From the NCBI GenBank assembly GCA_958009085.1, contig OY253685.1, forward strand, positions 1 to 64,000: 64,000 nt of DNA, in the 5' to 3' direction. A program made the position numbers and the translations under genes. The notes below the pieces were generated by a model that saw nothing but the letters and a program-made list of their open reading frames with translations, did not search any database and had not been told where the DNA came from. Source of the DNA: Protoeuglena noctilucae (taxonomy: Eukaryota). Below, one piece after another: positions 1 through 64,000 of this stretch. The first letter of the stretch is position 1. Each line of letters opens with the position of its first letter.

Positions 1-262
1 ACCCTAACCCTAACCCTAACCCTAACCCTAACCCTAACCCTAACCCTAACCCTAACCCTAACCCTAACCCTAACCCTAACCCTAACCCTAACCCTAACCC
101 TAACCCTAACCCTAACCCTAACCCTAACCCTAACCCTAACCCTACCTACCCTAACCCTAACGTGCCCTAACCCTTACCTGCCCTAACCCTAACCTCACCA
201 AAAAACTGCCCTAAAACCAAAAAAACCAACCTAACCCAAACCTAACCTACCCTAACCCTAAC
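1..262. repeat. Telomeric repeat array (CCCTAA)n = (TTAGGG)n, chromosome left end
   Basis: Perfect CCCTAA tandem from 1 to ~143, degenerate copies to 262, then an abrupt switch to unique coding DNA. Confidence 0.97.
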
Positions 263-3200
263 GACCGAGATGGCGGTGGCCGCGGGGTCGAGGCTCGCGA
301 TGTCGGATCCCATGCCGATGATGAGGAGCACGCCGTCGAGAAGCAAACGGGGGAAGCCGGCGACGCGCTCCTCCCTGTGCAGGACGTACATGGTGCCGGC
401 GAAGAGCAGGCACAGGGCGACCTCGACGCCGAGGAAGACGGCGATGTTGGACGCGATGGCCTGGAGCGCAAAGACGAAGGTCCCGATGACGGGGGTCACG
501 CTTAGGAAGTAGGCGCCGCTGAGGCCGAGGAGGAAGAAGCCGACCGTGTGGATGGGGGTGAGCGACGGGTCGAGGCCGTCCTCGCTGGCCAGCGCCAGGA
601 TCAACGCTGCGACCTGCGAGCGGGTGATTTACGAGGTTGAATTTGCCAGCCGAGCCGACAGCACAGCGCGCCTCCCCGCTTCGTCCCCCACCTCCAGCGC
701 CAGCCCCGAGACCAACAGCGGGGTATATCCGGAGGTGCGGAAGGCCATCGGGAGACGAAGCCAGCCACCCATGCCGCCGTCGGGCCAGAGCCCCAGGCGC
801 CACGCCGCCGTGGCCGTGAGTGTGCGGCCGTACCACCGCCGGAAGATGAGGAGGTTGGCCAGCACCCTGAGGCTGTCGAGAGCGTCGTACACATACGGCG
901 GCGTGGTGACCACGTACGTGCCCTGGGACACGAGCCGCAGGGCGAGAATGGCGACGTGGCCCGCCGTCAGCCCCGCCGCAGCCCTGCGAGGGAGGGCGAG
1001 GATGGGGGGCGTGTTGCGGGTGGCGGCCACATGCTGCGGGCGTGGGAACGGCAAACGATCGCCCCTGCGGGTGCGCTCGCGGCCACCCACCAGGTCCACG
1101 CCGACCGCCGCATGTCGGCGCAGACGAGCGCGACGAGGAGCATGGCGTAGAGGGCCAGGTAGGCGTTAAACACGCGGCCGTAGACAAAGAGCCATTTGCA
1201 CTCGACCAGCGTCGACAGGACGGGATGCCTGCGGGAGAGACAGGTGAGAAGGGTCCGTGCCTCGGCGATCCTAGCTCTTATACGCCCGGCAAAGGATGTG
1301 GTCCCTCACCCGGCCATGTCGACGTCGCCCTCGAGCGCCACGACCTCAAAGAGGGTGTCCACGTTGTCCAGCAGCGTCGAGTTGGGCACGTCCACTGGGC
1401 GGTAGTCGATCATGACCTGGCGCAGGCCGGCGGCGTCCTGGGAGTCGGTGCTCGTCACGAGCCCGTCGAGGGCCTTCATGGCGGCGGGGGCGTGCGCGGC
1501 TCGGAGGCGCACGAGGGGCAGCAGCTCGAGGCCGGAGCGCGTGCGGGGGGCGGGGGCGCCGGAGGGCAGGGGGGGGCAGAGCATGCGGGCAATGTCTGTG
1601 GCGGGGAGGCGGTCGGTGAGGACCGCGAGGCTCTCCGGGCGCCCGCGCTCGGCCGCCTCGACGGCGACCAGAAACGGGCGTCGCCCGCGCGTGTCTGGGC
1701 GCATGAGGTCGACACCCATGTCCACCATGAGCTCAACGACGGCGTGCATGCCGGCCGAGATGGCGCAGGAGATGAGGGGCTGCATGCAGTCGCGCCCGTC
1801 CCCCGCCGGCCACATGGCGTTGCGGTCGAGGCCCCACGTCAGCAGCTGGCGCAGATATGCCCCCTGCTGCTCCACGGCTGGCACGGGGGCCACGCCGAGG
1901 GAGCGGAACTCCTGGGTTGGATGAGAGGCTTGGGGGGGTGACAAGGCTGGGGGCCAACATGACGCTCTGACCCATGCGCTGGATCGCTGCAGGCCCTCAC
2001 CCGGACGCGGAGGCGGTGGGCCCCCCTCCCCAGGAACCCCTCCACGACGCGCTCGAGCGCCGCATTGCCCCTCAGGTCCCTCTCGTACTCGACGTCCTTC
2101 AGGCCCCAGTGCTCGGCTAAGAGCATGCGTACGACCGCGATGCTGGAGGTGGCGATGGCGTGGGACAGCATCTCCTCCCGCGAGCACCCGGCCGCCACGA
2201 AGGCGCGGCAGACGTTGACATGGGAGAACTGGGCGGCCAGGAGGGCGGGGGAGCCACGCCAGGTGACGAGGAGCGCGGCGTCGACGTCGAAGGACGCGGG
2301 GCGCAGCTCCCCCTCCTCGAGGAGCTCGGTGGCATTGGGGTCGAAGACGAAAGAGTGCGGCACTCCCTGCGACAAGGGGGAGGGAGGCAGTCGTGACCTG
2401 GGTGGGTCGGGCATTGCCTGAGCAGGCGCAGCGGTGGAGAAAGGCGCAGCGGCTCTGCAGCATGGCCTCCCCTACCTAACAGAAAGACTGCAGTGCCCCA
2501 CGAACGGCCCACCATGTGCCTCACCAGGTGCAGCAGCTGACGAACGACGTCGTCCTCGCCGTTGGCGACGGCCATCTGCATGGCCGCGAGCGCAGGCCAG
2601 GCGTAGGCGTCCTGGATGGGATGACTGAGGGCCAGGCTGCGCTTGCCGTCCTCGATCGCCGCCATCAGCGCGATGTGCATCAGGTCAAAGTCCTTCTGGT
2701 GAAAGCAGGCGCAGAGCCGGCGGAAGAGGCTCTGCGAGGCAGTGGGTGACTTGAAGTCAAGACTGCTTGACACAGCGACAGTCACGGCCGAGCGTCTTGC
2801 AAGGCCCAACAGCTCCGTCATCTCCCCCAGGCATGTCTCACCATGCTGTGCTCCGGGGCTGGAGGCACGGCGTCCGCAACCTTGTTCGGCTGCCACAGGG
2901 CTGGGAGTGTCTGCTTGGACAGGTACCTGCGGCAAGGGAAGCACCGACAACCTCCACAGGGGCACGCTGTGCGGGTGGCCCATCACCGCCCACCGCAACG
3001 ACCCCACGCGCACCGTTGGACGGGCGTTGGCTGCTCGTCCTCGCGGCCGAATGCCCACTGGACCAGGTGGTCCAAGTAGTCTCGTCTGCGGGTCTCCAGG
3101 GGCACGGGGGAGACACCGAGGAACTTGACATCCTGCGCAGGGATGGAGCGGAAGTGGGTGGAGTGGCAGGGTGGCAACCCGCAACGGCCCGCGTGCCATC

Positions 3201-5570
3201 TGCAGCCCTCGCCTGGTCGTTGAGCTGCAGGGCGGCAGCGAGCTCGTTGCCGTCCTGGGTGGCGCGGTCGGCGCCCCACTTGTCGAGGATGCCCGCCGCT
3301 GCCGACCGCATCTCTGCCCACGACGCCTCCCCGACCCTGACCTTCCGCTCCCTCCGCAGCAGGGTCTCGACCGTGCCACGGCATGAGGCGGCCGCCGCCG
3401 CCCGCACCGCGTCCTCGACCCTCGCCCCCGCGGCCAGCATGGCGTCCAGGACCTCGGGGCGCTCATAGACGACCGCCGTATGGAGGGGTGACATGCGCCA
3501 CAGCAGCGGGGCGCTGACGGACTCGGGCAGCGCCGCCAGGAAGAGGCTGGGCGTCAGGTCGTGCATGGAAGAGTATGCCAGGGACGGGGGCACGCCCTGC
3601 GGGGGAAAGCCGACGCGTTGGCGACGCGCAGAGGCGATCGGGCGGTTCTGCCAGGCCGGCGCAGCCTCACCAGCTTCAGCAGCCACTGCACGACGGCCAT
3701 GTCCCCCTGAGCCGCCGCCACGTGCATGGCAGCCACCAGCGCCCAGTCGTCCGGCACCCCTGCCTCGCCGTCAGCATCCCGAACGGGCTGGGCATCGAAG
3801 GCGCGCTTCTCAAAGGCCGGATCTGACACCACGCGGAGCAGAGCCCCCAGGTCGTGCAGCTCCAGGCACACGACCACGGCGCGGAACATGTCCTGCGAAC
3901 ACGGGTCCATGGCCAGGGTTGCAAGAAAGGATCAGCCAACGATAGCCTGTCCTTGCCCGCACCCATGCCTGTGCCCTTCCCCAGCCCCCACCTTCTCCCT
4001 CGCGCGCCGGTCCTCCTCCAGCGCCGCTGCCAGCTGCGCCTTGAGCAGCACCAGGGCGTCGTCGATCTGCGATCAAGGCGATTCAACGAGTGGGACGCCA
4101 CTCCTCGGTGCCTCACAGGGCCGGCCCCTCGCTGCACCCGCCCACGTCTCGCCTTGGCGTCCAGGTCCGCCTCAGCCTCCCCTCCCAGGAGCTGCAGCGA
4201 GGAGATGCTGCGCGCCAGGTCGGCGACGGCCCCCCCTAGCGACAGCATCTTCTCCACGCCGTCGCGCGCCACCCGCACCAGCACCTCCCTCAGCTGCCGA
4301 CGGCCACCCGCCAACGCATCGCCCAGCTGCGCGAGCAGGTCGCGCGCGCCCGACAGCAGCCCCGGGCGCATCGCACCCAGCCGCAACCCCACCGCCTCGA
4401 GCAGCGCCGCAAACGCGGCCGCCGAGGACGCGCGACGGTCCGCACCCCGCCGGCGCTGCGACTCGGAGCGCTCGATGACGCCCCCGGCCGCGGCCTCGGG
4501 GGCCGGGGGGGGCGGGGACACGGCCGCGCACAGCAGCAGCACGGCGCGCGCGCACTCGGGCGACGACCCCGCCACGGCTGCCAGCCGCGCCAGCTGCGGG
4601 AACCCCGCCCGTTGCGCGCAGCCCTCAGCCGCGGTCTCTGCCGCCGCGACGACGCGCGACGCGTCCCCTGCGCTCCGTGCACACGCCAGCGCCCGCAGCG
4701 CCTCGTCGTCGTCGTCCACGTCGGCCTCCGTCACCCCCCGGGCCCACGGGGGGCCCAGGTCGGGAGCCTTGGGGCCCGACGTGTGGGGCGCCGCATGCCG
4801 GCCAGGGTGAGGCGCGCGAGACTGCGCCAGGGGAGGACTGACGGGAGGCAGCGGGGATGACTGCGATGAGACGGCCGAAGGTGCAGCTACGTCCGTGCTC
4901 CCCGACTCGTCGCCTGCTGACTCCTGCAAGGGTGGCAAGGACACCAAGAAGAACATCAGATCACTCAGGGACGTCCCGACACTAGCCTGCCATCGCGCCT
5001 TCGCCTCACCGCGGGGTCCGGGCCGCGCTGGCCCAGGGTGCGTGCCGCGACGGCCTTGAGCTCCGCCTCGATGCCCCGCATGTGACCGAGCAGGCCTCGG
5101 ACGCGGACCTCGTGTTCTTGGGGGTCTGACGAAGTCGGTGCCGCAGCTCCCTTCGGCAAATACTCGGACAAGAGTGTTTCCGCCTCGCGCACCAGTGCCC
5201 CGAGCGCCGCGGCTGGGCCCCGCGGCCCAGATGTCGCCGACAAGGCCGCGGCCGACAGGTGCCCAGCCAGCCGCGCCATGCTCTGGGCCAGCGCGCGGTG
5301 CAGGGGGCTGACGTGCTCGGACGGCGCCTCTGCCAGCCTCCACAGCACCCGCGTCCCCGCCTGCGCCACCTCGGCCAGGTGCGGGGCGTCGCGGGACAGG
5401 TCGTCCAGCTGCGATGCCGCCGCCGACCAGGCGGCGCGCGCCTCGTCTGCGCGGTCGCCCGACCCCGGGTCCGCAGGGTCAAGTGGAGCAGCATCTCCAT
5501 GGTCGCCCGATGGCCCTGCGGGCGTGGCACCCGCGGCCTGCAGGGGCCGGAAGAAGCGCTTGCCCGCCAT
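263..5570 (-). CDS. Ankyrin-repeat TRP-like cation channel, multi-exon, 3'-truncated by the telomere (possible pseudogene)
   Basis: Spliced reading gives ankyrin motifs (AMHVAAAQGDMAVVQWLL, SPLHTAVVYERPEVLDAML, DTRGRRPFLVAV), a pre-S1 motif GHPVLSTLVECKW (~1192-1229), hydrophobic S1-S4, an S4-S5 linker/S5 IGTFVFALQAIASNIAVFLGVEVALCLLFAGTMYVL and a pore LLIIGMGSD similar to TRPV TIGMGD. Joining the 4-5.6 kb helical exons to the ankyrin exons relies on in-phase splice sites and is less certain. Confidence 0.75.
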
Positions 5571-6171
5571 CCCACCCGTCGACTCGAGGTTTCACTGCGA
5601 GCTCTGTGAAGGAATCCAGCTGTTCAGCGCATCGTGCAGACGACTTCGCAGTATCAAAATCGGCAGTTCAGCGTCCCACCCCACTAGCATCCTCCTGCCG
5701 CGAGCAGAGGTACGACACAGCGAAAAAGAGTCAGCATTAGAGTGCGCAGGCGCAGCTGGATCGAGAAAGCGTGCCTGCGCTGGCTCCTGCAGGCTCGAGA
5801 TGCAGCATGTACTCTGCAGGCGTATTGCTCACATGTCCGAGGTTATTGGGGCCTCGTGCGGCTGAAGATTGACTGTCGATTGTGAACGGAACCCACTCAA
5901 CGTGCGGCACGCCGCTCTTCACGGAAAATGCGTCCCCCAAACTTCATCACTAAAATGTAACCTGCCACAACAGCTTCGCGGGGCACGCGGTCACCCCCCG
6001 CTCGCAGCGGAGGGCGGATTGAGTCACGAGGAAGCCGTCGGCGAGCTTCCTGCATCGGTTTGGGTCAACTGGCGCCAGTATCCAGCGGCTTCAATGCAAG
6101 GCGATGCGCGCAAGGTCAAGCCGAGCGCGCGTCGCCGCCCCCGCGCGCGACTAGCTAGCCTCGCGTCGCGT

Positions 6172-9100
6172 CTAGAGCTGCTCCTGGTCCACGGCCTCGA
6201 GGGAGAAGGGCACGAAGGCGTATCCGTCCCCGTGATAGAACTTGTTCTGGAACTCGACCCAGTGGAGACGCAGCGCGTGGAGGAAGGCCGACAGCGTCTC
6301 CATGACCATGAGGACGCCGAGCGTGGCGCACCACCAGGCGAAGGCGCCGATCATCTGGATGAAGGGGGACCGTCCCTGCAGCCCCAGCAGCAGCACGCGC
6401 TCATAGAACACGGCCGACAGCTGCGAGTGCGCCAGTGAAAGCGCCCACAGACGCAGGTACGAGGCTGGGAGAACAAGGGGAGGGAACGGGTGAGCGCCGG
6501 CTGGGCAGGATGCCTCCGCCACTCCCTGCACCCTGGTGCACCCCCGCATGCGCCCCTCACCCGTGTTGGAGATGGCTCCCAGGACGAACTCGATGGTGTG
6601 GATGATCTGGTGCACGAAAATCTCCCCGAAGTCAAACTCCTCCCCGTGCCCATGGCCGCCGCCACCTCCATGGCCGCCCCCGTGCCCGCCCCCGTGGCCG
6701 TTGCCGTGGCCATTCTCCCCCGCGCCGTGGCCGCCCGATCCCCTGCGCTCCGCCACCCCGTCCGCGTCGCCGTTGTCGTCGGCGTCGCGCGTCGGCTCGC
6801 TCGGGACCAGCAGGGACGCGTACGAGTTGCCACCGGCCATGTGGCGGGCGCGCAGGATGAGGGGCTTGGGCAGGAGCATCCAGGGGACGCAGACAAACAT
6901 GAGAAGGAGGAGGATGTTCTGCACGGCCCCCTGCCCCGCGAAGAGCTTGTTCTCCGGGCAGGTGCCCCCGCAGTCGACGTCACCGGGGGTGAGGAACCAG
7001 GCGATGAGGACATGGTAGAGGTCGATGGTGGAGCCGGAGACCCACTTGGCGATGATGAGGATGGAGAGGTACCCGAACATGGCCCAGAGGAAAAGGATCT
7101 CGGGGATGAACTGGTAGTTGATGGAGAGGCGGTCGTTGAAGTAGAGGTGGTTGAAGAGCGACATAAAGATGCCCAGGGACATGTGGGAGACGCCCATGAC
7201 GATGGACATCTTCATCTTGAACGCGTTGACGAAGGGCAGCTCGGTGCGCGTCCTGGGGGGGCGGGGGGGGGGGGGGGGGGGGGGGGCTCGGCGGTGAGGT
7301 GGCAGGAGCGGTGGCAGCGAGGTGGGGGCAAGCGGCGCTGGGCGGGCCGTCCCGCGGCGGGCAGGCTGCGGCGCGTCTCACGTGTGCCATGCCGGGTCGA
7401 CGCCGATGGGATACGGCAGCGTGCCCTCCCCCCGGACGAGCCCCGTGGACGCCCCGCCCGGGCACACGGTGAATCCCTTGGCGTTGACGACCAGGTCGTT
7501 GGGGCACTCGTAGTGGGACCCGCCGAAGAGCGTCATGGGCATGGAGAAGGCCTCGTTGTACATGAGCCCGGTGAAGAGGGAGAAGAGCCCCATGAGGAGG
7601 ATGACGTACCGCCCGCCGAACGCCATGTCGATCATCTCGTTGAGCTTCTGCTTGCCCATGGCCTTCTCGCGGAGGATGAGGAAGGAGGCGAAGAGGACGA
7701 GGAGGGCGCCGTGGAGGAAGTCGCCGAACATGACGGCGAACAGGAAGGGGAAGGTCACGATGGTGAAGACGGCGGGGTTGACCTCGCGGTAGCGCGCCAC
7801 GCCGTACGCGTTGACGATGGCCTGGAAGGCGCCCGTCCACTTGTTGGTGCGGAAGTGCGTGGGGGGCTCCTCCCGCGTGGGCAGCGCCTGGAACACGGTG
7901 CCGACGGAGGCGGGGGAGCGGGCGGCGGCGGCCACCACGGCCGCGTGCACGCGCCCCTTGGCCTCGACGGGGCACCAGGCCTCGGCCACGAGGGCCTTGC
8001 GCGTCACGTCGATGCTGAGCTTGTTGAGCGTGTGGTAGACGGCCTTCTCGCGCTTGACCAGCCGCACCCACTCGTCCATGTCCGCCCCGATGGACGTCAG
8101 CATGCCGCGGCGCTGGGCGGACGCGGCGCTGATGACCGAGTAGAGCTCGTTGATGCGGTCCGCCACGTCGCGGGCCATCTCCTGGCGCTGGGCAGGCTGC
8201 TCCGGGAAGGGGTAGCGCGAGGCGTTGAAGGCGTCGCAGATCTTCATCACCTGCAGAGGGGAGGGACGGGGGCGGTCGCACCAGCTGCGGCCAATTCCGC
8301 GCCATCACAACAACATTGACCCCTGTCGTGTATCTACCAGGACACCACCCGTCGCCGGCCGTCGCTGCTGAGCTGCCCCGGTGGTCCGTCCCACCCAACC
8401 GATGCATCCCCCGCATGTCCCCTGCCGCGCCGCACCTTGGCCCTGGCGCGGTCTCCGGCGAAGAAGACGACGAAGACGCTCTTGTCAACGAGCTCGCGCG
8501 TCTGGGGGTCGCGCAGCTGCGTGGCGATCTCCTTGCTCTGGAAGAACATGTTGCCGCGCGTGGCCCGGAAGAGGACGCGCTCGAGGGTGTCGAGCCTCTC
8601 CCGCGCCACGAGGCCCACCACAAAGCCCAGGCGGCCCTGGGCGGCGGGGTCGGCGTCCGAGGCGGGCGCCGCCAGCAGCGGGGAGGAGGGGGCATCGGCG
8701 CCGGCGGACGATCCCGTGGCGGCAGCGGAGGACCGCGCCATGAAGCGGACCTCGTCGAAGAATGCCCCCGCCTGCTTGAGCACGATCTCCATCTCCAGGT
8801 ACTCGTCGTACGTGCGCTCGAGGCGGTCGTTGTTGGCGTTGATTTCCAGCAGCTCCCGCTCCAGGGACTCGAGGCGGGACTCGAGTTCATCCAGGTCCAC
8901 GTACTGCGGGGGAGGGGCGGGGCAGGGCGGGTGACGCTCGCAGGTGGGCGGCAGTGACGATGCCGGTCACGGCCCCTCCCAGGTGGCGTGGCTGGCGTGG
9001 CTGGCGTCCGCGTCCCGTGCGCACCTTGGGCGATATCCTGCCCGCCGTGATGATGCCCTCCTTCTCGATCTGCTCGGTCAGGAAGCGCAGCTTGCGGGCC

Positions 9101-9704
9101 ATCTCGTCCGCACGGCGCACTTGGGAGGCGTACGTGCGCTGGAAGGCGCTCTTCTCCGAGTTCAGGTCTTTGAACTGCAGAGCAGCCGTCTCCCCGAGCG
9201 CAGCGATCGTGTCGTGCGCGGCCTCGGCGGGGATAATGAGCTGCAGAGGCGGGACGGGGCGGGAGGACCGTGGGGTCGGAGTGGTCGCGGGGGAGGGCCT
9301 CGCGCGGCGTGGGATGGCACCGCGCACTCTACTCGACACGAACTCCGTCCGGAGCGACAGCCGGCAGCGCCAGGAACCGCTCTAGACCTCGGCCCAGCCC
9401 CAACAGGCTTGGCCGTGGCGCCGGGGGGGCGCTGTCGGCGATGAGCGACGCAAAACGGCCGCATCAGATGTCGTCGCAAGCGCCAGCGAGTGGAGCTGGC
9501 AGAATACGTGCCCGGGGCGGCCATCGTAGGGCGAAACGGGGGGGCGAGTCGCAAGCTCGCCGGGTGGGACCCGAGGGCGGAAGCTGAGCTGATGAGGCGC
9601 CTAAATGTCATTCAAGGCGGCGGCTCATGAAATGGGTGGCCGTCCTCGTCCCCGGAACCCACCTGCACTAGCTGCATCTCCTCCGAGCGCCACAGATCCA
9701 TCAT
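6172..9704 (-). CDS. VHA-a: V-type H+-ATPase V0 subunit a, 6 exons
   Basis: N-terminus [110 protein letters not shown]. Introns are GT-AG. Confidence 0.97.
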
Positions 9705-10105
9705 CCTGGACCCCGTGCTCTCCAGAAGTGTCCAAAGGACGACGGTGCGGCTATGACAGCCCTCTTGGCCTGCTCTGAGCAGCCGAAGCCCGGCAAACGC
9801 TCCCTCCTGCCAGGAGGCCAGCGGGGCCCGGATGGAGCGCGGGCAGCCCGATGCAAATGCTGTCGAGAGAGAGGGGTCCGTCAGGAGCCTGATCCCTGAG
9901 GCCAGCACGTTTCAGGCGGGTAGGGCCAGGAGGGCACCTACCCAACTTGTCCCGTCACGCTCCGTTTGGCGAAAAACACCTCGCTGCCGATCGCCAGATC
10001 GCTAGTGGATGGATCCCGTCCTGCGCCGCGCCCCGGCGGCCCTCGAACGCGCCCTTGATTCCTCGTGACGACAGCTGGGGCAGGACGCTGGGGCCAGAGG
10101 GAGCC
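9705..10105. promoter_or_regulatory. Probable shared bidirectional promoter/5' UTR region (VHA-a / kinesin-13)
   Basis: Divergent start codons ~400 bp apart. Confidence 0.5.
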
Positions 10106-13556
<3,451 letters not shown>

Positions 13557-14437
13557 GCCGCGTTTGATCCGCCACCTCCCCTAACCCACTTCCGCCGGCC
13601 CAGACGATCGAGTCGCATGCATGCATGTGTGGGTGCAGTGGCGAGGGCGGGCCGTGGCTGAGCGCCCTAGAAGACTCGGGAAGTGAGCCGTGTGATGTAG
13701 TTGAAAGTAGGGCTGGAAGGGCATGGCCGAACGTGAGGGCTGGCATGAATTGTGTTGGCGCGAGGGAAGAGGCTTGCACACGTCACGCGGGCGCGGCCGT
13801 CCGCGCCCGTCCCGCTCGCGAATGAGTGACGCGGCTGCGTAGGAGCGATTCCACAGCCGGGCGTCTTCCTTCCTGGCTTGACGTCAGGTCAGACAGACGG
13901 TCCCCCCGCGTCCCCGCTGAAAGCCCTCTGCATCGCACGGTGATGCCATCGGCTGTTTCACTCCGCTAGAAATATATGCAAGCTAACGCGTGCCTCTTAG
14001 ACCTCGGCATTGGCATAGCTAGGAAACGGACGGGATACGATAGGCGACAAGGCGGTGAGGTCGTGTCTGTTTTGTTCCCGAGGAGCGCCTGGGCACGCTG
14101 GACGCGGGTGTCAACCCGCCGCGGCGCTTCCCCCCCCCAGACTCGCACGCATGCAAATGACGGAAGCGTCCGGCAGGGACCAGTGACGGCCACCAGGCGC
14201 AGCGAGGCCATTCAGTGAGTCGTTGCTGTCGCGGACTGGAGCCCGCGCGCGCGGGTCTCCCCGGACCGGTCGCGAGGTGGCATCGGGGCCTTGCTCCCCA
14301 TCACACCGGCCCCCCGCGTTCGCCGGGATCGCGGAACGCCGGCTCCACCGTGCCCATTTGAGTCTCTGTTCGCAGCGGAGACGTCTGCGTCGGCGACGAC
14401 TCCCGGCGCCCGCGCCTGGGCTCCGGGAACGGCTGAC

Positions 14438-17400
14438 ATGATGGGGCCAGGGCTGGGTTCGGCCGGGCCTGGCGCCTTGCGGGCTCCGAGAAAGGCGGCC
14501 ACTTCATTCTTTGCCTTAGCTACACTGCTGACACTTCTCCGCGGGGCGTTCGCCGGTGAGGGCCGAGCGCGGGCTATGCAGGCGCATTGCCATTGACCTG
14601 CGCGCCGTCCCGCGAGCGCGCCCAGGCCCGCGGTGCCCCTCCCCCGCAGACTCGACGTTCACATCGTTGACGGTGTCCACGTGTCTGGCCCTGAAGACAG
14701 TCACGCTGTCTCCCGCGTTCGCCGGGGGGACGTCGGGCGGCACGAGCACCTTCACGGCGACGGTGGACCACGAGTGTTCGCTGTGGCAGCCGACCACGGA
14801 CGTGAACGGCAACTACACGATCACGTCTCCCTATTCGCTGTCGGCGTGGCTCACGTGGGCTTGCGTAGACCCGACCTGCGCGGTGGAGGTGGATCTGTAC
14901 GGGCCCAACCCCAACGGAGGGGCCGACATGGTCGTGGCCTCCTACCCGAGTTCATCGACCACGGTCACGGGCAACCAGACCAACTACCCCCCGTCAGGCC
15001 TGGCGCTGCAGACGGCGACGCAAGTGACGAGCACGCCCCCCACGTCCCCGCCCACCAGCAACCTCGTGGCTGTGGACGACGTCGTGACGCGGATCGACAT
15101 CCACAGCACCGTTTCTGGCGTCAAGACGACCTACACGCTCAACATCACCCGCCACGGAAGGTGCGAGCCGCGCAGGCGGGGCGCGCCGCTCGCAGCCAGG
15201 CCGCTGCGTGTGACGATGGTCGCTGACCAAACGGCTCTTTGTGCTCGGCAGGAGCTGGGACGACCTCTTGAGCAGCCTGGCGGTGCTGGACAGCTCGGGC
15301 GCGGCCTTCCCCACGACGCCGTACGCGTCGAGCGGCGTGCTGTACCAGGGGAGCTGCACGGCAGCTAACGGCACGTACGACAGCTCGGGGGTGACGTCGA
15401 CGACCGGGTTCAGTGCCACCGTGCTCAATTACGTCGTCGAGGTCCCCGACACCACCACAAGCGTCACGTGAGCGGGCGGCAGGAGCGCACGTGGCTCGCC
15501 GTCGCCACTGCGCCGCTCCCCTGAACGCCCCCCCGGTCGCCGCCCGCAGAGTCAAGGCTATCGGCGACACCATCGGCACGCTGAACGCCACGACGCTCTT
15601 CCAGCGCATCCTGATGTACTCGGACGCGACGGGCGCAGCCACGGGCTACTGCGGCAGCACGTGCCTGCACGGGTCGGACATCTACACGACGCCCGGGTGC
15701 AGCACCAGCTGCACCAACAACGTCACCTACTCCGGTCTCACGGCCACCTCGAGCACCCTGGCCGTGGCCCAGGGCGCGCTGGTCACGGTGAAGGTCCGCG
15801 TGGAGTCGCAGGCGTACCAGCCCCTGCAGACGTGCCCCAACACGACGTGCCCCATGTACAACAACAACGCGGCCTCGTACCGGACCTACACCATCCAGGT
15901 AAGGCAGCCGCCCGCCCGCTGCCGCCCGCGGCTGTCACCCGCCCCTCCCCTCACGCGACGTGCCTGCCCCGCACCCCCCGCAGATCCTGCGTCGGACCAA
16001 GAGCGCCAACGCGCAGCTGTCCGCGCTGGCCCTGACCCCCACCAGCACCGGGGACACGGCGCTGGCGCTGTCGCCGACGTTTGCGGGCGGCATGTACACC
16101 TACACGGCCCCGGCCTACTACCGGTCGTCGGCGCTCAAGTTCACGGCCACGGTGCCGGCGACGACGTTCCCCTACTCGGCCACGGACAACGTGAGCCGCG
16201 CGGCCATCACGGTGCAGGCCTACACGGACGGCACGTTCGCGACCACGTCGGGGTCGACGCTGACGCTGGTCAGCGGCACGCAGTCGACGTCGACGCTGCC
16301 CCTGGCGACGCCGACCGTGAGCGCCTCGGCGTCCACCTACCTGCGCGTGTCGGTGACGTCCGAGGACGGCAGCACCACCCACGCCTACCAGGTCACGGTG
16401 ACGCGTGCGGCGCCCAGCAGCGACTCGACGCTGTCGCAGATCCACCCGAGCGTCGGGTGGCTGGTGGCCGCGGCGCCCAGCGGCAGCTACCTGGCCGTGG
16501 TGCCCGCGTACCCCAAGGACGGCTACGGGGGGTCAGCCACCAACCCCGACAGCACGGCCACCGCGTACGCCTTCGCGGCGACGACCACCGCGTACCGACT
16601 GCGGTCGGACCACGGCATCCCCTACTACACGACGGTGATCAACACGGCGAACGGGGGCACGGCGGCCGACGCCATCACCATGACGGTGTCGCCGATGGGG
16701 GCGGCCACGGCGGGGGGCCAGGTGCTGTCGACGGCCACGGTCGGCGCCTACGACACGTGTGACCAGTACGGCGCCTGCACCAATACGGTGCTGGCGCCCT
16801 CGGCCGCGGCGGCGGCGTCCGGGACGGCGAGCGCGACCATCAGCATCCCCGCGTGCGCGTCGACCAACTGGCCGGTGCCGTGCACGACGCTGATCAAGAT
16901 CACCGTCTACGCCGAGAGCTACTCCCTCGACAACACCAAGACCACCACGTACTCCCTCTACGTGGACCGCGCCCCCCAGGTGCCCACGGACGACCAGTTC
17001 CAGGACCTGTACCAGATGCGCATCAACAACTTCGCGACGGAGATCAGCGGAGCCAGCGACCTGACGGGGGCGGCCGCGCAGTCCCCGACCGCGGCCTGCA
17101 GCAGCGGGGGCAACCTGACCACGGTGACGATCAAGGGCACGGGGGCCAACCTCTTCACGGCGGGGAGCAGCCTGCAGCTGTACCTGGAGGTGGACGCGGC
17201 CAAGTGGGCGGCGACGTGGGTGACGGCGAAGCAGACGGGCGTCAACAACCACAACAACGGGGGCTGGACGGCCGTGGCGACCGACTACTCGCAGATGCCC
17301 CGGCTGCTGTTCAACGTGTCCGTGTCGGGCGCCAGCACCCCGACGATCGCGCAGCAGTCGCTGCCGAGCACGGGGACGGGGCTGTACGGCAACTGCCCCG

Positions 17401-20400
17401 GCATGGCCGTGTGCAAGCAGGGGTGGTGCGTGGCCGACGCGACCGTGTCGGTGGCGGACCCGAAGGGGTCGGGGCTGCAGGAGTGCAGCAAGACCATCTC
17501 GCTGACGCAGCTGCTGACGGCGTCGGGGTCCTACAATGCCTCCGCCACCTCCACGGCCTCGCTGTCCGGGGGGGGCACGTCGGTCAAGGCCGTGCACGTG
17601 ACGGTCAACGCGGCGGGGACGACGGCCGTGGACGCGTGCAACGCGCAGGTGACCTTCACGGTCGCGTACGGGCAGATGAGCCTGCCGTCCTCGGCCGTGG
17701 GGCTCACGGAGGTGGGGTCGCGCGTGGCCACGGCGGGGGCGCTGACGCTCACGGGGAAGGACCAGTACGGCAACACGGTCACGGGCACGGACCGGGCCTA
17801 CGCCACGGGGCAGGTGGCGGCGGCCGTGTGTACGCCGCGGCAGGGGCTGACGGACAGCACGGGCACCCTGGCACGCGCTTTGGTGGGGGACACGTCGGCC
17901 TTCCCGACCGTGTCGGACGCCAGCACCACCAGCCCCTCCCCGGGCAAGGTGGCGGCGACCACCCCGCCGCGCATGGCGGTGGACCGCGACGGCAATGTGG
18001 TGGTGGCGTGGGTGGACGACTCGTCCCTGACGCTGCCGGCCGTGGTGAGCGGTCAGACCACCACCGCCAGCGTGACGGGCGCCGTGCAGGTCAAGCGGTA
18101 CTCGGCGGCCCTGAGCGCGTGGCAGTCCATGGGCGCCTTCGCGTGCCGCTCCAGTGACACGGGCGACTACACCCCCGTGGCCGTCAACGGATTCGACCTC
18201 TACTCCACGCGCGCCCCCGCGGGGTCCTCGGCCGGGTACCCGGACGTGGTGCTGGCGTACACGTGCAACTCGCTGGTGTTCGCGTACGAGCTCGACGCCT
18301 CGGGCAACACCGCCACGTGGGCGCCCATGAGCCCCCAGTCGGGCAACTGGTCGTCCTCCGGCCTCTACGGTGCGCTGTCCCCCACCTGCAGCCCCAGCTG
18401 CGGCGGCACGGCGCAGGTGCAGGTGTCGTTCGGCACCGATGTGGTGGTGTGCCACCAGGAGCGGTCGGGCACCACGGTGAGCAGCACCGACATCAGCCTC
18501 ATGCCGTCGTGCTACCAGTACAACAGCCTCAACAAGCAGTGGGCGGCGCTGGGCCCGCGCGGCGTCAACACGACCGTCTTCACCACCGCCGGCCTCACCT
18601 GGTCGTCCGGCACCAACGGCACGGTCACGGCCGTGGCGGTCATCACGGGGGCCAACGCGGTGCTGCTCACCTACAGCACCGTCTCGCAGACGTGGGGCAC
18701 GGCCTACACGTTCTCGTCCACCAGCTGGACGTCGGTGCAGCTCTACCGCACCCGCGAGGCCACCCCACGGCTGCTTCTCATGGGGTTCGCATACAACTCG
18801 GCCAACCCCACGCCCCCGTCGACCCCGGCCGTTTTCAGCGTCACCACGGGCACGCCCTCGGCCGTGACGCTCCCGCACTTCTCCTCCACCTCCCCCTGTG
18901 CCGCCACGGGGTGCACGTACGCGGGGGTGTCGAACCCGGTGCTGAGGGACGACGCGTCGGGGCGGCTGATGCTCTTCGCGCAGGATCAGGGCAACAGCGG
19001 GCAGGTGGTGATGCTGCGGGACCTGGTCGACAACGAGTGGGAGGAGATCCACAACATCTTCAACCCCGGCTCCGACCTGGCCGTGGGCGAGGCGGCCCCG
19101 ACCGGCACGGCCATCTACGTCATGGCGCGGGGGTCCTTCTCGGCCAACACCTCCCTCGACCAGCACCTCCTCGTCAAGCGGCTGGGGTTCGCCGACCGCA
19201 CCGAGTCCAGCTGCAGCTGCCCCCGGGGCTACACGTGCGCGGCCCCCAGCGCCAGCTTCACCGCCAACGGCGACGGCACCTACTCCGCCACCGCCGCCCT
19301 CACCTCGGACGGCTGGAACCTCGTGTTCGTGCGCGCCAGCACCACCGCGAGCGACCTGGACCTCTCCGCGCACCCCACGGTTCTGACGGCGTGGGCGGCC
19401 CCGTCCGGCGGGGGGAAGGCGGCCACGTACCCCTACCACGTGCGCGTGACGCCCGGCGCCTTCGGGCAGGGCTCCACGATCCTCATCCCCAGCACGGCCT
19501 TCACGATCCCGTCCCCCTGGCCCCAGTTCTACCTCCTCCCCCAGGACGCGTACGGCAACCTGCACCCGACCGGCTACAGCGTGGGCAGTGTGGCGCTGGC
19601 CTCGGTGCTCTACGACACGACGAACAGCAAGGGGCCGGAGGGGCCGGACCACACGGCGTGGAGCGCCACGGCGACCTACGAGGGGTCGGCGCTGGGCGCG
19701 TACTCGGCCATCACGGTGGCGGCCAACACGGCCGACCTGACGCAGGTGGTGGTGAAGAGCTACCGCGCGGCCATCTACAACGTCGGCATCACCGTCTCCG
19801 GCACCGCCCTCACCAGCCCACGTGAGTGCCTGCACATGGATTGTATGTCGCCGCCACTCATGGTCGTCACGCCCAGCCCCTCCGCCCCTCCCTTGCGTGC
19901 TGATCGATCCGTCTTCCCTCTCCCCGCAGAGAGCTTCCTCCTCCGCGCGGGTGAGATCTCCGACTGGTCCACCGCCACCTACTGGCCGTCAACCGCCAGC
20001 CCCGCGGGGTCGATTGTGGCAGGGGACCCCACGACCATCCTGGTGGACGCGGAGGACATCTGGCAGAACCCGATCAAGTACAACGATAACTCGGCCAAGC
20101 TGGCCCTGCACGCGTACATCCTCGACAGCGCGACCAGCCCCACGTGCCAGCCATCGGGGGGCGCCGTGACGTGCGCGGCCGTGTCGGCCACCGCCCTGGC
20201 CGCGTCGGTGGCGATGGACCCGAACGCCCGCACCAACGGGCGACTGGTGGTGTCGTTCACGGCCCCCACCGACGCCTCTAAGGCGTACGGCTTCCAGGTG
20301 GTGCTCACGGGGCTGACCAGCACCGACCTGGACGTCAACGGCGTGGCCAACACGGCCAAGATCGGGCGGGTGCTGCCGTGCGCCGGGTGCACGGCGAGCG

Positions 20401-23400
20401 GCGTGGGGAGCATGCTCAACGCCTCCAACCTCACCCAGCGCATGGTGCAGATCCAGGTCAACCCCAACGTGCCCGTGCCCGTGTCGACGCTGCTGGACTA
20501 CGCCACGTCGCAGGTGGCAGGCAAGGTGCAGTTCAAGCTGTCTCCCAGGGACGCGTACGGCAACTTCAGCCCCACCACGCGGTGGAAGCTCGTCGTGACC
20601 CCCACGGCCATCTCCGCCGACGCCGGCCCCGCCCCCGCGGGGGTGCCCGACACCAAGACGGCCATCGTGTCCCTGTCGCCCTTCACGGACGCCTCGGGGC
20701 AGGCCGTGGCGGGCACGCAGCTCTTCGACTTCACGCAGGCGGGGAACCAGAAGCTGGTGCGCATCGGCACCTACCAGCTCACCATCTTCCTCCAGAGCCT
20801 GACCGACCCCAGCTCGTATACGCAAACGTCCGTCACGGCCAACGGCGTCGTCATCCCCGTCCCCGCGGCCTCCTCGGGCGGCTCCGGCTCCACCCCCGCG
20901 CCCACCTCCACCCCGCCTCCCACCATGTCGCTGACCGTGGTGCCCGACCAGCCCAGCGGCAACTCGACCGTGTCGAGCCTGCCCGCGCTCATCCGCGTGG
21001 GGCAGCAGATCGTGCTGTACATCGGGGCGGTCGACCAGTACGGCAACCGCATCCGCACGGGCGGGCAGCTGGCCACGGTGGCCGTCAAGCTGGTGAACCT
21101 CAACGACCCGTCGGTGGTGGTGACCGCGTCGGTGGCCGACAGCGGGGACGGCAACTACATCGTGCAGTTCCAGCTGAGCCAGGCGGGCAAGTACCGCCTG
21201 ACGAGCTTCTTCAACGGCGTGCAGCAGCCGGCGCAGCAGGACGTGGAGGCCATCGCGGCGGGGCAGCCGTCGGGGCAGGTGGCGAGCGTGGTGTCGCTGC
21301 CGGCCGTCGGGGGCATCTACGTGGCGCAGGTCGACGAGCCCTTTACGGTGGCGCTGGTGGCGGACAAGACGCAGCCGCTGGCGCCCCAGGCAGCTTTGAC
21401 GGTCACGGCCACGCTCAAGTTCCAGGCCAATGGGGGCACGCAGGAGCAGGCGGTGGCGTTCGGGCAGATGAACGCGCAGGGGCGGTGGATGGCCACCGTC
21501 ACACCCCAGGCGTCGGGGGTCTACTCCATGGAGGTGTCCGTGGGGGGGTCGCCCGTCTTCGGGTCGCCCTTCGCCATCCAGGCCCAGAGCCGGCGCGCCC
21601 GGTGGCTGGCCGCGGCCAAGGCGGCGTCGGCGTCGACGACGTGGGTGCCGCCGACGATGGAGGTCGAGACGCTCGCGAGCAGCTCGCTGACCGCGGGGGA
21701 CACCCTCACGCTGTTCGTGAACCTGCGCGACAAGTTCGGCAACTCGCTCACGGTGCAGCCCCGCCAGGAGGCGCGCGTGTACCTGGTCCGGCAGTCCGAC
21801 AACACCATTCTGGACCTCGACCTGGCCACCTCGGACGCCACGGGCGGCTGGGGCTCCCCCTCCACGACCCACGCGGTCTTGCGCGCCCAGGCCACGCTCA
21901 CGGTCCCCGGCACCTACTCCCTCTACGCCTACTTCCACGAGCTCCGCGTCTGCAACCCCGGCAAGGCCGTCTCGTCTCTCGACGCCTCCAAGCTCCCCTG
22001 CCTGCCGGACATCACGGTGGCGGCGGGGGCGCTGGACCTGACCCAGACGACGCTGTTCGGGTCGGGGGTGGCGGACGGCACGGTCGGGGCCACCATGGAC
22101 GTCCGCATGCACCCCCGCGACGCCTACGGGAACATCCTGCCCGCCACGGCCGGGTCGGCGCTGTCGGCCAAGCTCACCGTCTACGGCCCCTTCGCCACGC
22201 TGGCGGCCGCGCAGGGCATCAACAAGGTCTCGGCATCCACGCTCACCGCGTCGCCCGTGGCCATGACGTACTCCTCCGCCGACCGCACCCTGGTCGCCCA
22301 GTACTCCGCCACGGGCGCGTCGGCGGTCGGCTACTACGTGGTGGACGTGGGGACGTACAACGCGAGCGGCACGCGGCTGGCGCAGGTGGGGTCGGACGTC
22401 GTCGTGCACCTGTCCCCGGGGCTGCCGTACTACAACGCCGGGACGCTCGCGGCGCCCTCGTGGGCCGCGGCCACGTCGACGTGCGCGGTCCAGGCGGCGA
22501 GCGTGTCGGCGGGGGAGCAGAACCAGCTGACGGTGCGGCTGCGGGACGCGCAGGGGGTGCCGACGACCTGTCGTGGGACGTGGACGTGGTGCAGGTCACC
22601 CCCTCGCGCGAGACGCTGTCGGTGCGGGCGGCCAACCTCACGGTTGCGCGGGTGTCCACGGACCTCAGCGCCTACACGGTGGCCTTCCAGGGTATGCAGG
22701 CGGGCACGCACACGCTGCAGCTGTGGGTGGGTGGCGTGCAGGCCACCGCCAACGGGTGCCCCGCGTCGGTCACCGTCACGGCCGCCCCCCCCGACCCCGC
22801 GTGGACCTTCGCGTACGGGGAGGCGCTCTCACGGGTCAAGGCGGGGGACACGGCGACCGTGTACGTGCGCCCGGTGGACCGCTTCGGCAACCAGGTCACC
22901 AGCAAGGCCCAGGTCGACGCGGTCGGCCTCACCTTCACCCTCGAGCGCCAAACGTACAGGGGCCTCCCCGCCGACCTCCCCGACTCGGCCCCCGCGTACG
23001 TGTGGCTGGCGGACCCCGCCGTCTACCAGGTGCAGTTCACGGCCAAGGTCGTGGGCCGACTGCAGCTGCGGGCCGAGCTGGGCGGCACTTCGCTGGGCAA
23101 CATGCCCGTCACGCCCGTCATGGTCCCCGGGGACCCGTACCTCCCCAACACGGTGGTGTTCGGGGGCGGCGTGCAGGCCGGGTCGGTGTCCGCGCAGGCG
23201 TCCTTCACCGTGGAGCTCCTGGATGCTTATCGGAACCCAGGCGTGGCCGCCGGGCAGCCCGTGTGGGTGGAGGTGGTGGCAGCGGACTCGGCCACGCGGT
23301 CGGCCATGCTCACCTCCAACAGCTCCCTCGTGGTGGCGCCCATCGTCACCGAGACCTTCCGCGGGTACTACAGCGTGCAGTACAGCGTGCCCGTGCAGGG

Positions 23401-26400
23401 CAACTACACGGTCACGGTGCTGTACGGCACGTCGGTGGTGCAGTCGTACTCGGTGCAGGTGGGGGACGGGTGCATCGGGCCCACCACCTCCGCGGGCGCC
23501 TGCGCCGTCAAGGACATCAACACGTACGTGCCCAGCGCGGCCAACTCAAAAGTGGACCCTGTGATGCGCGACACGGTGGCGGGGGTGCGGCAGGAGGAGG
23601 TGATCATGGCGGTGGACGAGGTGGGCGCGGGGTCGTCGCTGCAGGCGGGCGGCAGCGCCAGCTCGTTCGTGGCCGTCATGTGGCTAGACGACGGCGTGTC
23701 CACGGCCAACAGCCCCACCTACTCGGCCAAGGCCACCACGCCCCTCACCGTCACGCCCTCGAGCCCCCTGTACCTCCTCAACTACAACAACGGCACCTTC
23801 TCCCTCAACTACGCCCCCACCAAGGCCGGCAAGTACTTCATCGACCTCTTCGGCGCCGACGGCTCCACGCCCGTCTCCCTCCCCACCTCCGTCACGCCCA
23901 ACAGCAACCTCTCCTCCTACCCCCGCACCGTCGACGTCTTCCCCGCCGCCACCGACGCCACCAAGTCGACCCTCAGCGCCGCCACCCCGCTCCCCTCGGG
24001 GCTGGCGGCGGGGAAGGCCTTCGACATCCGCGTGACCCCCCGCGATGCGTACGGCAACGTGCAGACGGGGTTCGGGGACCACGTCATGGTCTTGCTCGAG
24101 GGGCAGTCGGGGCAGGCGACGGGGATCACGTTCGAGTACGACCTGTCCCGCACCCACGCCGACTACGCCGCCAAGGACTACGACTACAAGGCCACGGTGC
24201 CGGGGCTGCAGCAGGCGGGGCAGTGGCGCGTGCGGGTGTTCATGGTGGCGGCGGACGGGAGCCAGAAGCTGCTGGCGGACGGGCAGAACAAGGCGGCCGA
24301 CCAGACGGTGTTGGTGACGGCGGGGGCGGTCAGCCCGGGGGCGTCCTTTGTGCACGGCCCGGGGCTGCAGGGCGGCGTGGCGGGGCGGCAGCTGGAGGTG
24401 TTCGTGGAGGTGCGGGACCAGTACCTGAACCCCATTGACATCACGGGCATGGCCGCCACGCCCGCGCCCACCCCCGCGCCCACCGCCAGCGCCACCCCGG
24501 CGCCGACCGCCGCCTCCACGCCCGCCGCGACCGCTGCAACCCCTTCCGGCCCCTACCTCCCCGACTGCACGCTCACGCTGGTCCCCCGCGCCGCGGACGG
24601 CACGAGCCAGGCCCTGTCGGCGTGCGGGGGGTCGAGCGTCACGTGCATGGTGGTGTCGCAGCGGTGCCTCACGGGCGTGGCCGGGAGCTCCAACGTCGCC
24701 CGCATCCCCTTCACCCCGACGGCGGCGGGCACCTTCGACGTGCACGTGACGCTGACGTCCGGGGCCGTGGAGGCGCGCGGCAGCCCCGCGTCGGGCATGG
24801 TGGTGACAGCAGCAGTGCCGGACGTGGGGAAGAGCTCCGTGGACGCCACGACGCTGACGGGGTTCACGGTGGGCACCCGCGCCACCATCGTGGTGGACGT
24901 GCGCGACGCGTTCGGCAACGTGGTGTCGGCCAGCAGCAGCGTCAACCTGGTGGCGCAGGTGGTGTCCGCTGCCGGAGGGGCCACGTCGTTACCCGCCGCC
25001 GTGCAGGGGTCGCGGTTCGCCTTGACCTGGACCCCCAAGGCCGTGGGGTCCGCCACCCTCAACGTGACGATCGGTGGCGTGGCCATCACGGGGTCGGGTG
25101 CCAAGCTGACGGTGGCGCCGGGAGCCACGTCGGCATCGCAGAGCTACGTGCAGCGGCTGGACGGCGCGGACCTGAAGCTGGCGGCGGCAGGCGCGACGGT
25201 GTCTGCCGCCGTGTACGTGGTGGACGTGAACGGCAACCCCCAAGACCCCTCCCAGTCCGACACGGTGACGGTGTCGCTGACGTCCCCGACGGGCGGTCAG
25301 GGATCGGTCATCACGCCGACGGTGTCGGCCCCGCGCAAGGACGCGAGCGGCGCCGTGCTGAGCCCGACCAGCTACCTGATCCAGTTCAGCATCAACACGG
25401 TGGTGCGCCAGCCGGACGCCACCGTGTCGCCGTACACGCTGACGGTGCAGGTGAACGGGGCCAACGTGAAGGGCTCCCCCTTCAGCGTGTACCCGTACTC
25501 GTCGGTGGCATCGGGTGCGCAGTCGTACCTGGTGGACGGCACGACGGGCGCGAGGGTGACGGGCACCACGACGCTGACGGCGGGGCAGGCGTCGCACGTG
25601 ACGGTGCAGCTGGTGGACGCCAACGGCAACCAGACGGTTTACGACCCCACGCGGACGCAGCCGACGGTGACGGCCACGCTCTACGGCACGCTGGCCGACA
25701 CGCCCGGCAAGGGCGTGGTGTACTCGACCGAGGCGACCGTGGCGGTGCCGGCGGGGCAGGGCGGGGATCTGGCGGGGACCACGGCGACGGTCCCAGCGTC
25801 CAACAAAGTGACGGCCACGGACGACCGCAACGGGCGGTGGACGCTGACGCTGACGCCGCTGCAGACGGCGTCGCTGGTGCTGGTGGTGTCGGTGGGGGGG
25901 TCGGCCATCAACGGGGGCGCCTCCTACGCCGTGACGGTGGCCCCGGGGGTGGCAGACGTGACGCGGTTCACCCTGGCGCAGGCGTCGGGGTCCACCGCGC
26001 CCCTCGTGACGTCCGCGCTGGGGGCGGTGGCCGCGCCCGTGGCGGGGCAGCCCGCGTGGGCGGTGGTGCAGCCCCGCGACGGCCAGGGCAACCTCATCAC
26101 CGACGCCTCGGCCTTCACGGTGCTGGCCACCGTGTCGGTCACCACAGGGACACCCCTCGCAGGGTACACCACGCTCACCGCCGCGGCAGGCGACGTGTCG
26201 CTGTCGACCCAGACCGCCGCGGGCACCGGCGACGGCACCAACGTCCCCAGCGTGCTGTCGTGGCAGGCGGGGCAGGCGGTGCTCAAGTTCAAGCCCCCCG
26301 CCGCGTGCCGTGCGGGCACCACAGGGTGCCTGTCGCTGACGCTGCAGGTCAGCTTCAACGGGCAGGTCACGTCCGCGCCGCCCATCGCGCTCACCGTGGC

Positions 26401-29400
26401 GCCGGGGGCTGTGGCGGGGCTGGCGGTGTCGGGTCCGGGGTCGTACGGTGCCATCTTATCGGATGCATCAGCCGGGCTGACGGCCACGGTGGTGCCGGTG
26501 GACGCGTCCGGCAGCCCCGTGGACAACCTGTCGAGTTACCCCGCCGTGACCGTCACGTCGGCCAAGATCATGCTGGCGGACGGCACCGTCACGACGGCGG
26601 CGGCGGACGTGTCTGCGACGGTGACGGCCGCGGACGCCTCGTGCAAGTGCTACACGCTCACGTGGAAGGCGGCCAAGGCGGGCACGCTGTCGCTGACCCT
26701 CGAGTACGAAGCCACCTCTGGGATCAAGCCCACCGCCACGCTCACTGTGGCAATCGCATCGGCCCTGGGTGGCACGACCACGGGGCCCATCGACGCTGAC
26801 CTGGCGGAGATCGAGGGTGACCTGGGTGCCGAGGCCGGGCAGTCCGGGACCTTCCGCGTGGCTCTCTTTGCGCTGGCGGCCGGCACGTCGACCATCGCCG
26901 ACCCGGCCAGCACCAGCGGGGCGAAGCTGGCGTGCAGCGCGCTGGTGGGGCGCGCGCAGAAGCTGGCGGGTGGCTGCCGCGGCCCGCGCATCAACAGCAA
27001 GCAGACGAGCGTGACGGTGACGGCCACGCTGGACCAGACCACGGCGCTGACGGTGACGCAGGGGAACGACGGGATGCATTCCGTTGCTTACAAGCTGAAG
27101 TCCGCGGGGCAGCACTACACGAGCCTGCGCGTGACGGTGGGCACGGCAGCCCCCGCCAGCGTGCAGGGCTACAGCCAGGCGGCCATCCCCCGCGTGTACT
27201 CGGGCCCGCATGCCTCGTGGACCACGCTGCTCTACGACCCCGTGACCATGGCGGTGCTGCCGGCGACGCAGTCCACGGCGCCGGGGTACGTGGGCGTGCC
27301 CTTCACGGTCGACTACGTTTCCACCGACGCGTACGGCAACGCGGTGGACGGGCAGCTGCACGCACCGCTGGTCGCGCAGGTCAAGCTGACGCTGCCGGAC
27401 GGGTCCACGCAGGGCGTCGTGGCCGCCACGCCCTACACGTCCGCCGTGGCCCCGGGCGTGGCGGGGGTCACGGGCGCGCTGGCCCTGGGCAACCTGCCCC
27501 CCGCGCAGGTCACCGTGTCGCGGCTGCAGTACCGCCCCACGGCCCTCCACGTTTACTCCGTCTCCGGCTACCTCTCCACCAACACGTCCCAGTCGGTCGG
27601 TCGCTCCGTCAGCGTGGACGTCGGCCCGGGTCTCCCCTCCGTGGCCAAGTCGTCCGTCGCGGGCACGTCCGTCGAGTCCGCGCTGGCCGGCACCACCGTG
27701 CAGTTCACGGTCGCGCTGGCCGACGACGCCGGCACCCCCCTCTACAATTTGTCCGCTCCCCGCCAGCTCGTGTCGCAGCTGCAGGCGGCCCCGTCTGCCG
27801 TCAAGACCTCCCTCAGCTACGAGGCGCAGAAGCTGGTGGCCACGCCGGCGACGAACGTGCTCACGCAGGCGGTGGTGTCGGCCCAGCTCATCTACCCCGA
27901 CGGCACCAAAGTGACTGTACCGGTGTCGTACAACGCGTCCCTGAGTGCTTTCCAGGGCGCCCTCACGTCTCAGAAGGCAGGCACGGCGTGGCTGGACCTG
28001 CAGGTGTTCGGGCAGGACTTCCTCCCCGTGGGGGCGTCCGGCTCCGTGGTGGTGCAGCCCCTGTCGCTGAGCGGGGCGACGTCGTTTGAGGCGGGGCCAG
28101 CCACGGGGACCATGGGCACCCTGGCGGCCAACAAGGCCGCGGGGATGTACGTGCAGGCGCGGGACCGGTACGGCAACGACATCCAGGCGGGTGGTCTGTC
28201 CTTCCAGGCCTCCGCCACCCAGGTCATCGGCAATCGCGTGGCCGGGGCCGCCAACCCCTCGCTGCTCACCATGCAGCCGGCTTCGGTCACGCTGGCGTCG
28301 ACGGACCTGGCGGACGGGCAGTACCTGCTCTCCGTGACCATCCCGATCACGGGCAGCTTCAACCTCACCGTGCAGCGGGGGTCGGAGCAGCTGTCGCCCT
28401 CCGCCACGCCCTACATTGTCGACACGGGGTCGGGGGCCATGGCGGGCGCGCAGTCGACCGTCGGGTGCCCCGCGACGCTAGGGTCCGGGGAGCAGTGCGC
28501 CGTGCCTGCCACTGCCCCGTTGCCCAACGGCGCCGTGGTCCCCGGCCTGACGCTGCTGGCGGGCGTGCCGGCGCTGGTGGTGGTGAGCGCGCGCGACGCG
28601 GCGCAGGTCCCCACGCTGGGCACCGCCGAGGACATCGAGGTGTATTTCTCCGCGGGGTCAGGAGAGACGGAGCTGGCGAGTGCCAAGTCTCTCATGGACA
28701 CGACCACCACGCCCGCCAGCCACGTGGGTCAGTTCCAGGCCACCTTCACGCCGCTTAAGGCTGGGCCGCTGGTGCTGACGGTGCGGCAGCGGGGCACCAC
28801 CTGGCGCGTGACGGGCACGGTGGTGCCGGGCGCTATGAGCAACACGCAGTCGCAGGTGGCGGTGGCCACGTCCCCATCCGAGCCGGTCTACAGCACGGGC
28901 CGGCAGCCGCAGCGGGTCACAGTGGCGGCCTACGACGCCAACGGCAACCGCGTCACCAGCGCCGCGCGGGTCCCCGACACAGTGTATGTGGAGCTGCGCC
29001 CGGACGACGGCTCTTCGTCCGGCCGCGTGTTCAGCGCCGCCTCTGCTCTGGGTAATGGGTACTTTGCGATGGCCTACGAGACGCAGGTACCCGTGGTGTG
29101 CCACGTGTTCGGTCGGATCGGGGAGCAGGGCACCGGGTTCGGCAACGTGCCGCTGCAGGTGGTGGCGGGCCCGGCCGTGCTGTCCAACACGGTGGTGCAG
29201 GGGTCGGACTTCGCCGTCAATCAGCTGTCGTCCACGACCGCGGGGCAGGCGTCGACCATGTACGTGAGCCTGCGGGACATGTTCAACAACGTGCGCATGC
29301 AGGGGAGCGATGTGTACGGCCACAACGATGCCTCCGTGCCGCCCTCGCCCTTCCTCCCCTCGGCCTCCATGGTCCTCCGCATCACGGGCGTCCGATCCGG

Positions 29401-32400
29401 CGCTGCCGTCGACGTCCCCTTCACCGTCACCTTCAACAGCGCCGCCGTCGTGGCCGCGTGCGTGAAGGCATCCGACGGGTCGGCCGCCGCCAAGCTCACG
29501 TGCGACAGCAAGCTGGGCCTCTACCAGGTGGACTTCACGCCCACGACGGCGGGGTCCCTGCGCTTCGACATGTACCTCAAGGGCAGCCAGCTGCTCGCCC
29601 CGGGGGGCAGCTCCTTCGCCATGACGGTGTTGGCCGGGGCGCCCTCGGGTGCGGCCGCGGGGGCCAAGGGCAGCGTCAGCCGCGTGTACTCGATTGGCCT
29701 CGACGCGGCGCTGCAGGGCGACCCCAACAACTACTTCGACGTGCAAGTGCTCGACCAGTACGGCAACCCGGTGGGGGTGCTGCCGTCGGGCTGGGACATC
29801 CAGACCACGCTCACGCTGCAGGGGTCGGGGCCGGACCTGTCGAAGGTCAACACGAAGCCGGGGCTGGTCGACGTCACCACCTCCACCTTCCGCGTCTTCG
29901 TCTCCTTCCCCACCAACACGACCGGGGCGCGCTACAACGTGACGGTGACGGTTCAGTTCACCAAGGACGGCAACCCGCAGGCGAACGGGTACGTGTGCCG
30001 CGCGGCCACGGACGTGTGCAGCCAGGGGTACAGCGTGGGGGTGTTTGCGGCCAACAGCGGGTCGGGCGTGCCGGCCAACTCGGTCGTCACAGACCAGATC
30101 GGCAACATCCTCACGCCGGGCGGCACGCCGCTCTCCGCCGTGGTGGGCGTGCCCGTGCAGATGAAGGTCATCGTCAGGGACGCCAACCTGGTCCCCACGG
30201 CCTCGTCGGTCGGCCTCACGTCCGCGTGGCTCGACTTCCCCACTGTGTCCCCCGCCTCTTTGGACCTGCGCGTCCCCGCCCTCACCAACGGCAGCGTCTT
30301 CACCTTCTCCTGGACCTCGGATGTCAGGGGCAGGCAGGTGGTGTACCTCACCGCCAACGGCCGCCAGCCCATCGGCCAGGACAGCGCCACGGGGGCGGGC
30401 GACGCGGGCATGTTCGTGGTGGAGTGGGCGGCGGAAGCGGCGACGAGCCAGGCGCAGTCGAGCGTGGCGCTGTCCGGGCCCCCCGCGTTGGGCGGCACGG
30501 TGGCGCAGGTGGCGGCCGGGGCGCCCTTGCACGTGGTGGTGCAGCCGCGCGACCAGTACGGCAACGCCCAGCCCTACCAGGCCACGGTGGGGCCGCGCCC
30601 CTTCACGGCGTCCCTCGTCAACGCGGCCACCAAGACCCCCACCGCCTGCCAGATCGCCCCCCAGCAGTCGTCCGGGTGGTACGACGTCATCTGCACCGCC
30701 ACCTCGGTCGGCACTTACTCTCTGCAAGTCCTCAACCAGGGGGCAGCGGCTTCTGCTTCTGATGCCCTCGCGCGCGTCCTCGGCCGCACCACCCTCGCCG
30801 TCACGGTGGTCGCGGGGCCCTACTCCCCCGCCGCCACCACGCTCGTCCCGGACGTGCGCACGGCCGCAGCACTGCCCGCCCGCGCCGGCGCTGCCTCCTC
30901 CGTCGTCGTGGTGCCCCTCGACGCTTACGGCAACGCCGTCACCACCTACGTCGCCCCGGCGCTGCAGCTGACGGCCGCGTCCCTCCCCTCGGGTGCGGAC
31001 GTCTCTGCCGCCCTCGACGCGTCCGTGCTGCCCTCTGCGGGGGGTCAGTTCTCCGCCACCTTCTTCGCCAACGCGTCCGGGTCGTACCTGCTCACCGTCA
31101 AGGAGGCCTCCTCCCCCGTGGTCATCGTGCGGCCTTTCTTGGTCACCGTCACGTCCGGTGCCGTCAGCGTGGCGTCCACGGTTCTGTCCGGGGCGGGGCT
31201 GGCGGGGGCCAAGGCCTCGTCGGACGCGGTGGTGTTCGTGCAGCTCTACGACAGCAGCCACAACCCCATGACGGACCCAACGAGCGTCCCAGCCATCACC
31301 GCCCAGATCAGCGCCCCCGGGCAGGCGCCCTCGGCCGACCAGTCCGCCCTCACCTACGCGGTCAGCACCGCGCAGGTGCCCGTGCAGGGCATCGCCACCC
31401 TCACCTACCGCGTCTCCGTGCCCGGCAGCTACGGCCTGCACATCTCGGTGGCAGGGGTCGAGGCGGCCGGGTCGCCCTTCGCCATCGCAGTGTCCAAGGC
31501 AGACGCCCCCGCGGTGGTCACCGGCTACCCCGCCTTCCGCCCCGACGGCGCATCCCTCGCGGTGCTCTTTGATGTCCCCACCAACCGCGGGGCGGCACCC
31601 GGCGCCTCCCCCACCAACGACTGCGCGACGATCTTCGACGCTGCCACCCTGGCCACGCTGGGGTCGCTGGCGGCCGGCAACTCCACCGTCTACGACTCCT
31701 CCTGCACCTGGCCCACCCCGCAGCAGCTCGTGGTGCTCCTCGGCACCGCTCCCACCCTGCGCCCCACGTCCCTCGACCCCACGGCCGCGGTGGCATTCAA
31801 GACAGGCGCCCTCACCAACAGCGCCGGCAACTCGTTCGCTGTCACGGGGCAGTACAAGGTGCTCGCCCCGTCCTCCACCCCCCAGCCGCGCGTCCGCATC
31901 AGCGCCCCCACCGTCATCGGTGTGTGCGACGACCTGGTGGTGGACGCGTCTGGGTCGAGGGGTGGGCTCGGGAGAGGGCTCACGTACGTGTTCGCTGTGC
32001 AGGGGTCCACGACGGCCGACACCACCAGCGCCGGCCAGGCCCTGCAGCTCACCGGCTCGGGGCAGGTCAACGCGTCGGCCGCCACGTCTGGGGTGTTCAC
32101 GGTCCCCTCCTCGTACCTCCGCGCCGGCGGCATCTACACGGTGACCGTGACCGTCACCAACTTCTTCGGCGCCGCCTCCCAGGCCCAGGGCAGCGTCACC
32201 GTCACGCGCCTGTCGGTTCCCGCCCCCCGTGTGGCCGTGAGGGGCGGCCTGTCTTCGCTCTCCATCGACCAGAGCCAGCCATTCGTGGTGGCCGCGGACG
32301 TGACGGCCATCGACCCGTCGCAGTGCGCCGGCACGCAGTTCACGAGCCTGTCCGCCTCGGCCACCAAGGCCATGACGTTCCAGTGGCAGCTCACCTCGGG

Positions 32401-35400
32401 CCCCGCCATCACCGCAGCCTCCTTCCCCAACCCCACCGCCTTCGCCGCCTACCAGGCGTCGCTGTCCTCCCGCGTCCTCAGCCTCCCCGGCAACGTGCTG
32501 CAGGCGGGGCAGACGTACACGTTCACCTTCACGGCCGCCCCCTCCACGGCCGGCATGGGCAGCTACCAGGGGCAGACGGCCGTCACCATCGCCGTCACCT
32601 CCACCGCCATCCGCGCGCGCATCCTGGGCGGAGACGCCACGCTGCCCGCCGGGCTCCCCTTCAACGTCACCGCCGCCCCCGTCGACCCGGACGGCGCGCG
32701 TGACCCGGTCACAGGCGCCGCCACCCCCTTCACCTTCCAGTGGACCTGCGAGACGGTCGCGCCCGATGCGTCCGGGGTCTTGCAGACCACCGCCTCGTCG
32801 TGCTTCGGGTCCCCCCAGCAGGACTCGCTGGTGCTGCTGCCCCAGGCGACCGTGGCAGTCACGGCCGCCAACGCCGCGCTGCTCAAGGCCGGGTCGCAGT
32901 ACCGCTTCACGGCGCAGATTGCCAAGGAGCCCCTCGGCACCGGGCGCACCGCCTCCGTGTCTGTGCTGCGATCCATCGCGGCCGCAGTCACCGGCACCGC
33001 CCCCACGCACCAGGTGGCGATCCTCGCCCCAGCCAACCCGGAGATCTCCCCCGCTTCGGACCTCCTCCTCTTCGCCCGGGCAATCCCCCTCACCTCCGCG
33101 GGTGTGCCTGACCCCCCCAACGCCACCTTCACCTGGACGCTGGCGGCCGGGTCCGGTCCCATCGCGAGCGCCTCCACGGCCGCGTCGCTGTCGAGCGGGG
33201 TGCCCGGTCGCCGACTGCGGGTGCCCGCCGGGCAGCTGCAGGGCGGGCAGACGTACACCTTCCACTTAGCGGGTGGGGGCGTGGCGGCAGGGACGTCTGC
33301 CACCGTGTCGCTGACCGTGAGCCAGGCGCCGTGGGGCGGGGTGCTGTCGGTGACCACCGCGGCCACAGCCACAAGTGGGGCGTACGCGGAGGGGACGGCG
33401 GTGTTCTCCGCGAGTCTGGACAACTGGCAGGCGGCGCAGGGGGACCTGCCGCTCACGTACCAGTTCTCCGCCATTGACGCCGCGGGGGTGGCGGGGACCG
33501 GGACAACCCCCGCGTCGCTGACGGCGGCGCAGGTGGCGGCGCTGCGGGCGGCCAACAAGGAGCGGCTGCTGGTGCCGACGCCCACCGAGGTGTCCTCCGC
33601 GCAGTTCGTGTTGCCCGCCGGCACCTGGGTGGTGGTGGGGACGGTGACCAACGGGTGGGGCGCCACGACGCAGTTGCTGTTCACTGACAAGTACCTGCTA
33701 GTCGCGAGGGCGTCGGGGACGGGCCTGGCGCCCCGCCGGCGCCTGCACGCCACGTCCGGTCCCCTGACGGACGACGTGGGCCTTGCCAACGCGGCCAATG
33801 CGGAGTTGGATGCGACATTGGAGCCCTACATCGTGGCGGGGCAGCTGGACCGGGCGCTGCAGTACATGGGAGTGTACGCGGCCAAGTACGCGGCACCGAC
33901 CAACGCGGGGGCCTCCCCCGTGCCTGGCTGTTTAGGAACGGTGTCTCTGGCCACGGCCACCGAGCGCGTCGCCAAGCACTTGCTCACGATCGTGCAGGCG
34001 AGGAATGGGTGGGGGGGTCTGTTTATCACATGCGATTGTCCACCTGCCATGCCCTGCTGCCGTTGCACTTTCCGGACTCATGCTGCCGCACAGAACAAGC
34101 GAGCATGATGCTTCCCCATGTGCCCATCTCTCACCTATCACCCCCCCTCTCTTTCCGCAGACGCTGTCTTATTCCCAGGGTGTGCACGAGGAGGCTATGT
34201 GCGCGGCGGCAGACCTGACGCAGTACCCGCAAGAGCTGACCTCGGCAGCAGTGACAGCGGTGGCCACGGCCGCGGGGGCGCTGGTGAGCAGCGGGGTGGC
34301 GTCCTCCACCCCCCTCACCTCCCGCTCCCTTGAGTGCACCGCGCGCGCCCTCAACAACCTGGCGGCCGCCGCCACCTCCGCGTGCGGTGCGGGGCCGAAT
34401 GGGGCGGCAGACATCACCACGCTGTCCGCGGTCGCCTCCTCCCTCACGCGCGTGTTGCCGCTGATGGCCGACGCCCTGGTGGAGACGGATCCCCCCGTGT
34501 CGCACGCGTACGCACTGGTCGCGCTGTCGCTTTCCAAGGACCTTGCGGATGACTCTGGCACGGTCAGGCTGGCGCCCGCGGCCACGCTGGGGGCGAGGGG
34601 GCTGGCGATGGCGGCGGTGGGGGCGGGGACGGTGGGGGAGGTGGTGTCGCTGTCGGCGATGGTGGACGCGTCGGCATCCGACCCGACCATCGCGGCGCTG
34701 CTGCGTGGGGCCGGGTCGCCCTCGGCCGCGCAAGTGACGGTGCTGCAGCGGCAGATGGTGCCGCCGCCCCTGTCCACCACCTCCACGGCAGGCGCGGTGC
34801 CCCAGGCAGTGGCACTCGCACCTTTAACCCAGACATCGGTGACGCTTAGCCTGGGACCCGGGGGGGTGGCAGCCGTGGCAGCCAAGGGAACGTCGCGCCG
34901 CCGTCTGTCCCAGGCGTTCACTGCCGCTATTGCCTACCTCCACAACGGCGCATTGGCCACCCTTGGGCTGGGCACGGACACTGTGACGGGGGACGCGGTC
35001 ACCACCACCTACGCCTCGCTGACGCCCGTGCCAGACACGTCGCTCAGGTCAGTGTCGACTGTCAGTAACTGCTGCAGCAGGGTTAGCCAGGCTGTTTAAA
35101 GTAGATCACAATATATATATAATCTCATTTAACAGCACTCCTCACCTTTCCCCCTCTCCTCCCATGCAGTGACTCTACGCGCAACGTGGGCACGCTCGTG
35201 TTTGCCGCCAAGGCCGTCCCCACCACCGTCGCCAGCACCCCCAAGTCCACCGGCACGCCTGCGCCGTCCGACACACCCGCGGCCACGGTGAGTGGCGGAT
35301 GCGATGCGATGTGCGTTGCCTGATAGCTGTGTGCAATGGAGAGTTGCATAGGGTGGCACCACTCGGTGTGCCACTAATTGTCATCACATCACAAGCAACC

Positions 35401-35973
35401 TAACCCACCCCTTCTTCCCCCCGCAGCCCTCGTCGGGCGGATCGGTCAACGCCGCCGTGCAGTGGCTGTCGACGCACGCGGGTGCCGTGGCGGGCATCGC
35501 GGTCGCACTTGCCGTGGTGCTGGCGGCTGCCACGGCCGCGTTCGTGGTCGTGCAGCGTCGCCGCCGCCGTGTGCGGGTGGTGCCGGAGCCGTCGCCGCCC
35601 TCCAAGCCAGAGAGCATGGAGGTGAGGGTGGGTGGGGTGGTTGCTGTCACTCTCATTCGTGCGCAGCACTGCCCTCTTGACAGTGCCCCTCTGTTTCAAT
35701 GCCTCGCGGTGCCACTACTGCCCTTGCCTCACTGCCTGGCTGTGTCGATGCCCAACTGTGTCATTACTGCCTCGTTACCGTCTCACCCCCCCTCCCCTTC
35801 ACTCAAACACGCAGAGCAAGGCGGTGGTGGCGGTGGCGGTGGCGAAGAAGGAAAGCAAGGAGGTGTCGCTGGTGGGCAACGAGGACATGTACCTGCCTGG
35901 GACGCCTAAGGGGGCGAGGAGGCCGCGGGCATTCGAGTACTCGGACTCGGACTCGGACAACGACTATGTGTGA
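14438..35973 (+). CDS. Giant (~6,700 aa) type I membrane protein: signal peptide, cadherin-like beta-sandwiches, putative beta-propeller, ~25 filamin/Ig-like repeats, PKD/REJ-like region, single TM; frameshift near 22567
   Basis: Signal-like FFALATLLTLLRGAFA; motifs such as ANAQLSALAL...LSPTF; about 25 D-x-(Y/F/N)-G-N-type repeats with GSPF motifs; APTVIGVCDDLVVDASGS and later REJ-like segments (~31900-33690); TM AVAGIAVALAVVLAAATAAFVVV followed by RRRRR; short acidic tail. Approximate introns: 14556-14649, 15161-15250, 15467-15549, 15899-15983, 19822-19929, 33998-34160 (GC), 35048-35169, 35288-35425, 35622-~35814. Confidence 0.85.
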
Positions 35974-36598
35974 GGGTGTCTCATCTCTTGTGGGGAGATC
36001 AAAGAGAGTGGGGTGGGTGGGCAGCGAGTGGGATGGGCCCTGGATGTGGATGCAGTCGACTGTGTCTGGGCTCACCACGACAGCGACTGTGGCTGTGACG
36101 CGTGATCGAAGTGATCCAAGTGATCGGAGTGATAGGAGTGTTATGTGGTCAGTTCCCTTTCCGCCACTTTCTGACACTGACATGTGGCGGTGCCCGGCGC
36201 GGGATGGGGAGCAAGGTGGTGGGCGGTGTGGCATAGACAATGGTTGATGCGGTAGTTGGCGGGACTAGATGGGAGAGGGACAGTGCCTGGCATGGGGTTA
36301 GCTATCGCGTCTGTGTGGCGGCATCTGCTGCCGCGCGGGGGGATGCCGGGTTGCAGTCTCCGATCCCTGTTCTTGCCCCCATGATTTTCGTTCATATGAT
36401 ATGATATGCGAGTATCTAGAGCCACAAGGGTGGTTGGGCGGCGGTGGGCCGACTAGTGGGTGCCCGGCCGGGCACGCCTGATTTGAATGGTCGTGATATG
36501 ACGATGATCAACTGAAGACAGAGCAAACCATACTAAGAGACACAGCTGCGTCGCTGGCCTGTCTCGATGTCGTGATCGTGGATGCGCATGCTCTCCCC

Positions 36599-39500
36599 TC
36601 ACGGCGCCCCCCCCTCGTCGGGCGGCTGCATCAGCCACAGCTTGGCCGTGCCGTCCTCCCCAGCACTGCAACGGGCGAGGAGAGATGCCAGTGTTGACAA
36701 TGACCGAATTGTTAACAATGCGAATGGTAACAAGTACCAACAAGTACCATGGGAGTGTTAGCAAACCCCCGAATGCAAAGACCGCTCTCGCCACTCCACC
36801 ACTCCCCCCATTCTCCCCTCGCCTGAGCATGCCGAAGGGCGTGAGCTGCAGCGCCGACACGCGGCACCCCACGCGCCCCTCCCCCCGCGCATCGCCCGCC
36901 CCCGACAGCCGCTCCAACACCGAGGGCCTCCGCCAGTGAGCCGTGGGCACCAAGTACACCTCCTCCGTCGTCGTCGCGTCCCACACGCACAGGGCCCCCG
37001 TCGACGTCGCTGCCGCAAGCACCGGCACCTCCGCCCCCCGCACGCGCAGAGTGCCCGCAGCCAAGTGCTCCACGCTGCCCACGCCACGCACTCCCCCGGG
37101 TAAGGAAGGGGAGAGGGTGGATATGGGAGTGGGTGCGTCCTCGGTGCCCAGCCGCCGCATGTCCCAGGCAGCCACCACCCCGTCCGCGCCCCCCGTGTAA
37201 AACACGACAGTGGACGACGACGCGCACAGACACCGGCAGGCACCCGCGTGCGCCGCCAGCACCGCCGCCGGCTGCGGCTGCGGGGCGCCGGTGTCCCAGG
37301 CAGCGACGGTGCGGCCCTGCTGCCCCAGGCCGGCGGTGAGAAGCACGGTGCTGCTGGCACCGAGGAACGACACGGCCGCGCCACGCCGACTGAAGCAGCG
37401 GTGCGACCAGAGGGGCGGGACGGCAGGGGACGCATCAGTTGCGTAAGCGTGAGCGTGGGCGCTTGCGTGAACGCCACCCCTGGCATACGACCCCACCCCC
37501 GCCTCCACGCTCCACACCGCACATGTGCCCGTTTCCAGAATGCCGGCCACCGACTGCCCGCATCGACTGAACGCCACGCACGCTACTTGAGCGAAGGGGT
37601 CCTGGGCAAAGCGGGGACGCTCGGCCTGCAAAAGGGGGGACGTCAGTGGCGCATGGGTGAGTGAGCGTCGGCGCATGGGCATGCAGTTGCGTTCGTTACA
37701 TCCATTGCACATTGTACATTCCATTCGACACATGTATATATTACAAAGCGACATACGCATACCCCTACCAACCCTCACCTCGCTGGGCGTGTGGAAGGCC
37801 AGCACCCCCGACGCCTCCCTTCCCTGCCCTGATTCGAATCGCCACAGCGCCGCGCGGGCACCCGATGCCCCCGTGGCGAGGATGGGCTCCGAGGGGTGCG
37901 ATTCCAGCGCAGAGGTGAGGAGGCGGGCAGCGCGGACGGTGGGGGTGCGGTGGGGGGCGAACGGGTCGGTGGGGGCGGGGGTGGCTGTGCCGAGGATGTG
38001 GGATGCCAAGGTGCTGCCGAGGGACGCGCGGTGGAGGTGCGAGTGGTGGGGGTGGAGGTGGGAGTGGGGGGAGTGGGGGTGGTTGGCCGTGGTGGTGCGG
38101 TGGGCATGCGCATGCGAGTGGTGGGGGGTGGTGGGGGTGGACGGGGCGGTGGCGGTGTGGTGTGGGTCGTGGGGGGATGACTTGAATGACCCAGCTGGCG
38201 ACTTGTTGGATTTGAATGACCCTGCCGGTGACTTGGATGCTGCGTTGAGGAACATGCCCTGCACTGCTTGGAAGAAGGACGCCGAGCGGACCATGTGGGA
38301 GGAGAGGAGCCTGCGTGTGAGGGGGATGGGTGAGGGGGTGAGTAGATGTAAGAGTAGATGGGAGAGTGGGCATGTGGGAGGAGAGGAGCCTGGGAGGGGG
38401 AGGGAGAGGGGGTGAGTAGATGTGAGAGTGGGCATGCATGGGTCATGTCTGGGGTGTGAGAGAGGCAGAGAACGGGGCAGGTATGTGTCGCATTGTCTTT
38501 GCGTGTATCGACACGGCAGCATAGCAAGCAAACATTCGTCCAATCATCTCCACCCCCTCGCCTTCTGGCGTGGTCCCACGCTTCCCGCGCCTGCTGCGGC
38601 ATCTCCGTCACGGTGAGCCCCTGCCCCGCAGAGCAACGGGCCAAAAGGGGAGGGGCGTCGCCTGGCCGCGTGGAGGAGGAGAGGCGGGCGGAGAGCAGTG
38701 GCTCGCGAAGGGCAACGCAGCGGAAGGCGCGGAGGGGGGGGAGGTGGCGGTGAACGACGGGCTCGGCCCTGGGGGGAGGGGAGAGGGGGTGTGGGTGTGG
38801 GGGTAGCAGTGCGGGTGTGGGTAGCAGTGGGGGTAGCAGTGCGGGTGTGGGTAGCAGTGTGGGTAGCAGTGCGGGTGTGGGTAGCAGTGGGGGTAGCAGT
38901 GCGGGTGTGGGTAGCAGTGTGGGTAGCAGTGCGGGTGTGGGTATCCAAGAGGGGGTGTCTGCATACAGTGCATGTCCCCCAGTCACTCACCATCCAGAGA
39001 GTGTGGTGGAGAAGCTCGCACTGCTGGCGCCTGCCAGGTGGGCGTGGCGGGCGCGGCGTCGTCGTCGTATGCGGGCGGCCAGGGTGGCAGCCGCTGCGTC
39101 GGTGAGGGCCAGGGCGCGGGTGCGGGCGTGGCGGAGGGCGTCGGAGAGGAAGGGGTCGGAGGGGCTGGGGAAGATGGGGAGGGGGGGGTCGGTGGTGGTA
39201 ATCCTTTGGAGGAAGTGGTCGCTGACGCACACACGCAAAGTCAAGGTCACAATCACACTCGCAGACACAGTTGCAGTGACAGTCATCACAGTCACAGTCA
39301 TCACATGCCCTCACCCCGCGTCCCCCGCCACTGCGGCCCACAGCGCCCCCTCCAGCCGACCCAGCACTCGTCCCGCCAACCCCGATCCCTTCACCACTCC
39401 CTCCCCCAATTCGCAATTCGGGTCCATCGCCGCCAGGTACGCCACCCTCCCCGCTGCTCGCCCCACCGCCCCTGCCGCGCACCCCGCCCCCGCCCCCCTC

Positions 39501-42500
39501 GCCACCGCTGCTGCTGCCCCCAGGCACGCCGCAGCCATGGCGCCTCTCCCCGACTCCGCAGCCACCTCCGCCGCCGCTGCCAGCGCCCCCGCCCCCTCCC
39601 TCGCCCACCCCAACCCCACCTCCCCCGCCGCCACCGCCGCCCGCCACTGACGCAGCACTGCCCCCGCATCCGCCACCCCCGCCCACGCCCCCTCCGCAGC
39701 CCTGGCAGCCCCCATCGCCGCCGCCGCCTCTGCTGCCGCCCCCCTCAGCCGCCCCATCACCCGCGCCTCCTGCCTGGCCCCCTCCTCTCCCCCCCACAGC
39801 CGCGCCACCACCGCTGCCAATTGCGGATCGCCCCCCGCCCCCGCCAGCACATCTACGGCGTCCCCCAGCCCCCCCGCGAGCAGGAACAGCGCGGCGCTCG
39901 TCTCGTAATCGTGCCTAGACAGCACCGCATAGGCGTTCTTCTCGGCAGCCAGCCTCGCGTTGGGATCCGAAAAGTCTCTGGCAAAGAACTCGGCCTGTCG
40001 CGGCTGCCCCGCGGCTTTGTACAGCCCGGCGAGCACGCGTGGCCGGCGCAGGGCGACGAGCAGCAGGGCGGAGCGGGAGGGGTCGCGTGAGGCAGCGAAG
40101 TGGGAGCGTGCGGCACGCTCGGCCCAGGCGGCCAAAGCAGCCACGTCGCGCATCCACAGCCCCGCGCCCGCCGCGCGCATCGCCGGCCAGCCGTCCGGGG
40201 GTGTCCCTTGCGCAACACCCGGCACCCGCCCCTCTGCCGCCAGCACCGCCACTGCACTTGCGAGCGATTCTCCAGCACCCGACTGCGCGGCTGCAGCCAC
40301 GTCGGCCCAGGCCAGCCCCGGCGCCAGTCCCCACTCCGCCGCTTGCATGTCGCCGTCGCTGCCAGCGTGCGAGGCTGCGTGCGTCCCTGGCCCCTGCTTG
40401 CCGCCCAGGCTGTGACCTGCCAGCAGCTCCCACCGAGCTTGGGATGACTGGGAGAGGAAGCCGCGGGGGGCAGAGGGGGCGTGGCTGGTTGCTTCGGTTG
40501 GTGACTTGGCGTGGGCGGCGAGGAGGGCGCACAACAGGTGGCGGGCGGGGGGGTCGAGGGGGGGTAGAGCGGATGCGGATGCGACGGCAGCGGCAGTGCG
40601 GAGGAGGGAGTGGGCATCGCGGGAGGAGAGGCCGAGATCGGAGGCGCGAGACTGCGGGTGGGGGAGGAGTGAAGGGTGGGTTGTTTAGCTGGGGTGGCGA
40701 GAGCAGGGGGGGTGTGACTGTGAGGAGGGGGTGGTGGAGAGCAAGCCAGATCATGGCTCTACACTCCTATATATCATGATAGCAACGACACAGCACAGCA
40801 CAGCACATCACATTACACCAACAGCAGTTGACCCAACTCAACCCAACCCCCCTCACCCGTGCCGCTGGGTCCACCGCTGGCCCTCCCCCGTCCTCCCCCT
40901 CCCCCACGCGCCCCACCGACCACCCACCCCCGGCCACGGCAGCGCCTGCCCGGAATCGATCCGCATCCGCCGCCCGCACCACCCCGGCTCGGCACAGCGC
41001 CTGGGCCAGCCTTGCCGTGCCCCTCTGGGTCCACGGCTGGGATGCCGGGGCGGGGCGCAGTGTCACCCTCAGCCGCGCAGCCTGGCTGTCCGTAGTCACT
41101 GCGCTACCATTGCTTGTATGTGCCATAACCCCATCGCCATTGGCACCATTGGCACCGTCAGCACCCCCGCTGTCCCCTCCCTCTCCCTCGGATGACCGCT
41201 CATCTCCCTCCCCATTCCCATTCCCAGCCACTGTGTCCCCAAAGAAGGCCCCGAATGCGGACATGTCCAAAAGACCAGAAACCATGGGATTGGCAGGGAA
41301 GGGAGAAGGAGAGGGAGAGGGAGAGGGAGAGGGGGCGTTGTTGTCAACTGCCGCACCCTGTTTGGGCGTGTCTGACACAACGTGCTCTGACGCTGCGCCG
41401 TCTTTCGCGACAGCCCCAGCCCGCACCCGCGCCCCCTCCCGCACCGTCGCCACCTCAAAGGCAGCCCCCGCAGCTGCCAGCCTCTCCGCCAGCCCAACCG
41501 CCCTCTGTCGCATCGACTGCCCCGCCCCTGCCAGCACTGCGCCAGACCCCACCCCCGGCCACCCATCGTCATCCCCGATACCATCGTTATCTTCATCCGA
41601 GTCATCTCCCCCCATCCCCAGCGCCGCCATCGCCGCGTGCAGCACCGCCCCCGCCGATTCTGGCATCCCGGCCGCCAGAAACGCAGCGGCGGTGTCGGCA
41701 CCGAGGGCCTCGGGAAGCGTCAAATGGGGTGAGGATGCGGGGAGTGGCTGGGGAGAGGGGGAGGAAGACATGGTCACTAGTATTGGACATGAATAGACAC
41801 TGATAGATACGAAAGACAAAAGTGCCCACACCCAACGTGCTCTCGTCTGCCCCCTCACCGTTCCTGCACCCCCCCACCGCACGCGTCCCTGCCCCTCTGC
41901 ATGGTCACCCCCCGCCGCCCTCTCTGCCGCATCGGCCGCCGCCTCCTCATCGCGGGAGGGACACTGGGGTGAGAGGAGAGAGAGGAGATGGGGCATGAGG
42001 GGTTGCTGAGAGAGTACAGATGCATGGCGGCAGCAGAGGTGCTCGCCAGTTGAGCGTCGGTACAGTCATGCTCCCGACTACTGCTACCCCGGCAGCGATC
42101 CTGCGCTTTGCCAATTTCTGCCACTCTACCCATTCTCGCTCACCCCGCACCCCACCCTCACCTGCGCCGCCACCACCCCATCCCTGCACGCCCCCACCAC
42201 CACCCCGCACCCCCCCGCCGCCAGCACCCTGGCACCCCCGGGCATCTCCACGCCCCCCAAATACTCCAATCGCGCGTCGCATGTGAGTGCGTACAGATGC
42301 ACCCTCGTGCCGCAACACACCGCGACGGTGGGGGCGGAGAGGGCGGGCAGCCATGCAACGGCGGTGGCATCTGGGCCGGGGGGATACTCTGTGGCGAGAG
42401 ATAAGAGGTGGCCGGGGCAGGGGGAGACGGCGAGGACCTGAGAGGGGAAATATGAGGGGAAGTGGGGTGATGAGTGGTGGCGTGATGGGGGATGCATGAT

Positions 42501-45500
42501 GAGGGGTGCGCGGATGGGTGAGGACGTGACGCAACACGCTTGGCTTGGCATGGACATGGAAGAGCACGATAGAAAAGGTGAGTGCAATTAGCATTTGCAC
42601 CCATTCCCCCACCCTACAACTCCTCTCACCTGCAGCACGGCCCTTCCCCCCGCTGCCCCACACACCGCCACCAGTCCCCCATTCACAGCGACACCCTTCA
42701 CGGACTCTGCAGCAAGCAGGGTGGGTGAAACGCCGCACGCGCTCCCCGATTCCCGCACCACGACGCCCGCCGCACCTCGCCCCTCATTGCTTACTACCAC
42801 CATGACTGCCACGCCCGCCCCTGCTATCGCCCCCGCCACCACTACCCCCGCCTCCCCCACCGCCATCGCCACGCCAGTCACGCTCTGTATTCTCCCTTCA
42901 TCAACAACACCCCGCAGCAGCGCTGGGCGACCCGCCGGCGACGCAACCAGCACCTCCACCACCCCCTCACAATGCACATCATCATCACTGCCCCTGTCGC
43001 ATGCGCCGTCTGTGTCTCTTGCCCGCCACGCCACGTCCATCACCGCCCAAGCAGCGTTGTTCACTTCGTTCATAAAGACGTCGCTGGGCCGTGGCAGGGG
43101 AGCGGCGTGGGTGGGCGAGAGGGTGTGGGAGAGCAATGTGAGGGTGGGCGTGGGGTGGCCGGTGATGGCGGCGATGGCGGCGGGTCCTGCCCATGTGAGA
43201 GCCAGGCAGGGGGCGAGGGAGGGGAGATGAGACTCGGCGAGTGCGGACCTGTGAGGGAGGGTGGGGATGGGTGGGGGGAAGATGAGGGGTGGTGGGATGA
43301 GGGCAGACACAGCCATGGCGTTAACAACACTCGACCACATCGATTATTACATTTCCATGATGTCATGGATACTCGACCACAACACCAGAGCACCCAGTCA
43401 GCAGTTACCATCGCATGCGTGTTCATACTACCAAACCCCCATTCCATCTCTCACATGCTCCCGACGTCCCACACGATGGCGTGCCCCCCCTCATCCACCG
43501 ATGCGCATGGCCGCGTGACATCTGAGGGCGATGAGGGTGCCAGTGCGAGGCATGCGACAGGGGCGGCGTGGGCGGTGAGGGAGGCGGAGGGGCAGGGGAC
43601 GGGGAGGGGGGAGGGGTCGGGGGTGGTGGGCGTGTCGGGCTGCGGGTGGGGGACGGTTGGGGCGAGGTGAGGGGGGGAGGTGAGGCATGCGTGGAGATGA
43701 GTCATGCAGGCGTAATGAGGTGATGATGCATATGGATTGTAGCAACGGTGCGCTTGTCGCTAACAACCATCGTAAGCAATGTCTCTCTGGTTTGGTTTGT
43801 CAACAACAACAACCCCCTCTCCCATCTCTCGCCTCTTGTTGCGGCCGCATGCGATCAGCCACGGTGTCGATGGCATAGGCACCCAGTGCGGCTGACCCGG
43901 ATGCTCCCCCCGCTGCCACTACCACGCCCTCAATCACGGGGTGGGGGGCCGCCAGCTGCGGGGGGGGGGGGAGGGGAGTGAAGAGAGGGGTGGGAGAGGG
44001 AGATGGGCAAGTGACAGTGGCATTCCTATCTGTAACAGCGGCTGTCTCTAACAACGACGGCATTGTCTCTCGTTGTTAACAATGGCAACGACGGCTCGGC
44101 ATCACATGCAGCATCCGCCATACTCAATCACCCCTCCCCTCGCCTGGTACATAACGTGCAGCATGGGCCTCGCCCTTGCCATGGCTCCTCCCCCCCCCAG
44201 GGCATAGCAGCCCCAGAAAGCGACGCGGGGGCGGGGGGCGCGGTGGGACGAGCGGGCGTGGGAGGGGGGCATGGCGATATGGGAGAGGCCCTGTACTGCC
44301 CAGAGCAGAATGCGGGACAACTCGCTATCGCCATCGGGACTGGGGTGTGACGGGGGTGCGGGTGAGGGGGCGTCCGGCAGTGCTGGTGTGGTGCGTTGCG
44401 GGGGCGCGGGGAGCGTGAGGGCAATCCACCACACGTCCTGCACTCCCGGTAAGCGACCGGCCTCGACTGGCTGCACCCAGGACAGGTGGCACTGGGGGAG
44501 GGGTGGAGTGGGGTGGGGTGGGTGAGGGGAGTGGAGTGACGTAGCGCGCACATAGGGCATAGCCTGTATGCAACATTTGGTGCCAACTGCTATAAATATC
44601 GAGTGATTAGATTGTAATCTTCATGCCTCCCCTCACCTGTGCGGGCGTGATGCCCGGCGGCACCTGCTCAGCGGGGTTGAGGACCAACGCGGTGACCCAC
44701 TCGGGGGCAGGGGTGGCAGGAGATGCCTGGGGAGTGAGAGCGAGGGTGTTGATGTGTATCACTGGTTAGTAAGCATCACTGGCAAACACTGATGCGCGCA
44801 ACGAACGAGGCAGTGGCGAGCCAGGTCACGCCGCCGTGGACATCACGCAACTATCACGCTCCATCCCTGCACCGCCCCTCACCTCCCCCGCCGCCGCCCC
44901 CGAGTCCCCCCCCTCCGCCTCCTCTCCCGTATAAGCCATCGCCACCTTCACCCACACCCGCACCTCCCCATTCGCCGCCAGAGTCGCCAGCGCCCCCGTC
45001 CCACGCCTCCCCGCCACCCCCAGCCCCAGCCCCGCCAGCCCCGCTCCCGCCCCGTGCCGCGGCAGGTCGATGGAGAGTCGCGGAGTGGCACCCCCGCCGT
45101 CTGCATCCCCTTCCCCATCTGCCGTTATGGCCAAAGCGTCCCCACCAACGCTCACGCTCATGCGGGGTGGCTGTGAGGGGTCGTCGATGGGAGCGGGGGT
45201 CCACGCTGCCTCGAGGACCGGGGCGGGGTGGCGAAGAGTGGACATGGCGGGGGGGTGGGGGGAGCGGGGGGGGGCGGGGGTGATGACGGGGAACTCACGG
45301 CTGCAAGGGGAGGGTGAGGAAGGAAGCATGACATGTGAGACACAGCACAGCACAGCACAGCACAGCACAGCACAGCACAGCACAGCATAGCACAGCAGGG
45401 CACAGCACAGCACACGCACACCGCTCTCGTCACCTCAGCCCCCGTATGCCGGCCAGTGCGGGCTCGTGCGGTGTGGTCCCTGCCGCCAGCATGTTGAGGG

Positions 45501-46215
45501 CGGCGGGCGACGCGAGGCTGAACCGCCACAGAGGCGCCCACGGCGACGGGGCAAGCATGGAGAGCAGCCCAGTGACATCGGCCACCAACAGACCCGCACC
45601 GTCGCCCGCCCACGCCATGGCGCAGACGTCCGCGGGGGATGACAGGGCCAGCTCCCCCACCGCGCGGCCCTCCCCGGCGTCGTCTGCGCCCGTCAGCAGC
45701 GGCGCGGCGTCCGCCACCAGCACGTGGCTCTCGGAGTCGTGTGTGACCACTGCGGCCAGCTGGGCCTGGGGGGACGCCGCCAGGAGCGTCACGGGCGCCT
45801 CGCGCATGCTCATGCGCACCGTCGCGCGCAGCGTGCCCTCCGGCTGCGGGTGGACCAGGCCCAGGCGGCCCTGCGAGGGAGAAGGGTCCATGGTGGAAGC
45901 GAGCGCGCGCGCGGGCTGGCGATACGGCAGCGGAGTGGGTCCAGACGAGAGAATTTGCGAATCGGAAACATCAGGACCCGACCAAACGCTCGTATCTATC
46001 GCCCGGGCGCGGAACGCCCATTGCGCAGGGACCGCGCACTGCGACGGGCCGCGACGCGCGCCGGAGGGCCGCACTCTTGCCGCTCTCACCTGGTGCGATA
46101 TCTCCATAAACACCTCGCTCGAATGCGTCCCCCATGCCACCGCCATCTGCTCCGGCGCGAAGGGGCTCAGGACGAGCACGGGGTCGCTCGTCCGCGTGGG
46201 CGGGGACCGCAGCAT
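36599..46215 (-). CDS. RAVE complex Rav1 / DMXL (rabconnectin-3 alpha)-like WD40 protein, multi-exon
   Basis: Rav1p_C domain at ~39790-40200 (WPAMRAAGAGLWMRD...FFARDFSDPNARLAAEKNAYAVLSRHDYETSAALFLLAG...DPQLAAVVARL); C-terminal WD40 motifs (ALESHPSEPILATG, FYTGGADGVVAAWD, LSAGEDGTAKLW). The start codon at 46215 is tentative. Confidence 0.85.
38801..38943. repeat. Intronic minisatellite, 30 bp period (18+12 bp subunits sharing GGTAGCAGTG), exact 60 bp higher-order unit
   Basis: 38821-38880 is identical to 38881-38940; it lies in a Rav1 intron. Confidence 0.92.
45339..45413. repeat. (CACAG)n pentanucleotide microsatellite in a Rav1 intron
   Basis: Directly visible tandem CACAG; a shorter copy occurs at ~40788-40805. 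Confidence 0.93.
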
Positions 46216-46523
46216 GGTGGCTCCCGATCGAACCACCCAGGTTTCCCCTCTCCTTGTTCCAACGACGCCTCCAACACCTCGGCCCGGGCCCCCTCTTCAC
46301 CCTGTGCAAGCGGACATGCTCGTTCCTGCCCTCCGCAGCAAACCGCGGGGTGTAATTCAGCGATCTCCGTGCCACAGAGCGGCGTTGCTCGTCTTCAATC
46401 CAAGCTGGACCGCAAACTCGCGAAGGAATGCTGCCGAAGGCTAGAAAATGGCGGTGGTCTTGTGCGGCACGAAGGGCAACCCCGAGAGTTGGGGAAAATG
46501 GGAGTGCCATATGCCACATGCCA

Positions 46524-47086
46524 TCATGCAAACGTGGAGCCGTCGAACCCCCAGTCCGCAGCGGCGCAATCGTGGAAGCGGATGTACGTCCTGTCCCTCG
46601 GCACGCCCAGGTACTCCTCCAGGACCTCGCAGATGGCCGCACTGATCTTCTGCAGGCAAAGTGGCAATGGGCAATGCTCTCACGCACTCCAGAGCTCGGC
46701 CACGCGCAATGTGACTCCAACATGAGCTCTAACACCCACCTTGTTCTTGTCGCCACCGATGGCACCGATGGAGGACAGCGTGCAGAAAGCCGCAGGGTCC
46801 GTGGATCCCGCGAATGCCATCGGGATGCCTGCCTGGAGCGTCACCATCACGTACTGCTCCGGCTTCCCCACGGAGCTGGCCACCGCCTTGCTCGCCGCGA
46901 GCACAAACTCTTCGGTGCTGCCGGGGCCTGCTGCTGGGGGCGCAGCTACCGAGACACGCCTGCCCACCGCCATCGCGGGCACTGCGGGCGATGCCACGCG
47001 GGAGTCGGGAGGGAGACAGCACACATGAGGAGGAAAGAAGCCATTATTGGGATCTCACCATTCGTGCAAACCGTGAGCGTCGGCAT
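46524..47086 (-). CDS. MIF: Macrophage migration inhibitory factor (MIF)/tautomerase family protein, 3 exons
   Basis: MPTLTVCTNV (catalytic Pro1); ASKAVASSVGKPEQYVMV; MAFAGSTDPAAFCTLSSIG; LGVPRDRTYIRFHD...WGFDGSTF. Confidence 0.95.
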
Positions 47087-47313
47087 GACCCACAGCTCCC
47101 TATCGGGGGGCGATTCAGCCGCGGCAGGTCCTGACACCCGCTCGCCTCCTCTCTCTGGCCAATGAACAATCGGGGGGCGGGACAAAGGAGCCCCCAGCTG
47201 CGCGGGTGCCCAGTCAGACCGGCTTGCCAGAGCCGAGGTGGTGCTCCAAGCGCGTCTGCCGGCCAGGGCGCCGTCGAGTTCCGACGGAGTGATCTTTGCA
47301 ACTCCCGACGCTC
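47087..47313. promoter_or_regulatory. Short bidirectional promoter (MIF / Tic40) with CCAAT and GC-box-like motifs
   Basis: Divergent starts ~230 bp apart; CCAAT at 47159-47163 and GGGGCGGG at ~47174-47181. Confidence 0.5.
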
Positions 47314-49814
47314 ATGTCCGTGGCATCCGCACGCCTCCTGCCCCGCGGGGCTCCGGCGGGGCCTGCTGGCCCGGCCCTGCCCCGGAGGCCGGCCCGGCAG
47401 GCTTGCTCGACGCTGAGGAGCTCTCGTTGCGCGGCAGTGTCGGGCGGTGATGCCTCCTCGCCCGCTCCCAGCGGCGACGCGGGCGCTCGATCGGGTGTGC
47501 CGCCCGCGCAGAATTTCCAGGCCTGGGAGGCGATGGATCCGCGGGCCCAGGTGCGCCATCGCGGCTTCGACTGTACTAGCGCCTCGCGTCCTGCCGGTGG
47601 CCCGGGGCCGGTGCCAGCGGCGTCCGGGATTGGCGGACGGCGACGTGCCGCGCATCTTGCGACGGCCGCCTCGCGGCCGCGGGCTCGCCCCTCGGATCCC
47701 ACTCTCTCTCCGGCGCCTGACCGGAGCCACCCTGGCATCCCCCCCGCAACGCGTGGCGGCCCCCCGGCCGGCTCTCTCGCCCGTCGCGCACGCGCACGTG
47801 TCAGCGCGCGTCCACCCGGCCGCGCGCGCCCCCGTTTCCCTCTCCCCGCCGCTTTTGCTGCACTAGCGGCTTCCTTCGCCGTCACCCACGCCCTCCCCTC
47901 CCTCGCGCGCAGATGCCAGGCCCCCCCCCGGGCTATGAGCACGGCCAGGCCATCCCCCCCCCCCCCATGTACTACTATGGGTACTACCCTCAGCAGCAGG
48001 CGCCGCCGGCCGCCAAGTCGTCCCCGGGCGTGCCGGGTGTGGTGTGGGTGGGCGTGGGCGCCGTGCTGGGCGTGGTGGGCCTGAAGGTTTTCGACTTTGT
48101 CAAGGACGGCCCGGCTGGCATGCAGCAGAAGCTGATGGCGGCCGCGATGGAGAAGGCGATGGGGGCGCAGGGGGCGGGGTCGCCCTTCGGCGCGGGGTTC
48201 CCTGCCCCCGGGATGGGCATGGGGGCGCGGCCGGGTCCGGTTGTCGACACGACCGCGACGACCGCCTCCGCCAGCAGCAGCCGGGACGCGCGGCCGGCCC
48301 CGGCGGTCTCTCAGTGGGAGAAGAAGGCGAAGAACAGGGCGCCGTCCGGGTCCTCTGCGGGGCGCACCGGGTCTGAAGCGGCCAAGGCGGTGGGGTCCCA
48401 GGGGGCGAAGGAGGCGGACGCTTCGGGGGCTGCCAAGAAGAAGCGGTCTGCGTTCCGGGACCTGTCATCGGATGCGGCGACGGACGCCACGGTGGTCGAG
48501 GCGACCAGGTGGGGGTGCTGGGGGGGTGGGGGGTGATGGCGGGCGTGCGTGACTGTCGGTACCAGGTTTGTTACTATGCTCGGTGCCATGCTATCAGCAC
48601 ATCCCGGTCCCTTCTATTTCCCCGCGCGGCCCCGCGTGCCCCGTGGGGTATGCTGGGGACCCACAGCGACGGGGTGGACCCCCGAAGCGGCCCTGCATTT
48701 GCGATGCGGGGCCGACGATGCGGTCCACCCACAGCGCACGCCTGTATGTGTGCTGTTGCGTATCTGTTGTCGCAGATGATTGCAACACATTATCTCGGGT
48801 CACCCACAGCGCATACATCTCTCTGTACACTTGCATGCGACTGCCACTCTCTCAACGCATCACCAACGATCATGACCAACCCTGCACATCCCCATCTCTC
48901 CCTCTCTCCCCCCAGCACCCCCTCCGATTCCTCCTCCACCGACACGCGCGCCATGGTGGCGGAGATGATGGACCGCGTGCTCACGGACCCCGAGGCGCAG
49001 AAGATGCTCTACCCCCACCTGCCCGAGCACATGCGCAGCCCGGAGACGTTCAAGTGGATGCTGGAGAACCCGGAGATGAAGGCACAGATCCAGCAGATGC
49101 TCGAGCAGCAGATGGGCCAGGCGGACCCGGCCGTGGTGAGAGAGAGAGTGGGGGGTGGAGTGAGTGGTAGTTTTGGTGGGTTGAGCGAGTGTGTTGAGGG
49201 TGGGGTGGGGTGGAGCGACTGCAGCAGTGCCGATCGCCTTCCCTGCTGTAACTCATACTTGCTTCGCTCACACTTGCTGTGCTTACACTCACCCACACCC
49301 ACACCCCCACTTACCAACTCACCCCTCCCCCCCCCCCCCCCCCCCCCCAACCCCAGGCGGAGGCAGTGGGCGGCTTCGACCTGAGCAGCCCCGAGGTGCA
49401 GGCCCAGTTCGAGGCGTTAGGGATGAAGCCGGAGGAGCTGATGCAGAAGATGTGGAGCGACCCGGAGCTGATGCAGGGGCTGATGAACCCGAAGGTGCAG
49501 GCGGCGATCGCGGACATCCAGCGCAACCCCGCCAACATGCTCAAGCACATGTCGGACCCGGAGGTCAGCCGCATTATGCTCAAGATGCAGCAGATGTTTG
49601 CGCCACAGGTGAGGGGGAGGGGGGGGGGGTGGGCGCATGAGCACTGGGAATGGTGATGGTACCTGTGTTTGACCTCTGCGCATGACCGTTTCCATGCCGT
49701 GTCTGTGACGGTGCGGTGTTAGTGTGATTGTGATTGTTGATAACTTGTCGTCCCCACCCGTCACGCGCATCGCAGGCCATGCAGAAGCAGGCAGCCAAAA
49801 ACGGGGCCAAGTGA
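47314..49814 (+). CDS. TIC40: Chloroplast inner-envelope translocon co-chaperone Tic40
   Basis: Transit-peptide-like start; TM VVWVGVGAVLGVVGL; DPEAQKMLYPHLPEHMRSPETFKWMLENP and FDLSSPEVQAQF...NPKVQAAI (STI1/Hop repeats typical of Tic40). The last small exon (49776-49814) is inferred. Confidence 0.92.
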
Positions 49815-50182
49815 GCACGGGAGGGTTTGAAACATGGGCAATCGGCATGAGAGTGGCAGGCGTGGTGGTGACATGCATGGGCCCATGCGCGCCGATGTGG
49901 CCAGGCGTGTGCGGGGGCGGCGGCTGGTTGCAAGGCGCTGCCTGGGTCGCGCGTTTGCGGAGCGGCGTTTGAATCACGCTCTGGGGTCAGTCTATACGCA
50001 TGTTTTTAGCTGATCAACAGTGGCTTAGCCACTGGGCTAACGGCGCGTTTCTGCTTACGCGATTGTCTCCCGTGACACCCTGTCCGAGTGTGGAATGCAC
50101 GGCTACTACGTTACTACGCTATCGCTGCTGCTCGTCATGCCAATCTCAGCGCCAACAAAGCATCGCCCTCTCTGCGCCCCAA

Positions 50183-53100
50183 TCACGCCAAGCCCCCTCC
50201 CAACCACAGGTTGCCCTGTGCGTCCATGCACACCATGCCAGGCCGCAATACCATCTTGCGCTCCCTCGTCGGTCGGTACGCAGCACCTGCATCACCCTCA
50301 CCCTCACCCCCAACACCTGCACCCGCACCCGACCCCTGTGCCCCAGCCCCGGTCCCCCGCACCGCCCCTTTCGCCACTGCCCCTTTTGCCGCCGCTGCCC
50401 CCGCTGATTTGCCCTTCCCCCCTTTGGCATTTGACTTCCCCTGCCCACCCCCACCCGCACTCGCACCCGCACCCGCAGCCCCCTTCCCTCCCTTCCCCAC
50501 CCCTCCCTTGGCCACCGCCCCTCCCCTCTCTCTCGCCTCCTTAGCCACCTCCTGTGCAGCCCCACGCGCCCGCGTCACCCGCACACTCTCCACCCCCACA
50601 TCCCCCTCCTCTGCCTTCTCACGATCCCTCTTAGCACCCCTCTTGCCACCCCCCCCCGCGCCACCCTCCGCCGCACCCCCACGCCCCCTCTCCCTTGCTC
50701 TCTCTTCCTTTGCTCTCGCTTCCCCCTCCTCCCCCACAAAGTAGCACTCGCACGCACCCCCCTCAAATGCATTCACCCCGTCTCCCTCCCCCATGCACAC
50801 CATGGGTGGCGCCATCAACACCGTCCACTCCACACCAGCTCTCTTCGACTTGCCCTTTGATGCTTGCTTGGCCGTCACCACTGCCATGTCTTCATTGGTA
50901 TCGTTGGTGAGACTGGGATCGGCGGTGATGGCCAGGGGGACCCGGAGGGGCGGCAGGCCTGGGGAGGGACAAGTGGGAGAGGTATGGATGCATGTGGCGT
51001 GGCGTGAGGGAGCGCGGGGCTGGGGCGGTGGGCCAAGGTGGGTACTGGCAACACTGTCACTGTCGCTCCACACACGAGCACGACGTCTGAGCTCTCACCG
51101 GGCGGTGCGCAGGGCTCTTCCCTCCCCAACTCTGTTGCACCCTCCGCCATCCCCCGCAGCAGCTGCAGCGCCCGACTGGCGCCTGCCCCAGCCTCCCCCG
51201 CCCGCCCCGCCACCGCCACCGCCAGTGACGCCACCCCCGCCAAATCCTCACGGCTCATCTGTAATGACGAGACATTATGTGTGACTCAGTTATTGGTATG
51301 TGTGTCTAGTGCCAGTCATGTCTGTGAAATCCTTCCACCAGCACAACTGAACCTCTTTTATCACCTCATGGTAACATGCAACCAACACCGCGCCAACTAT
51401 CAGGTACCAGGTACCATGTACCAACTCATCGCTAACCTCCATGCATCCGCGCCCTCACCAGGGTCGGCACCAGCGCCTGGCACGCCGCGACCACCTGCCA
51501 CGCATTCCACACCCACGCATCAATGGCAGGGAGGTCGCTCTGAGACGACACATCCCACACCTGCAGACACACGCACGGGGCATAGCGAGACTGGGTGTGG
51601 GTGTTCAGAGATACATGGGAAGCACGACTGACTTTGAGTCGCTGCTTGAAAGTCGCCAGCACCCTGCACCCACCCAGCCAGCACCCTGCACCACTCGCCC
51701 GCCACTCAACACCACTCCCCGTTCGCTCACCTGCCCGCTCACGTGCTCGGCCACCATCTCTGCGAAACCCCCCTCGCCATCTAGGCCCTGCAGAGGAAAG
51801 GGACCCACAAGTGACGTTCTGTGTCACAATCCGACTTTTGCACACACCACACCCAAAGCACCCCACATCACCCCCATCCTCACCATCCCCAGCCGCCCCC
51901 TCCCCGCCGCCCCCAGCAGCGCGGCGATGAGCCATGCCCTCTCCATCGCGAGCGTAGCTGCGCGCTTCTCCTCAACACCCACGGCCCGCTCCCCCATCGC
52001 TTGCATCCGTGCGTCGGTCAGTGCCGCCCATGATCGGTTGGCAGCGGAAGTCTCGGGGCGCACAACGACTGCGGCAGATGATGGGGAGATGGGGAGGTAG
52101 GTGATGAGAAGCAGATGGTGAGGGACATGATGAGTGGGGTGAGGGACGAGGGAGCGACGGGTGAGGGGGGGATGGCAGAGATGAGGGCAGGGAAGCACTG
52201 AAGTGCGATGGATCCCTCACAACCCTTCAGCCGCTCACCTGCCCTCTCCCGATGCCACCTGCAGCTGCCATTTAGTCCCCCCAGGACACTCCTGCGGAAC
52301 TCGAGCGGGGCGCGGCACAGCGAGGCAGCCACGTCGCACGCCACGCTCGCCACGACGTCGCTGGGGAGGGGCGCACAGAGTGACGAGAGGAGCAGGGAGG
52401 CGCGGAGAGCGCCCAGGTCGACTTGGCCGCCGCCGGGGGGTGGGGGAGGCGACTGCGGAGGGAGAGGGGCAGTGGGTGCATCGCCCGTGCGGTGGTGTAG
52501 TGTGCTGTGGTTTGACAGCGGTGCGCGGAACAGTCACTAATCTGCATCACCTGCCCAGGTAGTGACAATCACATCGCACCTGGCTCCACCCTGCCGCGCC
52601 GCGGCGCATGGCCACCCCCGCCGCCCCCCACACCGCCGCCGCCACCCTGGCCCGCGCCTCCCTTGTCCCCCGCGCAGCCGCCCGCACGCCCCCCTCCGCC
52701 TCTGCCGCAGCCGCACCGCCCCTCTTGCGCCCCTTCCCCTTCTGGCGCGACGGCGACGGCGTTGGCGGCTCTCCGTGACCCCCCTCCGCCCCCGGTTGCG
52801 GTCCAAACACCCTCGCTAGCGATACTGACCCGGTTGCATGCGCGCCGCCCCTCACGCCACCCATCGCGCCCATCGCCTCGGCGACGGGAGCGTACTCGGT
52901 GTCGTCTGCCAAAACGCACAGCAGGGACAGGCACGTGGCGGCACATGCCTCGGCCTCTAACGCGTCCCTGCAGGGAAAGACCCAAGGGACTATGGTGACT
53001 GCTGACTCATCGCAAGTCATGTCTGGCACATGCATGCCCATGCGTGTTATGTTCATCCATATCTAAGCCACCACTCACCATTCAGGAAGGGCATGGGCAT

Positions 53101-55038
53101 GGTCCTCGTCCCCACTGCCGCCTCCCTCCCCACCCTCGGCACCCCCATCGCAGCCCGCTGCCCCTTGCCCCATCGCAGCAACCCCCTCCCCGGCCCCGCT
53201 CGGCCCCGCACTCTGCGCCCGCGCCCTCTGCCGCTCCTCTTGCGCTCTCCGGGCCTGCTGAGCCCTGTTCCCCAGCACCCTGCTGCTCGGCTGCCCTGAC
53301 CCCTCGCCAGCCTCCGCGCCCCCCTTGCCCCCCGCAGCGCGCACCCTCCCCTCCGCCCATCCCCGGCAGGCGTCTGGCCCACCCCACGCCAATGACACCG
53401 CCTCGTGCAGACGCAGCCCCTCCTCCACCACCCCCAGGCACGCACTGCAAGTGAGGCATCGCATGCATCGTGATGCCTCATGACAGTATGACTGGCATAC
53501 AACATGTACCCGACGCATCACATGCCCATCTCCATTCTGCATTCATTCTCGTCACCTGAGCGCATCCTCAGATTTCAGAAGAATGCCGCGGAAGGCCCCG
53601 GTCCCCGCCAGCCGCGTCAACACCGTGGCCGCCGCCCGGGCGTGCGGTGCGACCGGGATGCGCATCGAGTGCCAATCCCTCTGGCCCTCTGCGCGCAGCA
53701 CAGCCACCGGTGCTGTCCGTCTTGCCGCGCTGCCCAGCGCTATGCTGCTTCCACCACACCAGAATCTGCGCTCACCCGCGCACGCCGCGCTCGCCGCCAC
53801 CAACGCATGTGCCGCACTGGCCACCGCCGCAGCGACGCCCCCGGCCTGCAGCGGTCCGTCGCCGAGCCTCGCCATGGAATCTGCGACGCAAGCATAGCGC
53901 TCGCAGATGTTGGGCCCACTGTCGCCAGCGGGGCCGCCCTCGGCATCTCCTTTCGCAACCCAGGACAGCGAGCGGTCCACGAGGTGAACGGCCTGCAAGG
54001 GTGGAAGCAACGACCGGTATCGAGGACAGGACGCTCAGGGAAAGCCAAGGCGGTGCTGGGCGTGGCCCGTGGCGCACCTGAAGGAGCACGTCCGCGTGTT
54101 CCAGGCCCAAATCCGCCGCGGAGACGCGCTCCTGCACCGACTGTATGCATTCCACACCCTGCGGGACGCGCGGCGGGGCGGGCGGCTGAGGCCACGGACA
54201 CATGCCATGCTGTGCACGCTGTGTGCTTGCACGGTGCCTCACCAAGGCCACGAGGTCCCGCTGCAAGCGGCGGTCATCAGCGAGAATTGCGGCTCCAATT
54301 TTGTCCGCATGTACCCTGCGCGGAGGGACTCGCCGGCGAATCGAGCGCAGGGGTGCGGGTGGCATATTATTGCGCTTAGAGACGACGCCGCGGCACACTC
54401 ACCCCGCTGGCAGCATCGTGAGGCGCAAAATCGTCTGTAGGCGTTCGCTGATCCATTGGAAGCGCGGCGTTGGGCCAGGCTCGGGGCTCTGGGCGTCTGA
54501 GCGGCGCTTCTTCTCGGCGGGTGAAGCAGCGGCGGGCCGCGCGAGCCCCTGGCGGATGTCCTCGGGAAGAGTCTGCGAATACGGCTGCCGGGAATAATTG
54601 GAACGGCGCCGGGCGAGCAAGGGCCCGGTGCATCGCTCGAGCTCACTCGCCTTCAGCAGCTGGAGGACGTCTAGCTTGTTATAGAACGTGGAGACGTCCC
54701 CCTGCACCTCACTTAGAATTTTGTTGACTTTTTCGTTTTCGTTTTCGTTTTTTAAGCCAGAGCTCTTGGAACCGTGGACCTGCACGGGCGCCAAGAGAAG
54801 GCATTGCGTCCCTGGGCAGTGCGAGGCCAGAGCCCATGCCCTCGCGATGGCCGCCATCCCATTCCCACCGTCGCACCATCAACTTGTTCTTCTTAGCTTC
54901 AAGCTTCAGGTGCCCCCCCAACTGCTCTGGAGTGAGGCTGCAGATGAAGTGCACAGATGCCTCCCGGTTGCCCCCTACGTGACCGTCTTTGTCATCGTCG
55001 GCCCCCTTTGCATCGGGGGCCGACTTTGCGGCGCCCAT
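50183..55038 (-). CDS. Uncharacterised large multi-exon protein, Ala/Gly-rich, with a Gly/Lys-rich low-complexity C-terminal region
   Basis: Chain of in-phase GT-AG-bounded exons (LKLEAKKNKLM|VHGSKSS...TFYNKLDVLQLL; HADKIGAAILADDRRLQRDLVAL|GVECIQS...LLQ|AVHLVDRSLSW...). Family not recognised; it could be two genes. Confidence 0.55.
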
Positions 55039-55331
55039 CGCGGCCCCGGGCCCCAACAACTGGAGCGGCGCCCTAGTCGCGGGAAATCTGGACGAGAGGA
55101 TGGACACTACTCTGTGCCCCGATGGGCGTTGCGCATGCAAGCCATGTGGGATAAGTGCGCGTGACACAGATTCCTTGGCGGGCCCCTGACCGGCGCACAC
55201 GGTTCAGGCACGGCACGAGGCTGGCAGTGACACCGCGCCTGCTTCGCTTTGAGCAAGCGCTCGCACAGGGAGAGCGTATCCACTCCTGCCAATCAGATCA
55301 CAACGGCGCTGTGGTCACGCGGCTCTCCTGC

Positions 55332-57113
55332 ATGTCCCCGTGCTGCCGTGGCTCCGCGGCCTCGCCGCGCGTGTGGGCGCGCGCTCAGCACACCAAACGC
55401 GATGGCTTTGCGTTCGACCGGCGCAGGTATCGGTCTTCTGTAGCGCGGAATAGCGTGCCGTGGCCGCGACGGTCGCGCTGCATCACGCTCGCGACGCAGG
55501 GCAGCGGCCTGCTGGGAACGTCGCCTTTCCCGCTGACGCTGGAGCGATGCGTGGGTGACAGCCTCGGGTGAGATGCGCGAATGATGCGAGAGAATTTTGA
55601 CAATGCGATGCCTTTGCAAAACATCGCTTGCCTCGTGCGCGGCGGGCCGAAGGGAAGACGACGCGCTGTGGGCGACGGGCGCCTTTGCCGCCTGCACGTA
55701 CCCGGACCTGCCAGCCGCCCTAACGTGGCGGGGACTCTTGAATCAAGCCATGGGCAGCTCCCGGGTTGGCCAAGACCCGGTCCCGGCGCACCTGCGGCCA
55801 GGCAAGGCCGCAGCAGCTGCCAGGTGTAGCTACAGCAATGCAGGCCAGCCCCGGTCGGACCCGCAAACCCAGCCTGCCGCGCGCTCCATGTGATGTTCAT
55901 GGTCATTTGTGTGAATACCTGTCGTCGCAGGCACGCTGGTCCCACCAGGCTCGGGCCCACTCGTCCGCACGGTGGCCTGTCAGATGAAGAGCGAGAGGTG
56001 AGTGGGCTACTGTGCAGCTGTGCTGGGTGGGCCATGACACGCTGCGTTCTAGTTTCTGCCTCTATTTGCTGCTTTTGTCGATTTCCGCAGGGAGCTGAGG
56101 TCGGCGCTGGTGCAGGCGGCGGGGGGCAGCGGGGGCGTGCAGCGGGCAGGGGCCTTGCTAGTATTGGGGGGAGGGCACCCGGTGCGGGTGGTGAGCCCGT
56201 GGGTGGCCCGCCGGGTCTTCTTGCCCGCAGAGAGGGCCCTGCGAGTCGCATCAGAGATGCGCGCTGCGGGTGAGCGCGGTTGTGGTGACCGCCACCGCTG
56301 CCACTGCGTGGTGCTGCGTGGGCGCACCCGTATCTCACTTGACCACCCTGGTGTATCTCTGGTATGCTTGCCACGCACTGCGCTTCCCTTGGCCCCAGGT
56401 GACCTGCCCCCGGACTTGGAGCTGTGGGCCGTGGCCAATCCCCTCAAAGACGACCCTGCATGGGCGGAAGTGAAGGCCGAGGCGGGGGCCGTGGTGCTCC
56501 TGACGCAGCCGCCCCTCGCGTGGGGACCCTTTGAGGCGTGGGCGGCGGGGATCATGAAGCGGGGGCTGCACAGGGACGTGCGCATCCTGGGGGGTGAGAA
56601 GTTTCTGTCAGGAACCAATGCCACGGGTATGCCACGGTGGTGTTGTTGCGACATGTTTGTTTGTGACTATGTTCACTCCCCGTCTTACGTTCGCAGGGCT
56701 GCCCATCGTCAGCTCGGCGGGCAACATGCGCTTCTGGACAATGCTGTGCGGCGCGGTGGGGCGACCGGAGGCAGAGGAGCACGTGAAGGAATTTGAGAAG
56801 CGGAAGGTGACGAGGGACGGGGGGAGTGCCTGTGTGGTGCCCATCCTGGGGCCTGATGGAACCACGCGGTGGGTGCGAGTAAGGATAAGGGTCATGGCAT
56901 CTGCGCTTCCCACCCACGCATCCATCCCCGCAGTCGGAAGGACCTGCATCGCTGTCCCGATTCCGCCGGCAGTGGGCGCTGGACATGCTGGGGCGGCTGC
57001 GTGCGACGGAGGGCATACGCGGGGCGCACGTGTTTGCGACCACCCGGGCAGCGCGGGGGGAGCTGGCGGGGATGGTGCGGGACGGGTGCCTGGCGGGGGA
57101 GGGGCCGGGTTGA
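55332..57113 (+). CDS. MTHFR-like (FAD-linked oxidoreductase TIM barrel) protein, possibly organelle-targeted
   Basis: WAVANPL...EVKAEAGAVVLLTQPP; RILG|LPIVSS...FW; terminal exon LRATEGIRGAHVF. These match the MTHFR K-x-x-AGA-x-x-x-x-TQ and G-x-H motifs. The 5' exon is tentative. Confidence 0.65.
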
Positions 57114-57229
57114 ACTTGACTAGTAACACTAGCAGTGATTGCGACCGCGGGTGTGGAATTGAACGTGTGACTTGACACCCTGCCACTTTAAACTAGCAAT
57201 GCGTTCCGCCCACTGCTCATCTCGTCACT

Positions 57230-58270
57230 CTACCCCTGGAACCAGCCCCACTCCTCTGGCCCTCCCGACTCTTGCGGGTCTTCCCACTCCTCGTACGGAT
57301 TGTGATCGATGTAATACCCTATCTCCATGTACGCATCCTCGTAGGCGTCGAGTGAGGAGGGGTCATCGATCAGGAAGTCCGACGGCCTCACGCCCCCGAT
57401 GTCCACCGCCTCCGGGTCCGCCCCGCACTTCACCAGCAGCTCGTAGCCGGACGCGTAGCCGTTGCGGGCCGCGCAGTGGAGCGCGGTCGCCTCGTCCCGG
57501 TCGCGCGCGTGGACGTCCGCCGACAGCTCCTCGACGAGCACTCGGCAGGCCTCCTCGCGGCACCTCTCGGCGGCCAGCATCAGCGGCGTCACACCCCCGT
57601 CACTGCCGTCGCCGTCCACCTTGGCCCCCAGCTCCTTCACGAGGTAGCGGCACAGGTTGGCCTGCCCCATCGCCGCCGCGGACGCGAGGGTCCTCGACTT
57701 CCAAGCATCGTCCCCCACGCTCAGAGGGTCATCCGTCACGCCCGGATCCCTGGGGCTTGGTGGCTCAACCAGCTCCTCCGTGTTTACGATGCTCTCCAGG
57801 TAGTCCCCCGGGAGCTGCTTGACTACGTCGACCAGGCCCCGGCCGAGCGCCGCGTTGAGGAGCTCGTACCGATTCCGCAGGGGCGCCCTGGCCTGGCGAC
57901 GCAGCAGGTCCGCCACCTCCTCCTCGCTCATCGCGTACCCCTGCGGCCCCTTGCGCGCCTCGATGGCGACCGTCAAGCTCATTTTGCTCTCTTGGAAGAG
58001 AGCCAGTCGCCACTTCCCGGTGCTCGCCAGGTGAAGGGCTGCAGAGCTCCCGGGCCTCCACAGGTAAACCCACAATGGGCCGGTGCAGGAGACCATCTGC
58101 TTCGGCGCATTGGTTGCGCGGATGCCCCACGCCCTCCAAACCTCGTCCACCTCGTCGCACATCTCCCGCGACACCGCCCGCGCCGCCGCCGCGTCGCGCA
58201 GGGGCACCAGCTGCAGGATCTCGCGGTGCAGCTCCCCGGGCAAGTCGCCCCACGTCAGGCCCCGCGCCAT
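57230..58270 (-). CDS. Intronless F-box + ankyrin-repeat protein
   Basis: WGDLPGELHREILQLVPLRDAAAARAVSREM (F-box); ankyrins LASAAAMGQANLCRYLV, GVTPLMLAAERCREEACRVLV, TALHCAARNGY; acidic tail; single ORF. Confidence 0.9.
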   Translation of the reverse strand: MARGLTWGDLPGELHREILQLVPLRDAAAARAVSREMCDEVDEVWRAWGIRATNAPKQMVSCTGPLWVYLWRPGSSAALHLASTGKWRLALFQESKMSLTVAIEARKGPQGYAMSEEEVADLLRRQARAPLRNRYELLNAALGRGLVDVVKQLPGDYLESIVNTEELVEPPSPRDPGVTDDPLSVGDDAWKSRTLASAAAMGQANLCRYLVKELGAKVDGDGSDGGVTPLMLAAERCREEACRVLVEELSADVHARDRDEATALHCAARNGYASGYELLVKCGADPEAVDIGGVRPSDFLIDDPSSLDAYEDAYMEIGYYIDHNPYEEWEDPQESGGPEEWGWFQG

Positions 58271-59222
58271 GTCGTTCAACTGTACAAAACGCGTGGATGG
58301 CCAGGTTCTCACGGCCAAGCGGCTCCGAGGCTCGCGCGGCATGTCAAAAAAGTGAGATGTACATACACACCCGCTGCGCCTTCCCTCTGCGCTCCGGGCT
58401 CACCTAGATGCTCCTCGCAGCTTTCTTGCAAAGTTTGCACTGCACATCGACGAGCAGTCCTTGCTTGGAGCGCTCAGCGGGTCCACGATCACCGCCTGCC
58501 TGCGTACAGGGCGCAGCAGTCTCACCGTGCCTTCTTCGGCACAGCAACTGATCCCCTGTCACAAGCAGTCAGCTACATTCGTCAGACCTGCATGCTTGCG
58601 GGCTTCCGAGCCCCACGCTGGAGCGTGGAGGCCGTGATCTCTCCCTGTGCTCACCTGAGGAGCCTAGATCGTCGGCATGGGGTGCTCGCCGACGTCCATG
58701 TACAGCGCCGTAAGTGCACAAGCGCGGTTAGCGGCTTGCCACGTCTCGTCCGACGTCGGCGACGAATCGTCGTCAGAAAAAACATGTCACCGCATGTTTC
58801 CCGACCCGAATCCGGAAATCTCGCGTGAATATGTTGGTATCTTTTCCCGCTTTTCCGTGGCGCCCCCGAAGGCTTCTGCACGGCAGCGTCGGTCGTCCCG
58901 ATGCCCCCCCTCGCGCTCGGCAGGGGGGGGCGCGACGCAAGCGGTACAAGGAGCGGTAGCTGTGCTGTGGTTGCGAGGTCGGGCCCGCGACCCCGGCTCG
59001 GGCGCGAGGCGCACAGGTGCGGGGGCACAGGGATGGGTCAACGTCAGCGCTCACCCATCCCGACGGGGTCGACGACGCTCCGGCATGGCAGACCGGCTAG
59101 CGCCGAAGCAATAAAACCTCCATCCATGCAGATCGCCACGCTCTGAGGCCCCAGATAGCGGTCGGGGGCGCCCTAATCCCGCGCGCATTCCGTCGTTATA
59201 TGCGTTCCGCTCGGAAGTCGTC

Positions 59223-61394
59223 GTGCCGGAGGTAGTGTCCTACGAGGACGTCCCCGGTCCCTCGCATTCGCATGTGGCGCCGCGCGCGACTCGGGCCGGG
59301 GCCCTGCCCTCCCCACCGCGTGGGCCGCTCGCGACGCTGGCGTCGCTGCTCGCGTTCCCCGTAGGTGCGTCGCCGCGCGTCCGATACCTCCCCGGAAACA
59401 GACATCGAGATGCACGACTCCAACATGCCGGTTTCGCCTCCCCGCAGTCGCCTGCTGCACCGCGGTGCTGCACGTCTTCGCCCCGTGGATGTTGATCCTG
59501 CCCGTCAGCTTCGCTGGGCTCGAGTTGCCCTTCGCGACCGGCGCGGCGCTGCTCTTGCCGCGCGCGCTGGCGTGCCTGGCCGCGGAGGCGTGTCACCGCC
59601 TCGCGCACCGCCCCACTGCGCCGACCGAACCGGCGTGGGCGCCCGAGAGCCCCCAGGCGCCCGCCTGGCCCCCAGACGTCGCCGAGCTGACCCAGCGCGG
59701 AGTGCCGCTGTGGCAAGTGCTGCGGGGCCGGCCCGTGCCCGGGGGCGCCTTCGACGGCGCAGACACTCCCCCAGGCGCGTGGGCATCCACCTCCGATGCC
59801 GCGGCAACGGTCGACGACGCCGTGTTCGCACCGCCGCCCACCCCCGCCAGCGCCGCGCCGGTCTCATGGGCCCGGGTGGTCTGCCTGGCTTTCTGCACCG
59901 CCGGGGAGGTCCTCGGTGCCACGGGGCTGCTGGGCGTGGCTGCCTTCCGTGCCGCACGCATGTCAGACACGGACGTCACCGCCCTCGCCTCCACGGCGGC
60001 GGCGGCGGCGGTGGCGGGCGTGCCCGGGGGTGCGGCCGTCGCGGCGGGGAGCGCCGCGGCTGTCCTGCTGTCCCAGCACTCGGTGGAGTACCTCAGGTGA
60101 GGTGGCTGATCGCACAGTACTATTACACAAAGATATTCTGATAATGTATTCTGATGATGTCAGGTGTGAATTCTGTGACTGGTCATGCATAGATTGTTAT
60201 CGCTCTCTTGTTGGCACCACTGCCCCCATGCACCCATGCTCTCCGTGCGCACGCCACCCCTCTCACCTCAATCACCCACGCTGCCCCTCAGGTCCCCTGC
60301 CCTGGCTGCCCACGGCCCCTTCCTCCCCGCCGCCATGGCATGCCTGGTCCTGGGGGCCCTGTCGCTCTCCATAGGCCCGCTCCTCGCCCTGAGGGGCCGA
60401 CTGGGCACCGTGGCTGCGTGGGGCGCGCTGGCCTGGAGGCAGGGACACGAGGGGGGGTCCCGGGGGCTGAGGGAGTCTCTGCTGGGGAGCCAGGACTCGG
60501 ACTCCGACGATCCGTCGTCGCAGCGGGGGGCGGGGCAGACGGGGCAAGGCGGGGACGCGGGCAGCCGTCACAGCGCGGTGGCAGCGGCGATGCTGATAAC
60601 CGCGGCGCTGGTGGGGGTGGCCGCGGCGGCATCGACGGGCGCTGCGGCGGCGGTGCTGGTGCCCGCGGCTGCCCTGGGCGCCCTGTCTGCGCTGCGGTGG
60701 CGCGTGGCAGGGCGGCTGCGGCGGTCGGCGGCGCGGTTGGCTGCATCGACTGGCGCCCCGAGCAGCATGCGCACGGGGGCCGAGCTGCGCGCCGCGGGGG
60801 TGCTCGCGGCGGTGTTGGCCGCCGTTGCCGCCGCCCCGCTGGACGCGGCGGTGTTTGGGCAGGCGCCCTGGGCCACGTGGGTGGCGCATTCGTACTGGCG
60901 GGAGCTGCTCTTGAGGGAGAAGGTGCGGATGACATGGGCGATGGGATGGATAGCAATAGAAAGCAGGCGTGTTGGCATGTTGTATGACCCATGTGTGCAT
61001 TCATGGGTGTCTAGTTGTCTGGTTGTCTGGCTGGGGTGTCACGTGATCACGTGGGTGATCACGCACCCACCCACCATACGTGCCCTCCCCACCTGCGCAG
61101 TCCCTGGTGGTGGCGTGCGCCGCCTGCCTCTACTCTGCCATGATCTCCGGGTCCGACTGGCTCCTGACGCGCACGGACGGCCCCGCTGCCGCCCTCTCTC
61201 GCCGCCGTCTGTGGCCGGGCGCGTTTGCGGTGCTGGCGGCCGGGGGGGCGCTGTGGTGGTCTCTGCCCGTGGAGCTCCTCGCCGCCTCCGCCGAGGCCCG
61301 GGGGGTCCTCTGGGGCTCTGCCGCCCTCATGGCATTCGGGATGGCCAAGGCACTGGCGACGAGGCGACATCGCAAGGCCCGCGTATCGCTGTGA
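59223..61394 (+). CDS. Multi-pass membrane protein, possibly DMT/EamA-like; start not resolved
   Basis: Four GT-AG-bounded hydrophobic exons (ORFs 59465-60100, 60185-, 61080-61394) with about 8-10 TM-like segments and a central polar loop. Confidence 0.55.
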
Positions 61395-61887
61395 TCCCCA
61401 GCTGAGCTCACAGGGCTGCACTTGTACCCTTTCGCAAAGCCTCTTTGATGCGTGATAGTGACGGGCATAGATGATGATGACTCCAATCCACGCGGCCCTA
61501 GCTCCTATTAGCGTGTCGCGAGAGAGTTGAGTACGTGGACCCACCACGCTTTTCGTTACCCTTTTTCCGAGCGACTGGCCGCGAGCATCCGGCAGTCGCA
61601 TCTCGCCCGGCAAGCTCTCCAGCTAGCCTAGGTGGGCTCCTCTGCGCAGACGTGACATGCGTGACCTGCCGTGCTTTGATTCAAATGCTATGGATCAGCA
61701 CTGAGGGACGATGCGATGCGTGCAGGAGAACTGCACCCTGTATCTGCAAGTGGAGTGTGACTCCACTCCACGAGCACAGTGCACAAGCACAACATCTGTT
61801 CTGACACAAGCGTCTCATCCGCACAGGTGCGCACATCTCAACAACGTGACCCATGTCAACTGCATGGCTATCGCCACCCAGCACACG

Positions 61888-63838
61888 TCACAAGTCGTCC
61901 CCCGCCGCCCCCGCCCCCCCGCTCCCCTCCTCCCCATACCCCCCCTCGCTGTCCCCATCGCTGTCATCACCCTCGCTCCCCTCACTGCCACCGCCAACGC
62001 CCACATCCGCTCCCCCCGCCCACTCCCCGCTCTCCCCGCTGCTCTCCGGCCGCATGATAATGCCGTGCACGTGATCCAACTCCTCGCATTCCAGCACCTC
62101 AATGCGAGACATGACGGGTGCCCATTCGGGGACAGGTGATGGCGATGATGGTGATGGTGGGGGTGATAGGCGGGATAGGACGTCGCGGAGGAAGCCGGAG
62201 ACTAAGAGTACCTCCTCATTCGTGATCTGAGGGGGAGGTGGGAGGTGGAGGTGGGGGTTGACGAGAGGTGGTGATGCGGGTACAACGGGGTGCAGTGACG
62301 AGTGGCAGAGGCAACAAGAACATCGAGTGGTGAGTAGACGGCAAAGTGGCTCATTTAATTCAAAACTGTGTTACTTGACAGTGTCTGAGTCACAGACATT
62401 TCTCACCAGTGGCGGCTCCAGGGAGGGCGACGCCTTTTGGATCTCCCGGGCGCACCGCACCAGCTGCCACACGTTGACGGCCATCACGGTGCCGGGGTGG
62501 GCAGTGGACCTGAAGGGAAGGCAGGGACAGCTGGTTAGTTAGCAAACAGTCGAGTGAATGAGCCATGAGGGATGGGCTCATGCGGGTGAGGTTCAATGCA
62601 AGCGCAAGCCAACCGGTACACACGTCAGCATTGCGATGGACGCATGCCAGCATAATCGACACCCATCAACCACCAATATCTCACCAGTGCCACGTCTCTC
62701 CCAATCCCCCCAACCCCGCGCCCCCCCTCTCTTGCACCACCCCGGCACCGCCCCCACCCTCGCCCCTCACCCCCCCCTCCTCCCTCTTAACACCCCTAGC
62801 CCCGTTCGCGACACCCCCACCTCCACCCCACCCCTCGTCGTCTGTCGTTCCCAATGATGTGCTCGTGGACGCAGTTTCTGACGCTGATATCGCCTCGCCA
62901 GTACGCGCGCGTGCGTGATGAGAGGGCGATGGGTCGGTGGAGGGGCGCGGGCGCTTGCGAGAGGGACGGCGAGACTGTGTGTGGGAAGGAGAGGGAGCGT
63001 TGGTGTGTTGTGATTGGGTGGGGTTGTCGTGCGGGAATGGATGAGAGTATGAGGGATGAATGACCCACAACACACCAACAGGGTTGCCATGTGCGTGTTG
63101 TTTGGCAAGTCATCATGTTGAATTGTCATGTACTATCTGCACACCCCCCATCTCCTCCTCACCCTCTCCGCCCTCTCCGCTGCCGCCCGCACCACCTCTG
63201 CCACCCTGGCTGCAAAGTACCCCTTCAGTTCCCACGGCACCGTCTCCTCGTACCACGACTGCAATCACAGATAGAGAGTAATGGTGATTGATATGAGTGC
63301 CCCTTCAGTTCCCACGGCACCGTCTCCTCATACCAAGACTGCGATTACAGATAGACACAGCAATGGTGATGAGTAGATGTGAGGAGATATGGGTAAATAT
63401 GAGTTGACATGAATGCTGAGTTGGACAGCAGCGAGGCATGAGGGATGGGAGGGGCAGGGATGTGCAAGAGTGGCCACTGTTCATGGTGGGCATGCCCTTT
63501 AACGTCATCAATGGCCACTCTTGTGTCGCAGCGGAGAGGCAAGGGGTGGGGCGCAGCTGGGTGCAACTTGGCAAGCGGGGTTGCGGGACTCACACGTGCA
63601 TGTTGGGGGAACAGATGTAGATAGCACAGCATGCACGCCACTCACGTGCATGTCGATAACACAGCAGTCATGCATGCCACTCATGCCACTCACGTGCAGG
63701 TTCCCTGGCAGCTTGAACAGCAGGCATGCGCGCTCGACGGCCGATGGCACCGCCACTGCCATCTCCCGGCATCGGGGGGCGCCCAGCAGGGTGCGTCCAG
63801 CAACCGTGAGCTCGGCCCATATGCGGTGCATGGTGTAG
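61888..63838 (-). CDS. 3' part of an uncharacterised multi-exon gene continuing beyond the window
   Basis: Exons HRIWAELTVAG...LLFKLPGNLH|, SWYEETVPWELKGYF, STAHPGTVMAVNVWQLVRCAREIQK...|ITNEEVLLVSGFLRDVL... with an acidic tail ending at 61888. Confidence 0.55.
63221..63355. repeat. Direct repeat, two ~55 bp copies 80 bp apart, spanning a 3' splice site
   Basis: cccttcagttcccacggcaccgtctcctc... occurs at 63221 and 63301 with a few mismatches. Confidence 0.9.
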
Positions 63839-64000
63839 GTGGGGGACATGACGGGCTCTGAGAGTGGGGTGAAGGGTAAGGGTAAGATAGAGCAATGGGG
63901 TTTGCGGGTGTTGTGTTGATGACGCGGACCGTCACACATGCGACGACATGCATACGCGACGACGGCTGCCACACGTGATGTCCTTTGGCACCCGTCCCTT

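Follow-up and report, generated by a model that had tools for sequence, protein, structure and literature searches.

The left end of the 64-kb window (the whole stretch of DNA analysed here) appears to be a true chromosome terminus, where a terminal deletion stopped within the final exon of a gene of approximately 1231 codons, specific to its lineage, and where telomere repeats capped the remaining stump of the gene, a case of chromosome healing; we give this reading a probability of about 0.7. The window opens with a perfect telomere array, (CCCTAA)n, at positions 1..144, with the C-strand on the plus strand, in the orientation expected of a left chromosome end. The region 1-194 is detected by TRF as a repeat of period 6 with 33.5 copies and 90% matches, and in an alignment with the perfect repeat, 143 of the 145 positions of 1-145 are identical. 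The array is followed by a degenerate telomere-like tract of 118 nt (145..262) that consists of variant and shortened units, runs of T and A, a few G-containing units and small indels; of the 133 columns of its alignment with the perfect repeat, 101 are matches, 15 are mismatches and 17 are gaps. Two perfect repeat units at the inner end of this tract directly adjoin the junction, and unique sequence of approximately 69% GC starts at position 263. For comparison, the pelagophyte Pelagomonas calceolata likewise carries TTAGGG telomeres, at a mean GC of 63-64% (PMC9481584) against approximately 69% for the window. Telomere repeats accordingly occupy the very end of the sequence, from window base 1 on the plus strand, with the 3' end of the G-strand pointing outward, as expected of a healed end; the physical terminality of the array rests on the contig ending in repeats, a property that short-read contigs cannot prove.

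On the minus strand, an open stop-to-stop frame (242-628) crosses the junction and reads ...LLIIGMGSDIASLDPAATAISV followed by VRVRVG and the stop codon TAG; the gene-derived part of this frame can also be given as ...FPRLLLDGVLLIIGMGSDIASLDPAATAISV, again continued by VRVRVG, and the transition from the end of the exon to the telomere-encoded tail can be written as ...AATAISV|VRVRVG*. The corresponding minus-strand DNA is TCG GTC GTT AGG GTT AGG GTA GGT TAG. Read directly from the sequence, the last base attributable to the gene is the G at 263 (minus strand), which may equally be the last G of the repeat. The canonical repeat in the frame of the exon encodes (VR)n and contains no stop; a shortened variant unit, GGGTAGGTTAGG, shifts the frame, and the TAG at 242..244 results, preceded by the six codons (245-262, minus strand) that encode VRVRVG, a tail also present in the database protein P0001 discussed below. 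The sequence-only reading of this locus had described a telomere that abuts a coding exon directly, and both the layout and the contigs from two marine metagenome samples bear this out; the letters, coordinates and frame into VRVRVG* that it quoted match the sequence exactly. Its statement that there is "no subtelomeric buffer" is accurate inasmuch as no unique or repeated subtelomeric DNA intervenes, but the 118 nt of degenerate repeats do separate the gene from the perfect array. Similarly, the stop codon is indeed supplied by the telomere tract but comes from the frame-shifting variant unit rather than from the canonical repeat, and the claim that the junction is in register with the repeat amounts to one ambiguous base, the G at 263. 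Beyond this base, the junction shows no homology to the telomerase template; the base is compatible with telomerase seeding and carries no information.

The junction is not an assembly artefact but real DNA that is present in several samples. Four of the 23 public runs listed (X4, X6, X7 and X8) were compared with the window. A contig of 1428 nt from the marine metagenome X6 (rec5) covers 200-1562 and extends a further 65 nt leftward, with no other letters and no gaps; a contig of 542 nt from a second marine metagenome sample, X7 (rec8), covers 200-689 and extends a further 52 nt leftward, also with no other letters and no gaps. As expected of k-mer assemblies, both contigs end close to the perfect array or shortly after entering it, and none of the loose ends listed for X6 or X7 (all but 4) is located at 263. 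The independence of these two samples is limited, since the study they come from also includes the sample that is flagged as a possible source of the window DNA. In addition, an exhaustive HMMER search retrieved P0001, which is the same 120-aa open reading frame, called from a TTG start and with the VRVRVG tail included; this protein is recorded from 15 contigs, the longest of which is 374 kb, and is the only member of its 90% cluster. Because 200-262 is identical in the X6 and X7 contigs, the 145-262 tract is real sequence and not read noise, and because the junction and the degenerate repeats recur in these contigs and in the 15 contigs of P0001, they represent real DNA and not noise, a chimera or a culture accident. 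Thus, the direct junction of repeats to unique, non-subtelomeric sequence that is expected of healing is reproducible in other data. Furthermore, runs of one organism (coded A), which come from another study, contain 99% of the words sampled from 200-3200. The one of these runs that was compared, X4, yielded only spurious pieces of 17-21 nt in unrelated contigs and is silent on the junction, the real X4 contig having probably been removed by a filter. The JGI metagenome collection contains no exact match to the 28-mer flanking the junction.

Up to the junction, the exon interrupted by the telomere is genuinely coding, as indicated by the third-position GC content in the exon frame, which is 0.90-0.97 between 615 and 256 but only approximately 0.5 in the telomere, and by the alignment of a distant relative, P0003 (see below), that reaches the last gene-derived residue. 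The gene lies entirely on the minus strand. Its last exon, as far as it derives from the gene (263..613), encodes an S4-like helix, the S4-S5 linker, S5, the pore helix, a GMGSD loop and the first approximately 8 residues of S6. It is joined to the upstream exons by three short introns whose splice signals match and whose phases are correct. The first of these, counted from the telomere (614..691; 78 nt; GTGGGG...CTCGCAG; phase 0), is predicted only, and an RNA contig, X8 rec16, reads through it. Next comes an exon with hydrophobic segments that corresponds to the S2-S4 region (692..983), followed by a predicted intron at 984..1090 (107 nt; GTGGGT...CTCGCAG; phase 2), an exon that encodes the pre-S1 segment and the S1 helix, ...ECKWLFVYGRVFNAYLALYAMLLVALVCA... 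(1091..1228), and another predicted intron at 1229..1309 (81 nt; GTGAGG...CCCGCAG; phase 2). The rest of the gene body (1310..5570) is predicted to comprise 12 further exons with divergent ankyrin-like repeats, on the evidence of the ab initio model, the GC3 periodicity and sub-threshold Ank matches. The model was obtained by simple dynamic programming, with GC2/GC3 scoring and GT-AG introns of 40-400 nt; it consists of 16 exons, of which the first four are the least certain, with 1231 open codons between an ATG at 5570 and the TAG at 242-244, and of 15 GT-AG introns, mostly of the form GTG[AG]G...CGCAG, and it recovers the three introns nearest the telomere. As far as this ab initio model goes, the 5.3-kb upstream gene body appears to be free of decay, in agreement with the earlier remark that no decay is obvious in the upstream exons.

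The part of the gene that is missing can be gauged from a single relative. The HMMER search, which covered 1.84 billion representatives, returned four proteins at E<=0.001, namely, P0001 (the query itself), P0002, P0003 and P0004. P0002 and P0004 were dropped as unrelated, given that they match only residues 7-36 of the query, via repeated segments. P0003 is a 143-aa protein from Logan contigs that is 49-55% identical to the query, with 55% identity over query residues 25-107. The last gene-derived V of the window exon corresponds to V108 of P0003, which goes on with VLLLFQSLQFIVLVSVPFIA, a long hydrophobic helix. An AlphaFold2 model of P0003, of low confidence (mean pLDDT 59.8), contains helices at residues 2-22, 24-62, 72-84, 89-92 and 101-130, an order that follows the S4 / S4-S5 plus S5 / pore helix / S6 pattern, and the protein ends 13 residues past the modelled S6 helix. 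By this alignment and the modelled helix 101-130, the window gene keeps approximately 8 of the approximately 30 residues of S6 and nothing beyond. These comparisons support the view that the telomere cuts the gene just inside S6, the last pore-lining helix, and the removal of this helix, asserted from the sequence alone, is upheld by the position of V108 within the modelled helix.

We infer the break from this one 143-aa relative. A copy of the gene continuing past the break into S6, which had been suggested as a target for searches, exists in the sense that P0003 does continue, but it is a relative with 49-55% identity and not an intact allele. The protein and JGI metagenome searches yielded neither an intact allele nor an orthologous locus, P0003 being the only relative retrieved; in the JGI metagenome collection, 200 pattern matches to the family were obtained and none was confirmed. 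The protein searches also returned no longer or full-length relatives of the pore exon or of the ankyrin/linker exon (these are weak negatives), and no paralog is present within the 64-kb window. The family is rare.

The identification of the gene product as a channel comes from language-model features, weak fold matches and a motif resemblance. No Pfam model matches any exon as a channel; at E values up to 10, Pfam gives no family of any kind for the last exon, for the exon 692-983 or for P0003, and a PDB sequence profile search at the same limit gives no matches. The HMM search that had been proposed to test channel identity thus matched no channel model, and the channel identity, although plausible, is not backed by HMM membership. 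Among eight open reading frames chosen from the 88 listed, upstream ones match Ank, Ank_2, Ank_3 and Ank_4 at E 0.02-0.3, all below the Pfam cut-offs. In the space of language-model features, P0003 is nearest to PKD_channel/Ion_trans clusters (0.94, with 198 of the 256 features), and its ten best named matches belong to one family set; the exon 692-983 obtained only scores of 0.78 or lower in the atlas feature search, to unnamed bacterial clusters. Foldseek found nothing at E<=0.001, the best rows being NavRh, TRPV1 and TRPM5 at E 0.92. In the exhaustive VIA fold search, 49 of the 50 rows shown are, by title, pore-loop channels or glutamate receptors, with Z scores of 7.1-8.7, which are middling for helical models; these rows include Kv4.2, TRPV6, AKT1, TPC3, PKD2, CatSper, TRPV2, TRPC1/4, TRPA1 and KcsA.

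A simple Kyte-Doolittle scan of the predicted splice model yields peaks at model residues 217-235, 245-263 and 333-351 as well as an S4-like peak at 377-395, and in the spliced translation, the hydrophobic segments sit at the places of S1, S2 and S3/S4 and are followed by the S4-S5 linker, S5, the pore helix and the GMGSD loop. Upstream of S1, there is a KW...F...YL motif that we take to resemble the pre-S1 motif of TRP-type channels. The order of the parts, from ankyrin-like repeats through the pre-S1 segment and S1-S5 to the pore helix and a GMG[SD]D loop, is the same as in TRP/polycystin channels with ankyrin repeats (TRPA1, TRPV, TRPC, PKD2); unlike those channels, the window gene lacks S6, the TRP box and the C-terminus. 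Kv, Nav, Kir and CatSper channels score as well as TRP channels in the fold search, which thus singles out no subfamily. An ankyrin-like protein with a 6TM pore-loop channel domain of the TRP/polycystin type is thus a plausible working description of the predicted product. The original designation of the gene as a TRP channel holds to this extent, the features, fold rows and motif resemblance making a channel plausible, but it is backed by no Pfam match and by ankyrin matches that stay below threshold.

Under the favored scenario, the ancestral gene would have run on into S6 and a C-terminal tail; the terminal deletion would have ended in the last exon, and the centromere-proximal end would then have been capped by a telomere, presumably synthesized by telomerase from a seed of 1 nt. 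The classical cases of chromosome healing are human terminal deletions, Ascaris and ciliates. Further reported examples of healing or de novo telomere addition are the repair of chromosome ends in Plasmodium falciparum (PMC5550746) and de novo telomere addition in yeast (PMC10055226). Like the known cases, the window end consists of terminally oriented repeats joined to unique coding sequence with an overlap of at most 1 nt, the distal sequence is missing in its entirety, and the frame of the gene continues into the repeats. The known cases come from a culture line or a patient, whereas the present one belongs to a wild marine picoeukaryote and is common to several ocean samples; it also differs in that the junction-proximal repeats are degenerate and there is no intact allele for comparison. 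Healing that truncates a gene is a well-documented kind of event, and no new mechanism is involved here. If healing is indeed the origin, the locus provides a clean, nucleotide-resolved natural terminal deletion with its telomere cap in a wild marine picoeukaryote, shared by ocean samples, and it is useful as a marker of this chromosome end; it also calls for caution in annotation, considering that the gene model ends in telomere-encoded codons.

The age of the event is a separate question from its nature. Fresh telomere addition is expected to leave regular repeats from the junction outward, and this is not what is observed: two perfect units are followed by the tract in which only 101 of the 133 alignment columns match. 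This irregularity counts against recency and not against healing as such. Together with the occurrence of the junction in several samples, the divergence of the basal 118 nt from the repeat (approximately 24%) argues against a recent event, and the break would rather be older than the divergence of the sampled ocean populations and hence fixed or widespread. The description of the break as "recent" is thus not supported, given the presence of the junction in X6, X7 and the 15 contigs and the degenerate state of the adjacent repeats. Programmed fragmentation, offered as a second possibility in the sequence-only reading, finds no support either; there is no sign of programmed DNA elimination, the repeats being of the canonical TTAGGG type and bulk environmental DNA showing a single, stable junction. 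Basal telomere repeats mutate fast in other organisms. The intact gene body next to the degenerate tract could reflect either fast mutation of the basal repeats, irregular initial synthesis or continuing selection on the stump.

The degenerate tract can also be read in a different way. Instead of being extended by telomerase, the broken end might have obtained its repeats from elsewhere, either through telomere capture or BIR with a different chromosome end as the template or through recombination with an old telomere; the 118 nt would then be copied basal telomere. The inner tract, with its 101/133 matches, T/A runs and indels next to the perfect outer 144 nt, does fit old basal repeats better than fresh synthesis. 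Yet, two perfect units are located directly on the junction, and in-place decay of fast-mutating basal repeats accounts for the same pattern. In addition, the de Bruijn contigs of X6 and X7 cross 200-262 and the next 52-65 nt unbroken, which suggests, by way of the assembly graphs, that the tract is unique among the chromosome ends of those samples; for this reason, we rank copying below healing and consider it unlikely. Another scenario dispenses with a break in this gene altogether: a fragment of a channel gene would have been copied to the chromosome end, with S6 never present here and an intact parent elsewhere in the genome. Subtelomeres commonly carry partial gene copies, and P0003 demonstrates that a relative exists. 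However, P0003 has only 49-55% identity, no closer copy is found among the searched proteins and no paralog in the window, and the stump has, in the ab initio model, a complete 5' gene body of approximately 1231 codons with intact splice signals; partial duplication is quite improbable. Finally, the undecayed upstream exons and the codon bias that is intact up to the junction would be compatible with a break that occurred recently in the culture used for sequencing, or with a chimeric or misassembled contig end. This explanation is largely refuted and retains only a slight chance, because the junction and the identical degenerate repeats occur in two further environmental samples, the reading frame with the telomere-encoded tail is recorded on 15 contigs, and no loose end at 263 is among those listed for X6 and X7. 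Healing of a terminal deletion remains the preferred reading of this chromosome end.

If the end arose by healing, the stump, which comprises S1-S5, the pore helix and the short remnant of S6, would be unable to form a pore. The predicted product is expected to be non-conducting because pore-loop subunits without S6 cannot line a pore. Most likely, the stump is a pseudogene of young appearance or a remnant that does not conduct; its product might be null or dominant-negative, as the sequence-only reading had suggested. Any transcript of the gene would run into UUAGGG repeats, and its product would end in VRVRVG. Contigs from the metatranscriptome X8 extend over much of 604-5535; the 8 listed of 14 are all colinear with the genome and read through the predicted introns, as exemplified by rec16 (604-1263), which spans those at 614-691 and 984-1090. 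No spliced joints are reported in the X8 contigs, and none of those listed covers 200-603, a lack of coverage that is not evidence either way. These contigs may fit carried-over DNA or pre-mRNA, and they show neither mature mRNA nor silence.

A functional role for the stump can be envisaged, and we give it little credence. The stump might be kept and expressed as a non-conducting, ankyrin-containing or voltage-sensor-like subunit that modulates a P0003-like paralogue; alternatively, its promoter might drive the synthesis of TERRA-like UUAGGG transcripts. Like TERRA, a transcript of the window gene would run from the subtelomere to the chromosome end and carry UUAGGG; the resemblance is purely geometric, and no RNA was seen over 200-603. 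The contrast between the undecayed 5.3-kb gene body and the strongly degenerate basal repeats implies either very fast mutation of the latter or a stump that is still under selection. A retained stump or TERRA driver, if real, would explain why approximately 1231 codons and 15 splice sites look undamaged next to repeats that are diverged by about one quarter.

Two overlapping giant open frames of 2553 and 4608 codons occupy positions 15903-34105 (+) of the window. They contain Filamin/ABP280 and GEX2-type Ig repeats, and a REJ domain is located close to the C-terminus (E 1e-29 to 2e-30). The REJ domain is a module of polycystin-1/PKDREJ receptors; the giant frames are predicted to encode a polycystin-1-like giant receptor, near the channel stump, that is, the telomere-capped minus-strand gene that lacks S6. 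The REJ receptor frames are separated from this polycystin/TRP-like stump by 15 kb. The open reading frames immediately downstream of the giant frames (33936-36244) show no match to the PKD-channel, PLAT or GPS domains.

The channel-like gene itself is predicted to contain, within 5.3 kb, 15 short introns of 53-278 nt (614-5530, -) that share a highly uniform signature, GTG[AG]G...CGCAG. These predicted introns are retained in all listed RNA contigs of the metatranscriptome run X8. One X8 contig (depth 3.4) lacks base 1932, which lies in a G run inside one of the predicted introns (site window 1931-1937); the missing base is either a polymorphism or the result of a wrong homopolymer length, on the side of the assembly or of the contig. 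Among 1.84 billion representative proteins, the sole relative of the pore exon, the last exon of this gene, is P0003, a 143-aa fragment encoded outside the window that comes from three Logan contigs, the longest of 7.5 kb.

Simple repeats in the window include a stretch of 32 consecutive G at 7255-7286, a 30-nt unit repeated in tandem (38797-38943; 4.9 copies, 97% matches) and a (CACAG)n microsatellite of 15.8 copies (45341-45420).

Follow-up and report, generated by a model that had tools for sequence, protein, structure and literature searches.

A ten-exon gene for a giant predicted surface protein with filamin/GEX2-type Ig repeats and an REJ module in Protoeuglena noctilucae

In this study, a 64-kb window of DNA (the whole stretch of 64,000 nucleotides) was analysed, and the locus at 14438-35973 on the + strand was found to be one gene for a type I membrane protein of about 6,800 aa, belonging to a GC-rich, intron-bearing eukaryote. 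Judged from sequence comparisons, we consider it probable, with some reserve, that this 10-exon gene encodes a giant surface protein of the Filamin-REJ(-GPS) family that acts as an adhesion or recognition rod, and that a break in its reading frame is an error or of recent date. The first-pass annotation had described a giant single-pass surface protein that joins a rod of Ig repeats to a polycystin-type REJ block, and this architecture was upheld.

Gene structure and coding evidence

The gene model contains nine introns, eight of the GT-AG and one of the GC-AG type, and predicts a product of 6,819 aa including one X, which replaces the earlier figure of about 6,700 aa. Two huge stop-free frames were observed on the + strand (15903..23564 and 20282..34108), and the longest stop-free run comprises 4,572 codons, whereas no run in 200 shuffles exceeded 692. 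Between 16.0 and 33.9 kb, the coding frame has a third-position GC content of 0.86-1.00, and the codon bias is that of the adjacent V-ATPase and kinesin genes, which are themselves split into small exons, in keeping with the intron-dense surroundings already noticed. The Rfam and tRNA scans of the 64-kb window gave no match.

All exons lie on the + strand. Exon 1 (14438..14555) was placed by sequence and splice phase and carries the start codon, the ATG at 14438, followed by a signal-peptide-like stretch of 39 aa; this stretch falls below the threshold of the hydropathy scan, and the signal peptide claimed before was accepted by eye, from its basic stretch, hydrophobic core and A-x-A end. Exon 2 (14650..15160) encodes the first N-terminal beta-rich module and is collinear with residues 2-151 of the ortholog P0005, and exons 3 (15252-15467) and 4 (15550-15898), separated by an 82-nt intron in a part of the gene where the introns are GT-AG, encode module 2, collinear with P0005 residues 150-337. 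Exon 5 (15984..19821), which is 47% identical to P0005 by tblastn, harbors modules 3 and 4, then a stretch with Cys residues, a beta-propeller-like region and the earliest of the Ig-like repeats. It is followed by an in-frame, stop-free GT-AG intron of 108 nt (19822..19929), the 36 codons of which are missing from P0005. Exon 6 (19930..33997; 14,068 nt) holds the Ig-repeat array, the linkers, the REJ module and the frame break; its borders are exactly those claimed at first for a 14-kb single exon, but the idea of one uninterrupted open frame had to be given up.

Downstream, the splice junction of the 163-nt GC-AG intron (33998..34160) is present in the transcript-like contig P0004. Exons 7 (34161-35047) and 8 (35170-35287) encode a GAIN-like juxtamembrane region and are collinear with P0005. 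Exon 9 (35427..35621) contains the TM helix (~35478-35552), placed by translation, hydropathy and alignment to the TM of P0005, and then an Arg run, and exon 10 (35815..35973) ends the 75-aa cytosolic tail with an acidic Ser cluster (35935-35970) and the stop codon (35971-35973). The hydropathy scan recorded one TM near the C-terminus, so that the single TM and the short tail ending in YSDSDSDNDYV stand as first read; the tail motif PRAF-x-YSDSDSD is common to the giant protein and P0005. With a signal-peptide-like start and a C-terminal TM, the repeats would be extracellular.

Domain composition from the N-terminus to the membrane

The N-terminus consists of four beta-rich modules of 140-190 aa each. 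Several cadherin-like modules had been proposed here, of which one in four scores in Pfam: module 3 (within 15981-16589) matched the Cadherin-like beta-sandwich PF12733 (E 7.5e-6, 26.7 bits against a cut-off of 24.2), and the other three gave no Pfam match at E<=10. The four modules are not significantly alike among themselves (best hhalign probability 20%), and a PDB sequence search with the N-terminal 1,266 aa returned no match. Further along exon 5, the AlphaFold2 model of a region of about 430-470 aa (17901..19301, + strand) is all-beta at low confidence (mean pLDDT 47.8). In the Foldseek search of this model against the PDB, 487 of at least 500 matches reached E<=1e-3, and almost all of the matches listed were beta-propellers. 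The Atlas search of the region 17703-19652 was uninformative, with a best score of 0.77. As a low-confidence lead, the region may be called beta-propeller-like; it was absent from the earlier reading of the locus.

The filamin/GEX2-type Ig-like array extends over 19968..31462 (+ strand), as delimited by Pfam Filamin and Ig_GEX2_N, by a profile built from the protein itself and by an alignment of 24 units. Filamin (PF00630) was matched at E 9.3e-61 and 4.6e-15, and Ig_GEX2_N (PF23616) at E 4.6e-36, with 123.6 bits (cut-off 27) in 22565-33997 and 31 bits in 15903-22568. About 25 repeats of the DxYGN type had been claimed, and we recovered 22 strict D-x(1,2)-G-N motifs in the two long ORF pieces and 32 matches of the protein's own profile in the whole protein, which points to about 30 or more diverged filamin/GEX2-type Ig domains. 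Their strong divergence in the DNA was also borne out: identity between repeats reaches only 62-77% over 40-54 nt, and the aligned units are 9-24% identical to the first of them. When compared with the PDB, the repeat profile found gelation factor (2.6e-8), FdeC (4.8e-8), filamin-C (1.9e-7) and FUS1p (9qs0; 4.2e-5), and PDB 1wlh was matched at E 1.7e-5; two further Ig stretches found no match in the PDB by sequence. On these similarities, the repeats are assigned to the Ig domains of the filamin/GEX2/FUS1 class, to which invasin-type domains are also similar. The label "bacterial-adhesin-like" was therefore too narrow: the invasin-type likeness stands, but the class is that of filamin, GEX2 and FUS1, and the gene has spliceosomal introns. 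As for the Thr/Ser-rich linkers reported before, two Pro/Thr-rich linkers were detected with Tandem Repeats Finder, a Pro/Thr/Ala-rich one at 24456..24534 (+ strand), which in translation is followed by a Cys-containing stretch, and a second, shorter one at 20888-20924 (+ strand).

The REJ-like block is a clear REJ module at 32363..33676 (+ strand; Pfam PF02010, E 3.7e-29, 102 bits against a cut-off of 25), and the match spans positions 11-406 of the 452 in the profile, so that the Pfam scan suggested at first pass matched both Filamin and REJ. Searched against the PDB by sequence, the REJ region gave chance-level matches only (E>=0.076). The same scan for GAIN or GPS recorded no match at E<=10, either in the exons of the giant gene or in the P0005 counterpart. 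The GPS cleavage site is His-Leu-Thr/Ser just before the first TM. Seven homologs display the canonical CxCxH(L/T)TDF before their TM, and at that place the giant protein has RNVGTLVFAAK (35180-35212, + strand; about 40 residues before its own TM), a GPS remnant that has lost the cleavage residues. The AlphaFold2 model of the juxtamembrane region, made on the P0005 counterpart, shows helices and then strands at low confidence (mean pLDDT 41.8); five of its six top Foldseek matches are GAIN structures (best E 1.8e-3, TM-scores 0.16-0.25), none of them at E<=0.001. The best Atlas cluster for the region is GAIN subdomain A, with a score of 0.83, which is below the 0.9 level, and hhalign against the seven GPS-bearing homologs gave a probability of 4.6%. 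This region of about 400 aa may resemble a GAIN domain, with degenerate GPS residues, a feature that the earlier reading of the locus did not include.

Relatives, the frame break and rival readings

P0005, with 7,061 aa, is the only full-length relative found in the protein library. It is collinear with the locus over exons 2-10 at 47-51% identity across most of its length, and has the same TM and tail motif. P0003, P0004 and P0153 are partial relatives, and their source records carry no protein name. P0004, a transcript-like jgi contig 5,445 nt long, agrees with the locus at 100% identity over 762 aa and has the exon 6-7 junction spliced; to the question of whether transcripts split the locus into several genes, this partial contig answers as a single gene would. 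More widely, the REJ region was matched by 463 library proteins at E<=1e-3, and Filamin together with REJ was observed in 19 of the 56 homologs scanned, three of which (P0025, P0028 and P0047) retain the canonical GPS. A polycystin channel or PLAT domain was detected in none of the 56. The hydropathy scan also placed a TM near the C-terminus in the Filamin+REJ homologs P0009, P0010, P0012 and P0013. In the literature library searched, no paper joins "REJ domain" and "filamin". The locus had been called the best candidate for an undescribed system; this holds in so far as the library and literature searches found no characterised full-length ortholog with such an architecture, but not as to uniqueness. 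By its domain content, the giant protein is placed in a widespread and, as far as the searches show, unstudied family of Filamin-REJ(-GPS) surface proteins.

At 22550..22568 (+ strand), inside exon 6, the coding frame goes back one base. A tiny intron was rejected as a candidate, as there is no room for it and the orthologs P0005 and P0003, both unbroken at this point, have just two extra residues; programmed frameshifting was also discarded, with nothing in its support. If the break is real, only a truncated, secreted N-terminal piece would be made, and the locus would be a broken allele or young pseudogene, yielding about 2,556 proper and about 330 out-of-frame residues up to the end at 23564, without the Ig array, the REJ module, the TM and the tail. 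We hold this to be possible but rather unlikely. It would fit a frame change with no space for an intron, and the broken ORF with its out-of-frame tail forms one identical protein record, P0154, on nine contigs; those nine may, however, all copy one assembly. Downstream of the break, 4,262 codons are free of stops, with unchanged codon bias and a third-position GC of about 0.95, and this downstream part is present in the spliced contig P0004. A run of five G (22553-22557) adjoins the break, and P0004 itself carries a 2-nt indel elsewhere in the locus, which indicates that indel errors do occur in such material. We judge an error in the sequence, or a mutation of very recent date, to be likelier than a pseudogene of long standing. 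The break has also to be weighed as the border of two adjacent genes, one for a secreted N-terminal protein and one for a separate membrane protein, a reading that apart from the break itself finds nothing in its favour and is very improbable: both orthologs are unbroken across the site, the break is located within one Ig repeat, and it is followed neither by a start codon leading into a signal peptide nor by intergenic sequence, the coding bias continuing without a gap. For annotation, the break serves as a warning, since together with a prokaryote-style ORF call it breaks up a 6,800-aa protein into pieces no longer than 2,534 aa.

Bacteria commonly possess cadherin-like beta-sandwich and invasin-like Ig domains, and with the FdeC match of the repeat profile these could suggest a bacterial adhesin gene brought in by contamination or recent transfer. 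We regard this as scarcely credible, in view of nine spliceosomal introns, a codon bias matching the V-ATPase and kinesin neighbours, and NCBIfam scans with no match for six pieces. When bacterial and archaeal genomes were searched with the N-terminal 639 aa, one of the 12 pattern matches was confirmed; this sole bacterial locus, in a Micromonosporaceae MAG, is a weak match of 63 aa at 38% identity in an ORF without a related Pfam domain, and was rejected as evidence of bacterial origin. By analogy with Chlamydomonas FMG1B, the protein might instead be a coat or glycocalyx component, a mucin-like glycosylated rod on the cell or cilium that is protective or anti-adhesive rather than a receptor, which seems unlikely. 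As far as the available text of that report goes, FMG1B is a membrane-anchored protein with 34 consecutive Ig-like repeats, each about 110 aa long and with little sequence likeness to the others (bioRxiv 2024.09.28.615573), and the 32 dissimilar repeat matches, the 40 N-x-S/T sites and the 22% Ser+Thr of the predicted protein would suit such a role. However, the same text gives each FMG1B repeat a conserved disulfide, ends the protein in a multi-helix membrane domain and reports no REJ module (bioRxiv 2024.09.28.615573), whereas most of the 24 aligned units here lack the Cys pair and there is one TM. A gamete-recognition receptor specifically, with GEX2/FUS1-type Ig domains and REJ both known from fertilisation proteins, is likewise doubtful. 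It would agree with the Ig_GEX2_N match and with the finding of FUS1p in the PDB by the repeat profile; the top templates (1wlh, 4e9l and an S-layer protein) are of the kinds that the accessible part of the source reports for FUS1/GEX2 (bioRxiv 2021.09.03.458930), and REJ proteins have been tied to sperm-egg recognition in sea urchin, mammals, Ectocarpus and Cryptosporidium in the parts available of two sources (PMC4700764; bioRxiv 10.64898/2026.10.13.757955). Against it, the ectodomains of FUS1 and GEX2 are described as seven Ig-like domains only (bioRxiv 2021.09.03.458930), compared with about 30 and other modules here, and the Ig domains are equally near cytoskeletal filamin and bacterial adhesins.

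Proposed role and comparison with known systems

Returning to the preferred reading of one gene for a Filamin-REJ(-GPS) surface protein, the product would comprise, in order, a signal peptide, four beta-rich modules, a Cys stretch, the propeller-like region and the Ig array with its two linkers, and then the REJ module, the GAIN-like 400 aa, one TM and the 75-aa tail with its conserved acidic Ser cluster. It may project from the membrane as a rod; an Ig domain is about 4 nm long, which would bring the rod to a length of the order of 100 nm or more. Its distal modules could bind a partner or glycan, and the REJ/GAIN-like stalk could serve as its anchor, in the manner of polycystin-1/REJ proteins and adhesion GPCRs. 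With neither a channel-type membrane domain nor a cleavable GPS, any signal would have to be passed on by the one TM and its tail, or else by a partner protein. From the domain types, cell-surface adhesion or recognition is the most likely function, either cell-cell (including gametes) or cell-substrate; the roles suggested at first pass, an adhesin, tether, mating receptor or filament, stay candidates.

A bolder idea, which we offer as a long shot, is that the Filamin-REJ proteins form an unrecognised, widely spread family of protist surface receptors, uniting two kinds of module that distinct lineages employ in gamete recognition, a GEX2/FUS1-type Ig array and an REJ-GAIN stalk. The giant protein might then serve as a receptor for mating or cell contact, its long rod responding to pull or contact. 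If true, it would link plant and algal gamete adhesion to the polycystin/REJ branch of animal fertilisation proteins. REJ and GEX2/FUS1 proteins have been studied apart, in different lineages, as fertilisation or mechanosensory molecules, and here their module types meet in one polypeptide, in a combination of REJ and filamin-type domains that recurs in about one third of the homologs scanned. In a tractable alga that carries such a gene, the working of the REJ/GAIN-like stalk in the absence of a polycystin channel could be examined, as could the role of the family in mating, adhesion or surface coating.

Among known systems, suREJ1 and mammalian PKDREJ and polycystin-1 share with the giant protein a large ectodomain, a membrane-proximal REJ module, about 400 aa at the GAIN/GPS position and then the membrane, and sea urchin suREJ1 is also single-pass. 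The giant protein differs from these three in having no PLAT, 11-TM or channel-like part (Pfam PLAT and PKD_channel gave no match), in carrying a filamin-type Ig array in place of a lectin, EGF or PKD-repeat head, and in having lost the GPS residues. Filamin and the rod of the Dictyostelium gelation factor have the same repeat fold and sequence signature, but filamin is cytosolic and has actin-binding (CH) domains at its N-terminus. The giant protein has a signal-peptide-like start and a C-terminal TM, which would place its repeats outside the cell, and no CH domain was matched in it by Pfam. Ectocarpus Esi0130_0068, a male-gamete protein, is also an algal membrane protein with an REJ module; in the available part of its description, it has 1,427 aa, a GPS, 6-7 TM helices and a polycystin-channel signature, with no Ig array (PMC4700764). 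The ciliary coat glycoprotein FMG1B is also a giant membrane-anchored chain of some 30 or more Ig-like repeats of about 110 aa, and is set apart, by its description as far as available, in its disulfide-bearing repeat type, its multi-helix membrane domain and its lack of REJ (bioRxiv 2024.09.28.615573). FUS1 of Chlamydomonas and GEX2 of plants are likewise type I single-pass proteins of the Ig_GEX2_N and Filamin class of Ig, and they share the PDB templates 1wlh and 4e9l with the giant protein; their ectodomain is given, in the accessible text, as seven Ig-like domains and nothing else (bioRxiv 2021.09.03.458930), whereas the giant protein would have about 30 Ig domains in all, together with N-terminal modules, a propeller-like region, REJ and a GAIN-like stalk. 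The Filamin-REJ(-GPS) proteins, such as P0005, P0003, P0153, P0025, P0028 and P0047, display the same domain order as the giant protein, and are mostly of 1,100-4,800 aa compared with its approximately 6,800 aa.

Coding sequence and gene model of the giant gene

The window has a G+C content of about 70%, and between 16.0 and 33.9 kb a third-position G+C of 0.86-1.00 was observed in one forward-strand frame, with two overlapping stop-free frames of 2,553 and 4,608 codons. The longest stop-free run extends over 4,572 codons, whereas shuffling the bases 200 times never gave one above 692; on these grounds and from its composition, the region is real coding sequence. The model of the giant gene rests on splice signals, on the continuity of the frame and on collinearity with P0005, an ortholog of 7,061 aa. 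It comprises ten forward-strand exons (14438-14555, 14650-15160, 15252-15467, 15550-15898, 15984-19821, 19930-33997, 34161-35047, 35170-35287, 35427-35621 and 35815-35973), separated by nine introns of 82-193 nt, eight of them GT-AG and one GC-AG. The predicted product has 6,819 residues, including one X at a frame break, and the borders 14438, 19930, 33997 and 35973 proposed in the first-pass annotation all agree with this model. The intron at 19822-19929 on the forward strand (108 nt) is in frame and stop-free, and its 36 codons are missing from P0005. Further, P0004, a protein of 1,799 aa from a 5,445-nt jgi contig, is 100% identical to the giant gene product over 762 aa and contains the spliced junction of exons 6 and 7, which confirms the GC-AG intron. 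This contig looks like a transcript, and so expression and splicing would extend over no less than the final 5.4 kb of the giant gene. We also observed that P0004 departs from the frame of the window at about 34370 in exon 7, after a GCC-rich run, which equals a 2-nt difference; here P0005 supports the window's frame and not that of P0004, which shows this GC-rich material to be subject to indel errors or polymorphisms.

The neighbours are eukaryotic genes with small exons, a V-ATPase subunit a on the reverse strand (6175-9180; PF01496, E 2.9e-107 for one exon) and a kinesin on the forward strand whose motor domain is divided between at least two exons (10790-13553). Ankyrin-repeat exons were seen on the reverse strand at 57323-57730. 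A 30-nt tandem repeat of 4.9 copies with 97% match was detected at 38797-38943, and at 45341-45420 CACAG is repeated about 16 times. At 50000-52000 the GC skew is strongly negative (-0.34); this C-rich interval has low-complexity frames rich in Pro, and no gene stood out clearly.

The frame break within the 14-kb exon

The 14-kb exon was initially described as a single one, and while its borders of 19930 and 33997 hold, it is not one open frame, as the coding frame goes back one base between 22550 and 22568, where a run of five G lies on the forward strand at 22553-22557. An intron hidden at 22550-22568 was ruled out, since both flanks of the break align with neighbouring residues of P0005 and of P0003, a second ortholog read across this site, both of which are uninterrupted there and only two residues longer. 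Just upstream of the break, P0005 carries about 150 extra residues (2500-2653, against window 22508-22568) without counterpart in the window, which may represent either a domain insertion or intron sequence kept in the P0005 model.

The 4,262 codons on the 3' side of the break are open and keep the same codon bias as before it, and so the break, unless it is a sequence error, is very young. That it is real is rather unlikely in view of this undisturbed downstream frame. Against an error stands the ORF at 15960-23564, whose sequence, out-of-frame tail included, is recorded identically as one protein (P0154) on nine contigs of up to 374,099 nt, which are possibly non-independent. P0154 has 2,534 aa and begins with GTG, and some 330 of its residues, beyond the break, are out of frame; prokaryote-style ORF calling has here made a database protein out of a fragment of a eukaryotic giant gene.

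Domain organization of the predicted protein

The protein opens with a start of 39 aa that resembles a signal peptide as judged by eye, and is arranged in the order of N-terminal modules, a Cys-containing stretch, a propeller-like region and the Ig array. The four N-terminal modules, of 138-192 aa each, all close with a similar short motif and were not linked to one another by hhalign; of the several cadherin-like motifs noted earlier, a Pfam match was recovered for the third module only (PF12733, 26.7 bits, the cut-off being 24.2) and not for the other three. The only bacterial locus found with the N-terminal 639 aa was 738-2411 of a Micromonosporaceae MAG contig (L001), where 63 aa of a 558-aa ORF matched at 38% identity. 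This ORF has no related Pfam family, and the likeness was set aside as most probably accidental or extremely distant. The region at 17901-19301 on the forward strand, missing from the first-pass annotation, gave an all-beta AlphaFold2 model of low confidence (mean pLDDT 47.8), whose Foldseek matches were almost exclusively beta-propellers; of at least 500 matches, 487 reached E<=1e-3. The region is treated here as a putative propeller-like domain.

The DxYGN-type repeats noticed by eye were borne out by 22 strict D-x(1,2)-G-N motifs and 32 matches to a profile made from the protein itself, and the Pfam scan assigned Filamin (9.3e-61) and Ig_GEX2_N (4.6e-36). The 24 aligned Ig units share 9-24% identity with the first unit and, as anticipated, are diverged at the DNA level, where only patches of 40-54 nt round the motif are alike, at 62-77%; from this low identity and restricted likeness, the array is old and has not expanded recently. 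Two Pro/Thr-rich linkers break it up. Searched against the PDB, the 24-unit profile matched the Dictyostelium gelation factor (2.6e-8), FdeC, an invasin-like adhesin of E. coli (4.8e-8), and Chlamydomonas FUS1p (4.2e-5), as well as filamin-C and an S-layer protein; the same kinds of template are reported for FUS1 and GEX2 in passages of a preprint (bioRxiv 2021.09.03.458930).

The REJ block was located at 32363-33676 (Pfam E 3.7e-29), about 400 residues before the TM. The hydropathy scan recovered the expected single TM after the juxtamembrane region; a second signal, at residues 4545-4563, comes from a strand of the Ig array that contains Gly and Pro and was not taken as a TM. The tail has 75 aa, and its PRAF-x-YSDSDSD end, common to P0005, could be an acidic-cluster sorting signal. 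Seven more distant homologs display a canonical GPS, CxCxH(L/T)TDF, shortly before the TM, and at the same position the short exon 35170-35287 encodes RNVGTLVFAAK, with a similar string in P0005. GPS autoproteolysis needs a nucleophile residue at the cleavage site, and this remnant should not cleave, judging from its lack of Cys and His and the Val at the nucleophile position. Weak evidence from three directions hints at a GAIN fold in the juxtamembrane region, where Pfam gave no GAIN or GPS match and hhalign gave nothing. AlphaFold2 modelled the P0005 counterpart poorly (mean pLDDT 41.8), as one helical half and then strands. Of the six top Foldseek matches to this model, five are adhesion GPCR GAIN domains (best E 1.8e-3, none at E<=0.001, TM-scores <=0.25). 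In the Atlas, exon 7 of the window lay nearest to the GAIN subdomain A cluster (0.83, under the counting level).

Relatives, proposed role and known systems

The REJ region yielded 463 matches at E<=1e-3 among library proteins, 75 at <=1e-10 and 9 at <=1e-30. Of 151 homologs retrieved, 56 were scanned with Pfam, 22 of them at E<=1e-3 and the other 34 at E<=1e-5: Filamin and REJ occurred together in 19 and GPS in 13, all three being combined in P0025, P0028 and P0047, and a PKD channel or PLAT domain in none of the 56. With this recurrence of Filamin with REJ, the architecture is a family trait, and the window protein and P0005 are the giants of the family. P0003, P0004 and the further homolog P0153 bear no protein name in their source records.

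The predicted protein begins with a secretory start and continues as a very long ectodomain built from beta-sandwich modules, with REJ close to the membrane, a single TM and a short tail. An adhesion or recognition role is its most economical reading. It would form a rod of the order of 100 nm, in which the distal cadherin-like and propeller-like modules would make contacts, the Ig chain would serve as spacer or elastic tether, and a REJ/GAIN-like stalk would be the anchoring unit, as in polycystin-1/REJ proteins and adhesion GPCRs. Among specific versions of the adhesion or recognition role, gamete recognition seems unlikely, and a coat role resembling FMG1B is likewise improbable. With neither a channel part nor a cleavable GPS, the predicted protein cannot work in the fashion of polycystin-1, and signalling of any kind would require a partner.

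In the paper library searched, no description of a REJ domain together with filamin was found. The passages available from algal and Cryptosporidium REJ work (PMC4700764; bioRxiv 10.64898/2026.10.13.757955) do not describe this architecture, those of PMC6019070 on the receptor for egg jelly concern Hydra genes, other literature on REJ domains and algae holds nothing on such a protein as judged from listings, and no such protein appears by title or abstract among the matches listed for receptor for egg jelly and Chlamydomonas. By analogy, the giant protein may work like the polycystin-1/PKDREJ group, yet is no member of it, as it has the REJ but lacks the GPS, PLAT and multi-TM part. In the same way it may resemble in its working the FUS1/GEX2 family, with which it has the Ig type in common, yet does not belong to it, since the ectodomain of that family, with only 7 Ig-like domains, is not matched. 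The modules are ordinary, and it is their combination and size that are undescribed, though found beyond this genome.
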